This document shows, piece by piece, positions 1 to 64,000 of a DNA stretch of 64,000 nt. Every line of letters begins with the position of its first letter. Positions within the stretch are counted from its first letter, which is position 1. This DNA is from Squalus acanthias (Eukaryota). The translations under genes and the position numbers were made by a program. Under the pieces are notes generated by a model. The model did no database searches. It was not told the DNA's origin and saw only the letters and a list, made by a program, of their open reading frames with translations. The DNA lies in NCBI GenBank assembly GCA_030390025.1, contig CM059432.1:8618001-8682000 (forward strand), read 5' to 3'.

Positions 1-331
1 CCTCCTCCAGCCCAACAATCTTCCGAGATATCTGCGCTCCTCTAATTCAGGCCTCCTGCGCATCCCTGGTTATAATCGATCCACCACTGGCGGCCGTGCC
101 TTCAGCCACCTAGGGCCTAAGCCCTGGAATTCCCTCCCTAAACCTCTCCGCTTCTCTACCTCTCTCTCCTCCTTTAAGGCGCTCCTTAAAACCTCCCTCT
201 TTGACCAAGCTTTTGGTCACCTGTCCTATTATGTGGCTCGGTGCCAAACTTTATAACGCTCCTGTGAAGTACCTTGGGATGTTTTACTACTTTAAAGGCG
301 CTATATAGATACACATTGTTGTTGTTGTTGT
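1..331 (+). mobile_element. L2-type LINE 3' fragment
   Basis: L2 3' end (GGCGGCCGTGCCTTCAGC...AAAGGCGCTATATA) ending in a (TTG)n tail; related copies at about 21505-21910 (+), 38040-38570 (-), 40865-41240 (-), 51790-51940 (-). Confidence 0.8.
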
Positions 332-1151
332 CATGATTGCACTACTGATCAGTTTCGCTGCTATCTTTTCAAAAGAAAATTTATCTGAGACCAAATTAAA
401 AGCATAGGCTGGAATCTTCTGATGTCCGTGCGGGCGACAATGGAGACAGGTCAGGAGGGAATTTTGAAATAAGTTGGAGTGGGTCGGTAACCCGCTGTCA
501 CCCCGCCCCCATGCACCTTGTTAGAAACTAAAGATGCCTAAAAATGTATGTGGTTACGCGATTAAAGCTGTGACGCAAAACATGCTGTGTTTAAATGGTT
601 ATGTTCGAATTGCAGACAGAAAGTCTCCTCGGACCAGATAGATGCTTAGAAGTGCTAATGTTTTGGTTTCCTACCGAGGTTACTGTATACAATCTCCCTG
701 TTGCTAAGCGATTATCTGTTGTTTTTAAGTTAAGACTTGAACCTTGTTTATGTCTTTTATGTATAATGCTAAGGTAGGATTTGTAGTTAGCTTAAGAGGG
801 AAGGGAAGTTTGGGGAAGTTAACGTAAACATTTGCTATGTCATAAAGGAGGTAACACTCTGAAGCGAACAGGTTTCTGGTTGGGCCTCATGAGATCAAAG
901 AAGGATACGGGCAAAAGAGATAAGACACAAATTCCACAGGAAGGAAACCCTGGGAAAATATAAACAGAGAAAGACATGTGGGAAAAATCATAAGACATCT
1001 TTAGGGCGGGCTTTGACACAAGAATCGAGACAAAGAATTAGAATTCCCATTGGATATTAAGGTTTTAGGGAAACTTCTGTAGGTCAAACGGTCTTGTCAA
1101 TATCCCGGTTCAGGCCCACCCCTAAATGTAGAATGAAAGTAACCTCCCAAA

Positions 1152-1248
1152 AGCTTGCACTCACAGACAGAAGAGAAAAAGAGAGAGAGAGCGAGCTTGT
1201 ACTGACAGATGGAAGAGAGAGAGAGAGAGAGAGAGCTTGTACTGACAG

Positions 1249-1279
<31 letters not shown>

Positions 1280-1416
1280 CTTGTACTCGCAGATGGAAGG
1301 GAGAGAGAGAGAGAGAGAGAGAGCTTGTACTGACAGATGGAAGAGAGAGAGAGAGAGAGAGAGAGCTTGTACTGACAGATGGAAGAGAGAGAGAGAGAGA
1401 GAGCTTGTACTGACAG

Positions 1417-1447
<31 letters not shown>

Positions 1448-3286
1448 CTTGTACTCACAGATGGAAGAGAGAGAGAGAGAGAGAGAGCTTGTACTGACAG
1501 ATGGAAGAGAGAGAGAGAGAGAGAGCTTGTACTCACAGATGGAAGAGAGAGAGAGAGAGAGAGCTTGTACCCACAGATGGAAGAGAGAGAGAGAGAGAGA
1601 GCGAGCTTGTACTGACAGATGGAAGAGAGAGAGAGAGAGAGAGAGCTTGTACTCACAGATGGAAGAGAGAGAGAGAGAGCTTGTACTCACAGATGGAAGA
1701 GAGAGAGAGAGAGAGAGAGCTTGTACTGACAGATGGAAGAGAGAGAGAGAGAGAGAGCTTGTACTGACAGATGGAAGAGAGAGAGAGAGAGAGAGAGAGA
1801 CCTTGTACTCACAGATGGAAAAGAGAGAGAGAGAGAGAGAGAGAGCTTGTACTGACAGATGGAAGAGAAAGAGAGAGAGAGAGAGAGCTTGTCTGACAGA
1901 TGAAGAGAGAGAGAGAGAGAAGAGAGCTTGTACTGACAGATGGAAGAGAGAGAGAGAGAGAGAGCGAGACCTTGTACTCACAGATGGAGGAGAAAGAGAG
2001 AGAGAGAGAGAGAGCTTGTACTGACAGATGGAAGAGAAAGAAAGAGAGAGAGAAAGAGAGCGAGCTTGTACTGACAGATGGAAGAGAGAGAGAGAGAAGA
2101 GTGAGCTTGTAGCTGACAGATGGAAGAGAGAGAGAGAGAGCTTGTACTGACAGATGGAAGAGAGAGAGAGAGAGGAGAGAGAGCTTGTACTCAGCAGATG
2201 GAAGAGAGAGAGAGAGAGAGAGAGCTTGTACGACAGAGGGAAGAGAAAGAGAGAGAGAGAGAGCTTGTACTCCCAGATGGAAGAGAGAGAGAGAGTGAGA
2301 GAGCTTGTACTCACAGATGGAAGAGAGAGAGAGAGAGAGCTTGTACTGACAGATGGAAGAGAGAGAGAGAGAGAGAGAGAGCTTGTACTCACAGATGGAG
2401 AGAGAGGAGAGAGGAGAGCTTGTACTCACAGATGAGAGAGAGAGCAGAGAGAGAGAGCTTGTACTGACGATAGAAGATGAGAGAGAGGAGGGAGCTTGTA
2501 CTGACAGATGGAAGAGAGAGAGAGAGAGAGCTTGTACTGACAGATGGAAGAGAGAGGAGAGAGAGCTTGTACTGAGAGATGGAGAGAGAGAGAGAGAGAG
2601 AGCTTGTACTCACAGATGGAAGAGAGAAGAGAGAGAGCTTGTACTGACAGATGGAAGAGAGAGAGAGAGAGAGAGCTTGTACTCACAGATGAGAGAGAGA
2701 GAGAGAGAGAGAGCTTGTACTGACAGATGGAAGAGAGAGAGAGAGAGAGAGCTTGTACTGACAGATGGAAGAGAGAGAGAGAGAGAGAGCTTGTACTCAC
2801 AGATGGAAGAGAGAGAGAGAGAGAGAGAGAGCTTGTACTGACAGATGGAAGAGAGAGAGAGAGAGAGAGAGAGCTTGTACTGACAGATGGAAGAGAGAGA
2901 GAGAGAGAGAGAGAGACCTTGTACTCACAGATGGAAGAGAGAGAGAGAGAGAGAGAGCTTGTACTGACAGATGGAAGAGAAGAAGAGAGAGAGAGAGAGC
3001 GAGCTTGTACTGACAGATGGAAGAGAGAGAGAGAGAGAGAGTGAGCTTGTACTGACAGATGGAGAGAGAGAGAGAGAGCTTGTACTGACAGATGGAAGAG
3101 AGAGAGAGAGAGAGAGAGCTTGTACTCACAGATGGAAGAGAGAGAGAGAGAGAGAGCTTGTACTGACAGAGGGAAGAGAAGAGAGAGAGAGAGAGAGCTT
3201 GTACTGACAGATGGAAGAGAGAGAGAGAGAGAGAGCTTGTACTCACAGATGGAAGAGAGAGAGAGAGAGAGAGCTTGTACTCACAG

Positions 3287-3317
<31 letters not shown>

Positions 3318-3647
3318 CTTGTACTGACAGATAGAAGAGAGAGAGAGAGAGAGAGAGAGCTTGTACTCACAGATGGAAGAGGGAGAGAGAGAGAGAGAGC
3401 TTGTACTGACAGATGGAAGAGAGAGAGAGAGAGAGAGAGCTTGTACTGACAGATGGAAGAGAAAGAGAGAGAGAGAGAGCTTGTACTCACAGATGGAAGA
3501 GAGAGAGAGAGAGAGAGAGCTTGTACTCACAGATGGAAGAGAGAGAGAGAGAGCTTGTACTCACAGATGGAGGAGAAGAGAGAGAGAGAGAGAGAGCTTG
3601 TACTGACAGATGGAAGAGAGAGAGAGAGAGAGAGCTTGTACTCACAG

Positions 3648-3678
<31 letters not shown>

Positions 3679-3691
3679 CTTGTACTGACAG

Positions 3692-3723
<32 letters not shown>

Positions 3724-5544
3724 CCTTGTACTCACAGATGGAAGAGAGAGAGAGAGAGAGAGAGAGCTTGTACTGACAGATGGAAGAGAAAGAAAGAGAG
3801 AGAGAGAGAGAGCGAGCTTGTACTGACAGATGGAAGAGAGAGAGAGAGCGAGCTTGTACTGACAGATGGAAGAGAGAGAGAGAGAATGTGCGGGTTATGT
3901 TGATTTGGCTATGATAAATTGACCCTTAGTGTTAGAGGGGGATTAAATATGTGGGGTTATGGGGATAGGATGGGATATGTTAGGGGGAATTAAATACGTG
4001 GGGTTACGGGGGTAGGGTGGGATATGTGTACTGTGGTGATTAAAGCAGGGACAGGGTACTGGATTTGGATGATCAGCCATGATCGTATTGAATGGTGGAG
4101 CAGGCTCGACGGGCCGAATGGCCTACTCCTGCTCCTAGATTCTATGTTTCTATGTTTCTATGTAAGAGAGAGAGAGAGAGCTTGTACTCACAGATGGAAG
4201 AGAGAGAGAGAGAGAGCTTGTACTGACAGATAGAAGAGAGAGAGAGAGAGAGAGAGAGCTTGTACTCACAGATGGAAGAGAGAGAGAGAGAGAGAGCTTG
4301 TACTCACAGATGGAAGAGAGAGAGAGAGAGAGAGAGAGCTTGTACTGACAGATAGAAGAGAGAGAGAGAGAGAGAGAGAGCTTGTACTGACAGATGGAAG
4401 AGAGAGAGAGAGAGAGAGCTTGTACTCACAGATGGAAGAGAGAGAGAGAGAGAGCTTGTACTGACAGATGGAAGAGAGAGAGAGAGAGAGCTTGTACTGA
4501 CAGATGGAAGAGATAGAGAGAGAGAGAGCTTGTACTCACAGATGGAAGAGAGAGAGAGAGAGAGAGAGCTTGTACTGACAGATAGAAGAGAGAGAGAGAG
4601 AGAGAGAGCTTGTACTGACAGATGGAAGAGAGAGAGAGAGAGAGAGAGAGCTTGTACTGACAGATAGAAGAGAGAGAGAGAGAGAGAGAGCTTGTACTCA
4701 CAGATGGAAGAGAGAGAGAGAGAGAGAGAGAGCTTGTACTGACAGATAGAAGACAGAGAGAGAGAGAGAGAGAGAGCTTGTACTGACAGATAGAAGAGAG
4801 AGAGAGAGAGAGAGAGAGCTTGTACTCACAGATGGAAGAGAGAGAGAGAGAGAGCTTGTACTGACAGTTGGAAGAGAAAGAGAGAGAGAGAGCTTGTACT
4901 CACAGATGGAAGAGAAAGAGAGAGAGAGAGAGAGAGCTTGTGCTCACTGATGGAGGAGAAGAGAGAGAGAGAGAGAGAGAGCTTGTACTGACAGATGGAA
5001 GAGAGAGAGAGAGAGAGAGCTTGTACTCACAGATGGAAGAGAGAGAGAGAGAGAGCTTGTACTCACAGATGGAAGAGAGAGAGAGAGAGAGAGAGCTTGT
5101 ACTGACAGATGGAAGAGAGAGAGAGAGAGAGAGAGCTTGTACTGACAGATGGAAGAGAGAGAGAGAGAGAGAGAGCTTGTACTCACAGTTGGAAGAGAGA
5201 GAGAGAGAGCTTGTACTCACAGATGGAAGAGAGAGAGAGAGAGAGAGCTTGTACTCACAGATGGAAGAGAGAGAGAGAGAGAGAGAGCTTGTACTGACAG
5301 ACGGAAGAGAAAGAGAGAGAGAGAGAGCTTGTACTCACAGATGGAAGAGAGAGAGAGAGAGAGAGAGAGCTTGTACTCACAGATGGAAGAGAGAGAGAGA
5401 GAGAGAGCTTGTACTCACAGATGGAAGAGAGAGAGAGGGAGAGAGCTTGTACTGACAGAGGGAAGAGATAGAGAGAGAGAGAGAGAGAGAGCTTGTACTG
5501 ACAGATGGAAGAGAAAGAGAGAGAGAGGGAGCTTGTACTCACAG

Positions 5545-5575
<31 letters not shown>

Positions 5576-6078
5576 CTTGTACTCACAGATGGAAGAGAGA
5601 GAGAGAGAGCTTGTACTCACAGATGGAGGAGAAAGAGAGAGTGAGAGAGCTGGTACTCACAGATGGAAGAGAGAGAGAGAGAGAGCTTGTACTGACAGAT
5701 GGAAGAGAAAGAGAGAGAGAGAGAGAGCTTGTACTCACAGATGGAAGAGAGACAGAGAGAGAGAGAGAGAGCTTGTACTGACAGATGGAAGAGAGAGAGA
5801 GAGAGAGCTTGTACTCACAGATGGAAGGGAAAGAGAGAGAGAGAGAGAGAGAGAGCTTGTACTGACAGATGGAAGAGAAAGAGAGAGAGAGAGAGAGCTT
5901 GTACTGACAGATGGAAGAGAGAGAGAGAGAGAGAGAGAGCTTGTACTGACAGATGGAAGAGAAAGAGAGAGAGAGAGAGCTTGTACTGACAGATGGAGGA
6001 GAGAAAGAGAGAGAGAGAGAGAGCTTGTACTGACAGATGGAGGAGAGAAAGAGAGAGAGAGCGAGCTTGTACTCACAG

Positions 6079-6115
<37 letters not shown>

Positions 6116-6486
6116 TACTCACAGATGGAAGAGAGAGAGAGAGAGTGAGAGCTTGTACTCACAGATGGAAGAGAAAGAGAGAGAGAGAGCTTGTACTCAC
6201 AGATGGAAGAGAAAGAGAGAGAGAGAGCTTGTACTGACAGATGGAAGAGAGAGAGAGAGAGAGGTTGTACTCACAGATGGAAGAGAGAGAGAGAGCTTGT
6301 ACTCACAGATGGAAGAGAAAGAGAGAGAGAGAGAGAGCTTGTACTCACAGATGGAAGAGAAAGAGTGAGAGAGAGCTTGTACTCACAGATGGAAGAGAAA
6401 GAGAGAGAGAGAGCTTGTACTGACAGATGGAAGAGAGAGAGAGAGAGCTTGTACTCACAGATGGAAGAGAGAGAGAGAGAGAGAGA
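1152..6486. repeat. Compound minisatellite GCTTGTACT(C/G)ACAGATGGAA(GA)n, unit about 36-46 bp, roughly 120 copies (estimated from length/unit)
   Basis: Directly visible tandem array; explains all E/R-rich and S/L-rich ORFs in this interval. Confidence 0.98.
3886..4163 (+). mobile_element. 5'-truncated HE1-like SINE (central domain plus CR1-type 3' tail)
   Basis: TTGATTTGGCTATGATAAATTGACCCTTAGTGT-like core, GGGCCGAATGGCCTACTCCTGCTCCT stem and (TTCTATGT)n tail; 16-bp TSD AAGAGAGAGAGAGAGA at 3870-3885 and 4164-4179. Confidence 0.7.
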
Positions 6487-7564
6487 AGGAAGCTCTAGAC
6501 GAAAGGAAGAAGGGAATTGCTTACGTGTGTCAACCGTTTGTCCAATCGGACCGGTATCAGCTTCTTGTCACGGTCGTATGATTTTGCTGTATCACTAATG
6601 TGTTACAGGAAACTCTTTATTAACCGGCACCGACGGGACCGGCGTGGTGCCGGTTTATCGAAAGTACCGGATAACGGAGAGTTACATCTACCGAGGCTAT
6701 TTTTAACAAAGAAAAATAAATAAATCAAGAAATGTGCAGTATACTTCCGACAGCACCAGGAGGCCGAGTAGTGGCACTTTTGAAAACTACCCCTACTGAC
6801 TAAATCGGCGTTCGCGGACTCAGACTCGGACTCGGGATCGGCAACATTGCTGGTTATTTGAGAGGAGTTTTCGGAGTACTCGGCGTTCGCGGAGACTCGA
6901 CTGCGACTCGGCAACATTGCCGGTTATTTGAGAGGTGTTTTCGGAGGATGATTTTTGCCGGTTAAGCGAGAATTCCGGATATTTGGGTGCCAGATAAACA
7001 AAAGTTTCCTGTATATTCCGTCTTAAACTCTGATTAAACACATTATACCCACCATATTGGTTTGCAGTCGAGCCTGATTATTTAAAGTGACCAGAGATAG
7101 CCGTAACTTGACTGTTTCTAACAGCCTTTCCCTCGGGCGGGTTTGCCGGTGCGGCAGTGACCTGAACGGCAGAGGCGGCCGAGTTAATTCAGATCATTAT
7201 TAGGTACTTGTCAGACCCTTAAGAGTCCATTTGACCCTACCTTTCAAATTTCCCTGGATGACCACGGGAATCACGCAGCTCAGGAACGATGTCTGTAATC
7301 CTGAGGCAGATGTCCAGTGGCCATTGATGGAACTCATTAGTGCACAGCTTGGAAAGTACAATAAATAATCCCACCTGACACCTGGTCACTTTCCTGAGGC
7401 AGATGCTGTTGCTGAGTGCATTGTCAGCACAGATTTAGCTTTCTAGAGGTTGCAAGTCTTTTCAGCAAAGTCGGGATCCACTGTCACCTCATTGGTACAA
7501 CCTATGACATCATTGACAGCTTGCTTCTCTCATCTCTACTTGACCTGCCATCTATTACACAAGC

Positions 7565-9340
7565 ATGGGTGCCATTTATGCTGTCTCACCTTGGTGCTCA
7601 GAATTGGACCACAATCTACAAGGCACAAGTAAGGAGTGTGATAGAATACTCTCCACTTGCCTGGATGAGTGCAGCTCCAACAACACTCAAGAAGCTCGAC
7701 ACCATCCAGGACAAAGCAGCCCGCGTGATTGGCACCTCATTCACCACCTTAAACATTCACTCCCTCCACCACCGGCGCACTGTGGCTGCAGTGTGTACCG
7801 TCTACAAGATGCACTGCAGCAACTCGTCAAGGCTTCTTTGGCAGCACCTCCCAAACCCGTGATCTCTACCACCTAAAAGGACAAGGGCAGCAGGCGCATG
7901 GGACCACCACCACCTCCAATCACCTGCAAGTTACACACCATCCTGACTTGGAAATATATCGCCGTTCCTTCATCGTCGCTGGGTCAAAATCCTGGAACTC
8001 CCTCCATAACAGCACAGTGGGAGTACCTTCACCACACGGACTGCAGCAGTTCAAGAAGGCGGCTCACCACCACCTTCTCAAGGGCAATTAGGGATGGGCA
8101 ATAAATGCTGGCCTTGCCAGCGACGCCCACATCCCATGAACGAATAAAACAAAATCCACGATGAGGCCCAACACCAGCAGCACCAACAACAACAACACCA
8201 CCAACCTTCTCCTCAACCACCTGATGCTACACAGGACAGAGGGCAGCAGCGCAGGCCTGCACCGCGCCGGAGGCGATACCCACAACACAGAGTATACAGG
8301 CAGAGGATGAGGTTCCTCAACATGACAGTGCCAAAGGAGGCTCAGGCTATTGCGCCAGGTCCTCGCAGACGTTTGCACATTGCTGGAGCAAGAGCTGCAG
8401 CCCAGAGGAGCGGGTGGACATGCCTTACCAGTGACTGTCAAAGTCACCAGCGCCCTCAACATCTTCACCTCAGGCTCCTTCCAGGGATCTGCAGCAGACA
8501 TTTGCGGCATCTCGCAGTCGGCCACCCACAGATGCATCATACAGGTCACCAATGCCCTCTTTGACAAGTCAGCCAATTATATCAACATTGCCACTGATGA
8601 AGCCAGTGTTACTGAGCGGGCGCTTGGCTTTGCCACTCTGGCTGGCTTCCCACGGGTGCAGGGAGTCATCGACTGCACACATGTGGCCATCAGGGCACCC
8701 GATCATCACCCACTCCCTCAATGTGCAGCTCGTCTGCAACCATAGGAAGATCATCATGTATGTGTGCGCCAAATTCCATGGCAGCTGCCATGATTCTTTC
8801 ATCCTTCACCAGTCCAGCCTCCCTCAGCTCTTCACTACTCCAAACAGACTTTCCAGCTGGCTGCTTGGAGACAAGGGCTATCCACTGATGACGTTACTCA
8901 TGACACCCTTGAGGAGACCAAGTACTGAGGCCCAGGAGAGATATAATGAAAGCCACATTTCCACCAGATGTGTCATAGAGCAGACAATAGGCATGCTGAG
9001 AATGTGCTTCAGATGCCTTGACAGATCTGGAGGAGAACTTCAGTGCACACCAGCCAGGGTGTCCAGAATCATCGTGGCATGCTGCGCACTGCACAACAAA
9101 GCGCAGCAGCGAGAATTAGCGCTGCATGAGGAGCAAGGCACTGAGCGCACAGCCTCTTCAGAGGAGGAGGAGAAGCATCAGCTGGAAGACAAGGAGGAGG
9201 AGCAGGAGGAGGAGGAGGAGCATAAGCTGGAAGATGAGGAGGAGGAACAGGAGGAACCTGCGGTCCAGATCCCACCAGCACCCGAGCACATTGCTGCCCG
9301 GGAGGCCAGGGATGGCCTCATCATGTCCAGATTTACTTAA
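7565..9340 (+). pseudogene. Harbinger (HARBI1-like, DDE_Tnp_4) transposase pseudogene
   Basis: Motifs [92 protein letters not shown]; frameshifts, missing NRKG segment near 8710, LINE inserted at about 7613-8150. Confidence 0.92.
7613..8150 (+). mobile_element. Non-LTR retrotransposon 3' fragment (CR1/Zenon-like)
   Basis: IYKAQVRSVIEYSPLAWMSAAPTTLKKLDTIQDKAAR; 3' end GGCAATTAGGGATGGGCAATAAATGCTGGCC plus A-rich tail; other copies at about 11180-11297, 25706-25932, 40525-40855, 49680-50105. Confidence 0.85.
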
Positions 9341-9639
9341 CTTCAGCCATTATACCCATATGGCTGCCACATGCTGCGCCAGGTTCCCAACACCCTACAG
9401 CAACACCATAAACATCCCTACAATGACCAGGCCATTCCTTTCACACTGACCACTGTTGCTGGAGGTAACGTTATGTTTCAGCATTCACTCCAACTCACTA
9501 AGCCACTTCCAAAGTTGCAGACAAATTTGGCCATGACCGGAAAGTGGCAAAAATAAATGTTTTTATCTGTGACATTGCAGTAATGGAAAAACAAACGGTT
9601 ATTAAAACACCCAAGTGGTTACCCTTATGCATGTACTTG

Positions 9640-10450
9640 TGTTTCATCTTTCTCTTACACGTGCTTCTACGAGGTGCTACCCCTGTGGCTTCAGCAGAGG
9701 CTGAGGCAGCCTGCTCACTTCCCTGCTGCGACTGCATAGACACTTTTGGCAGACATCCTCTGGGTCTTGGAGTCTCTGATGGCCCCGCCAAAGTCTGCTC
9801 CTCCTGCGACTGTACAGGGGCAGACTCAGCCATCGTGATCCGAGGACCACCTGGGGCTCTGACTGAGGCAGGGGGGGGGGGGCTGGTGGGGGGCAACGGG
9901 GGAGAAGTGTGAGCGCTTTGACAGAAGCCCCCATTTCCATGTCCCCTCTCACCTTCATCCCTCTCATGGGCCACCCGCACTTCCTTGCTAGCAAGGAGCT
10001 GGAGAGCACCTTGCTGCACAGCAGTTGGGCCATGAGGACCCAAGTCTACATTGACAACCCTCCTAGAGAGGAGGTCTATGAGCGTCTGCCATCCATCCTC
10101 CATAGATAGCCATCTATTCTCCATAGAGACCATGTGCTCCTGTGAGTGACGCATTAGCTGCTCCATGCATGTGGCCATCTAATCCATGGAAGAGCCTACA
10201 GTCACCATTGCCTGCGACACCGTGGTGCTCATGTTGGAGATGGATGCCTCCATCCTCTGCACATTTGCAGACATCGCGGTTGCAAAACCTGTCAAAGCCC
10301 CCTGCACTTCTTGCTGCACCTCCAGGATCGTCCTCTTTCTGGATGGCCCCCGAGGCTCAGCGTCTGCATGCAGCTGAGCAGAGCTGGGAGTGCCCTGCGC
10401 CCTCCGGCGAGGAGTCTCCACCACGGCGACCACCCGCACCCGGCCCGCCC
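9640..10450 (-). pseudogene. C-terminal part of the Harbinger second (Myb/SANT DNA-binding) gene
   Basis: Convergent to the transposase; coiled-coil-like AMSANVQRMEASISNM segment, Pro-rich linker and basic PRRSTCKRK end; the Myb domain itself is not present. Confidence 0.6.
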
Positions 10451-10469
10451 AGGTACAGAAAGTCTGGCC

Positions 10470-10942
10470 ATACATTTTGTTCACATTGTGTTGCTTCATA
10501 TTTCACAGGAGTCAGAGAAAGGAGCTCCATTTACTTTGCCATCTTGCACCACTGTGAAGCTGTGGAAGGCAGCACGCCGTGCGCATACACTCAGAGCGCT
10601 GCTTAATGGCCTCTGACCGCCTGAAGCAAGAAAACCAACAGCATCGCAGCAGCAGTCAGCCTCCCTAACGTGAATCGTCCCCAACATAAGCTATAACCTG
10701 TGTCAGTCATCCAGAACAGTGCGAGCACACAGGGCATGCAATGCAACTGATATGAGCCCCCGGTATACAAAGCGCGGTGAAAGTCATCTCCGAGCAATGC
10801 CACTTCCTGCAGAGCATCCGCTCTGCTTATCTTACATAGAACTTCATCTTCGCTTATTCATGAGCACTGGATTCATAGACAAACTGACCTTCAATGCCAG
10901 TAAGTGTGAGGTGATGCATTTCTGTAAAACAAATAACCGCAG
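10470..10942 (+). repeat. Copy 1 of a ~470-bp dispersed inverted duplication (unclassified 420 bp plus start of an old CR1 fragment)
   Basis: Reverse complement of 51247-51720, about 15 differences by manual count. Confidence 0.95.
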
Positions 10943-13280
10943 TAAATATACTCTGAAGGCAAGTAGGTTTGGAGGTGCGGAAGAGCAGAGGGATTTAGGG
11001 GTACAGGTTCACAGGACATTAAGGACAGCTCCACAGGTTGATAAGGCTGTAAAAAAAAAGCGAATGGAATTCTAAGGTTTATCACAAGAGGTAGTGAATA
11101 TAAACGGCAAGAGGAAATAATGAACCAATGTAACAACTTAATAAGACCTCAGTTATAGGACTACTATAGAAGGATATTTACGGACTGCAGCAGTTCAAGA
11201 GGCAGCTCACCACTACCTTGTCAAGGGCAATTAGGGATGGGTGCCAAATGCTGGCATTGCCAGCAATGCCCACCTCTAGTGAGTGAGTTAAGAAAAAGGG
11301 TTTACAGATGGTGCACCTCCAGGATCGTCCTCTTTCTGGATGGCCCCCGAGGCTCAGCGTCAATGCAAATTCACTACAATATGAGGAAATATAAATACAA
11401 AGAAAGACTTAAGAAATTGGATCTTTTTCATTGTAAGGACACAGATTGAGGGGCGATATGATAGAAATGTTTGAAATTATGAAAGGATGGGACAGAGTAG
11501 CTAGAAACATACTGGGGGAAAAATTTGGTACCTTAGCGCCTCCCGTTAGTGCCAGCAGATGGCGGTAACGGGGCGCTGATGCAATAGCGCCGGGGCGAGG
11601 TGAATTCAATGACGCACGACAAATCTGGCCCATCCCCCCCCCCCCCCGTTGCGCTGTCGGTACGAGGTACTGCCGGGGACATCAGCGCCAGGCAGATCGT
11701 GACGTCAGTTAGCATGCAACGCTCACTGGCCACCCGATCTGGAAAATTCATTGTCGCCACTTACCTTAGCGCCTCGACCAGACAGCGACAGGGAGAGCTG
11801 GCGTGCAGCTCCAGGAAGCTGACTCCAGCGATGTTATTTAAAGGCATCAGCATAAATCACTCCCAGCTGTCAGGGCAGGTTAGTTTCAATGGTTTATTGT
11901 TAGTTTCATCTAGTAGAACAGTTCCTATGAGTAATTTCAAGCTTTCTTTTTATCAGCAGTCTTCTAGCAACTACAAAGTAGCTACATTTATTGTTCAAAG
12001 ATTCAAACTGCTGTACTGGCGCCACCTCGCCCTCCAGGATCTACGGCGGAGGGAGCGTAGGCAGCGAGAAATACGGGAACATGTGCACAGAGGGATGCGA
12101 GCAGTGTATTAGACGGCTCCGTATCACCAAAGTGGTGATCACAGAACTCTGTCACTTCCTCCAAACAGACCTCCAGCCTTACACCAGCATGACTTAAACC
12201 CCAGATCACTTTTGCTCACCGCTTGCCCATCATACCATCCCTGTCTCATGCCATATCACAGCGCCCTCCTGGGTGCAAAGGTGAAATGAGAGAGACCACA
12301 AAATATTGAAAACTCTATTAATAAATTTATGCATAAACATATCACACATATCACATTCATTCTAATAACGAATGACCCTTGTGCCTGCCATAGTTGAATA
12401 GCTGTCATTATGTGCAAGGCATGAGATGTAGGTGTGAGTGTTGGTAGGTAGAGATTGTTGGTGTGTGAGTGCTGGGAGTTTGGTGCTTTGGGGGGGGGGG
12501 GAGGTGGTGTGGTACTTTGGGCAGTGTGTGAAGGTTGTGGTACAGATGGTGGTATGTAGCATTTGTTGAAGCATTCAATCACCCTGACCACCCGACTGAG
12601 GTGGATCTGCCATGAGCACACCAGCTTCAGTCCTCCGGCTCCTTCTCCTTGTTGTGCTTCTCCTTGCTGAGGCAGCTGCACAACCAGCAATGCTGAGAAT
12701 GAGGTGTTGCAGCATCAATGACCCTCCCCTTTAAGCACTGGGAAAAGCCTGTGGCAATGATGAGTTGAGATTAGACTGCACCCGATATTGGTCCACCCTT
12801 TGAGTTAAGCCTTTAAGACTTGAATTAGTGCTCCAATCATTTCTTTGAGCAGTGAGACTGAATTTTACGTACAGTCTAAAGCATTAGCACCTGATGCTAA
12901 TTCTCAAACTTTTCTAAAGATACCGGCCATTCCTGGGCTATAATGAATTTCTAGCCCACTGTTTCCAGTAGTTGAGGGGTCAAGAATGGAGGGGGGGTCA
13001 TAGATACAAGATTAAATGTAAGAGATTTAGAGCAGAGGGCAGGAGAAACATCCTCACACAGAGAGTTGTGAGGCTGTGGAATTGACTTTCAGGGTTCGTG
13101 TTTGAAGAAGAATCTATGCCGGTATGCAGGATTAGATCGGATAAGTAGATGAAGGAAATGAGGTTAAGGGAATATGGGAACAAGGTTGGTAAATCTGAGT
13201 GCAACTATTTGCTTGTGTGGAGGGTAAATGCCGACACAGATTACTGGGGACAAATGGCTTGTTTCCATGTTGCAACTATT
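10890..13280 (+). mobile_element. Old CR1 3' fragment, split by insertions
   Basis: FNASKCEVMHF...RDLGVQVH at 10890-11075; resumes at about 11362-11513 and 12961-13280. Confidence 0.75.
11514..12957 (+). mobile_element. Internally deleted Harbinger element
   Basis: TIR-like GGGGGAAAATTT / GAATTTCTAGCCC, TSD ACT (11511-13, 12958-60); flanking CR1 rejoins; transposase N-terminal remnant CIRRLRITKVVITELCHFLQTDLQP. Confidence 0.8.
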
Positions 13281-14301
13281 TCTCTGTGTTTTCTCTTTGT
13301 ATTCAGAGCCAGTTACATCATTTCCTGACTTGGAATCTTTCAATGGGTCCGGCCACAAACTGCATTTTTAGAATTGAGAACAGGACAGAGAGCGAGAAAG
13401 AAAGAGTAAGTCCATTTTTAGTGTACCATTGAGGAGGAGGTTACTCCAGGATGATCTGGCCATCAGAAAAGTGACAGATCAAACTCAAGCACGACTTTTT
13501 AAGCACTGAGAAAGGACGGAGAGCTGCATCGAATTTACAGCACAGAAACAGGCCATTCAGCCCAACTGGTCTGTGCCGGCGTTTACGCTTCGCACACTCC
13601 CAGAACGAGATAAGTTGTCAGTGGGCCAGTCGGGATACTTCACCAAGAAAAGGTTACCTGGTGAGTAGCTGAAAAAAGGTCAACAATGAAGCTTTGAAAG
13701 TTCTTCTGAAACAAACTCAAGCAAGAGGGTGTGCAAAGACTTCCCGAGAGCCAGTTGAGTTTGGGATTGATCAGCAATCGGTTGGTGGATTCAAGGCAGA
13801 GTTTAACAACCAGCGTTCATCGTAAAAAAATTCAAAACGTTACAAGGGACCGTGACTAAATTTATTGTCCCCCTTGATAACCTCCTGTTGACTTTTTATA
13901 TTTCACTTCAATGGTGAGTAGAGACGCCATCAATGAACTTGGAGAGGAGACTAAGCCCAGCATTGTTGGAGATCGGATTTAACATGTGCAGATGTGGCAC
14001 TGGGCTAGATGGCAGTGAGCTGAATCACCCTATGTCCGGCCTGTTTTGCAATTAGTTGCGCGTGAATCGTTGGTAAGAATGCAATTTGTTGGCTTCTCAC
14101 TTGGCTGTTTGAGCCAGGCGCTGTAAGATACAATGGAATCATACAAATTGAGCATTGGAACGGCCAGAATGTAACTATTTGACCTTTATCAACGAGCATG
14201 ACATCATTTCAGCTGACAAATGAATCAAGCAAAATGGAGTGCAAAACCAAACCCAACATGAAAGGCATTTATCAAAGGGAAAGAATTTGAGAAATTATAC
14301 T

Positions 14302-14809
14302 GGCCCGTAATTTCCGACAGGAGGCAATCCTGCGACGGATGCCTCCTATCGGGAAAAAATCTATGCCCTTACCTGAGGGCTCCCGAGGTCCGGACATTTC
14401 CTCTCCTGTGCCTCTCCTGGTGCACGCACAGAGGCCCAGGTATCCCAGGGGCGCAGGCGGTTCGCAAGCGTCCCTGGGATCACATGGGCCAGGTGAGCCA
14501 ATGGGAGAAGGGAATCCCCCTTCATACTTTTGACAGGTAGACCCTTCAAAAGTATGAATGGGGATCACTGAAAAAAGACACTAGAACATTAAATACATTT
14601 TTTTTTAAATCACGTTTTTAAAATGAGTTAAAATTACATTCAATTAAATATTTTAAACAAATTTTTTTTTTTAAAAAGAGGATTCTTGACAGATCGGAAG
14701 TGCCGGTTTTCAGCGCATGCGCTTCGCACGCCTGAAACCGGCACTTGCGAGGCCCCTACGGGTGTGTACACAGCTCGTACACACCCGTAGGGGTCGGAAA
14801 ATACGGGCC
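14302..14809. mobile_element. Harbinger-type MITE, 508 bp
   Basis: 17-bp TIR GGCCCGTA(A/T)TTTCCGAC with one mismatch; TSD ACT. Confidence 0.9.
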
Positions 14810-15117
14810 ACTAATTCAGCAGCGGCGCAGCCAATGGTGGGCCGGGAAAACCAATCACATGTGGCTATTAAGTGTGGTCGTCCATGATAATGCAGAGTTG
14901 GGCAATCCTTTGACCCTTCTGAGCGTGTTGAGAGGTAAGGGTTTGGAAAGTATTGCCTTCAGACACTCGCAGGGTCGTGGACGGCGCAACTGTCAAAACT
15001 AAAGGTCTCGGTAACAGAGAAGCAGAAATAAATCATCGGAGGGATCTGCAGAGGAGAAGCTCCAAAGCTCTGATGATCCTCCCAGGCTGAGAATCCTGTG
15101 CGTGCCGTAATGATCAA

Positions 15118-16100
15118 GGGCCCAACCTCGCAATGAGCGTTCCGTCCAAGTGAATGCAGCGGCGAAACTGGCCAAAAGGCAGGAGATTTCCAGTCGGCAT
15201 TATCTTGGATGAGGGGGCGGAGCTATGATCAACTTTTCCCGGTTTCAGAGCAGCGCGACAGGGGCGAAGCCACTCACTAACGCTGTCATTTCCTTGGACT
15301 TTTGCACTGGAAGAAAGACCCATTGACGTAGATACGACATTCCAGTGGCGCAGGTTTTTGGGAAATTCTCGACCACGATGTGTAGTTTTGGTCATTGTGG
15401 AAAAGATGTAGGGGACATACAAAAGACAGGTAGATTGACCGGAGCTGAATTTGGTCTCGGCGAGATCAAAACTACAGCGCCCTGTTCCCGTTGACCATCA
15501 ATTTACTGATGATTGGGAGTAGGCTGATAGGGCGGAAGTTGGCCAAGTTGGATTTGTCCTGCTTGTTGGGGAAAGGTCAGACCTGCGCAATTTTTCCACA
15601 CTGTTGGGTAGATGCCAGTGTAATCGATGATATTGGCGCAACCGAGATTTCCGGAGTTTGCTAGCGATTCCCTTCACAATTTCTTTTTGAGTTTTCCTTA
15701 CTGAGACCGCCACAATTCTTAAGCAGAACGCTGTCATTCTCAGTGTGCCCTGAGATTTTTCAGACCACTGCCCACCCCACGTGTTCGGGAGGTCTAAGCA
15801 GCTGGAAATGGCTTTCCCAATGGGCACCCCCTCGTCCTGCGCAATAATGGAAGAGGAAGAGGAGCAGCAGAGACAAGAGGGACTGAGAGTGAGGAGCCAT
15901 GTTAGAACCGGCAGCCCTTCACTATTACCCCTATTGGTGGCGCTGCATATGCCCTTGTTTTACGCCAGTTTTTATCTTTTAGCGTAGGAAATGAGTTCCG
16001 CGGGAAATTTCGGCGTAAGTTCCCCTCGGCAAGATTGGCGCAGAAAGTGACGTAAATTAGGCGTAATTTCAGCATAATGTGATCTAGGAAACTCGGGGCC
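15118..16100. mobile_element. Probable decayed Harbinger-derived non-autonomous element
   Basis: CpG-rich block ending GGAAACTCGGGGCC like other MITE ends; TSD not resolved. Confidence 0.4.
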
Positions 16101-16333
16101 ACGAGACACACGAAAGCTCGAGCTATATTCACTTAAGCAGAGAAAGTTAAGAAAGGAAATGCTCAAAATTGATTTCAAGAATGTATAAATTAGGGGCTAT
16201 TAGAAGCAAAAAGGGGAATATTAATTTTTTTCACACAGAGGGGAATTAGTATATGAATGCATTACCACACTAATTATTGAAGTGGTTAATCATTTTAAAT
16301 TTTTTGCTTATTCATTCACGGAATGTGGGCGTC

Positions 16334-16812
16334 AAAAGAAAAGAAAGACTTGCATTTATATAGCACCTTCCACCACCACTGGACGTCCCAAAGCACTTTA
16401 CAGCCAATGAAGTACTCTTTGAAGTGTAGTCACTGTTGTAATGTAGGAAACACAGCAGCCAATTTGCACACAGCAAGCTCCCACAAACAGCAATGTGATA
16501 ATGACCAGATAATCTGTTATTGTTGTGACGTTGATTGAGGGATAAATATTGGCCAGGACACCAGGGATAACTCCCCTACTCTTCTTCAAAATAGCACCAT
16601 GGGATCTTTTCCATCCACCTGAGAGAGCAGACGGGGCCCTCGGTTTAACATTACATCCAAAAGACGTCACCTCCAACAGTGCAGCGCTCCCTCAGCACCG
16701 CACAGGAGTGTCAGCCTAGATTTTTTGGCCCAAGTTTCTGGAATGGGTGCTTGAACCCACAACCTTCATGACTCAGAGGCAAAAGTGCTACCCACTGAGC
16801 CACAGCTGACAC
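16334..16812 (-). mobile_element. Deu-domain tRNA-SINE (SacSINE1-like)
   Basis: A/B-box tRNA head, Deu-type core, AAAGAAAGACTTGCATTTATATAGC tail. Confidence 0.88.
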
Positions 16813-16978
16813 TAACACACAATGTTGCCAGCATTTATTGCTCATCCCTAATCATGAAAGTTAAGAACACAAAACATAAGAAGAAGAGAAATATTAAAGA
16901 GCGGGGGAATAGGATTAGAGTAAGTAATTCCAATGTGGATCTAGCAGTGGTACAAGAATGACGGGGTGAATGAAAAAT

Positions 16979-17388
16979 GGAAGACTTGCATTTATATAGC
17001 ACTTTTCAAAACCTCAGGACATCCCAAAGCAGTTTACAACCAATAAAGTACTTGTTGTAATGTAGGAAATGCGGCAGCCAATTTGCGCACAGAAAGGTCC
17101 CACAAACAGCAATGTATTAATGACCAGATAATCTGTTTCAGTGATGTTGATTGAGGGATAAATATTGGCCAGGACACTGGGGAGAACTCCCCTGCTCTTC
17201 TACGAAATAATGCCATGGTATCTTTTACGTCCACCTGAGATGGCAGACGGGGCCTCGGTTTAATGTCTCATCCGAAATATGGCACCTCCAACAGTGCAGC
17301 ACTCCCTCAGTACTGTATTGGAGAGTCAGCCTGGACTCTCTGGAGTGGGACTTGAACACACAAACTTCTGAATCAGAGGCGAGAGTGT
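16979..17388 (-). mobile_element. Deu-domain tRNA-SINE (SacSINE1-like)
   Basis: Same family as 16334-16812. Confidence 0.88.
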
Positions 17389-17591
17389 TATTTCTCTATG
17401 AATGGCCTACTTCTATGTGGATATTCCTATGATTCTTGTGGCCAAGAGAATAATATGGGCAATGTGCTGCAAGGCTTCTGACAGTGTCAAGCTTGACCCC
17501 AGTCAGAAGTTACAAAACAGTCTAGTGAAAACATTCAGAAGGTTTTTCCTGAAGTCTGCAGTGAGATCCTGGTCTCTGCGCAAGGCCTCAA

Positions 17592-17890
17592 TAGATCAGA
17601 GAAAATTTAGATCAGGGCAAATCTAGACCTGGTCAAATCTAGATCTGGTCAAATCTACATTCGGGCAAATCTAGATCAGGGCAAATCTAGATCAGGGCAA
17701 ATCTCGATCAGGTCAAAACTAGAACTGGTCAAATCTAGATCTGGTCAAAACTAGATCAGGTCAAAACTAGGTCTGGTCAAATCTAGATCTGGTCAAATCT
17801 AGATCAGGTCAAAACTAGATCTGGTCAAATCTAGAACTGGGCAAATCTAGATCAGAGCAAATCTAGATCCTGGCAAATCTAGATCTGGCA
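17592..17890. repeat. 16-bp minisatellite ATCTAGATC(A/T)GG(G/T)CAA, left part
   Basis: Visible tandem array; continues at 19106-19180 beyond a CR1 insertion. Confidence 0.95.
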
Positions 17891-19105
17891 AGGTGTGTGG
17901 ATGAGGGTAGTGCAGTTGATGTAGTCTACATGGACTTCAGTAAGGCTTTTGACAAAGTCCCACATGGGAGACTGGTCAAGAAGGTAAGAGCCCATGGGAT
18001 CCAGGGCAATTTGGCACATTGGATCCAAAATTGGCTTAGTGGCAGGAGGCAGAGGGTGATGGTCGAAGGTTGTTTTTGTGACTGGAAGCCTGTGTCCAGT
18101 GGTGTACCACAGGGATCGGTGCTGGGTCCCTTGCTGTTTGTAGTGTACATTAATGATTTAGATATGAATGTAGGAGGTATGATCAGTAAGTTTGCAGATG
18201 ACACGAAAATTGGTGGAGAGGTAAATAGTGAGGAGGGAAGCCTCAGGCTACAGGACGATATAGACGGGTTGGTCTGATGGGCAGAACAGTGGCAAATGGA
18301 ATTTAACCTTGAAAAGTGTGAGGTGATGCATTTTGGGAGGACTAACAAGGCAAGGGAATACACAATGAATGGTAGGACCCTAGGAAGGACAGAGGATCAG
18401 AGGGACCTTGGTGTGCATGTACATAGATCCCTGAAGGCGGCAGGACAGGTAGATAAGGTGGTTAAGAAGGCATATGGGATACTTGCCTTCATTAGCTGAG
18501 GCATAGAATATAAGAGCAGGGAGGTTATGATGGAGCTGTACAAAACACTAGTTAGGCCACAGCTGGAATACTGTGTGCAGTTCTGGTCGCCACACTATAG
18601 GAGGGATGTGATTGCATTAGAGAGGGTGCAGAGGAGATTCACCAGGATGTTACCTGGGCTGGAGCGGTTCAGCTATGAAGAGAGACTGGACAGGCTGGTG
18701 TTGTTTTCCTTAGAGCAGAGAAGGCTGAGGGGGGGACCTGATTGAGGTGTACAAAATTATGAGGGGCATAGATAGGGTAGATAGAAAGGAACTTTTCCCC
18801 TTAGTAGAGGGGTCAATAACCAGGGCGCATAGTTTCAAGGTAAGGGGCAGGCGGTTTAGAGGGGATTTGAGGAAAAACTTTTTCACCCAGAGGGTGGTTG
18901 GAATCTGGAACTCACTGCCTGAAAGGGTGGTAGAGGCAGGAACCCTCACAACATTCAAGAAGCATTTAGATGAGCACTTTAAACGCCATAGCATACAAGG
19001 CTACGGACCACGTGCTGGAAAATGGGATTAGAATAGACAGGGCTTGATGGCCGGCGCAGACACGATGAGCCGAAGGGCCTCTTTCTGTGCTGTATAACTC
19101 ATGAC
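17891..19105 (+). mobile_element. 5'-truncated CR1 LINE
   Basis: [51 protein letters not shown] motifs and CR1 3' UTR. Confidence 0.95.
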
Positions 19106-19180
19106 TCTAGATCAGGGCAAATCCAGATCAGGGCAAATCTAGATCAGGGCAAATCTAGACCTGGTCAAATCTAGATCTGG
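19106..19180. repeat. 16-bp minisatellite, right part
   Basis: Same unit as 17592-17890. Confidence 0.9.
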
Positions 19181-19749
19181 AACTCAGCTTGACACCTATT
19201 GCTCCTAAAAAGATTAACACTCCCTCACTGTTAAAATGAATCTTTGTCTTTCTGAAAATATTTCTTGGCACAGCTGTTAGTGCTGCTGTTGCTCTCATTA
19301 GTCACTTAGTTTCAGTGCTGCATTACAATCCTAGTTTACCAATCACCGGTGGCCTATATCACAACTAATTATTAAACGGTTCAAAGGAAACATGGTTGAG
19401 CAAAACCAAACCTCATAAATTGTTAGGTCAAGAAAACAAGCAAAGCCACCCTTTCCCTCTGCATTAGAATCACTTATAGTTCCTGTTATAAACTTCTCAG
19501 TCCTGCTCTCTAGAACTCTCTCCCAACATCCCTCTCTGGATTCATTTCTTGCTCAATCTTTAAAAACCTTCTCAAAACTAAGGGGGCTAAATTCGGTTGA
19601 TTTGCGTCTCCTATTGGCGCTAACGGGGCACAAATCAACTAGCGCCTGGGCGCGGCGCCGCTAATACATCCCGCAAAATTCTGCTGTAAAGTCTCTTAGG
19701 ATGTTTTCTACATTAAAGGCACCACAGGTATATAAAAGTAAATTGATGT

Positions 19750-21487
19750 TGTAGTGCGACTGGACTCAACTCCTAACGTGTTCCATATTACATTTTATAC
19801 CATGTTATGAGATGTTCACTTATGAAGGAATAGCCAGGATTCAGAAAAATACACGATACTAGGAACAGATTTCTGAAATTATTAATAAATGACATACTGG
19901 GTTTAAAAGTCTGAAAGCCTCAGCGACACAGGCTGCAAACAGAATACAGGCTTATGAGATAAGATCAGTTGTTAACACAAAGCTGTGAACACAGGCTTTG
20001 AAATGGGAATGGGTTATTGACCAAGAAACAAGCCCTATTGATAAAGCAAAGGTTTGCTTCCAGAGCGTCTGAACATTGGAATCAAAACAATGGAATGACC
20101 CAAGTAAAGTGTTATAATCTAACACGTCGAACAGGTGCACAGAACATTAAAAAAACCAAGTGCCTTTGAAAAAATGACATCAAGTAAGAAATACCTGTTG
20201 TAAAATAGTTTATGTTAAACTTAGAAACAGGAAACACGATTAAATATGCAACCAATTGAGCTAGTTAGAAAACAAGTAAACACTGAGAGAAGTGTTTTCA
20301 ATTTACATATTGTAAATATGATACCTACAGAAGGCTTTGAAGAAATGACATCAAGTAAAAGAAATGCCTGCTGAACAAATAGTTTTAATGTTAAGCTTGA
20401 AAGATGGAGTCCCAAGGTCTGATAAAAACCAATTGAAGTAAATTAGAAATGCATGAAGATACTAGAGAAGTGGTTTTAATTTACAAGTTGTAAAAAATAC
20501 ACAAATAAGATGACTTTGAAAATATTACTTCAATGGATACACCAAGCAATCACATTGTTCTTGTATTGAACTTAGAATATCACGGAGTCACAACGTCTGA
20601 AAATAACCAGTTAAAGTAGTATTAGAAATTCAATAGAAAGACTTCGATAAGAATTGCATCAACCAGAAACCATTGCTGTCATTGTGTTTATGATGGTTTT
20701 GGAAACACCTAAACAGGACACAAGTCTAAAAGCATTCAACAGAGATATCAATAAAGAATAGAACAAAGTCAGCTAAGAATGACTTGATACAATTAGCTTA
20801 CACAAGCACGAAAACTTCAAAGAATAAGCCACCCAAAAAGAGTATAAAAATAAAGCTTTTCAGACAGAAAAGTCAGAAGTTGCTGGGAAGACAAGCGTTT
20901 CTCAACTTTACAGACATTCTCTGTAAGTTTACAACTTTTGAGTCTCGGGTAATCAAGGTATTTGATTTTGGTGGATATTCTGGATTAAGAAATAAGTAGA
21001 AGTGTGGAAATGTAACGAAGTTAAGATTGGAGAATAAGGATCTCTGATAAGATAATGTAAGCTATTTGTATTTTGAACAATTAAAGTTGTGATTGCCATA
21101 ATAAATGTTATCTAAATGTCGGTTCGTTAATAAATCTATATATTTTTAGAATAGTCTCAAAGAGTATTTCTGTATCATCTTGCGAACTCAAATTCTGTAT
21201 ACTCAAAGGAGTTGCAGAATTCTGGGGGGTATTCCGGACCCTTATAATATCCGGAAGGTTACAGTCTAGTTAAACTTATTAAAAGTACTATCTGGAGGAC
21301 GGTAACATCTTCAGACCGTTTCTTTCCTTTAGGGAGAGGTAGTCTGACCTTTAGACCCAATTCAGCGTCTTATGGGATCCGGCTACCGCTAACTTTAGTT
21401 GAAGGTAAACATCTGGGGAATACACCTGATCTGGGGTAGTCCGAAAGGGCTAGGACTTGTAATTATCCCTTCACACTGTAGCTTACA
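19750..21487 (+). mobile_element. Probable long solo LTR (about 1.7 kb)
   Basis: TGTAG...TTACA ends, degenerate 170-180 bp tandem repeats, TATAAAA at 20843, AATAAA at 21100 and 21129, hairpin-rich 3' part; no TSD found. Confidence 0.45.
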
Positions 21488-22109
21488 GCTTATAGCCTAT
21501 TGTCCAGCAATGCCTCGATATTAAGATTTTCATCCTTGCTTTCAAATCCCTCCGTGGCCTCACCCCTCCCTAATCTCTGTAATCTCCTCCAGTCCAACAA
21601 CCCTCCGCGATCTCTGCGCTCCTCCAATTCTGGCTTCTTGCGCCTCTCCGATTTTAATCGCTCCACCACTGGCGGCTGCCGAGGCCCTAAGCTCTGGAAT
21701 TCCCTCCCTAAACCTCTCCGCCTCTCTACCCCTCTCTCTCCTCCTTTAAGATGTTCCTTAAAACCTCTTTGACCAAGATTTTGGTCATCTGTCCTAATAT
21801 CTTCTTATGTGGCTCGGTGTCAAATTTTATTTGATAACACTCCTGTGAAGCACCTTGGGCCGTTTTACTACGTTAAGGGAGATGTATAAAAGCAAGTTGT
21901 TTTTGTTGTGAGGTGCAAAATGTTTGATGCCAAAGTATACCCATTAGTCCACTATTTGACTACTCCAGCAGTACCTTATTGTGATAAAGATGAATGGTCT
22001 TTTTCACAATAACTTTCCCAAAACACATTTGTCACCATGTTATTCCTGTAACACAATAGAAATAAAATCGGCGCTAAACTCAATTTAGTTATCATTCCAA
22101 TCCCCTAGC

Positions 22110-22740
22110 TTTTATCTCAAGGGAACTGGAATATAAAGGGGTGGATGTTACGTTGCAGTTACACAGAGCTCTGATTAGACCCCATTTAGTGTATTGCATT
22201 CCGTTCTAGGCACCGCACCCCAGGAAGGGTATATTGGCCTTGGAGCGAGTGCAGCGAAGATTCACCAGAAAGATACCGGGGGTAAAATGGTTAAATTATG
22301 AGGACAGGTTGCTTAGACTAAGCTTGTATTCCCTTGAGCATAGAGGATTAAGGGGTGATCTAATTGAGGTATTTAAGATGATTAATGGATTTGATAGGGT
22401 AGATAGAGAGAAACTATTTCCTCTGGTGGGGGGGGAGTCCAGAACAAGGGGGCATAATTATAAAATTAGAGCTCGGCCTTTCTTGGCTAATGTCAGGAAG
22501 CACTTCTTCACACAAAGGGCGGTGGAGATCTGGAACTCTCTCCCCCAAAAAGCTGCTGAGGCTGGGGGTCAATTGGAAATTTCAAAACTGAGATTGATAG
22601 GCTTTTGTTAGGCAAGAGTATTAAGGGTATCGGAACTAAGGCGGATAGATGGAGTTAAGATACAGATCAGCCACAATCTTTTTGAATAGCGGAACAAGCT
22701 CGAGGGGCTGAATGGCCTCCTCCTGTTTCTATATTCCTAA
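22110..22740 (+). mobile_element. CR1 3' fragment
   Basis: ALERVQRRFTR...LRGDLIEVFK...FFTQRAVEIWNSLP. Confidence 0.92.
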
Positions 22741-23384
22741 TTTCTAACTTCTGTGTTGTCTAAGTAAACTGCAGACGCACCAACTTGCATGGCCTACAAC
22801 AAACTGTTATTAACAACATCTGATCATTGTTGTCATTCATTAAAGCGATCAAATCCAGTTCTTGCATCCTGTCTCTGAATGAATCAAACAGGGATCCGTT
22901 CTGAAAGTCAAATCTGACCTAGGTCCCTCACTCCCTGTGGGCAGTCTGTTGATGCGAATACCACCCATTCTTCCACTGTGTTTTTCCAATTGATAAGCCT
23001 CCAATGGCACTCAGATCACAGTAACTATTAACGACTGACGTGCTCGTACGCTAAAGGAGTTGCTCTTGCCTCAGACCAGTAGCCGCATGTCAATCCCCAG
23101 CCAGGGTAGCATCCCGTTAAACTGCCTGACTGAATGCCCATTCTTCTGCCCAGGAGGGAACCTCTATTCCAGCAGTTACAATGTAAGGGTTTCGAGAGTC
23201 TGCGCAAAATGTCTGCATGTTTGAAACAGTTATAAAGAATTCATATGGTCCAAGGGGCACCCCTGGACACTATTTGAACCCGTTTGCAAACCAAAGCAAT
23301 GTGAGACTATCCTTTCCACGGAATCTCAAACCACTTTGCTCTGGACTAAGGTCCTTGGACTTACATTACTTTGCATCGAGTTAC

Positions 23385-23690
23385 ATCGAGTCCACAGCAC
23401 AGAAACAGGCCATTTGGCCCAACTGGTCCATGCTGGCGTTTGTGCTCCACATGAGCCTCCTCCCACCATTCTTCATCTCACCCTATCAGCCTAACCATCT
23501 GTTCCTTCCTCCCTCATGTGTTTGTCCAGCTTCCCTTTAAATGCATCTATACTTTTCGCTTCAACCACTCCCTGTGGTAGCGAGTTCCACATTCTCACCA
23601 CTCTCTGGGTAAAGAAGTTTCTCCTGAATTCCCTATTGGATTTATCAGTGACTATCTTATATTTATGACCCCTAGTTTTGGACAAGTGGA
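23385..23690 (-). mobile_element. CR1 3' fragment
   Basis: TRGHKYKI...FFTQRVVRMWNSLPQ and 3' UTR. Confidence 0.9.
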
Positions 23691-23696
23691 AATACT

Positions 23697-24417
23697 GGGG
23701 GGGGAATTTTAACCCCAAAAAACGGGTGGGTTGGGGTTGGGCGGGAGGTTAAAGAGTTACAAATCTGAATCCCACCCCCAACCCGCCTCCAACCTGCCCA
23801 CTTCTGGCGTGTTGGCACTTTAAATATTATAATGAGGCTCCGTGCCTCATGGTGATCCACCATTTTAAATTTAGCTGTGGGCGGTCGGGTTTCCCGGGCC
23901 TCGGGAAACCTGCCAGCTAAAGGGAGGCGAGGACTGCTGGATCCAGGAGGTAAGTGCCTTTCCACTAAATCCAGCGTCCCTGCCTCAAAATCCCCCCCCC
24001 GAGGTGGACACCCACCCTAACCCTTCCGATCCCCCCCCCCACGAAGTTCCACTCCCCCCCACCCCCCCCCAGGCCTCCGACTCCCCCCCCACCCCCCCGT
24101 CCGGCCTTCGATCCTTGGCCCCCGACCCCTGCTCCAACTCTCCGGCCCTGATCACCATCCGAACTCCCCCTCTGGCCCCCGATCCCTCCCTCCCTCCTCT
24201 CTGCGGCCTGGTGCCGCAGGCCTACCCATCCAACAGCCAGCCGGCCTCTCCATCTGGCTGGCTGTGAGCAAGAAGCAGAGATTGAAAATGCTAATCAGGC
24301 CCTGTCGTTAAATTCAGCAGGGCCTGTGGGAAACCCGTTCTCTCGGGTTTTCCGACTGCTTTCCAGCACCCCTCCCACTCCCCGCTCCCTACCCACCTCC
24401 AAATTAAAATTCCGGCC
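23697..24417. mobile_element. Harbinger-type MITE (C-rich family)
   Basis: GGGGGGGAATTTTAA / TTAAAATTCCGGCC ends, near-TSD ACT/ATT; relatives at about 43358-43778 and 45137-46080. Confidence 0.75.
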
Positions 24418-24966
24418 ATTTTCTCGATGACTAACGTTAATACTAAGGTTGAAGTGCACTTTCATGAATTAAAACACGAAGGTATTCAAAATCAATAATG
24501 GACCTCGAGGAGATAGTTGGTAGTGCAATGGTGCTGTCCTTTGTATATTGATCCATGTTGGAGATATGGCTTCTGAACAGTAGGCCATGATTAAAGCCTG
24601 TTCTAAAATGATGATCGCTGCGAATATAATCTTTTATTTTTAACTTTCAAAAGGGAATTGGATATACACTTGAAAAGGAAAAATGCCCAGGGCTATGGGG
24701 AAAGAGGAGGGGAGTGGGACTAATTGGATCGCTCTTTCAAAGAGCCGGCACAGGCACGATGGGCCGAATTGCCTCCTTCTGCGCTGTAAGATTCTATGCT
24801 TTTCCAATTATGGCAGAATCATGCTATTTTGTTTCACCTCTATTTCATTTTGGGGTATGTTTCTTATCATTTAGTTAGGATTTTTTAATGTGCACAAAGT
24901 CTTCACTGGTCAGTAATATCAGCATTTCACACAGTAACTGTGCCCATGGAAGTCATATTAGAGATA

Positions 24967-25396
24967 GTCAGAAGGTTTAGGGTTCAAGTCCCACTCCAGA
25001 GACTTGAGCCCGTTATCCAGGCTGACACTGCTAGTGCGGTACTGAGGGAGTGCTGCACTGTCGGAGGTGCCGTCCTTCGATGAGACATTAAACCGAGGCC
25101 CCGTCTGCCCTCTCAGGTGGACAAAAAAGATCTTACAACCACTATTTTGAAAAAGAACAGGGGAATTCTTCCCAGTGTCCTGACCATTATTTATCCCTCA
25201 ACCAACATCACTAAAACAGATGATCTGGTCATTATCACATTGCTGTTTGTGGGAGCTTGCTGTGCGCAAATTGGCTGCTGCATTTCCCACATTACAACAG
25301 TGACTACACTTCAAAAAGTACTTCATTGGCTGTAAAGCACTTTGGGATCTCCCTGAGGTTGTGAAAGGCGCTATAGAAATGCAAGTCTTTCTTTCT
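24967..25396 (+). mobile_element. Deu-domain tRNA-SINE (SacSINE1-like)
   Basis: B box GGTTCAAGTCCC, Deu core, tail. Confidence 0.88.
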
Positions 25397-27956
25397 TAAA
25401 AGGAAAGTCTAGAAACACAAAACCCAAAGCACATTGTTAACTGAATGGGGCATTCAGAGAACGCCAGCCTCGGCCCAGCCAGCTTTTGCATGGTGCAGTG
25501 CCATCATCTGACCTGCATATTGTATTGATCTCTTGAATCTAAATGCCAAATAAAGTCCACCTGGCACTAGATCATCAGACAGACAGAAATACCAATTGCA
25601 AACATCTCGATCTTCCTTGGGTGGATGCAATGGTAACGATATTCTGCAGGGATTTATGAAAAAATATGTATCCTTACTTACCATTTTTCGGGCTCTTAGA
25701 GCAGATTTTTTTTTCTTTGTTCACGGGATGTGGGCGTCGCTGGCAAGGCCGGCAGTTATTGCCCATCCCTAGTTGCCCTCGAAGGTAGTGGTGGTGAGTC
25801 GCCTTCTGGAACCGCTGCAGTCCGTGTGGTGATGGTACTCCCACAGTGCTGTTCGGGAGCGAGTTCCAGGATTTTGACCCAGCCACGATGAAGGATCGGC
25901 CGATTTACTTCCAAGTCAGGATGGTGTGTGACACAATAGTAACAGCACTTCATTGGCTGTAAAGCACTTTGGGACGTCCGGTGGTCATGAAAGGCGCTAT
26001 ATAAATGCAAGTCTTTCTTTCTGTATTGCCTGTGAGATATAGAATCATAGAATCATAGAATGGTTACAGCACAGAAGAAGGCCATTCAGCCCATCGAGCT
26101 CGCGCAGGCTCTCTGCAACAGCACCTCAGCTGGTCACTTTCCCCGTAGCCCTGCAAATTTCTTTCCTTCAGATATTTATCCTATTCCTTTTGAAAGATAA
26201 GATTGAGTCTGCCTCCATCACCCTTTTTGGAGGTGCATTCCCAATCTTAACCACTCGCTGCGTAAAAAGTTTTTTCTCATGTCGCCTTTGGTTCTTTTGC
26301 CAATCACCTTAAATCTGTGTCCTCTGGTTCGCGACCCTTCTGCCAATGGTAACAGTTTCCCTCTATCTACTCTGTCCAGACCCCTCATGATCTTGAACAC
26401 CTCTATCAAATCTCCTCTCAATCTTCTCTGCTCCAAGGAGAACAACCCCAGCTTCTCCAGTCTATCAACATAACTCAAGTCCCTCTTTCCTGGAATCATT
26501 CTCGTAAATCTTTTCTGCACCTTCTCTAAGGCCTTCACATCCTTCCTAAAGTGCGGTGCCCAGAATTGGACACAGTACTCCAGTTGGGGCCGAACCATTG
26601 TTTTATACAGGCTCATCATAATTTCCACACTTTTGTACTCTATACCTCTATTTATGAAGCCCAGGATCCCGTAAGCTTTTTTAACAGCTTTCTCAACCTG
26701 CCCTGCCACCTTCAAAGATTTTTGCACACATACCCCTAGGTCTCTCTGTTCATGCACCCCTTTTAAGATTGTATCATTTAGTTTATATTGCCTCTCCTCA
26801 TTCTTTCTACCAAAATGTATCACTTCGCACTTTTCTGTGTTAAATTTCATCTGCTACGTGTCTGCCCATTTCACCAGCCTGTCTATGTCTTCCTGAAGTC
26901 TATCACTATCCTCCTCACTGTTCACTTTACTTCCAAGTTTTGTGTCATCTGCAAATCACTATCCTCCTCACTGTTCACTTTACTTCCAAGTTTTGTGTCA
27001 TCTGCAAATTTTGAAACTGTGCCCTGTACACCCACGTCCAAGTCATTAAGATATATCAAGAAAAGCAGTGGTCCTAGAACCGACCCCTGGGGAACAAAAC
27101 TCTATACCTTCTAGTTCGAAAAACAACCTTTCACCACTACTGTCACTTAGCCAATTTCGTATGCATGCTGCCACTGTCCCTTTTATTCCATGGGCTTCAA
27201 CTTTGCTGGCAAGCCTATTATGTGGCACATTGTCGAACGCCTTTTGGAAATCCATGTACACTACGTCAACCGCATTACCCTCATCAACCCTCTCTGTTAC
27301 CTCATCAAAAACTCGATCAAGTTGGTTAAACACGATTTGCCTTTAACAAATCCGTGCTGGCTTTCCTTAATTAATCCACACCTATGCAAGTGACTCTTAA
27401 TTTTGTCCCTGGTTACTGTTTCTAAAAGCTCCCCACTACCGAGGTTAAACTGACTGGCCTGTAGTTGCTGGGTTTATCTTTACACCCTTTTTTGAACAAT
27501 GGTGTAACATTTGCAATTCTCCAGTCCTCTGGTACCATCTATCTATCTATGGAGGATTGGAGTATTATGGCCAGTACCTCCATGATTTCTGCCCTCAATT
27601 CCCTCAGCATCCTAGGATGCATCCCATCCACTCCTGGTGATTTATCAACTTTAAGTATAGCCAGCTGTGATATCTTGAGACACAGCATATATATACAAAA
27701 GCACAACATGGCTTCCGGTAAGAACTGTACTGCATATGGCTTTATTATTATATACATCAGAAATCCACCAGGTGGCTCTATTACACTTCTCCCTCCTTAT
27801 TGAAGAAGTTAATAACAGCAAATAATCATTGTACATGACATGCATGGTATACACAACTCATGGTATATATTTCTCAAATGGAACTTATTTTATGTTTCCA
27901 AATTCTACTATAGAATTCTGTAACACGAACAAAAGATATGAACTTATTTTCCATAT

Positions 27957-30900
27957 TTACAGACTAAACTTAACCACTGGTTTTCTGTTTCGAAGAGGAT
28001 ACCTTCTTTCTTGAACAGAACTTTCAGATCTTGTTGTAGGACTCATTCTAGGCTGAGCCTGCGGAGAATTTTTCTCCACGGGCTGACCTTGATCTACATT
28101 TGGACTCTTTACACTTTCAGACTGTTTGTCTACCTGACTTGGGCTCAGACTTAAATTCTGACTTTGTCTTGGACTTGTTTCTGGTACGTCTGATGTAGGA
28201 TTTGCTACTGGTACTCTACTTGTAACAAGACTATCTGACTCATCAGAATAAATTGAATCATCCCAGCTTTCAAATATGTGCGAGGGCCACATTTCTTCAC
28301 TACTCTTCCTGGTAACCATTTTAACCATTTATGGTGATGGTTCTTCATTCTAACCTTCTGGTTCAACTTCATACTTCTCTTTCTAACTCTACCTTTATCA
28401 TGACTCTCTTTCTGCCTTGATTGTTTCTCTTATACGAACTGTGCCAAGTTTGGCTTTAACAATGAGAACCTGGTTCGTGGCTGTCGTTTGAGAAACAACT
28501 CTGCTGGTTTTCCACCAGTAGTGGCATGAGGAGTATTTGGGATAACCACTCTTGCTCCCCACATGATACAATCTTTATCCACTGACAATTCATTCCTACG
28601 AACAAAGTATGGATGGATATCTTCCTCTGATACCTGGTTTGCCATCCATTTGCTATGTAATCATACACCTTTGACATAATTGGGTCACGTTTGGTTGCCC
28701 TACCAATCTCTTCAGCTGTGACTGGCAGCTCATCAATGTATGAGAAATAGAACACTTCTTCCTTATTGGGTGTAACTTGTGATGGGGATGGCAACCTGGA
28801 CATAGCATCAGCGTTACTGTGATCAGCTGATCATCTGTACTCAATATCATACGTATACGCTGACAAAATCAAAGCCCATCTCTGCATTCGGGCTGCAGCT
28901 AAGGTTGGAACTGGGGACTTTGGATGGAGGATTGCTGTCAGGGGCTTATGGTCAGTAACTATGATAAATTTATGACCAAACAAGTATTTGTGAAACTTCT
29001 TGACCCCAAAAATCAATGACAAAGCTTCCCTTTCGATCTGTGTATAATTCCGCTCACTGGTACTGAGAGTGTGGGAAGCAAAAGCAGTTGGTCTCTCCTC
29101 CCCACTATCGAGTACATGAGAGATCACTGCCCCAACTCCGTACGGAGAGGCATCACACACCAGCTTGATCTCCTTAGATACATCATAGTGAACTAACATG
29201 GTACTCTCTACTAACTGGCTTTTACACTCTTTGAATGCTGTGTCGCAATCTTTTGACCACTTCCAAGGGACCTGTTTTCTCAACAGCTCATTCAGTGGAT
29301 GTAACAATGTAGCCATGTTTGGAAGGAACGTTCCGTAATAATACAAAAGACCCAAAAATGATTGAAGTTCAGAGACATTCTTGGGAGTGGGTGCATTTCT
29401 GATTGCATCCAGCTTTCCCTTGGTTGGAAGTGAACCATCTTTGTCTACTCTGTGTCCTAAGTACTCCACTGAGTTTTGAAACAACTCACACTTGTGAGCT
29501 GTCACTCGTACTCCGTGCTTCTCTAGCTGTTTGAGCACTTTATTCAACACCTCATCATGGATTTGCCTGTTTGGTGCTGAAATGAGTATGTCATCCAAAT
29601 AACACACTACCCCTTCAATCCCTTGCAAAATTTGGTTCATCACCCCCTGGAATATGTCGGGGGTAGAAGACACTCCAAGTGGTAGCTTATTGAACTGATA
29701 TAGGCCTCAGTGAGTATTTATAGTCAAGCATGACTTGGACTCTTCATCTAACTCAAGTTGTAGGTAGGCGTTTGTTAGATCTAACTTCGAAAAGATCTGG
29801 CCACCTGTCAGCATTGTGAACAAATCTTCCACATTTGGCAATGTATTGGGTAGATTACACTCTAGAACCTGGTTTACGGTTACCTTATAATCACCACACA
29901 ACCTTACCTTACCATCTGACTTAGGTACAACAGCAATGGGTGCAGCCCAATTACTCAGATCTACCTTAGAGATAATGGGCCGAAAATTGATCCCGGGACG
30001 CGAGAGTACGCACTGCATACTCTCGCGTATTCCCACTCCAATTGCCGGTTTTCTGCATGCCCTGCGCATGCGCTGAAAACCGGCAATTGCTCTTCCGAAA
30101 AGGGGGCGGGGCTTGAGTGCATCGCGTGCGCGCTACAGGCTGCGCGCACGCTGTGCACTTCATGCTTTGGACGCGCAGGTAAGTAGGGAAGATTTTGGAA
30201 ATGTAAAAAGGAGGAGTAAGACCCGCTTTTAAGAAGGTAAGTAGTGAATTAAGTATTTTTTTGAATTTTTTTTTACAGGTATATCTTTTTTATAGACTTT
30301 AAAGACAGGTAAGTTTATTTTTATAACTTTTTAAAAGATTTTAAATTTTTTCAAAAATTTAATTTTTTATTTAAAATGGTTAATTTAATTAACTATACTT
30401 ATTTTATTAATGTGATGGTTTTTTTTTAATTTAATTGAGGTTTAGCTGTTATTTTGGGGGGGTGTAAGATTCATAAGTCTCACAGCTATGCTGTGAGACT
30501 TATGAATGGAAGATGGTGTGCTGCCATTGGCTCTAACTGAGTCACGTGATCCCACAGCTCGCACGAATTAACTACGCCGCTGGGATACGCAAGCCCAGCA
30601 CAGCTGATGTCTGGAACATCAATTTCGTGCGAGCTGGATCAGAAAAAGCATAAGCGAGGTGAGACATCGCGGGGAAGGCTTACCCCCGCGGGAACAGAGC
30701 GAGATCAATTTCTGGGCCAATGTTCTCAGTTTCTAGTCTTTCGAGTTCTTGCTCAACTTTCTCCTTGAGTGTGTATGATACGGGACGTGGCTTACAGTAA
30801 ACTGGTCTTGCATCCTTCTGCACTCTGACACTCGCCTTGAAGTCTTGGATCAGACTGCCCGTTTCGCTGAACACCTGCTTGATGACATCATCTTTCGATG

Positions 30901-32128
30901 CAAATTTCGCTTCTGCACGAAAAATCTCATTCCAATCCAGCTTCAGTGATCCCAACCAATTTCTCCCTATCAAGGCAGGCTTGTCTCCTGCCACTACTAT
31001 GAGAGGCAAGCTCTGACACTGATCCTTGTATTTCACTGGTATGGTGACGCTTCCTACTACAATGATTTGCTCTCCTGAGTAGCCTCGCAGCTCTACCTTC
31101 GATTTCTCTAGTCGATAATCATGCAACTTGTCGCGATATAGTGATTCCGGTACTACGCTCATGGATGCACCAGTGTTGATTTCCATGGGTATCCTGGTTC
31201 CTGCGACATCTACTTGGATGACGATACCTTGCGAATCGCTGTTAGATACCTTCGTGCTCCTAATGACATGAATCTCCAGAAACTCCTCGTCCTGCTGCTT
31301 CTCTTCAACGGTATGTAGTGTCTGCCGATTTCTACTTCTAGCATTGCCAGTCGGTTTACTCTTTGTCGGCACACCTTCACAAGATGCCCAGTTTTCTTGC
31401 CGTAGAAACACACTGCCTTCACAATGGACAACTTTGAGCGATGTATTGTCCCAGGCACCGATAGCACGACTTCAATGCACTGTTACCTTGGCCAGTTGCT
31501 GAGGCCTTGGGGCCCAACTGCCTTTTACTTTTAGCCTGCAGCCAATTCACCTCAGTTGGCTGATGACTGGAAATGGCACGGAACTCTCGGGAGTATCAGT
31601 CGGCCACATCCATGGACATAGCTGTCTGACAAGCCAAGTCAAAAGTCAAGTTAGGGGGTTGTCAACAATTTACTTCTGATATGTTCATTTTTCAACCCAC
31701 AAACAAAGCGGTCGCGCAAAGCTCGGTCCTGAAAGTTTCCAAAATGACAGCTTTTTTAAAGCTACAATGTACTCACTGATACCCTCGTCATTTAATTGAC
31801 CACATGTTCCAAAATGATAACTTTCAGCAATTTCCAGGGGCTCAGGACTGTAGTGCTGTTCCAACTTGGTTAGGATCTCCTTCAGTGGCATGTCCTTCGG
31901 CTTGGCGGGAACAAGCACATTTTTCAGGGCTTCACACACCTCGGGGCCTGCTTCAGTCAAAAAAATAGCCCGTTTCATTTCTAAAACCACCCGGTTACGG
32001 TTTACATCATCGGGGACTTCGATGATACTATTCACGGTGAAAAACATTTCTAGCCACTGCACATACAAAGTCTCTCGGTCGCAATGGAACTCACCCAAGC
32101 GCCCTATTATTCCCACAGGCACAGCCAT
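27957..32128 (-). pseudogene. Gypsy gag-pol pseudogene
   Basis: Gag start MAVPVGIIG, degenerate knuckle CFYGKKTGHLVKVC, protease INTGASMS, RT RLCGDYK/YLDD, RNase H CDASPYGVGAV; RVVIP fused directly to NTPHATTG; many stops and frameshifts. Confidence 0.93.
29977..30718. mobile_element. Harbinger-type MITE, 742 bp, inserted in Gypsy RT
   Basis: Imperfect 16-bp TIR ending AAATTGATC, TSD AAT; removal restores ETENI-ISKVD. Confidence 0.92.
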
Positions 32129-32284
32129 CTGGACTCTGGCAACGTCGACAGTTCAGCCACGTGTGCTCGAAATTTACCTCGGATTTTTACGTTTTTCTGC
32201 AAAACGAAGAACCTCTAACAGTCCTTCCGTCGGTTGGCAGGATTATCCTCCAACAAAAGTTTCAGCTAGGGAATCCCCAATCGC

Positions 32285-32297
32285 ATCCTCATCGCCA
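32285..32297 (-). promoter_or_regulatory. Gypsy primer-binding site, tRNA-Ser(GCT)-like
   Basis: TGGCGATGAGGAT 4 nt inside the 5' LTR; one transition from TGGCGACGAGGAT. Confidence 0.75.
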
Positions 32298-33734
32298 ATT
32301 CTGTGATATCTTGAGACACAGCGTATATGTACAACAGCACAACATGGCTTCCAGTAAGAACTGTACTGCACATGGCTTTATTATTATATACATCAGTAGT
32401 CCACCAGGTGGCTCTATTACACCAGCCTTTCTAATACCTCTTCTTTATCAATTTTTATCCTATCAAGTGTCTCCACTACCTCCTCCTTCACTATGTCTAT
32501 GGCAGCATCCTCTTCATTGGTGATATTTTTTTTTTAAAAAGCTATCAGGCTAAAATCTTGCCGAATACTTTATTATAAGATAAAAACTGCTAAAGAGAAA
32601 CCATATCATCTGCAAATAGCAAAGAATCGGAACCTTGGCACGATTTGAAAAGCAATCAGAGTAGAAGAAATGTTTGCAACAATATCTCCTTTATCATTCT
32701 TGTATATCTTAGATGTTAAAAAAAAAACATGGTCACGCTCTGAAACACGCAGAGGAAGCCATTACTCAGAAGAGTGACAAGTATTTGTAGAGCAGACACT
32801 GAACATTTATCAACGTTCCCTTCTGTGGGTCTCTTTCCATATGGTAAAGCGCTTAATAGAGGGTTTACAGCAGATTACTGGGTCCTGAGGTGGATTATTG
32901 GTTATTTACACAGTATTTTATCTGGCAGTGTTTTAGGTGGAAGCAAGGCAGCACATCTCACGCTGTGCTGTACAAACTTGCCAAGGGAGCAGAAGCTGAT
33001 CAGCTGGCTAACAAAGTATAACAAAGTGTAATTAAATCAAATGCTGCACCATTATTTACACAGCGGGAACAGCCTCCCCTATAATTGCATGGGATGGTGC
33101 TATATGTTCAAATGCCCTTCTGAATTACATGGATAGATGAGCCATTGAGCCGCAATGGAACGTACAAGTACCTGCAAGACTTAACTAATAACACCATTAG
33201 CAACAGAAATGTGTTCGCATCGTCCAATCCAAAGTGAAAGGATTTATACGTCTGCAATTAAGAGTCAATCCAACGCGAGTGTAATTTCCGTTTGGATTGA
33301 ATCGCATATCAGTGTAAATGAGAGCGCAGATATTTTCTGGATTCTAGCATTCCAGAATCAACATTTTGAGCAATGAGGATACTAACTTGGAGTATATAGA
33401 AGACATCATCAGCAGAACATCTGTTAGAGGTGCACACGCAGGCCGGCGAACTGGAACCCCCCACAGATCTGCTGACACATTATTGGAGCCACATTTCACA
33501 TTCTTCCCGACAATTTGCGGTTTAGCATTGCTCAAATTTTATTACATTATGTGCTACTGACAACGAACAAGGAAATATACTTCTTCCTCTTGCATTATTA
33601 CTTGACCAACCATTATATTCTCGTTTAATTTGATAGAATTTTTTTTTATATATGATCATTATTATTACTATTTAACCTTTCTGGCAGAAAATTGTGGGAA
33701 ATTCCTCTGTTCCTCTTGTGAATCATCATGCTAA

Positions 33735-34895
33735 GTGGGTTCAAGTCCCACTCCACGAGACTTGAGCACAAAAATCTAGGCTGACACTCCCAGTGCAGTA
33801 CTGAGGGAGTGCTGCACTGTCGGAGGTACCATCTTTCGAATGAGACATTAAACCGAGGCCCCGTTTGCTCTCTCAGGTGGACGTAAAAGATCCAATGGCA
33901 CTATTTCGAAGAAGAGCAGGGGAGTTATCCCTGGTGTCCTGGCCAATATTTATCCCTCAATCAACATTAAGAAGTTTGCAGATGACACAAAAATTGGCCG
34001 TGTGGTTGATAGTGAGGAAGAAAGCTGTAGACTACAGGGAGATATCAATGGACTGGTCCAGTGGGCAGAAAAGTGTCCAATGGAATTCAATCCGGAGAAG
34101 TGTGAGGTAATGCATTTGGGAAGGGTTAACAAGGCAAGGGATTAGACAATAAATGGTAGGACACTGAGAAGTGTAGAGGAACAGAGAGACCTTGGAGTGC
34201 ATGTCCACAGATCCCTGAAGGTAGCAGGACAGGTAGATAAGGTGGTTAAGAAGGTATATGGGACACTTGCCTATATTAGCCGAGGTATAGAATATAAGAG
34301 CAGGGAGGTTATGCTTGAACTGTATAAAACTCTAGTTAGGCCGCAGCTAGAGTACTGTGCGCAGTTCTGGTCACCTACAGGAAAGATGTGATTGCACTAG
34401 AGAGGGTGCAGTGGAGAATTACGAGGATGTTGCCAGGAATGGAGAATTTTAGCTATGAGGAAAGATTGGATAGGGTGGGGTTGTTTTCTTTGGAACAGAG
34501 GAGGCTGAGGGGAGACTTAATTGAGGTGTATAAAATTATGAGGGGCCTAGATAGAGTGGATAGGAAGGACCTATTTCCCTTAGCAGAGGGGTCAATAACC
34601 AGGGGGCATAGATTTAAAGTAATTGGTCGGAGGTTTAGAGGAGAGTTGAGGAGAAATTTTTTGACCCAGAGGGTGGTGGGGGTCTGGAACTCATTGCCTG
34701 AAAAGGATGGTAGAGGCAGAAACCCTCCTCACATTTAAAGAGTACTTGGATGTGCACTTGAAGTGTCGTAACCTACAGGGCTACGGACCAAGAGCTGAAA
34801 AGTGGGATTAGGCTGGATAGCTCTTTGTCAGCCGGCACGGACAAGGTGGGCCGAATGGCCTCCTTCTGTGCTGTAAATTTCTATGATTCTATGAT
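33735..34895 (+). mobile_element. Partial Deu-SINE (33735-33970) abutting a CR1 3' fragment (33971-34895)
   Basis: SINE core switches to KFADDTKIG...; CR1 tail TTCTATGATTCTATGA. Confidence 0.9.
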
Positions 34896-34949
34896 TCGAG
34901 CCTGACCAGGAATGGGAAAGGTACAAATAGACTATCCACCCAATCTACG

Positions 34950-35197
34950 TTGGTCTTCCTGTCAAAATCTATGAATGGAGATTGCCTGCTCTGATTGGCT
35001 CTCCATGGCCCACGTGATCCCAGGGGACGCTTCGAACTAACTGCGCCCCTGGGATACGCAAGCACTGCGCGCCGGCAGCTGCAGGAGGCCCAGGAGCCGA
35101 ATTTCACGCGGGCCCGAAGCACAGCGGCAGGCGCGCTAGGTAAGTACGCGCGCGATCCTTGCACCCACGGGAAGCCGGAGAGCCGAATTTCTGGCCC
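34950..35197. mobile_element. Partial Harbinger-type MITE related to 14302-14809
   Basis: Shared internal sequence and AATTTCTGGCCC end. Confidence 0.65.
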
Positions 35198-35498
35198 AAT
35201 ATCATGCTCTCCACACCCAAGTCCAAATCATCTATATAGAATCGGGAGCAAAAGTGGACACGGCTCTGGCCTCCAGGATATACCACTTCCAACCCTTCTC
35301 CAATTCGAGTAACATTCTGTAACCAGAACTCTGTTTCCTGCCCAAACACCAACTTTCTATGCCAAACCTCCTCCCAGGTTCCCCTCTGCCCTGACCCTAA
35401 ACCCTCTCTAGTTTCTCTCCCATCTCCCCATATATTCTCTCCGAGCTCATTTTGTTCATGAATCCCACCTCCTGCTCCCTTGAATCAATTCCTACTAT

Positions 35499-35965
35499 GT
35501 GAGCCACAGCTCAGTGGGTAGCACTCTCACCTCTGTGTCAGAAGGTTGTGGGTTCAAGTCCCACTCCAGAGACTTGAGCACAAAAATCTAGGCTGACACT
35601 CCAGTACCTGACTGAGGGAGCGCTACACTGTCGGAGGTGCCGTCTTTCAGATGTGATGTTAAACCAAGGCCCCGTCTGCTCTCTCAGGTTGAGGTAAAAG
35701 ATCCCATGGCGCTATTTTGAAGAAGAGCAGGGGAGTTGTCCCCGGTGTCCTGGCCACTATTTATCCCTCAATCAATATCACTAAAATCAGATTAGCTGGT
35801 TATTATCACGTTACTATTTGCGGGATCTTGCTGTGTGCAAATTGGCTGCCGTGTTTCCTACATTTCCTATATTTCAAAAGTACTTCATTGGCTGTAAAGC
35901 GCTTTGGAACGTCCTGAGGTCGTGAAAGGCGCTACATAAATGCAAGTCTTTCTTTTTTCTTTTTT
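35499..35965 (+). mobile_element. Full-length Deu-domain tRNA-SINE
   Basis: A box AGCTCAGTGGG, B box GGTTCAAGTCCC, core and tail. Confidence 0.9.
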
Positions 35966-36574
35966 CTATGCTGCTGACCGCCAACGCCCCTTCTTGGCTC
36001 CCATGCTAGCTGACATTGTAAATGGTTCCATCTCCTCAGGTACCGTACCACTCTATTAAAAAAACCACCATAAATTCCCCTCCTCAAAAAAACCAGCCTC
36101 GAACCCTCTATCCTTGCAAAGCATCACCCAGCTCCATTCTCCCAGTCTTCTCCAAAGCCCTTGAATGTGTTGCTACCTCCTGAATCCATGCCATCTTGCC
36201 TGCAGCTTCCTGATTTGAATCTCTCCAATTGGGTTTCCCCCCCCCCCCACCCATCATCACTGAAACGGCCCTATCTAAAATCATAAATCACATCTTCGGT
36301 GACCGTGCAGTCTCTCTCCTCATCCTCCTCAGCCACACTGCAGCCTTTGACATAATCGATCACATCATCTCCTCCAAGGCCTCTCGTCCATTATCCAACT
36401 CAATGGGACCGCCCTCACTTGGTTGCACTCTTACCTATTTAATCAAAGCCCAGGCATCGCCATAAATGGCTTATCTTCCCCACCCCCACCCCCCATACCA
36501 TTACCCCAACTATCTGTCCTTGACTCCCTCCCCCTTTAGGTGCGATTTCCACCAGCTGAACTGAAGACTGAAGC

Positions 36575-36702
36575 AAAAGCAAAACACTGCGGATGCTGGA
36601 AATCTGACATATAAAGAGAAAATGCTGGAAATGCTCAGCTGGGCCAGGCAGCATCTGTGGAGAGAGAAACAGAGTTAACGTTTCAGCTCGATGACCTTTC
36701 AT
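36575..36702 (-). mobile_element. Short Penelope-type element (second family) with truncated hammerhead
   Basis: 9-bp TSD GACTGAAGC (36566-74, 36703-11); minus strand ATGAAAGGTCATCGAGCTGAAACGTTAAC. Confidence 0.65.
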
Positions 36703-36715
36703 GACTGAAGCTATT

Positions 36716-37455
36716 GGCCCAAAAATTCGTGAGTGAGCCTTCGTGCGCGGGTAAGGCTTCCCCGCGATCTCTCACTGCGCGCTGGCTTTTTCAGTCCGAG
36801 CTCGCATGAACTTGATGTTCTGGACAGCAGCTGTGCAGGGCTTCCGTATCCCACAGGCGTAGTTAATTCGTGCGAGCTGTGGGATCACGTGATTCAGTTA
36901 GAGCCAATGGCAGCACACCATCTTTCATTCATAGCTTTCACATAAGTGCTGTGAAAGCTATGAATCTATACCCCCCCAAAAGAACAGCTAAACCTCAATT
37001 AAATTAAAAAAAACCATCACATTAATAAAATAAGTATAGTTAAATAAATTAATCATTTTAAACAAAAAATTAAATTTTTGAAAAAATTTAAAATCTTTTA
37101 AAAAGTTATAAAAATAAACTTACCTGTCTTTAAAGTCTCTAAAAAATATATACCTGTTAAAAAAAATTCAAAATAATACTTAATTAACTACTTACCTTGT
37201 TAAAAGAGGGTCTTACGCCTCCTTTCTTTATGTCTAAAATGTTCCATGCTTACCTGCGCGTTCAAAGCACTAAGTGCACTGTGTGCGCGCAGCCTGTAGC
37301 GCGCACGCGGTTCACCTAGGAACCGCCCCCTTTTGAATTCACCAAGTGCCGGTTTTCAGCGCATGCGCAGTGCATGCAGAAAACCGGCAATTGGAGACAG
37401 AATACGCGAGAGTACACAGTGCGTACTCTCGCGTAGCGGCACTAATTTTTGGGCC
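36716..37455. mobile_element. Harbinger-type MITE, inverted sister copy of 29977-30718
   Basis: TIR GGCCCAAAAATT, TSD ATT, colinear internal sequence. Confidence 0.92.
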
Positions 37456-39795
37456 ATTGGCTTTGGCTCCCGCCACCAATTCCTAACCTCACCACCAAAT
37501 CCATCCCCCCCTCCCCAGCCACTGTCTCAGGTGAAACTAGATTATTCAATCCTGAGCTTACTTTCTGAGATCCAAACCTCTCCATCACAAAGACCGCCTA
37601 GTTCTACCTTTATAGCGATGCCAGCATCTTCCTCTGCCTCAGCCCATCTGCCGCTGAAACTCTGGTCCGTGCCTTCGTCGCCTCCGGTCTCAACTAAACC
37701 AATGCTCTCCTGGCCGTCCTTCCATACTCCACCCTCCGCTGACTGAGGGAGTCTGTCGTACTGGGACTATTTTCACCGGACCAGAGAAGGGTAAGGGGGG
37801 GGGTGTTTGTATAATGACGAAGCGTTCTGATAAAGTAAGTAGAAAAAGACTATTTCCTCTGGGTGGGGGAGTAGGTGACGAGGAATCAACAATGTAAAAT
37901 TGTCACTGCGGGAGTGAGGAGAGAAGGCGAGAGAAATTATTTTATACAGTTAGCTGTTGGAGCATGGAATGCTTTCCCACAGGGAGTATTTGAGGCAGAG
38001 ACATCTTTTTAAGGGAAAATTAGATAAATATTTGAAGCAACAACAATAACAACAATTTGTATTTATACAGTGCCTTTAACACAGTAAAACATCCCAGGGC
38101 GCTTCACAGGAACGTTATAGAACAAAATTTGACACTGAGCCACCTAAGGAGATATTAGGGCAGGTGACCAAAAGCTTGGTCAATGAGGTAGGTTCGAAGG
38201 AGCGTCTTAAGGAGGAGAGAGAAATAGAGGGGCGGAGAGGTTTAAGGAGGGAATTCCAAAGCTTAGGGCCTAGGCAGCTGAAAGCACGGCTGTCAATAGT
38301 GGAGCGATTAAAATCGGGGATGTGCGAGATTCCTGAACTGGAGGAGCGCAGAGATCTCGGAGGGTTGTGGGGCTGGAGGAGGTTACAGAGATAGGGAGGG
38401 GCGAGGCCATGGAGGGATTTGAAAACAAGGATGAGAATGTTAAAATTGAGTCGTTGCCGGACCTGGAGCCAAGTTAGTTCGGCGAACACAGGGGAGATGG
38501 GTGAACGGGGCTTGGTGCGAGTTAGGACACGGGCAGCAGAGCTTTGGATGAACTGAAGTTTATGGAGCAGAAGATACAGGGCTATGGGGGGCAGTGTAAT
38601 TTTGAATTGCTGTAGGAAATATGGGCTCAATGGCCACCTTCTGGGCAGTGAACGTCTATGCATCTACACATTTAGATAAATGCAAATTCTTTATTTCTTT
38701 AAGTTATTTCTTCATCATGTCAGAAGCGCTCCTACAGACAGAGCTATCAGTAGCACTACACGAGCTCTCTTTTATTATCTGCAAGTGTATCTTGTTGTTA
38801 AAACGACAGCAATTACCTATGAATTATTCAAATAGAGTAACACCTTGAGCTTGCCAAGTTATAAATGCATTCTGAAGAGGGCCGATCTGATTGCAATCTC
38901 CTGCCATGTTGAGGATCAATAACCCCAGATCCTTCCTTATGTGCTTGCTGATGGATGCAATGGAAAGAAGATGAAGTCACAGCCAGTGAATTGCCGAACA
39001 ATTAGCTGTCAGTCATCCTGCCTTGGACAGCAACCTCACATCAGAAAGGAAAATATTCACTTGTTTGTATTAGATTATTCGGACAAAGTGCTCCTTTGCT
39101 GTGCTAGATAAACAAGAAGTCGGCACAACAAATATTGACACTTTAGCATTTTCCAATCAACAGACTAGGCTTTATTAATGTAAAAACATCTTCTCTGCTC
39201 CTTCAGTACTTTTTAATCGCATGCAGTCGGGCATGAGATACAGCCACTGCGAACTCTTGTCAGTATAAATGGAACTGCTGGTAAAGTGACCCACGGGAAG
39301 CAAGGTGAATAGAAAAAGAAGGAAGTGATCTGGCTTCGTCTGCAGTGGATGCTTCCAGTCTCTGAAAATTAAGAGAGGCGCCTGGAACAAGCGAGGGGAA
39401 GGAATATCTGCCCGCCAAATGTCACGGCGGCTGAGCTACTTTTATTCTTAATCCCCAATTGTGCTCCTTCGGCGATTTCATCCTCACCGCCACGTCGTCC
39501 CAGTATTAATATCTTTCAAACAGAAATAATTGTGGACGTCATGCCCTGCGAATTCTAAAATACGAGTAGCTCTCAAAACCAGGCGCTTTCATTCTCTGTT
39601 TTGGAATGCATGATTAGACAGAGAATAACACTTGGCTGGGAGAGTGTCTCAGTGCTGTCACAAAGTTGGACACTGACCACAGGGGATCAGATGTTATCAT
39701 ACACATCAGCGAAGTTCAAAGAGTTTAATATCAATGGAACGCTCGCAGTGGTCCACGGCCAATTTTTAATTCTTCCTGGTAGAACTTTATAATTG

Positions 39796-40270
39796 TGTCA
39801 GCTGTGGCTCAGTGGGTAGCACACTTCGCACTTTGAGTCAGAAGGTTGTGGGTTCAAGTCCCACTCCAGTGACTTGAGCACATAAAATCTAGGCTGACAC
39901 TCCCACTGCCAGTGCTGAGGGAGTGCTGCACTGTCGGAGGTGCCGTCTTTCGGATGAGATGTTAAACCGAGGCCCCGTCTGCCCTCTCAGGTGGACGTCA
40001 AAGATCCCACGGGCACTATTTCGAAGAAGAGCAGGGGAGTTATCCCCGGTGTCCTGGCCAATATTTATCCCTCAACCAACATCACTCAAAACAGATTATC
40101 TGGTCATTATCACATTGCTGCTTGTGGGAGCTTGCTGTGCGTAAATTGGCTGCCGCGTTTCCCATATTTTAACAGTGACTCCCCTTCAAAAGTATTTCAT
40201 TGACTGTAGAGCGTTTTGAGATGTCCGGTGGTCGTGAAAGGCACGATAGAAATGTGAGTCTTTCTTTTTA
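39796..40270 (+). mobile_element. Full-length Deu-domain tRNA-SINE
   Basis: A box TGGCTCAGTGGG, B box, core, tail. Confidence 0.9.
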
Positions 40271-41509
40271 TTGCACAGGAGTGAACTTTTTTAGCTTTTC
40301 CATTATAAATTTAGAGCGTTACCACTGCTAACTGATTCCACCACCCTGGGAGGTTTGTCACTGATGGTAGCCCTGCTCGTTCCTCAACTTTGTACCCAGG
40401 ATGTGGGCGATGCTGGTTAGGCTGCATGCATGGCCCATCATAATTGCCCTGAAAAGGTGATGGTGGGACTCCCCCTTCAATGGTGTGCTCCCACGATGGT
40501 GTTAGGTATGGAATTCTAGAATCTTAGTTTTTTTTATTTGTTCATGGGATGTGGGCATCGCTGGCAAGGCCGCCATTTATTGCCCACCTCTAGTTGCCCT
40601 GGAGAAGGTGGTGGTGAGCCGCATTCTTGAACCGCTGCAGTCCGTGTGGTGAAGGTACTCCCACAGTGCTGTTAGGGAGGGAGTTCCAGGATTTTGACCC
40701 AGCGACGATGAAGGAACGGCTGATGTATTTCGAAGTCAGGATGGTGTGTGACTTGGAGGGGAACTTGGAGGCGGTGGTGTTCCTATGTGTCTGCTGACCT
40801 TGTCCTTCTAGGTGGTAGAGGTCGCGGGTTTGGGAGGTGCTGTCGAAGAGGCCTTGTACCTGGCAACAGCAACAACTTGCATTTATATCGCGCCTCTAAC
40901 ACCGTAAAACGTCCCATGGTACTTCACAGTAGCGTTATCAAACAAAATTTGGTCAATGAGATAGGTTTTAAGGAGCATTGTAAAGAAGGAGAGACGGGTG
41001 GAGACAGTTAGGGAGGGAATTATAGAGCTTAGGGCCTAGGCTGCTCAAGGCATGGCCCTCCAATGGTGGAGCAATGCACAAGAGGCCAGAATTGGAGGTG
41101 CTCAGATATCTCGGGGGGTTGTGGGGCTGGAGGAGGTTACAGAGATAGGGAGGGGCGAGGCCGTGGAGGGATTTGCAAACAAGGACAAGAATTTTTAAAT
41201 CGAGGTATTGCCGGAGTGAAAGCCAATGTAGGTCAGCGACAAAGCAAAGGCAGCCTATGTTCTAATTAGTGTCACTTGGGAGAAGAACTTGTAGGTGACA
41301 CTACTGTTGTCCCTCTTGATGGTAGACTTCATGGGGCTCCAGGATGCTGTTGAAGTAACCTTGGCAAGTTGCAGCAGTGCCTCCTGTAGATAGTAACTAC
41401 CGCAGCCAAAGTGCAGTGGGCGGTGCGGGGTGGGGGGGGGGGGCGTGTGCGGGGGTGTTGTGGGGCGGGAGCGGTGGGGGCGGGGGGGGGGGGTGCGGGG
41501 GGGGATATT

Positions 41510-41865
41510 GAGCTTCTGATCTGCATATTACAAAAAGGATATCGAGGCACTGGAGAAGGTGTAAAAAGGATTTACAAGGATGATACCAGAACTGATAGGT
41601 TACACCTATCAGGAAAGACTGAAAAGACTGGGGCTCTTTTCTCTAGAAAAGAGAAGGCTGAGGGGTGACCTGATAGAGATCATTAAGCTTATGATAGGGT
41701 TTGATAGGGCAGATGTAGAGAAGATGTTTCCACTTGTAGGCGAGACCAGAACAAGGGGCCATAAGTATAAGATAGTCACGAATAAATCTAATAGGGAACT
41801 CAGGACAAACCTCTTTACCCAGAGAGTGGTGAGAATTTAGAACTCGCTACCACAGGGAGTGGGTA
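41510..41865 (+). mobile_element. CR1 fragment
   Basis: YQERLKRLGLFSLEKRRLRGDL. Confidence 0.88.
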
Positions 41866-43152
41866 AAGGACGCCTCCCGTTTCATCCTACCCAATATAGC
41901 GAGCGGCGATCTTCCATCGGAAATGTGCACAAGCTTCTGACCCGCCGTTTTTGGCGCCTTAGGAGGCCGTGTAGTGCCTAAAAAGCGGGCACTACTGTGT
42001 CCAATTTAGCCCCCTATCTCTCTTGTATGTCAGAATTCGTATGGAATGGAATTCATGTCCAAATTCAGGGCGCAATGATGCAGCTCGCCCGGATTCGGCC
42101 CAGTCCAATACTGGGCGTCAGATGTCGCTGGGCTGCAGCGAGGTAAGTCCGGGGGGGGCGGGGGGAGGGGGGTGGGTGTCCTGATCGTGTGGGGGTGGGG
42201 TGTGGTCGGTGGGGCGGGGGGGGGGACGGGATGGGCGGCGGTGGCCCAGGTTATATTTGTGGGGTTCGGAGGAGCACACGTGACACTCCTAGCCCCACAG
42301 CACACATTTAAAACTTACCTTTTCTGGGGCCTGCTTGGCAGTATTTAACCAATTGCATTTGAATGCCTACTTATCTGGTGTAATAACAGCATAATATTCC
42401 ATCTGAATTCTGTCATACAAGAGAGATAATCTTTAGTGTTCGGAATACAGTAGTGCTTTAGTGTTCCCTGCCACAGTATTTGGCCTCAATTACATTAAAC
42501 TGCTATTAGATATTTGAAAGGGGTCTGCGCACTCTTCATCTGCCATAGCCTCCTTTGAACCTCCCAAAAGCAACACGGATTAAATGTACCAGCTTTTGAT
42601 GCACTTTTGCAATGAAAGCAATTGCATTGAAATGTGATTTAAGTTGCTGTTCTTTCAAGAGGTTGTCAAAAGCGTCTCCAAATAACTGCTTGCCTTTTAC
42701 TTACATATTGGCCACTTTGACATATATTACCAAAGATGTCGAAGGATTTTCGCGATTTGAAATTCCACAGGAGCCCCAAGGCAATCTTTCATCTTTGCTG
42801 TGACAGATTGTCATTGAAAACATGGAATCACCTCATTTGGGATACCTGGCTGAGCCTGATCCAAATCAACCCCAACACTATGCAAGAAAGTGGAACTGAG
42901 CCAACAGAATATGTCATCCTCTGTAGTGAATGACTGAGAAATGTCGAGATTTGTCGCATTGAAAAGTCGTAGCAACTGTTTTGTTCCCAGCGCAGTGCGA
43001 AAACAATATAAAATCTTGCCACCCGACATAAGCTTGCTTTTAATTTGATGCAAGTAATAATTAAATGCCTTCCTGGTTCCATCATACGAACTGTTATATT
43101 TGAAAGATGAGGATCTCGCCGTGCAATGATACTTGCCAGTGACACACTGATA

Positions 43153-43890
43153 AAAGAAAGACTTGCATTTCTATAGCGCCTTTCCTGACCTCAGGACGTC
43201 CCAAAGCGCTTTACGGCCAATGAAGTACTTTTGAAGTGTAGTCGCTGTTGTAATGTGGGAAACGCGGCAGCCAATTTGCACACAGCAAGCTCCCACAAAC
43301 AGCAATGTGCTAATGACCAGATCATCTGTTTTTAGTGATGTTGATTGAGGGATATTGGTCGGGGGAGCAGATGATGGTCGGGGGTGGTCCAATGGTGGTC
43401 GGAGGCGGAGTCCGATATTGGTGGTGGGGGGGGTGGGGAACAGACAGATCGCGAGGAGGGGTCTGTTGGGCCTGGAGGTGGGTTTACTGGTCAGCTTCTT
43501 GGGCCTGGAGGAAACACTCCTGCTCCTCCTGTCCCACTAGCAGTGCTGTAAAGGCATTTACCTCACGGATTCAGGCCTTCTCGCCTCCTTTCACATGGCG
43601 GGTTTTAAATGACCAACCCGCCTCCTGACAGCGGATTGGTCGCCCGCCCTTGTCCTGCCTCCGTTAAAATGGCAAGCGGGCAGGTTTGAGGCGGCTTGGG
43701 GTCTTGCTTCAGATTTTTAGCTTCTTAACCTCCCGCCCGAACCAAACCCACCCGATTTGGGGGCTTAAAATTACCCCCAGCATTTCCGACAGTGCAGCGC
43801 TCCCTCAGCACTGCACTGGGAGTGTCAGCCTAGCTTTATGTGCTCAGGTCTCTGGAGTGGGACTTGAACCCACAACCCTCCGACTCAGAG
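43153..43890 (-). mobile_element. Deu-SINE pieces (43153-43357, 43779-43890) around a MITE fragment
   Basis: SINE tail and head separated by a GC-rich MITE ending AAAATTACCCCC. Confidence 0.8.
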
Positions 43891-44349
43891 GGTGCGGCTG
43901 ACTCCTAATTAAACGTCTTCCTGGTGCCGTCGTATAAACCGCTGCAGTTGAAAGATGAGGATCACGCCACGCAATGCTGCTTACTAGTGACACACAAATG
44001 CATCGGGCACACCGATATAATTAAACATCGGGTGTCATTTTCATTCTTGTCATCTGGCAGAGCAGATCGCCGGCTTGCTGCAGAACTTGCTCGATTTTCA
44101 TCTGAGTGTGATCTGGTAATAACAAACTAGAAAAGACTGCAAAGCTTCAAAACATGTGTTCTGTATTCATCAGCCATTTTCGTACTCTGCCTCCAGCTGT
44201 CAATCATTCTCAGATTAGAGAAAACAGTCAGGGAACTTCTTGCACACAACTATGGCTATGAGCTGGCATCAATATTAATTCAGAAACGACAGGTGGAGGA
44301 AATGCAGTGGATATGGTTTATAACAATTTTTAATAAATGATAGAGTACG

Positions 44350-45050
44350 AGACTAGAGAAGCTGGGGTTGCTCTCCTTAGAGCAGAGAAGGTTGAGAGGA
44401 TATTTGATAGAGGTGTTCAAAATCATGACAAGGTAGATAGAGAGAGACTGTTCCCATTGGTGGAAGGGTCGAGAACCAGAGGACACAGATTTAAGGCGAT
44501 TGACAAAAGAACCAAAGGCGACATGAGGAAAAACCTTTTTATGCAGCGAGTGGTTAGGATCTGGAATGCACTGCCTGAAAGGGTGGTGGAGGCAGATTCA
44601 ATCGTGGCTTTCAAAAGGGAATTGGATAAGTACCTGTAGAACTTTGCAGGGCTACGGGGAAAGGGTCGGGGGAGTGGGACTGGCTGAAGTGCTCTTGCAG
44701 AGAGCCGGCACGGGCTCGACGGGCCGAATGGCCTCCTTCTGTACTGTAACCATTCTAAGATTCTATGATACTATGGAATTCAATGTCAGTAAGTACGGGA
44801 TGAGGTAATTTGGCAAAGAAATAACAGGAATTACACTCTGAGAGGAAGTAGGCTCAGTGCTGTGCAAGAGCAGTGGTATTTGGGGAGTACAAGTTCACAG
44901 AATATTATAGGCAGCACCTCAGGTTAATGAGCCTGTTAAAAAAAAAGACTCACGGAATCCTAGGTTTTATCTCAAGAGGCATATAGAATATAAAAGCCAA
45001 GACGTAACGGTGAGCCTATACAAGCCTTATTAAGACCTCAGTTAGAGTAA
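44350..45050 (+). mobile_element. Two CR1 fragments (younger 44350-44772, older 44773-45050)
   Basis: RTRGHRFK...RVVRIWNALP and tail; second piece resembles 10890-11160. Confidence 0.85.
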
Positions 45051-45257
45051 TGGCATTGTAGTTACAGCACAGAAACAGGCCATTTGGCCCAACATGTCCA
45101 CGCCAGTGTTTATGCTCCACACCAGCCTGGGGTGTTGGGGGGAATTTTAGCCCCCAGAAACCGGTGGGTTTGACGTCGGGAGTGAAGTAAAAATGTAAAA
45201 AAATGTTCAAACCCGGCCCAGCCCGTCTCGAACCCGCGCACTTCCAGTTTTAATGGA

Positions 45258-45424
45258 CATGATGTGGAGATGCCGGCGTTGACTGGGGTGGACAAAAATG
45301 GGAAGTCGCACAACACTGGTAGATTGTCTCACAGTAACTCTACCTGAGGAAGGGGCGACAGCTCCGAAAGCTTGTAATTTTAAATAAATCTGTTGGACTA
45401 TAACCTGGTGTTGTGCGACTTCTA
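45258..45424 (+). mobile_element. Short Penelope-type insertion with inverted 5' segment
   Basis: 12-bp TSD AGTTTTAA(T/C)GGA (45246-57, 45425-36); same family as 52813-53911 and 54302-54434. Confidence 0.8.
45341..45376 (+). ncRNA. Minimal type I hammerhead ribozyme
   Basis: TAC-CTGAGGA-A-GGGGC gaca GCTCC-GAAA-GCTT-GTA. Confidence 0.75.
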
Positions 45425-46081
45425 AGTTTTAACGGAGGCGGGATTGGGGGGGGCGGGCAATCAACCAGGAGGCAGGTCGCTCATTTCAATATTTTAATGA
45501 GGCTGCGTGCCTCAGATTCTTTCTCTGTTCCAGCTTACATTACAACAGTGACTACACTTCAAAAGAGCTCTTCAATGGTTGTAAAGCGCTTTGGGATGTA
45601 CTGAGGTCGTGAAAGGTGCAAGTCTTTCTTTTTCTTTAACGCCGGCCGGTCGGTTTTCCCTGGCCTCGGGAAACGTGGCAGCTAAGGGAGGCGAGGACCG
45701 CTGCATGGAACATGTCGGTGCTTTTCCAGCACTGCTTGTGGGCCAGGAGGAACAGGAGTGCTTCCCCCGACCCTCCCCCCAAGCAAACCCTCCTGCGATC
45801 CGATGCACTCCCCATGTCCTCCACGGGCTCGCCATGAGCTTCTCCCCAATCTCCCCAGATCTCTCCGGCACCCCCCACCCCACCCCCATCGATGTCCCCT
45901 CCTTCCCCCGATCTTTCCCCCCCCACCCCCAATCGATGTCCCCTCCCAACCCGCGATCTCTCCGGGGACCCTCATCGATGTTACCCCCCAATCCCTGACC
46001 ACTCCTCCCCTTCTCTCTGCTCCCTGTCTGTGGCCTGGTGCCGCAGGCCTACCCGCCTGACAGCCAACCAGCCTCTTAATT

Positions 46082-46553
46082 GGGTACGGTAGTGTAATGG
46101 TTATGTTACTGGACTAGTAATCCAGAGGCATGGACTAATATTCTGTGAAACATGAATTCAAATCCCACCATGGTAGCTGGGGAAATTTAAATTCAGTTAA
46201 TTAAATAAATCTGGAATAATAAGCTAGTGTCAGTAATGGTGACCATGAAACTACCGGATTGTTGTAAAAACCCATCTGGTTCACTAATGTTCTTTAGGAA
46301 AGGAAACCTGCCGTCCTTGCCTGGTCTGGCCTATCTGTGACTCCAGACCCACAGCAATGTCGGTCGAATCTTAACTGCCCTCTAAAATGACCTAACAAGC
46401 CATTCGGTTGTACCGCTACAACAAAGTCACTGTGGGAGCACCTTCACCACAAGGACTGCAATGATTCAAGAAGGTGGCTCGCCACCACCTTCTCAAGAGG
46501 CAATTAGGGATGGGCAATAAATGCTGGCCTTGCCAGCGATGCCCACATCCCGT
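46082..46553 (+). mobile_element. tRNA-headed SINE sharing its 3' tail with the Zenon-like LINE
   Basis: A box TAGTGTAATGG, B-box-like GAATTCAAATCCC; last ~125 bp match 8015-8137. Confidence 0.7.
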
Positions 46554-46554
46554 A

Positions 46555-48575
46555 AAGGTGGCAAAAACAGGAAGGCAGATTATTATCTGAACGGCAATAG
46601 GTTGGGAAAAGGGGAAGTGCAACGAGACCTGGGTGTCCTTGTGCACCAGCAGGCGGTTAAGAAGGCAAATGGTATGTTGGCCTTCATAGCGAAAGGGTTC
46701 GAGTACAGGAGCAAGGATGTCTTGCTGCAGTTGTACAGGGCCTTGGTGAGACCACACCTTGAGTATTGTGTGCAGTTTTGGTCGCCTTATCTGAGGAAGG
46801 ATGTTCTCGCCATGGAGGGAGTGCAGCGAAGATTCACCAGACTGATACCTGGGATGGCAGGAATGACGTATGAAGAGAGATTGTGTTCGATTAGGCTTAT
46901 ATTCGCTAGAGTTTAGAAGAATGAGAGGGGATCTCATTGAAACTTATAAAATTCAAACAGGACTAGACAGACTAGATACAGGAAGGCTGTTCCCGATGGT
47001 GGGGGAGTCCAGAACCAGGGGTCACAGTCTAAGGATAAGGGGTAAGCCATTTAGGACTGAGATGAGGAGGAATTTCTTCACCCAGAGGGTGGTGAACCTG
47101 TGGAATTCGCTACCACAGAAGGCAGTTGAGGCCAATTCATTAAATATATTCAAGAAGGAGTTGGATATATTTCTTAAGGCTAAGGGGATCAAGGGATATG
47201 GGGAGAAAGCAGGGACAGGGTACTGAATTTGGATGATCAGCCATGATCGCATTGAATGGCGGAGCAGGCTCGAGGGGCCGAATGGCCTACTCCTGCTCCT
47301 ATGTAAACAAATTTTTTTAAAAAATCTGGCATCGGCTGGGAAATGGATTTCCAATATGGTAATCAGGTCCAACTGTTAAATGCGGCAGGAGCTAAGGGAA
47401 ACCAGCTCTTCCGGGTTTCCCAACCGCAAAACTGCCCCCTACCCCACCATAATGTCTGCAGATGCTGCCAATGTAGCAGTAAAGGAGGAGGCAGTAGCGA
47501 TATTGGATAGGATAAAAATAGACAAAGAGGATGTACTCGAAAGGTTGGCCGTCCTCAAAAAAGAAAGGTTACCTGGTTCACATGGGATGTATCCTTGATT
47601 ACTGAGGGAAGTAAGAGTGGGAATTGCAGAGCCCCTGGCCGCAATCTTCCAATTCTCCTTGGATATGGGGTGGGGCCGGAAGACTGGAGGATTGCAAATG
47701 TTACACCCCTGTTCAAAAAAGGGGAGAGGGATAAACCCGGCAACTACAGGAGAAACTGTTTCCAGTGGTAGAAGGGTTGGCAACCAGAGGACACATATTT
47801 AAGCCTTTTTTGGCAAAAGAAGCAGAGGCAACTCGTCATATTATAAAAAGATATAGAGGCACTGGAGAGGGAGCAAAAAGATGCACAAGGATGATACCAA
47901 TGAGGATGAACAGGCTGGGTCTCTTTTCTCTTGAATAAAGAAGGCTGAGGGGTGAGCTAATAGAGGTCTTTAAAATTATGAAAGGTTTTGATAGAGTAGA
48001 CACAGAGCAAATGTTTCCACTTGTGGGGAAGAGCAAAACTAGAGGCCATCAATATAAGATAGTCACCAAGAAATCAGCAAGGGAATTCAGAAGAAAATTC
48101 TTTACCCAGAGAGTGGCAAGAATGTGGAACTCACTACCACAGGGAGTGGTTGAAGCCAATAGTATAGATGCATTTAAGGGATGACTAGATAAGCATATGA
48201 GGGAGAAGGGAATAGAGGGTTATAGATAGAGTTAGATGAGGAAGAATGGGAGGAGGCTCGAGCGGAGCATAAACACTGGCATGGACAGGTTGGGCCGAAT
48301 GGCCTGTTTCTGTGCCGTATATTCTATGTAATCCGATGTAAACATTTTTTTATGCAGCGAGTTGTTATGATCTGGAACGCGCTGCCTGAAAGGGTGGTGG
48401 AAGCAGATTCAACTGTAACTTTCAAAAGAGAATTGGATAAAGACATGAAGTGAAAAAAATGACAGGGCTATTGGGGAAAGAGCAGAGGACTGAGATTAAT
48501 TGGATCGCTCCACCAAAGGCACGATGGGCCGAATGGCCTCCTTTTGCGCTACATCATTCTATGAGTCTATGATTC
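46555..48575 (+). mobile_element. Cluster of CR1 fragments, partly nested
   Basis: 46555-47303 ([16 protein letters not shown]), 47450-47750, and 47836-48340 nested in 47750-48575. Confidence 0.88.
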
Positions 48576-48947
48576 TATTCGGCTCCATACAATAGAAATG
48601 ATATTGAGGCGTTAGAGCAGGTACAATGCAGATTCACAAGTATGGTTGCGCGGAGAACTCCCAATGGATTCCCACCGTCAAAAGGGATCCCGCCAGTGCA
48701 AAGGTCGAGAATCCCAGAGCTGCTGCAGTGGAGATGCCACATTCCCGCCTGATTTTGGGTGGGATTATGTCGGCGAATTATGCCCCCCCCAAACCCTCCC
48801 CCCCCCCCCCCCATAAATTCTATTAAACAGGATTCAGTTATTCAGCAATTTGAAGAAGAGAAATATCATCGAATATGAGGAACAAGCACAAGAGTGGGAT
48901 TCGACTGGGCCAGATGTTTCCGTGTTAAAATATTCAATGATTCTATC

Positions 48948-49050
48948 ACATTACCACCATCCATCACATTAGCATCATTCACCTCATTATCATTAACCAC
49001 CACATTACCACCATCCAGCTCATTACCACCCTCTACCACATCGCCATCTT
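48948..49050. repeat. Degenerate ~17-bp tandem repeat (CACATTACCACCATCCA-like)
   Basis: About six diverged units visible. Confidence 0.6.
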
Positions 49051-50789
49051 CCTTTGAATTGTTGCCTGTTTTTCATTCAGTTCCTTCCCATTAAGTCGAT
49101 TGCAATGTTTTTCCACTATAGATGCTAAGCCAATTTGACAATTCCCGGGGTCATGTTTCTTCCCTTTTTAAAAAATTGGAACGGCGTTAGCTATATTCCA
49201 GTTTTCCAGCATGGCCCATGCATTTAATGAACTGTACAAAATTACAGCCACAGCTCCCCCTACATCTGCCCTCATTTGCTTAAGTATTCCTGAATGCATT
49301 CCATCTGGTTCTGTCTTTTATAAATAATCAAACTTCAATGATTTAATGACCATTTAATTATAATTTCCATTTATCTTGATGACCCACGATGCATTTTTTA
49401 CAATATAGATCTAACAACATTTCCTATTTATGAAATAAAATTTCTGCAGAGCTGTTTTGGTTTTGCACTCATTCACCTCTCTCCCAGGGCCACTTGTTAA
49501 ATATTTTACGTATTTTGTAGGTACCACAAAAAACTTCTTCTCTTCACTCCATTCATCTACCAATATTATCTTATCAAACCAGGTTATCTTTTTAGCAGCT
49601 TTTACCATTTGCCACCATTTAACCCTTTCCCCCATCTTATCGATATTTCTTTGCAGCATCCTTTGATCTTCTGAAGATTTGATTGGCACCCCATGCATCA
49701 CCTTAAACATTCACTCCCTCCACCACCGGCGTACCGTGGCTGCAGTGTGTACCATCTACAAGATGCACTGCAGAAACTCGCCAAGGCTTCTTCGGCAGCA
49801 CCTCCCAAACCCGCGACCTCTTCCACCTAGAAGGACAAGGGCAGCAGGCGCATGGGAACACCACCACCTCCAAGTTCCCTTCCAAGTCACACACCATCCT
49901 GACTTGGAAATATATCGGCCGATCCTTCATCGTCGCTGGGTCAAAATCCTGGAACTCCCTCCCTTAACAGCACTGTGGGAGTACCTTCACCACACGGACT
50001 GCAGCGGTTTTGAAGGCGGCTCACCACCACCTTCTCAAGGACAATTAGGGATGGGCAATAAATGCTGGCCTTGCCAGCGATGCCCACATCACATGAATGT
50101 ATAAAAATTTTAACTTTACTTCTATTTTGGTATCATTTGGCAATTATGCCACCACAGCCTCTAGACTTACACGCAAATCATTGATATACACGATGAACAG
50201 AAATGGAACCATTCTAAACCCACTACTCACATCTTCTGAAAACCTTTCCCTAACTCCCAACCTTTTTTTTCTCCCTTCTAATCAATTTTGAATCCAATTT
50301 TAAATTGCTACACTTCCCCTAATTCAATAACCCTTAATCTTCTATAGTAATCTCCCAAGTGGTGTTGATTGAGGGATAAATATTAGGCAGGACGCTACAT
50401 CCACTGCATTGTCGCCGTCTACCATGTCTGCTGCCTCCGTTGCTGCAGGTCCCTGGCGACGGCCTCCTGCCGCCCAAAATCCTGCACCTGCCCGCCGGGC
50501 CAGGTAGTCATTCCCGCTGGGTTCGGGCGGTAAACTCGCTTCCAGCATGGAAATGAGGGTTCAGGCAGTAGCCCGGATGTGAGCTAGCCACTCGCTTCAG
50601 CTTTCACACACTGCACTCATGGCCCAAGCTCCACAAACAAAGACAATCAGCCATGGGACAAGTCAGCTGCAGGTGACAACCTGACCCACCCCAAAAATAG
50701 TGTTAGAAGGCTAGAAGAAATGATGGTTAAAGAGTTCTTTCTTTTGGGCAAATGGACTGCCGCATCCTCTGAGTGTTTCATTTTTATAT

Positions 50790-51246
50790 AGAATTACATA
50801 GAATATTACAGCACACAAACAGGCCATTCGGCCCAACTGGTCTATGCCGGTATTTAGGCTCCACACAAGCCTCCTCCCACCCTACTTCATCTCACCCCTT
50901 CTATTCCTCTCTCACTCATGTATTTATCTAACTTTCCCTTAACTGCATCTGTGCTATTCGCCTCACCTACTCCCTGTGGTAGCCAGTTCCACATTCTCAC
51001 CACTCTCTGGGTAAAGAAATTTCTCCTGAATTCCCTATTGGATTTATTAGTGACTATCTTATATTTATGCCCCTAGTATTGGACTCCCCCCACAAGTGGA
51101 AACATCTTCTCTATGTCTACCCTATTAAACCCTTTCATAATCTTGACGTCCTCGATCAGGTCACCCCTCAGCCTTCGCTTTTCTATAGAGAAGAGCCCCA
51201 GCCTCTTCAATCTTTCCTAACAGGTAAAACCTCTCAATTCTGGTAT
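50790..51246 (-). mobile_element. CR1 3' fragment
   Basis: Same subfamily as 23385-23690 and 47836-48340. Confidence 0.88.
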
Positions 51247-51720
51247 CTGCGGTTATTTTATTTTACCGAAATGCATCACCTCACACTTACTGGCATTGAC
51301 GGTCAGTTTGTCTATGAATCCAGTGCTCATGAATAAGCGAAGATGAAGTTCGATGTAAGATAAGCAGAGCGGATGCTCTGCAGGAAGTGGCATTGCTCGG
51401 AGATGACTTTCACCGCGCTTTGTATACCGGGGGCTCATATCAGTTGCATTGCATGCCCCGTGTGCTTGCACTGTTCTGGATGACTGACACAAGTTATAGC
51501 TTATCTTGGGGACGATTCACGTTAGGGAGGCTGACTGCTGCTGCGATGCTGTTGGTTTTCTTGCTTCAGGCGGTCAGAGGCCATTAAGCAGCGCTCTGAG
51601 TGTACGCGCATGGCGTGCTGCCTTCCACAGCTTCACAGTGGTGCAAGGTGGCAAAGTAAATGGAGCTCCTTTCTCCGGCTCCTGTGAAATATGAAGCAAC
51701 ACAATGTGAACAAAGTGTAT
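51247..51720 (-). repeat. Copy 2 of the ~470-bp inverted duplication
   Basis: Reverse complement of 10470-10942. Confidence 0.95.
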
Positions 51721-52851
51721 ATTTTAAATTTAGTCTCAGAAAAATTTTCTTTAAAAAAATATAGCAGCAAAACTGAACAGTAATGCAACCGCAACAACAA
51801 CAACAACTTGCATTTATAGAGCGCCTTTAAAGTAGTAAAACGTCCCAGGGCGCTTCATACGAGCGATTATCAAACAAAATTTGGCACCGAGTCACATAAG
51901 GAGATATTAGGACAGGTGACCACAAGCTTGGTCAAAGAGGATGATGTTAAAGACCTCTAACAGGTCACCCCCTCAGTCTTCACTTTTCGAGAGAAAAGAG
52001 CCCCAGCCTGTTCGATCTTTCCTGATATGTATAACCTCTTAGTTCTGGTATTATCCTTGTAAATCTTTTTTTAGCACCGTCTCCAGTGCCTCTATATAAT
52101 TTCTGTAATATTGAGACGAGAACTGTGCACTTATGACACTGCGATCTTTTTAACTTTAATCATCAATAATAAATAACACTATAGAAAAGTATTCCATAAT
52201 AGGAATGCCAATAATATTTAGTAACTTGCAAGTGCTCATTTAGAATTCCCTATGTCCATAATTACTTGCTGTGCTTCATGTAAATAAATTAGTTATTGGA
52301 TTTCTGTTGCCTGGAAGTCTTACTATAAAAGCCTATTATTCATACATAGCCCAAAGTCAATTCATGCAAACAATATTTCATGTCTCAGTACATGATTCTT
52401 CCACTTCCAGTTGCTCAGAGTCATTCCTATAAAACCTTCAGCAAAAAGAAGGGTGAAGATGTTGAAGATGGTGCTGAGATGTTAGGGCAAGGTAGCGTAC
52501 CCACAGTGTTTGAGAGTAAGGGATCTGGTAGGTGTCCATTGTTCTGTAGAACAATGGGCGAACTTTACAGTAATGTCAGGATCTTCTATCTTAGAATTGA
52601 TAGGGTGACCTGTAGGTTTGGATAACCTTTAAATGTGTATTATAGTTGCGTTAGAAGCTATGCTATTAAAATGTAACTGTAACTGCAAGGTATGGTGGGA
52701 AGCTTGACCAAAATCAGACCAAAGCGTAGTGTCAGCATTTAACAGTAGCAGTAGTTGTAATAAAGTTTCCCCACGAAACCTTGAATCAGGAACAATGAAC
52801 AAAGATAATGGTCAAAAATGAGAATTCGCACAACACCAGGTTATAGTCCAA

Positions 52852-53744
52852 GGGGTAAAAATTCAGTTGGTTGCGCCTCCCGTTAGCGCCTTAAGAGGGT
52901 GCTAATGGGGCGCAAAGCCGCTAACGCCCGGGCGCAGCGATGTTTGCGCCGCTCGAGAACTTAATTTGAGATTGTGCGGCGGCGCTAAACTTTACCGCTG
53001 CGACCACCTGCGCGCGCAGATTGTGACGTCATTCCATGGTGCAACGCCCTTGTGGCGCCCCGGAGCGGAAATTGAGTGGCGCCCCCTGCCTTACCGCCTG
53101 GCACATCCAATGACCAGAAGACTGGAACGCTATCAATCGCTGTGGGGCTGGGGGGGGCGCTATTTAAAGGGGGCCTCTTCCTGTCTTTTATTGTTGGTGG
53201 CATTTTTGAACTACGCATTCTGAGAGAGAGAGGGAGAGACTTCTGGAGAGATTCAACGTTGTGTGAAGGAGTTTTGGGTACTGAGCAGCACTTTGCAGGT
53301 TCATTTTGATTTGCCATTCCTTGTATCGATTTAGCAGAGACTGTGGGAGCTGCACTCTGAGCTCTTTGCCTGGTACTCTCCATTGTTCTTTCCAGCACAT
53401 TTGATGTGCAAGTCTCTCCAGGCCGAGATTCAAGGCTGCAATGAACAGGATGTGGATGGAAAGCAAGATTAACCATCCCCTTTAAGAACTGGCCCGTGCC
53501 ATTGTGTGTGTGTTCCATTGCTGACTGACATTACATGAGCTTCGCCAGCACTCTGAGTTAGTGCATCACTCCTTGGCCTTTGCGCCTTAAGACAGGTGTG
53601 CAGCACCTGATTTAGCGCTCCACTCACCTCCCGGGGCGGTAAAAGTGAAGTTTCCAGTCAGTGCCGATAATTAGCGCCAGGCGCTAATATTTGCGTCCAG
53701 ACGATATTTGCGCCCCAAATGGGGCGCGACCTAATTTCTACCCC
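52852..53744. mobile_element. Harbinger-type non-autonomous element, 893 bp
   Basis: TIR GGGGTA(A/G)AAATT, TSD CAA; removal restores TTATAGTCCAACAG. Confidence 0.9.
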
Positions 53745-53763
53745 CAACAGGTTTATTTGAAAT

Positions 53764-53798
53764 TACGAGCTTTCGGAGCGCTGCTCCTTCATCAGGTA
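53764..53798 (-). ncRNA. Minimal type I hammerhead ribozyme
   Basis: TAC-CTGATGA-A-GGAGC agc GCTCC-GAAA-GCTC-GTA. Confidence 0.78.
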
Positions 53799-54114
53799 CA
53801 GTGAGGGAATTCCGAAAGCTCGTAATTTCAAATAAAACTGTTGGACTATAACCTGGTGTTGTGCGACTTTTCATTTTTGTCCACCCCAGTCCAACACCGG
53901 CATCTCCGCATCAAAGATAATGGTAACTGGAGACTGGATAAGATAAACAAAATTGCAGAAAGGCAGATGTAAGGACCTTGGGTCCAGGACAGTTAAACCA
54001 TTGTAAATTTGAGAGACTTCGGTGCGCTGAAGGCTCTCCCCTGCATGCTTGTAATAAAGTTTCTCTCATATCACAGCCTACCCGTGACTCCGATTGGTTT
54101 CTTCCACAACAACT

Positions 54115-54132
54115 TGGCGTAGTCGGCAGGAT
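54115..54132 (+). promoter_or_regulatory. ERV primer-binding site, tRNA-Ser
   Basis: TGGCGTAGTCGGCAGGAT is the 18-nt complement of the vertebrate tRNA-Ser(AGA/TGA) 3' end ATCCTGCCGACTACGCCA. Confidence 0.93.
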
Positions 54133-54301
54133 CCGCTGCTAGTACCAGAACAAGGGCACCGTTCCGGGACCAACAGACAAAGTGGGGTGAGTACGTTCAT
54201 TTATACCACCCAGTAGTTAGGTCTGTGGGCACGGAGCGGTCCCTCGGACTATCAGGGATCTCGAACAATACGGAGTCAGAACGGCTGTCATGTGAGAGAG
54301 A

Positions 54302-54434
54302 TGATGCGGAGATGCCGGCGTTGGACTGGGGTGGACAAATGTGAGAAGTCGCACAACACCAGGTTATAGTCCAACAGTTTTATTTGAAATCACAAGCTTT
54401 CGGAGCGCTGCCCCTTCGTCAGGTGAAGTCACTT
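54302..54434 (-). mobile_element. Short Penelope-type insertion in the ERV leader
   Basis: TSD ATGTGAGAGAGA (54290-301, 54435-46). Confidence 0.85.
54391..54425 (-). ncRNA. Minimal type I hammerhead ribozyme
   Basis: CAC-CTGACGA-A-GGGGC agc GCTCC-GAAA-GCTT-GTG. Confidence 0.78.
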
Positions 54435-54572
54435 ATGTGAGAGAGAGAGAGGGCAACGTTGCAAAGTGGTTGTGGTCGCCGACGGCCAGGTGAGGGCCGG
54501 GGGAGAGAGCTTAACGGGTGTCTCTCGGGGGGTAGGAGACCCCCGCGATTTCTAAAGACTTAAGTAGGTAAG

Positions 54573-55432
54573 ATGGCCGAGGGAAAGCCAGATCCTCAGG
54601 GATCCATAACAGAGTATTTTGTTAAATAAACATGACAAGGTAATAAAAAGAACGGTAAAGGAAGGCTGGGAGCCTGAATGGATTCCCGACCGGCAAAAAG
54701 ACTGGTGGAGCAAGGAAAGCAAAAATAAGGAGGAGAAAGCAATAGTGGTTCATTGCCAGGTCCACCGAAAAATGTGTAAGATGGGAGCGACACAGGAGAA
54801 GGAAAAAAAGGAGTTAGTGGAACAGTTTAAAAAGGCAAAGAAGATAGGCGCCAAGTGTGCCGCTGTAATGAAGATAAGGTCAGCGCAAAGTGGAAGGAAT
54901 GAGAGTGATGAGGGTGATTGGGATCATTTGGAAGAAGAGGCAGCAGAATGGGAGCACCATGATGACGAACCGCCAGATTACGAGATAACTGGTGAGGGTC
55001 TATATCCGTCACTAAATGGATTGGTCGCAGTGACGGAGAGCTAAGTCAGCCCCAATTGAAACCCAACGGAGACAGATCGCTAGCGCAGCTGACCCCCGCC
55101 AATCCACGGATACTGATAACGACCGTACACAAACCCTTTACACCAGGGGAAAAACAACGAATATTGGCGGATCTCCCGGTCCCATGGCAACCCCGAGTTT
55201 TGGCGGAGATTGGAGGAAATGATAGACATACACTGTATGCATCCAAAAGACATACATGTCCTGGGGAAGGCGAAGTGCCCTGGGAATGTATGGGAGAGTT
55301 GTGCCCCGAATGTTCGGGACGGAACTTGGACAGGCTCCTTGGTGGCAGACAGGGACAGCGCCATCAGTACCCTCCCTCACCCCGGATCAGATTTTAGAAA
55401 TAATTAAATTGGCCTCTAAGGCTGATAAATAG
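54573..55432 (+). pseudogene. gag: ERV gag, disrupted and short
   Basis: ATG at 54573 (MAEGKPDPQGS), basic MA-like region, PPDY late-domain-like motif, capsid-like KPFTPGEKQRILADLP; several stops and frameshifts; assigned mainly by position. Confidence 0.7.
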
Positions 55433-56750
55433 GTCGCCTCGGCCCCCTCAGGCAGCTCAGGCGACCCCCGGATAGACACCACAGCATTGTTAGGGGGCCG
55501 GCAGTGTGAGATGTTGGTGGACATGGGAGCGTCTGTATCGATAACCGACCAACCTTTACCAACTTCGAATAAAACACTGTATATAACTGGAGTAGGAGGC
55601 AACTCAGTTAAGGCAAGAAGAAGTGAGTCACAATTGTTGGAATTGGGAGGAATTTTAATACCGGTCCACTTCTGGGTTTGTCCGACTAACAAGGAAACAA
55701 TATTGGGGATTGACATATTAAGAGAAGCGGGGGCAATAATTGATCCAGGGCGGGGGAAAGTTGCGCGGCGGACTGGCAGAGGAAACAGAAAGCACAGCCA
55801 CGGACCGAGAGCCGCAACTCAATATACCACCATGGTGGCCTCCGCCACCCCTATCACACGGGACTGGGCAGCTGAGGGCGTCTTTGGGCTTGTGTGTTCC
55901 CAATTTCCGGAGGTATGGGCTAGACATAAACAGGATTGCGGGAAGGTCGATATGACACCCGTCGTGGTCGAGGGGGAAACTCACAAACCACATAAACAAT
56001 ATCCTATTAAACCAGAGGCGAGATCAGCGGTGCAGGCAATAGTTCACGAACTACTGAAGGAGGGTATATTAAAAAAGACCACTTCAACGCCGAACTCCCC
56101 GGTATGGCCGGTTAGGAAACCGGATGACTCCAGGCGTCTTACGATAGATTATACTGCGCTAAATAAATGCATCCCGAGACTGCACCCAACTGTAGCGAGC
56201 CCGGCAACAATTTCCAATGGTCTTAGCCCAGAACATAACATTTTTACGGTATTGGATGTTTCCAATGGATTTTGGAGTCTGCCTTTGGCTCCAGAGTCAC
56301 AAAGCAAGTTTGCGTTCACTGTGGCAGACCAGCAGTATACTCGGACCCGGCTGCCACAGGGATTCCACAATAGCCCCGCTATATTCCACAAAGCAATGGC
56401 CCAAGCTTTGGCCGGAGTGGAACTGACCCCGTACGGGAGTAGAGTGCTCCAGTACGTGGACGATTTACTGATCGCGTCTACCTCCAAAAAGGGGCACTGT
56501 GGTGCCTTGGTGTGCATACTAGAGGCCCTTCAGAAACAAGGATTGAAGATTAGTCCAAAGAAAGCACAAATTGGGCAGGGGACAGTGCAGTACCTGGGAC
56601 ACACAATTACACAAGGGCACAAAGCTATGTCGGAAGATCAGAGACAGGCAATTAGTGAGATGCCTCGTCCGATTAATGTACAGGGGGTCTGGAAGGTAAT
56701 GGGTTTGTTCAACTACTGTAGCAATTTTATACCTAATTTTGCGCCGATTA

Positions 56751-59146
56751 GAACATAAGAACATGAGAAATAGAGCAGGAGTAGGCCAATCGGCCCCTCG
56801 AGCCTGCTCCGCCATTCAATAAGATCATGGCTGATCTGATCCTAACCTCAAATCTAAAGAACACAAGAAGTAGGAGCAGGACCCGGCCACTCAGCCCCTG
56901 GGCCCGCTCTGCCACCCACAGGGCCCTGACCAATCCGAACTCAGCCTCATGTCCAATTTGCTGCCCGCTCCCTGTAACCCCTAATTCCCTTTACTTCTAG
57001 GAAACTGTCTATTTCTGTTTTAAATTTATTTAATGATGTAGCTTCCACAGCTTCCTGGGGCAGAAAATTCCACAGACCTACTACCCTCTGAGTGAAGAAG
57101 TTTCTCCTCATCTCAGTTTTGAAAGAGCAGCCCCTTATTCTAAGATTATGCCCCCTAGTTCTAGTTTCACCCATCCTTGGGAACATCCTTACCGCATCCA
57201 CCCAATCAAGCCCCTTCACAATCTTATATGTTTCAATAAGATCGCCTCTCATTCTTCTGAACTTCAATGAGTAGAGTCCCAATCTACTCAACCTCTCCTC
57301 ATATGTCCATCCCCTCATCCCCGGATTAACCGAGTGAACCTTCTTTGTACTGCCTCGAGAGCAAGTATGTCTTTTCTTAAGTATGGACACCAAAACTGTA
57401 TGCAGTATTCCAGGTGCGGTCTCACCAATACAACTGCAGCAATACCTCCCTGTTTTTATAATCTATCCCCCTAGCAATAAAAGCCTACATTCCGTTGGCC
57501 TTCTTGATCACCTGCTGCACCTGCATACTAACTTTTTGATTTTCTTGCACTAGGACCCCCCAGATTCCTTTGTACTGCAGTACTTTCCAGTTTCTCGCCA
57601 TTAAGATAATAACTTGCTCTCTGATTTTTCCTGCCAAAGTGCATAACCTCACATTTTCCAATATTGTATTGCATCTGCCAAATCTCCGCCCACTCACCCA
57701 GCCTGTCTATATCCCCTTGTAGGTTTTTTATGTCCTCCTCACGTTCTACTTTCCCTCCCATCTTTGTATCATCTGCAAACTTTGATATGTTACACTCGGT
57801 CCCCTCCTCCAAATCGTTAATATAGATTGTAAAGAGTTGGGGACCCAGCACCGACCCCTGCGGAACACCACTGGCTACTGGTTGCCAGTCCGAGAATGAA
57901 CCATTTATCCCAACTCTCTGCTTCCTGTTAGATAACCAATCCTCCACCCATGCCAGAATATTACCCCCAATCCAGTGATTTTTTATCTTGAGCAATAATC
58001 TTTTATGTGGCACCTTGTCGAATGCCTTCTGGAAGTCTAAATACACTACGCCCACTGGTTCCCCTTTATCCACCCTGTACGTTATCTCCTCAAAGAACTC
58101 AAGCAAAATTTGTCAGACATGACTTCCCCTTCATAAAGCCATGCTGACTTTGTCCTATTAAATTATGTTTATCTAAATGTTCCGTTACTGTCTCCTTAAT
58201 AATAGACTCCAAAATTTTACCCACCACAGATGTTAGGCTAACTGGTCTATAATTTCCAGCCTTCTGCCTACTACCCTTTTTAAATAAGGGTGTTACATTA
58301 GCAGTTTTCCAATCTGCCGGGACCTTTGCTGAGTCCAGGGAATTTTGGAAAATTATTACCAAAGCATCCACAATCCCTACTGCCACTTCCCTCAAGACCC
58401 TAGGATGTAAGCCATCAGGTCCAGGGGATTTATCCGCCTTGAGTCCCATTATTTTACTGAGTACCAATTCCTTAGTGATTTTAATCATATTTAGCTCCTC
58501 CCCGCCTAGAGCCCCCTGTTTGTCCAGTGGTGGGATATTCTTAGTGTCCTCTACCGTAAAGACTGAAACAAAATATTTGTTCAGCATTTTTGCCATCTCC
58601 ATGTTTCCCACCATTAATTTCCCGGTCTCATCCTCTAAGGGACCTACGTTTGCCTTAGCCACCCTTTTTCTTTTTATATAACTATAGAAACTCTTGCTAT
58701 CTGTTTTTATATTTTTTGCTAATTTATTTTCATAATCTATCTTCCCTTTCTTAATCAATCCTTTAGTTACTTTTTGCTGTCTTTTGAAGACTTCCCAATC
58801 TTCTATCCTCCCACTAAGTTTGGCTACCTTATATGTCCTTGTTTTTAGTCGGATACTATCCTTAATTTCTTTACTTAACCACGGATGGCTGTCATTTCTT
58901 TTACACCCTTTTTTCCTCAGTGGAATTTATTTTTTTTGAAAGTTGTAAAATAACTCCTTAAATGAACACCACTGCTCATGTACCGTCTTACCCTTTAATC
59001 TATTTTCCCAGTCCACTTTAATCAATTCCGCTCTCATACCATCATAGTCTCCTTTATTCAAGCTCAGTACGCTTGTTTGAGAACCAACCTTCTCACCCTC
59101 TAATTGGATATGGAATTCAACCATGTTATGGTCACTCATTCCACTC
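56751..59146 (-). mobile_element. 2.4-kb CR1 LINE inserted in ERV pol
   Basis: ORF2 motifs [28 protein letters not shown] duplicated at 56747-50 and 59147-50; pol reads NFAPI-MAPTQ across it. Confidence 0.96.
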
Positions 59147-60142
59147 ATTATGGCACCAACACAGAATTTGATAAAAGGGGGTAAGGCCCCGCTAGAATCA
59201 GTGGACTGGAAACGGGAGCAAGAAAAAGCATACAGAATGATTAAACTCGCTCTAACCTCGGCCCCGGCACTGGGTCTCCCGGATATGTCAAAACCCTTTC
59301 ACACTCATTGCGATGGTGAGGGGGCATTTTATAATGCAGCAGTGACTCAAACCCACGGTGACCGCCACCGGCCCGTGGCCTATTACTCAACACGGCAATC
59401 CGCGGTAGCAGCGGGATTCCCCCGCTGCGTGGCAGCACTGGACTGCGCCGCTTGGGCGGTCCAGGTGAGTGAACCGGTGGTGACGGCCGGGCAATTGATC
59501 TTGCACACCCAACACACTCTGGTAGAGCTACTTAATACTGGAAGGTTAAGAGCAGTATCAGCTAGCCGAAGAGCAGCATGGGAAGCGGTACTTATCCCAA
59601 AGGATAAGTCCGTACAGATTGTTAAAGATGGTGGATTAAACCCTGCGGGCGGCATATTAACGGAAGGAGAAGAACATCAGTGTGAACTAGCGGGAGAGGA
59701 TGAGGAAAGTTGTGGGGTAAAAGATAGCCCACTTGAAGGGGGGTGTGAAGTGATGTTTGTCGACGGTTCGAGGAAATTTGTAAGCGGTACACCCCATACG
59801 GGATGGGCAGTCGTGAGCAAGGACGGTCGGGTGGTCCGACAAGGGGCTCTGGAAGGAGGGGACTCCACCCAGGTAGCGGAACTGGCAGCTCTTATCGAAG
59901 CATTACGGGCTTGTCAAGGGAAACGAGTGAATATTTACACCGATAGTCGGTACGCGTTCGGCGTAGTCCACCATTATATGGCCTCATGGGCCCGAAGGGG
60001 GTTTATAACATCCTCAGGGGGGGTCACATTAAACATGAAGTGCCAGTAAAGGCACTGGTGGAGGCTGCAGGGCTCCCACTGGAGGGAGCAGTAGTCAAGG
60101 CAAAAGCACATCAGAAGGGGGACGATTGGATACAGAAAGGAC

Positions 60143-60303
60143 TGTCCAGGGAGAGTATAAATACTCGGGCATGGGCCCAGCTTGCTTAGGACATTCCTCA
60201 ACAGGAACTAGTGAAGGACACAACTAGATCTCCATGTTGAAAAACAGTTGATTAAAGCTTTGTTTAACGCTTAGAGCAAGTGCCTAGTAGTTTTCTTACG
60301 TCA
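60143..60303 (+). other. Foreign LTR-like fragment replacing the end of RNase H
   Basis: TATAAA at 60156, ATTAAA at 60251, ends in CA; interrupts pol after KAHQ...QKG. Confidence 0.5.
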
Positions 60304-61556
60304 CTCCCTTCTCCGGCCCCGGTGGCAGCTTGCGCTATCGGACCAGAGGAAGTAAATACGGTGCAACTGCACAAAGATACGTCAAACGAAGAGAGAGAGG
60401 TATGGGAAAGACAAGGGGCAAAGGAAGATGTGACTGGGGTATGGAAGTTAGAAGGGGCAGACCAGGTGGTAGCCCCCGAGTGTATCAGGCAGAATTTACT
60501 AGAAATCTATCATGGGGATATACATCAGGGAAAGCATGGGATGCTGCACTCACTAAGGAGATGCTGGTGGTGGCCGGGCATGGGCAGGGACGTGACAAAG
60601 CACTGTCAGAGGTGCCTGATCTGTGCGCAGTATAACCCAGGAAAGGGGATAAATGTTCGTATGGGAAATCAACCGAGACCGAAGGGACCATGGGGAAACC
60701 TACAAATCGCTTTCACCGGTCCCCTTCCAAAGAGTAGGGGAAAGACCTACTGCCTGGTAATAATGGATCACTTCACTCGCTGGGTAGAGGCCTTCCCAAC
60801 ACAGAAATTGCACCGCCGATACGGCCGCAAGAATCTTGGCAGAGGAGGTGATACCCCGGTGGGGGGTCCCCCTACAAATAGATTCTGACCAGGGGACCCA
60901 CTTTATGGGTAGGGTCATGAAGATGGCATGTCAGTTATTGGGGGTAAAGCAGAGGTTCCACATACCTGACCACCCTCAGAGTTCCGGAATGGTGGAACGT
61001 ATGAATAGAACCCTGAAAACAGCTATAGCAAAAGCGATTGTGAGCACGGGTAAGAACTGGGTGGATGTCCTCCCGACCCCCCAACCGGACAATAGGACTG
61101 AGTCCATCTGAATTAATGACTGGGAGGGCTATGAGATTACCAGAAGGGGTGATAGAAGGGTGTAGTGAAACAGGGCCGCTGAGGGATAGAATTACACGGT
61201 ATGTTGCGGAGTGATGTAAACAGCTTCAAGGGATGAAAGTGGAAGTAAAGCAGCAGCAAGAAGCGACAGATCGACACGGGCACGGGCCTGAACCCGAGTC
61301 ATCGGGGCTCCCAACGGTGGGAGACAGGGGAATGGTAAAAGGGGTGCCGTCCAAACCGGGACTGGCGCCTCGGTGGTCTGGGCCTTACACGGTCCTAATG
61401 ACCAGCGATACATGTGTGTGTGTTTGGACATACGAAAGGGGGTAGGTGGAAACATTGGTCCCAGGTTAAGCCGTGTGACTCACATTCTGTTTCTACCAAC
61501 AGGAAAGCTAGCAGCAGATCTCTTAATTACTTTGTTTCAGATAAACCTATCTCACA

Positions 61557-63665
61557 ATGGGGGCTTGGTGGACGGCCGTGACAGCGATCACCCTCCTGAC
61601 AATTACGGTAGCGTGGAAGGCGCCCACCGTGCACATCGATAAAAGTACTTGTTTGCATCCAGGACAATACATGCAACTGCCACAGGGGGGAAAAGGGGAA
61701 TGGGTAAAGAAACCCAATATATGGATCACGGACCAGGTCACCGCACGTACCCATACGACCAAGGTATGGAAAATAAATCCCAAATGTAATATGGGACAAG
61801 GATACTGGGACCCTATCTGTGGCAGCAACCATGAACTGTCCACCCCCGGACAACCAGTCCGATTGGCACGGCCTCCCTGCCCATCACAAAGGGTAAGATC
61901 GGGGTACGGCGCCCCGGGCGGTTGGTCATATGAACTTGAGGTCCGTCCCGGCACCACGCGAGCAGACTCCTTCAACTCGGTCTGGATCCCCGTTATCGGA
62001 CCCAGAAGTGACAATTATACCCAACTACAAACTAGTGTGGATACTGATGGAGATATAACGGTCACCGGCATATATGATGAGGCCACGGGACTGGGACGTT
62101 GGTTATACTCCTGCTCGCCGCACGAGGGGCAGCGCGGAAAAACGATAGGTTTGGTCATCAGTACCGTCAACATTATAGCAGGGTGGACTAAATTACCCCC
62201 ATTCATTTGGGAACCAGGACTTGAGGGACAATATTGCCAAGAATTGTGTAGCGATGTTCTTAAGCGGTTGGGATGTACTGATATAAGATGCTTTCATTTA
62301 ACAACATGTGGATATCAAAAGCCGTCGCGGTGTCCCACCACGGTGCCACCTCCAACGGATGGCATGATCAGGGTCGGGGGCCCGAAGGCACTCTTACATG
62401 ATGTAACTATGGTCACTTTAGAAGTAACCTATAACCTGAGCAGTATAGTGCCGGCGTTAGAGGCCAATTGTGGTGATCACCCAGCATCAATTACTTGGGC
62501 AAAGCATAAATTGCAGCGATTACTCAGTGATTATAAGGACCGCATAGCCCCCGAAGTAGGGGCCTCCAAGGGGCGACAGGGACGGAGTATATTAGGGGAA
62601 GTGGGGGGCTTGTTTGGAAGTGCCAACTCGGTCCTAAATTCATGGCAAGTCACGGGCCTGGATAGCTATGCCTCCAGGGTGGCGCAGGAAAGCGCCAAGG
62701 GCCTGCGCTTCACAGCTCAGGGAACGGAGTATGCGCTTACGGCAGTAGAAGTGCTTGGAACCGGGTTACAGAGAGGTATAGAGGACCTAGGGAAAGTCGT
62801 AATAAAGGCGACTGATTTGCAGTCCAAGGGCCGAGCATGTGTCATGCTGGCTCGGGACTTGATTGACAGTGTTGAATCAGACATTGAAGACATCAGGTTT
62901 GGGACGGTGCCCCGTCATGCGCAGAAGGAAGTCAGCAGTCTCAATCTGATTAACTGGGAGGAAGATAGACAGGAGCTCTTGGTAACCCGCCCAGCAGGCG
63001 GGGGGACTGCGGATGCATTTAGATTTCTAATGATGATGCCACAGGGGCACAAGAATGGGACATATCAGGGGGGATGTAAAGTAGAGTCTCTGGGAGTGGT
63101 CAGAGGCGAATCGGCATACCGGGTGGGTACCCGTGGATACGTAGTACCTGGCAAGAATGGCATCCTCCTGATGACCACGGATGAGTGCTGTACTGAATCA
63201 GAGCACTACATCGTGTGTACCTGTAACACCCTGAAACCGATAGATGAGGGCTCAGCAGTGGTGGTGATGGTAGAGCCTCTGGAAGGAGTCTTTCGGGCGA
63301 TTCAGGCATCTCTGACTCAGTGGTGTTTTCTGACCGACGAGAAGAACTACCTCTACGGAGGATTGGTATGTGCAAATAATCATACGTTTTGCCTTCAAGT
63401 TTCAGACTCTCTCACCGTGGGAGATTTCCATCTCCCAGGCAGAACCCTCGCCGGCCTGGTCTTCAGCCCATGGTGGGATGACGAGTTGAGTGTGGATGAT
63501 ACACCAGGGAGGGCCGCTAGGGTGGCGGTGGAACAGGCCTTGAAAGCCACAATGGAATACATTACACGGAGTAAACAGGCCCTCACAAGAGGAAGAGTGG
63601 AGGTGGACTTGACCAAAAGAACGGCTAGAGGCTGGGAGCTAAAAGGCAGGGACCTTCAGCCATAG
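61557..63665 (+). CDS. env: ERV envelope glycoprotein, 702-aa open ectodomain
   Basis: Kozak ACAATGG, N-terminal signal peptide, Cys-rich SU, RQGR cleavage site (62574-85), fusion-peptide-like SILGEVGGLFG, heptad region, Cys-rich domain; follows integrase. Confidence 0.9.
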   Translation: MGAWWTAVTAITLLTITVAWKAPTVHIDKSTCLHPGQYMQLPQGGKGEWVKKPNIWITDQVTARTHTTKVWKINPKCNMGQGYWDPICGSNHELSTPGQPVRLARPPCPSQRVRSGYGAPGGWSYELEVRPGTTRADSFNSVWIPVIGPRSDNYTQLQTSVDTDGDITVTGIYDEATGLGRWLYSCSPHEGQRGKTIGLVISTVNIIAGWTKLPPFIWEPGLEGQYCQELCSDVLKRLGCTDIRCFHLTTCGYQKPSRCPTTVPPPTDGMIRVGGPKALLHDVTMVTLEVTYNLSSIVPALEANCGDHPASITWAKHKLQRLLSDYKDRIAPEVGASKGRQGRSILGEVGGLFGSANSVLNSWQVTGLDSYASRVAQESAKGLRFTAQGTEYALTAVEVLGTGLQRGIEDLGKVVIKATDLQSKGRACVMLARDLIDSVESDIEDIRFGTVPRHAQKEVSSLNLINWEEDRQELLVTRPAGGGTADAFRFLMMMPQGHKNGTYQGGCKVESLGVVRGESAYRVGTRGYVVPGKNGILLMTTDECCTESEHYIVCTCNTLKPIDEGSAVVVMVEPLEGVFRAIQASLTQWCFLTDEKNYLYGGLVCANNHTFCLQVSDSLTVGDFHLPGRTLAGLVFSPWWDDELSVDDTPGRAARVAVEQALKATMEYITRSKQALTRGRVEVDLTKRTARGWELKGRDLQP

Positions 63666-63883
63666 GCTCAGGCCAAAGACAGCCTGACTGGTGGGACATA
63701 GGTAGAATGGCAGCCGCCATCGCCTCCATGCTCGTCCTTATTATCAGTATATGCATCTGTTGCTATCAAAAATGGATGATATCCCAAGTGGTGAAGATGT
63801 CAAATAGGGGAAACGCCCCGGTGTCAGAAGCCAAGGTGCCACTCTCAGAGACTGGGGAAAAGTGGGACGCGTATGCTCTATAA
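63629..63883 (+). pseudogene. env: Frameshifted Env C-terminus (membrane-proximal region, TM helix, cytoplasmic tail)
   Basis: -1 frame reads RLGAKRQGPSAIGSGQRQPDWWDIGRMAAAIASMLVLIISICICCYQKWMISQ...DAYAL* with TAA at 63881-83. Confidence 0.88.
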
Positions 63884-64000
63884 ATCTGGCCGACTGGGTC
63901 CCAAGCACAACCAATGTCACTAGGACATCGGTGAGGCTGGAAGAGGGCCATGTAATTTATGGATTTGACACTTGCGGGAGTCCAGTTGGATCCCTGGACA

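What the first reader, a model, noticed from the sequence alone, without database searches (positions are those of the whole stretch)
52460..64000. Near-complete provirus of an unusual lineage: tRNA-Ser primer, dual RNase H, YVDD/LPQGFHNSP RT
Seen: after removing five identifiable insertions, a colinear LTR-PBS(Ser)-gag-pro-pol-env genome can be rebuilt. The tether plus second RNase H marks a true retrovirus rather than an env-bearing Gypsy element. LPQGFHNSPAIF and the GPY-type integrase tail look class III/spuma-related. Inference: SnRV-like, ERV-S-like or lokiretrovirus-like; I cannot decide between these by eye.
Basis: partly seen in the sequence, partly recalled or inferred. Interest (0 to 1): 0.75.

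Follow-up and report, generated by a model that had tools for sequence, protein, structure and literature searches.

The report
Dead shark retrovirus with F-like envelope
This is a broken, inherited retrovirus in a shark-like genome whose enzyme genes likely branch near the base of the mouse-leukaemia-virus group, and whose envelope is predicted to fold like the fusion protein of foamy and measles-type viruses, while close relatives in the same genome carry a different envelope or none.

Summary
The provirus is real. The 5' LTR starts at 52598, not 52460. It has a tRNA-Ser(AGA) primer site, gag-pro-pol-env with tether plus RNase H, and five insertions. The 3' LTR lies just past the window (LTR distance 0.034). 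It is more broken than reported: about 540 nt of gag are gone and pol and env are frameshifted.
It is a true retrovirus. It is not a lokiretrovirus (RT motif) and lacks foamy-virus features. SnRV is the best named RT match (43%), but RT+tether+RNase H trees put it in a shark-cyprinid-herring clade beside class I (gamma/epsilon). RT alone cannot exclude SnRV.
The Ser primer and the GFHNSP RT motif are already in print for an elephant-shark ERV. What is unusual is the Env: no Pfam family, predicted foamy/paramyxovirus F fold, apparently paired with the same Pol clade in goldfish. Sister families at 62-68% RT identity carry gamma-type Env or only a remnant. Six of 11 other copies examined lack RT but keep env. 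The scan noted an SnRV-like fragment elsewhere in this genome.

The parts
52593..52597 (.). left target-site copy (degenerate 5-bp duplication; the right copy beyond the window appears one base short)
   Evidence: clean 5-bp duplications in 2 of 4 other copies with both ends readable
52598..54111 (+). 5' LTR (TG...CA; 477-499 nt in other copies), interrupted, with a ~97-nt deletion near 53995
52813..53911 (.). insertion 1: host repeat with a 13-bp duplication inside the LTR
52852..53744 (.). insertion 2: element with terminal inverted repeats nested in insertion 1 (90% copy at L031:6964-7863)
54115..54132 (+). primer-binding site for tRNA-Ser(AGA)
54301..54444 (.). insertion 3: same repeat family as insertion 1, opposite orientation, in the leader
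54573..55432 (+). gag remnant, frameshifted, ~540-nt deletion near 55330; ends in a TAG in frame with pro-pol
55433..56750 (+). protease and reverse transcriptase (LPQGFHNSPAIF, LQYVDD), one open frame
56751..59146 (-). insertion 4: antisense LINE fragment (CR1-type label recalled) splitting RT from the tether
59147..60141 (+). tether and RNase H, frameshifted near the end
60142..60305 (.). insertion 5: 164-nt piece of a young host repeat, replacing ~47 nt of RNase H
   Evidence: (40 scored of 646 candidates, 98-100%)
60306..61480 (+). integrase (H2C2, core, GPY tail), several frameshifts and a stop
61557..63883 (+). env: 702-aa open ectodomain frame (signal peptide, RQGR site, fusion peptide, heptads, beta-rich domain); membrane anchor lies in another frame after a frameshift; predicted F-like fold
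63884..64000 (+). 3' untranslated stretch; the purine tract and 3' LTR follow beyond the window (L031:2083-4029)

Best explanation
It is a defective endogenous retrovirus whose Pol likely belongs to a fish-and-shark lineage branching between the SnRV/class III grade and class I (gamma/epsilon), and whose Env is predicted to be an F-like class I fusion protein. Shown: anatomy, breaks, primer site, related copies, sister families with other Env types. Inferred mechanism: the ancestor primed reverse transcription on tRNA-Ser(AGA), made Pol by read-through of the gag stop, integrated with a 5-bp duplication, and entered cells with a furin-cleaved F-like Env. After germ-line entry the family spread, partly as RT-less, env-keeping copies mobilised in trans, and this copy then decayed. 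The F-like Env is likely the older state of the clade; sister families likely swapped it for gamma-type Env or lost it.
For: RT tree: window in a 13-row clade, 95/91, outside the class I rows. RT+tether+RNase H: 8-row clade 99/98, joined to class I plus basal fish rows at 100/99, with SnRV, frog/coelacanth class III-like rows and foamy outside. The mixture-model quick tree gives the same join at 99. The integrase tree agrees weakly (89/90). AU rejects clade+SnRV on the longer alignment (p 0.012). Env: no Pfam family; top of 48,161 chains is foamy Env 8rm0 (Z 8.4, rmsd 5.8, 256 aligned), and 9 of the next 10 rows are paramyxo/pneumovirus F (Z 6.0-7.0). Foldseek and Atlas leads point the same way. 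Env relatives: 40 proteins at E<=0.001, named ones from cyprinids, catshark, white shark, clupeiforms and turtles. Sister families L038 and L041 have TLV_coat Env (E 1e-15) unrelated to the window's (E 1.3-1.5); L043/L044 keep only a short anchor-like remnant. Pooled pN/pS is similar in env (0.54), RT (0.61) and tether-RNase H (0.51).
Against: RT alone has little power: AU does not reject grouping with SnRV (p 0.06 and 0.11), foamy (0.23), ERV-L-like rows (0.065) or a basal place beside the outgroup (0.10). RNase H and integrase are reported to be swapped between lineages (PMC7947760), so the longer tree may mix histories. The 32-row tree used for the AU test was unstable, with the single foamy row pulled inward. 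RT and Gag match SnRV best among named viruses. No named epsilon, loki, ERV-L/S or CmiERV sequence was in my trees. The Env model is middling (pLDDT 60, pTM 0.48) and only one chain reaches Z 8. The goldfish linkage rests on accession order and contig length, not on DNA I read.
Confidence: 0.65

Rival explanations
1. An ordinary SnRV-like (clade Huo, class III) ERV, as already reported from elephant shark and zebrafish, with an Env inherited along with SnRV-like Pol.
For: Best named RT match is SnRV (43%, 222 bits). Sister Gags match SnRV Gag (E 2e-12 to 5e-8). Window Env against SnRV Env scores 47 bits against a maximum of 27.7 in 200 shuffles. RT-only AU p 0.06-0.11. CmiERV lineage I has the same primer site.
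Against: separate it from SnRV; AU p 0.012. The Env-family profile does not detect SnRV Env (hhalign probability 0.4; not among the top 8 rows against shuffles). SnRV has a different primer site and a 1134-aa env frame plus a 3' ORF.
Confidence: 0.22
2. A basal member of class I (clade Mu, epsilon-like) already sampled in large surveys, for example Pol-LE or Pol-LGE.1 of Chen et al.
For: Joined to class I. WEHV1 and WDSV Env are among the fold matches. Chen et al. found gamma-type-Env ERVs in 6 cartilaginous fish.
Against: AU rejects clade + 11 class I rows on RT (p 0.017; that test also forces other rows out). RT identity to gamma rows is only 35-40%. Their supplementary trees were not seen.
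Confidence: 0.1
3. A lokiretrovirus, which would be the first from a cartilaginous fish.
For: F-like Env and tether plus RNase H fit the loki description; 0 of 6 chondrichthyan genomes had loki.
Against: The loki RT rows read have PFGY[SA]NSPA where the window has LPQGFHNSPA. The window falls inside the sampled retroviruses, above foamy. F-like Env also occurs in foamy viruses (PMC11468914).
Confidence: 0.02
4. A foamy-like ERV, or an env-bearing Gypsy element.
For: Top PDB RT match by sequence is foamy (175 bits against MLV 169, Ty3 96); top Env fold is foamy; RT-only AU does not reject foamy.
Against: Two CCHC knuckles in an undeleted copy and in sister Gags; gag-pol in one frame; tether and RNase H score 15-25 bits against foamy but 69-89 against gamma; Ty3 scores far lower.
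Confidence: 0.01

Closest known systems
Snakehead retrovirus (SnRV; L076, identified by its match to the SnRV RT row in the PMC7947760 supplement)
   Same: LPQGFH.SP and LQYVDD RT motifs, gag-pol stop in frame, related Gag C-terminus, weak Env similarity around the cleavage site
   Different: Only 43% RT identity; different primer site; larger Env and a 3' ORF; not sister in longer Pol or integrase trees
CmiERV lineage I, elephant shark (Han 2015, PMC4422223)
   Same: Cartilaginous host, identical 18-nt Ser primer site, LPQGFHNSP motif, LTR distance 0.033 (read by eye)
   Different: Gamma-type Env resembling that of the sister families L038/L041; its RNase H looks different by eye; not placed in my trees
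XtERV-S (Yedavalli et al. 2021, PMC8278194)
   Same: tRNA-Ser(AGA/TGA) primer, 5-bp duplication, gag-pol stop in frame
   Different: ERV-L-related gag/pol, dUTPase region, no NC, gamma-like TM. Frog Pol rows that may be its kin (label inferred) group apart, and their RNase H is only 27% identical
Lokiretroviruses (Wang and Han 2021, PMC7947760)
   Same: F-like Env, tether plus RNase H
   Different: RT motif, tree position (sister to all retroviruses), none found in 6 chondrichthyan genomes
Foamy virus Env / paramyxo- and pneumovirus F (Fernandez et al. 2024, PMC11468914; PDB 8rm0)
   Same: Predicted fold of the fusion core
   Different: 7% identity; Gag, Pol and genome plan are orthoretrovirus-like

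Membership tests
Retroviridae (ERV) | paired LTRs, PBS, gag-pro-pol-env | tested here: met
Retroviridae (ERV) | tether plus second RNase H | tested here: met
Retroviridae (ERV) | RT inside Retroviridae rather than Metaviridae | tested here: met
   100/99 against 3 outgroup rows, 100/100; RT-only AU for a basal place p 0.10
SnRV-like / clade Huo | Pol groups with SnRV | tested here: inconclusive
   not rejected on RT, rejected on RT+tether+RNase H (p 0.012, unstable tree)
SnRV-like / clade Huo | Env homologous to SnRV Env | tested here: inconclusive
   pairwise 47 bits against shuffle maximum 27.7; profile tests negative
Lokiretrovirus | loki RT motif PFGY[SA]NSPA | tested here: not met
Lokiretrovirus | RT in the loki clade, sister to all retroviruses | not testable with these tools
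   no stored loki sequence; viral collection scan empty
Lokiretrovirus | F-like Env | tested here: met
   predicted fold; no PF00523 sequence hit
Spumaretrovirinae | Gag without CCHC knuckles, Pol in a separate frame | tested here: not met
Spumaretrovirinae | RT groups with foamy viruses | tested here: inconclusive
   apart; AU p 0.23 on RT; foamy row unstable
Gamma/epsilon (class I) | Pol nested inside class I | tested here: not met
   outside; no named epsilon reference
Gamma/epsilon (class I) | gamma-type Env with ISD and CX6CC | tested here: not met
   no TLV_coat hit, while sister Envs hit
ERV-S / XtERV-S / ERV-L | tRNA-Ser primer and 5-bp duplication | tested here: met
ERV-S / XtERV-S / ERV-L | Pol groups with ERV-L/S; dUTPase | tested here: inconclusive
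   no named reference; AU with two ERV-L-like rows (label recalled) p 0.065; no dUTPase hit
Described Repbase/Dfam family | match to a library consensus | not testable with these tools
   no such library on hand

The most novel reading that the evidence does not exclude
An unnamed genus-level retrovirus lineage of sharks, carps and herrings is the sister group of all class I retroviruses and kept the ancestral F-like (foamy/paramyxovirus-type) envelope. One shark genome records, among its close families, the retention of that envelope, its replacement by gamma-type Env, and its loss, giving a direct snapshot of how orthoretroviruses changed fusogen.
Probability: 0.3. Interest if true: 0.75.

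Novelty: new variant of a known kind. Interest (0 to 1): 0.5.

Why it matters
Wang and Han (PMC7947760) list four open scenarios for how retroviruses got F-like versus gamma-type envelopes. A Pol clade close to the class I stem that holds F-like Env in shark and bony fish, with gamma-type and env-less sisters in one genome, would favour F-like Env as the older state and gamma-type Env as a repeated later gain. It would also show an Env family that Pfam and gamma-type screens miss. The single copy in the window is a dead fossil with no sign of host use.

Tried and rejected
Env against solved structures by sequence: 0 hits; profile search gave only designed or helical proteins. The full-length Env model was too poor to rely on (pLDDT 49.7; searches are leads only). 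Window RT found no relatives in viral contigs. Two homologue searches did not return SnRV. A loki motif scan found nothing in viral contigs or the own genome, but a Gypsy motif also found nothing there, so one search is uninformative. A metagenome scan for a Pol-env linkage returned one 1.6-kb distant locus. No RNA holder listed; this says nothing on expression. Orthologous insertion: contigs of organisms B and E carry the unique flank and 9 LTR bases, then a LINE-type tail; this is below the tool's 31-base bridging rule, so a hint only; organisms G and C did not cover the junction. Env domestication: not supported, pN/pS matches pol (simple counts, all pairs share the window copy). No tRNA gene in the window. 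Row P0005 moved between trees, probably chimeric, and was dropped. Class II rows fell inside class I, likely a long-branch effect, and were left out of later trees. RT rows were thinned from 242 to 76 and then to 52 with added references.
Full report
Setting. The window is G000:C8:8618001-8682000 in a 3.7-Gb genome. A shark host is inferred from the closest named relatives (Mustelus, Heterodontus, Scyliorhinus, Carcharodon).

Observation. The element is colinear with other genomic copies at about 87-98% identity. The 5' LTR runs 52598-54111, and the primer site at 54115-54132 matches host tRNA-Ser(AGA) genes. Pfam finds protease, RT, tether, RNase H and integrase, but nothing for the 706-aa env frame. 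Five insertions are confirmed: a repeat in the LTR with a 13-bp duplication, an inverted-repeat element nested in it, a second copy of the first repeat in the leader, a 2.4-kb antisense LINE in pol, and a 164-nt piece of a young repeat in RNase H. The copy also lacks about 540 nt of gag, 97 nt of LTR and 47 nt of RNase H, and gag, pol and env are frameshifted. The 3' LTR lies just beyond the window.

Age and copies. The LTR distance is 0.034 (K2P, 398 sites); five other copies give 0.021-0.041. With the two rates quoted by Han 2015 that is about 8 or 77 million years. An LTR search gave 161 candidates, of which 40 were scored, at 94-100%. An Env search gave 112 matches (144 of 283 candidates scored), roughly 55 separate places by my count. 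The RT search showed only 4 places at 92% or more among 150 scored of 15,039 candidates. Of 11 other copies mapped, 6 lack RT, and a seventh (C6) lacks RT in the stretch fetched; all 11 keep env sequence (4 were picked by RT and 7 by env, so the share is biased; one RT-picked locus is the C9 copy with both LTRs). The 6 share a 2-kb stretch without a long frame in place of the gag end and most of pro (85-96%), which suggests a non-autonomous subfamily spread in trans. Clean 5-bp target duplications occur in 2 of 4 copies with both ends readable.

Pol placement. SnRV was retrieved as L076. RT identity is 43% to SnRV, 36-37% to foamy, 35-40% to gamma, 52% to a minnow element and 62-68% to sister families in the same genome. 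The RT tree (52 rows, 255 columns) puts the window in a 13-row clade at 95/91, apart from SnRV and outside class I. AU tests on RT reject only the union with 11 class I rows (p 0.017) and not SnRV, foamy, ERV-L-like rows or a basal place. With tether and RNase H added (42 rows, 638 columns; the window contributes only its open pro-RT frame, intact sisters carry the rest), the clade is 99/98 and joins class I plus basal fish rows at 100/99. The mixture model agrees (99, quick tree, 30 rows), the integrase tree agrees weakly, and AU rejects clade+SnRV (p 0.012) on a 32-row tree that was otherwise unstable. Named members come from shark, minnow, goldfish, dace and herring. No named epsilon, loki, ERV-L/S or CmiERV sequence was in these trees; the alpha, beta, delta, lenti and Gypsy labels rest on recalled motifs. 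Loki is excluded by motif only.

Env. It has a signal peptide, an RQGR site, a fusion peptide, heptads and a cysteine-rich beta domain, with no ISD or CX6CC. Forty relatives were found among 1.84 billion representatives; the named ones are from cyprinids, sharks, clupeiforms and turtles. The core model (pLDDT 60) matches foamy Env best (Z 8.4, rmsd 5.8, 256 aligned), and 9 of the next 10 rows are paramyxo/pneumovirus F. BFVD adds mononegavirus, baculovirus F and WEHV1 Env matches, so F-like Env seems to be shared by several fish retroviruses. Similarity to SnRV Env is significant pairwise but not by profile. Goldfish Pol and Env of this kind have consecutive accessions on contigs of the same length, and an unnamed 11,357-nt contig length recurs for a Pol and an Env relative. 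Sister families L038 and L041 carry gamma-type Env; L043/L044 have only a remnant, and the L044 copy has identical LTRs. The simplest reading is F-like Env as the older state, with replacement and loss in the sisters; the direction is inferred, not tested with a rooted Env tree.

Mechanism. Priming on tRNA-Ser, read-through of the gag stop and a 5-bp duplication follow from the anatomy and from known orthoretrovirus biology (XtERV-S passages). This copy cannot encode working Gag, Pol or anchored Env. pN/pS gives no sign that env was kept by the host.

What is known. SnRV-like ERVs in elephant shark: PMC4422223 (main text part 1 of 2, supplement file 1 part 1 of 3); its lineage I has the same primer site and a gamma-type Env, read by eye. 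Clade Huo: PMC6001957, PMC8922424, PMC4977317 (passages). Loki: PMC7947760 (main text parts 1-3 of 4; supplement parts 1, 8, 68 and two searches). Env-Pol recombination in anamniotes: bioRxiv 2021.11.23.469661 (parts 1-3 of 6 and passages; supplements not seen, and its Pol-LE/LGE clades may include this lineage). XtERV-S: PMC8278194 (passages). Foamy Env as F-like: PMC11468914 (passages). Also passages of PMC10435555, PMC8672886, PMC12287698, PMC12583693 and bioRxiv 2023.10.26.564294. Eight searches showed no paper describing this Env family or naming this Pol clade; the library lacks most subscription papers, Repbase and Dfam.

Verdict. Real, dead, and a true retrovirus. The F-like Env on a Pol close to the class I stem, beside sisters with swapped or lost Env, makes it a new variant of a known kind. 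Interest 0.5.

Noticed in passing
L129-L140 (six loci on C17, C20, C3, C152, C10): RT-less, env-keeping subfamily with a shared ~2-kb non-coding replacement of the gag end and most of pro.
   Followed up: partly
L038-L045, L141-L143: At least three young sister ERV families in this genome (LTR pairs 99-100% alike in the three checked), with gamma-type Env or only a remnant; their primer sites look like other tRNA-Ser isoacceptors (recalled).
   Followed up: partly
window 60142-60305; L152, L153: Piece of a ~224-nt young repeat, 646 candidates, scored copies 98-100% alike; family not identified.
   Followed up: partly
G000:C3:116.3-118.4 Mb: About a dozen env fragments of this family clustered within ~2 Mb, likely segmental duplication.
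   Followed up: no
G000:C889:338-866 kb: Array of about 67 matches to the tRNA-Ser(AGA) 3' end, often ~1.7 kb apart.
   Followed up: no
window 1100 to about 6500: Long satellite of ~40-nt units with AG runs.
   Followed up: no
window 17560-17930 and 19090-19196: 16-nt tandem repeat arrays.
   Followed up: no
window 10470-10933 and 51257-51720: 464-nt inverted pair, 97% alike, 40 kb apart.
   Followed up: no
BFVD matches: WEHV1 and WDSV Env and a fish filovirus glycoprotein score with the F-like model, hinting that these envelopes are F-like too.
   Followed up: no

Follow-up and report, generated by a model that had tools for sequence, protein, structure and literature searches.

An undescribed endogenous retroviral envelope family with F-type architecture, found in the spiny dogfish genome

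The origin of the retroviral envelope is an open question. Lokiretrovirus Env was tied to F proteins in 2020, when Wang & Han described it as F-related with a PF00523 match at E 2.2e-7 (PMC7947760), while the link between foamy Env and paramyxovirus F dates only from 2024, with a report that demonstrates an F-like fusion core for gp130 (PDB 8RM1, 8OZH) and locates the RBD after the HRC helix (PMC11468914). LTR retroelements that carry an F-type env are described as an established pattern, the baculovirus F/gypsy-type envs being invertebrate elements for which the source reports no vertebrate homologues (bioRxiv 10.1101/2023.10.26.564294). The Env of the epsilonretroviruses WDSV and WEHV is described as distinct and free of gamma-type hallmarks (PMC9967133).

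Here we describe an env gene in a window of Squalus acanthias DNA (the whole stretch analysed, 64,000 nucleotides). It belongs to an Env family that is real, undescribed and of F-type architecture, and that has neither a Pfam model nor a database name; no description of the family was found in the literature, paywalled work aside. With moderate confidence, we read the gene as the env of an old, defective member of a multi-copy ERV of the gamma/epsilon kind, encoding a class I fusogen on the F-protein plan. A bolder reading is that the family is a true F-type fusogen carried on an orthoretrovirus-like (gamma/epsilon-related) gag-pol in sharks, teleosts and turtles, the third such retroviral lineage after foamy viruses and lokiretroviruses; this we regard as quite possible, if short of probable.

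The provirus and its gag-pol

As the initial annotation had proposed in calling the gene a retroviral env, it lies 3' of gag-pro-pol (PR-RT-RNaseH-IN) within the LTRs of a degraded provirus. The features outside env are:

52598..54112, + strand: 5' LTR (TG...CA) with a ~1.1 kb insertion at 52813-53927, recognised by its match to pieces of the 3' LTR
54115..54132, + strand: primer-binding site of 18 nt, beginning TGG, a few bases past the LTR end and read directly
54610..55400, + strand: gag remnant in shifted frames, from open reading frames
55433..56758, + strand: protease and RT frame (Pfam RVT_1 9.1e-31, RVP 3.3e-6)
56947..59298, - strand: non-LTR (LINE-type) retrotransposon inside pol (minus-strand ORFs, RVT_1 8e-20 and 1.1e-6)
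59081..60049, + strand: pol tether and RNase H (Pfam RT_RNaseH_2 2.3e-12, RNase_H 5.5e-15)
60268..61111, + strand: integrase in two overlapping frames (Pfam Integrase_H2C2 2.1e-14, rve; PFV integrase in PDB, 62 bits)

Three pieces of the 5' LTR (52598-52812, 53928-53994 and 53996-54112) match 64083-64297 (96.3%), 65749-65815 (97.0%) and 65913-66030 (96.6%), respectively, in window numbering continued past the window end on locus L022. Because the matching pieces lie at 64083-66030, the 3' LTR falls outside the window; across ~400 shared bases the two LTRs are 96-97% alike. The primer-binding site at 54115..54132 is presumably the complement of the tRNA-Ser 3' end.

The PR-RT frame begins directly after a stop codon. 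Five other copies have an extra 466-540 bp near window position 55330, which in copies L031 and L034 encodes two CCHC zinc knuckles (zf-CCHC); the window copy has lost this knuckle region. In these same two of the five loci examined, gag is followed by one in-frame stop and then by PR-RT. Gag and pro-pol in one frame with a single stop, together with a nucleocapsid bearing CCHC knuckles, are typical of gamma- and epsilonretroviruses.

Among PDB sequences, PR-RT scored 174.8 bits against foamy PR-RT, 168 against MLV/XMRV RT, 95 against Ty3 and ~55-63 against HIV. Pol picks up again at 59081 after the LINE-type insertion, and its tether-RNase H matched MLV/XMRV RT-RNase H at 143-150 bits, with no foamy chain in PDB at E<=1e-3. 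An RT at 175 bits to foamy virus and 168 to MLV, combined with a tether-RNase H that matches MLV only (150 bits), suggests that the element falls within the diversity of known retroviruses; no relatives of the RT were found in IMG/VR. Judged by gag and pol sequence (single stop, CCHC knuckles, MLV-like tether-RNase H), the element appears gamma/epsilon-like (class I), which speaks against a lokiretrovirus. The MLV-like RNase H, the gag CCHC knuckles and the absence of PF03408 led us to reject a foamy-like ERV.

Layout and conservation of the envelope

The Env of ~775 aa is split over two plus-strand frames across window positions 61557-63883. The first stop-to-stop frame (61545-63665) has an ATG at 61557 and yields 702 aa, and the second (63629-63883) yields 84 aa and holds the membrane anchor and tail. 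Its parts are:

61557..61616, + strand: signal peptide, residues 1-20 (hydrophobic N-terminus, KD mean 1.73; AF2 helix 2-18)
61617..62408, + strand: N-terminal part of SU, residues 21-284, with 11 Cys (pLDDT mostly <40, fold not predicted)
62409..62573, + strand: pre-cleavage module, residues 285-339, with Cys305 (strand and two helices, pLDDT 79-90)
62574..62585, + strand: furin-type cleavage site RQGR, residues 340-343, from a motif search
62586..62639, + strand: fusion peptide SILGEVGGLFGSANSVLN, residues 344-361 (adjoins RQGR; conserved)
62667..62897, + strand: HRA-like heptad helix, residues 371-447, with Cys428 (AF2 models; heptad test)
62898..63476, + strand: beta-rich Cys domain, residues 448-640 (~15 strands predicted by DSSP; PWW at the end)
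63504..63626, + strand: membrane-proximal HRB-like helix, from residue 650 (AF2 helix 650-696)
63620-63665, + strand: env frame break (frame comparison; length comparison with paralogous copies and public-run contigs)
63707..63766, + strand: membrane anchor MAAAIASMLVLIISICICC, second frame (KD 2.69)
63767..63883, + strand: cytoplasmic tail and stop codon, second frame

Around the frame break, most paralogous copies and most contigs of public sequencing runs have a length other than that of the window copy. Because the frame is broken before the anchor, this copy is unable to make an anchored Env.

Every feature named in the initial annotation (signal peptide, RQGR, heptad stretch, Cys block, second helix, WW and TM) was found, and its estimates of ~325 aa for SU and ~370 aa for the ectodomain after cleavage compare with measured lengths of ~323 and ~373 aa. 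The long F-like TM layout that it described is likewise present, with a fusion peptide, HRA, a ~190-aa beta-rich Cys domain, an HRB-like helix and anchor in succession. The Cys block comprises DECCTESEHYIVCTCNTL, QWCFLT and LVCANNHTFCLQ, while PWW occupies residues 638-640 and WWD stands just ahead of the anchor. In the 77-aa helix at 371-447, 77% of a/d positions in one register are hydrophobic, a value equalled by only 4 of 2000 shuffles; the helix at 650-696 has no heptad pattern above chance (1554 of 2000 shuffles equal it). The protein has the signal peptide, the internal protease site freeing a fusion peptide, the adjacent heptad helix and the C-terminal anchor that are general to class I fusogens. 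A regex search found no CX6CC, no LQNR and no CXXC in SU, in agreement with the first two absences noted before, and the lack of a TLV_coat match and of CX6CC or ISD motifs bears out that the protein is not of gamma or beta type. A foamy-type leader is indeed absent, the N-terminus being an ordinary 20-residue signal peptide.

Residues at the functional landmarks are strongly conserved. All but two of 18 aligned relatives retain the P1 Arg of RQGR, and fusion-peptide residues G351, F353, G354, N357 and S358 are retained in 16-18 of 18-19. Cys305 is kept in 17/18 relatives, W314 in 18/18 and Cys428 in 18/20; for C544, C545, C554, C556, C590, C605 and C612 the counts are 23-31 out of 26-34. Cys507 is not conserved (1/20 relatives), so that shark and teleost members have different disulfide counts. 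The cleavage point is 38 residues downstream of Cys305, and counting on from it Cys428 is residue 85, a spacing that we set against RSV C69 and C212 using what we take to be the RSV cleavage positions. The two conserved cysteines sit roughly where the RSV F pair does, in which C69 of F2 is disulfide-linked to C212 of F1 (PMC1540417), and by this analogy their pairing is a candidate. Similarly, the pre-cleavage module at 285-339 is a candidate counterpart of the HRC region of F2.

Given its anatomy and the behaviour of F-type fusogens, the signal peptide would direct Env into the ER, and a furin-type protease would cleave after RQGR to leave a free N-terminal fusion peptide rich in Gly and Phe. 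SU would consist of a receptor-binding N-terminal part followed by the conserved helical module directly ahead of the cut, and would probably be linked to TM by a Cys305-Cys428 disulfide. On triggering, the 77-residue HRA would extend as a trimeric coiled coil and the fusion peptide would be inserted, with the beta-rich Cys domain serving as the head; the membrane-proximal helix would then fold back and draw the membranes together. The analysis establishes the gene and its context, the family, the motifs with their conservation, the HRA heptad signal and purifying selection; that the protein is a fusion-active trimer with this disulfide and an F fold is inferred by analogy.

Relatives, hosts and selection

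The host genome contains at least 83 family matches at 67-93% identity, including one copy that keeps an open frame of 764 codons. An exhaustive phmmer search returned 40 proteins at E<=1e-3, with sharks, teleosts and turtles as their hosts; among 20 of them, every one that is named in a source bears a label such as 'uncharacterized' or 'hypothetical'. Self matches aside, the closest are proteins of two sharks, Scyliorhinus torazame and Carcharodon, consistent with the probable shark ERV of the initial annotation. Its further proposal of a lineage particular to cartilaginous fish was not supported, since additional relatives occur in cyprinids, clupeiforms, one eel, one mormyrid and turtles. 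Distant relatives, all unnamed, share 25-49% identity; the TM half, for example, is 30% identical to a sardine protein over 413 aa (E 7e-64). This similarity and the 40 phmmer proteins argue that the Env match is not due to chance. The SU N-terminal part is kept among host-genome copies and, in cyprinid proteins, partly so, from residue 208-243 onward.

Word-indexed protein searches were weak, giving one match for the single Env protein and three for the family alignment; an alignment of the shark foamy-type sequences, searched in this way at lengths 87-550, gave none. A 3724-aa protein with a fungal-cell-wall domain (E 1.8e-5, 11 stretches) was taken as a low-complexity false match and was excluded from the alignments. 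No sequencing run recorded as RNA was among those carrying the family; family contigs were present in three public runs that we guessed to be RNA (30, 30 and 23 of 30 bins), counts that have no bearing on expression.

Between the window env and the open copy, dN/dS was 0.371 over 690 codons, and it was <0.7 in 24 of 25 copy pairs among those listed. Purifying selection thus acted during the family's spread. A fully open paralog and pairwise dN/dS <1 could also be expected of a host-domesticated, syncytin-like env gene rather than a viral fossil, but we find this explanation barely credible: the window copy is frameshifted and sits in an LTR provirus whose pol is interrupted by a LINE and whose gag carries a deletion, dozens of degraded family copies exist, and inter-copy dN/dS of 0.4-0.7 reads as the trace of viral replication before integration.

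Relation to F-type and other envelopes

All sequence tests against F-type, foamy and gamma-type envelope families were negative. A Pfam search with Env gave 0 families at E<=1, and of the 43 family members examined none matched Fusion_gly, Baculo_F, Gypsy, Foamy_virus_ENV or TLV_coat even at E<=10, so that the profile check suggested for Fusion_gly and foamy Env yielded no support. One match of the anchor piece to Orthoreo_P10 (E 0.022, below the cut-off) was taken as hydrophobic-segment noise. Neither phmmer nor the family profile found anything relevant among PDB sequences, and a stricter first-look search of the host genome for PF00523 returned nothing, a result that does not imply absence. 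True foamy-type env copies exist at other loci of the host genome (PF03408 up to 88 bits), and hhalign gave a probability of ~0.2% between Env and this genome's own foamy-type Env TM.

Structural comparison drew on two poor AF2 models (mean pLDDT 48.7 and 55.0, SU unmodelled), confidence being no better when the TM half was predicted alone (pLDDT 55). In both of these low-confidence models the two helices fold as a hairpin. A homotrimer prediction for residues 366-698 scored 0.00 with its own fold uncertain, and is uninformative either way. With model 1, the ten best Foldseek matches in PDB included 8 F chains of paramyxo/pneumoviruses together with the post-fusion TM of foamy virus, and with model 2 they included 7 such F chains and the same foamy TM; the first-ranked matches (F of measles, hPIV3, RSV, hMPV and Nipah, and foamy-virus TM) were all non-significant. 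The BFVD top 10 included baculovirus F (rank 3, E 0.012, prob 0.66), RSV F0, feline foamy Env and, at rank 10 with E 0.14, WEHV-1 Env. No match in PDB or BFVD reached E<=1e-3, and TM-scores were 0.1-0.25. VIA alignments mapped model residues 1-213 onto F residues ~44-290. ESM features favoured Baculo_F (0.94, with 205 of 256 features in common), gypsy Env (0.92) and Fusion_gly (0.91), scores of a size (>=0.9) that also arise for 4-10% of shuffled proteins. Together, these comparisons suggest homology of Env to F. The earlier description of an F- or foamy-like fusogen is therefore upheld in its layout; a sequence link to foamy Env or Fusion_gly was not found, and the fold is weakly supported.

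The same results can be read as an independent class I Env lineage whose likeness to F and foamy Env is architectural only, possibly a distant relative of WDSV/WEHV Env. We consider this somewhat unlikely. It accommodates the lack of any sequence match to F or foamy families, the non-significant and model-dependent structural matches, the gamma/epsilon-like pol and the WEHV-1 match in BFVD, and WDSV and WEHV offer a precedent for a distinct Env lacking gamma-type hallmarks (PMC9967133). However, three independent fold lists are headed by F-type chains and not by other class I fusogens, the Env-to-F mapping is collinear with the pre-cleavage helices included, the ESM features favour F-type families, and WDSV/WEHV Env is absent from the 40 phmmer matches.

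Less likely still, the protein could be the Env of a lokiretrovirus or derive from one by recombination, which would extend lokiretrovirus-type envelopes to sharks. Theirs is the published F-like retroviral Env, and some hosts of relatives of the shark Env (Carassius, Cyprinus and Chrysemys) are asterisked in the supplementary genome table of the same report, a sign that we read as flagging lokiretrovirus-bearing genomes (PMC7947760). Yet even at E<=10 none of the 43 Env family members matches PF00523, the tether-RNase H is specifically MLV-like, and the shark gag has two CCHC knuckles where the Gag of the lokiretrovirus Bik-1 is described with a C-terminal glycine-rich patch. Moreover, the published RT-based screen detected lokiretroviruses neither in the single Carcharhiniformes genome that it covered, that of S. 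torazame, nor in any of 3 Orectolobiformes genomes (PMC7947760), and S. torazame does carry a relative of the shark Env. The shark element is probably not a lokiretrovirus.

Returning to a class I fusogen on the F-protein plan, the family places an Env of F layout on a gamma/epsilon-like gag-pol across sharks, bony fishes and turtles, where it is missed by TLV_coat-type profile screens for ERVs and syncytins. If the F fold is true, F-type envelopes would have been common among early vertebrate retroviruses, and family sequences could test whether the gamma-type TM arose from the long form by shortening or took its place. A true F-type fusogen would also leave two histories for the F plan: it was the original envelope of retroviruses, or it was a module that changed hands repeatedly, with early vertebrate retroviruses on one side and negative-strand RNA or insect viruses on the other.

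Among known systems, paramyxovirus/pneumovirus F (PF00523) supplies the top, though non-significant, fold matches to Env. Both are type I membrane proteins in which a furin-type cut frees an N-terminal fusion peptide, followed by a long HRA, a ~190-aa beta-rich Cys domain, HRB (an HRB-like helix in Env) and an anchor, with an anchored-subunit ectodomain of ~373 aa in Env; both also have a pre-cut helical module with a conserved Cys and a partner Cys at the HRA C-end, this pairing being putative in Env. Unlike F, the shark protein is encoded by a retrovirus, has no detectable sequence similarity to F and carries an N-terminal subunit of ~323 aa, including an extra Cys-rich part of ~260 aa, whereas F2 is ~90-110 aa. 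Foamy Env is likewise retroviral and its post-fusion TM recurs in both Foldseek top 10 lists, but it has a leader peptide in place of the ordinary 20-residue signal peptide, the shark Env lacks a PF03408 match (hhalign probability ~0.2%), its large extra part precedes rather than follows the HRC-like module, and its element has gag CCHC knuckles and an MLV-like RNase H.

Lokiretrovirus Env, compared by published description only, shares an origin in ERVs of lower vertebrates and a signal peptide, RXKR-type site, fusion peptide, coiled coil and anchor, in contrast to which the shark Env has no PF00523 similarity and its gag/pol is gamma/epsilon-like. The epsilonretroviruses WDSV and WEHV also have a fish retroviral Env, described as free of gamma-type hallmarks, a compatible pol and gag organisation and the weak WEHV-1 match in BFVD, but WEHV-1 Env is 1317 aa compared with ~775 aa here and is not among the 40 phmmer matches. 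Baculovirus F (PF12259) and errantivirus gypsy Env (PF07253) are the best ESM-feature neighbours, although Env has no Pfam match to either. Finally, gamma-type Env (TLV_coat, PF00429) is also an SU/TM class I fusogen accompanied by a gamma/epsilon-like pol, whereas the shark Env lacks CXXC, ISD, CX6CC and a PF00429 match, and separates its two helices by ~200 aa rather than by a short loop.

Proviral setting and anatomy of Env

Within the provirus, whose LTRs start with TG and end with CA, Env is the 3'-most gene.

Features of the provirus and its Env (window coordinates; residues in P0001 numbering)
52598–54112: 5' LTR, interrupted by an unrelated insertion of ~1.1 kb
downstream of the PBS, before PR–RT: gag remnant
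55433–56758: PR–RT
~56947–59298 (−): LINE inserted in pol
59081–60049: tether–RNase H
60268–61111: integrase, in two frames
61557 (ATG) to stop at 63663–63665 (+): first Env frame (P0001), 702 aa
63629–63883 (+): second Env frame (P0002), 84 aa; WWD, anchor MAAAIASMLVLIISICICC and short tail
residues 1–20: hydrophobic signal peptide
N-terminal part after the signal peptide: Cys-rich, 11 Cys up to residue 259
residues 285–339: pre-cleavage module containing Cys305
residues 340–343: RQGR, then SILGEVGGLFGSANSVLN
residues 371–447: predicted long helix, 77 residues
~190 residues after the long helix: ~15 predicted strands; blocks DECCTESEHYIVCTCNTL, QWCFLT and LVCANNHTFCLQ
residues 638–640: PWW
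residues 650–696: second helix

The initial annotation of a retroviral Env at 61557–63883 was confirmed, with signal peptide, RQGR, helices, Cys blocks, WW and anchor all present. The frame is broken within 63620–63665, where most paralogs, and most contigs from public runs, have a different length from the window copy. The pre-cleavage SU spans ~323 aa and the ectodomain after cleavage ~373 aa, matching the ~325 and ~370 aa first proposed, and a motif search of the protein found no CX6CC, CXXC or LQNR, the first and last of which had been called absent. The long post-cleavage heptad stretch also held up: in helix 371–447, hydrophobic residues occupy 77% of a/d positions in one register, and 4 of 2,000 shuffles matched that figure. 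The second helix gave no heptad signal (1,554 of 2,000 shuffles reached its value).

The 3' LTR starts ~200 bases past the env stop, outside the window, and was observed on L022, the locus continuing it; stretches common to the two LTRs total ~400 bases and are 96–97% identical. After the 5' LTR lies a PBS, presumably of tRNA-Ser type. In five other copies gag is 466–540 bp longer than in the window copy, and in two copies of the same ERV, L031 and L034, the extra stretch encodes two CCHC knuckles and a single stop ends the gag frame, with PR–RT following in the same frame. This one-frame arrangement with CCHC knuckles is typical of gamma- and epsilonretroviruses; foamy Gag is not known to have such knuckles. 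Against solved structures, RT scored 175 bits with foamy PR–RT and 168 bits with MLV/XMRV RT, tether–RNase H scored 143–150 bits with MLV/XMRV and matched no foamy chain, and integrase scored 62 bits with PFV integrase. We read the element as gamma/epsilon-related.

Several further elements were recorded. The LINE-type reverse transcriptase (56947–59298, −) lies antisense in pol and separates RT from tether. The 5' LTR insertion (52813–53927, ~1.1 kb) apparently has a short duplication at its flanks, and most of the insertion recurs at 90% identity ~5 kb downstream of the provirus, in the L022 extension (68964–69863). The 3' LTR is interrupted at almost the same position by a different insertion, of ~1.4 kb. 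The gag leader (54113–55432, and in other copies) contains a short tandem repeat of ~75–80 bp (query positions 364–439) whose copy number differs among ERV copies (for example, C152, C636, C1384, C581 and C1131). Elsewhere in the window are a 5.3-kb satellite array (1152–6486; 40-bp unit, ~133 copies, 83% match, purine-rich on the + strand), which accounts for the strong skews in GC and AT between 2 and 6 kb, an open frame encoding a transposase domain of the DDE_Tnp_4 (PIF/Harbinger) type (8435–9337, +; E 6e-29) and a second LTR retroelement (28834–31471, −), in which RT and RT_RNaseH (1.5e-33) accompany an aspartic protease frame of gag type.

An unnamed Env family

The host assembly (3.7 Gb) contains at least 83 Env matches at 67–93% identity, the majority with stops, and one copy retains an open frame of 764 codons. 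Between this copy and the window Env, dN/dS was 0.371 over 690 codons (SU 0.29, TM 0.38); 24 of the 25 pairs listed fell below 0.7 and the remaining pair was 0.955, so much of the divergence dates from viral spread, when Env was under selection.

When 1.84 billion representatives were searched exhaustively with phmmer, 40 proteins matched at E ≤ 1e-3 (23 at ≤ 1e-10, 6 at ≤ 1e-30). The 20 looked up for name and organism included sharks (Scyliorhinus torazame and Carcharodon carcharias, 44–49% identity), cyprinids (Rhinichthys, Cyprinus and Danio, with named cluster members from Siphateles and Carassius), other teleosts (Denticeps, Paramormyrops) and turtles (Caretta, Chrysemys); word-indexed searches added Sardina, Myxocyprinus and Synaphobranchus. 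The proposed cartilaginous-fish lineage is thus unsupported as worded. In the eel and sucker proteins an MLV-like integrase end precedes the Env part, so a class I-type pol is joined to this env outside sharks as well; one family member matched MLVIN_C weakly (E 0.0058). Among the conserved columns are the P1 Arg, fusion-peptide Gly/Phe/Asn/Ser, Cys305, Cys428, seven beta-region Cys and the WW pair; Cys507, kept in 1 of 20 relatives, is not conserved. Contigs with 18–36% of env 31-mers occurred in sequencing runs X1–X20, from eight organisms and 8 studies, indicating near-identical family members in several related taxa or samples.

Where names were given, all were 'uncharacterized', 'hypothetical' or similar, and a literature search, with one relevant J Virol paper and bioRxiv supplements outside its scope, found no published description. 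The Env family is genuine and widespread, and it carries no name.

Sequence and structure tests of F-likeness

No Pfam family matched Env at E ≤ 1, and phmmer and family-profile searches of PDB sequences gave nothing relevant. The profile check suggested initially, against Fusion_gly, Foamy_virus_ENV and TLV_coat and here also Baculo_F and Gypsy, found no match among 43 family members at E ≤ 10.

Confidence was low for both AF2 models of Env, the second covering the TM half alone (mean pLDDT 48.7 and 55.0); values of 70–90 were confined to the long and last helices, the module preceding the cleavage site and parts of the beta region. Foldseek gave no match at E ≤ 1e-3. Among these non-significant matches, F and foamy chains filled most of the PDB top 10: eight measles, hPIV3 or RSV F chains and one foamy post-fusion TM for model 1, and seven F chains and one foamy for model 2. 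The BFVD top 10 included baculovirus F, RSV F0, feline foamy Env and WEHV-1 Env (E 0.012–0.14), and among ESM-Atlas features, Baculo_F, gypsy Env and Fusion_gly clusters led (0.94–0.91). These predicted structures are only suggestive of an F-like Env; of the earlier proposal of an F-like long TM ectodomain, the architecture is supported but the fold weakly so.

Comparison with known envelopes

A gamma-type identity was rejected because both the motifs and a TLV_coat match are missing. A foamy identity was rejected on sequence, leader peptide and domain order; in foamy Env, the RBD comes after HRC (PMC11468914). The label 'spuma-like' is unsupported as worded. Genuine foamy-type env copies exist at other host-genome loci (PF03408, up to 88 bits), and their profile gave no alignment with the Env family (hhalign probability ~0.2%). 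These remnants, at L023–L028 (C6, C22, C20, C17, C23 and C4), gave 11 PF03408 matches and are sequence-unrelated to the Env studied.

Identity with lokiretrovirus Env seems improbable. That Env is reported to match PF00523 at E 2.2e-7, and an RT-based screen in the same study detected no lokiretroviruses in one carcharhiniform and three orectolobiform genomes (PMC7947760); the Gag of the lokiretrovirus Bik-1 is described with a glycine-rich patch and no knuckles. Judged against these published descriptions, the element is probably not lokiretroviral. A distant tie to WDSV/WEHV Env, described as 'distinct' (PMC9967133), is possible.

Two features of Env are consistent with the F plan. One is a conserved one-Cys helical module immediately preceding the cleavage site, together with a conserved Cys close to the C-terminal end of HRA. 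The Cys-distance comparison with Env uses RSV F cleavage positions that we take as given. In RSV F, the F2–F1 link is thought to be C69–C212 (PMC1540417). The other feature is the ectodomain of the anchored Env subunit, F1-like in length and with a Cys-rich beta domain between its helices.
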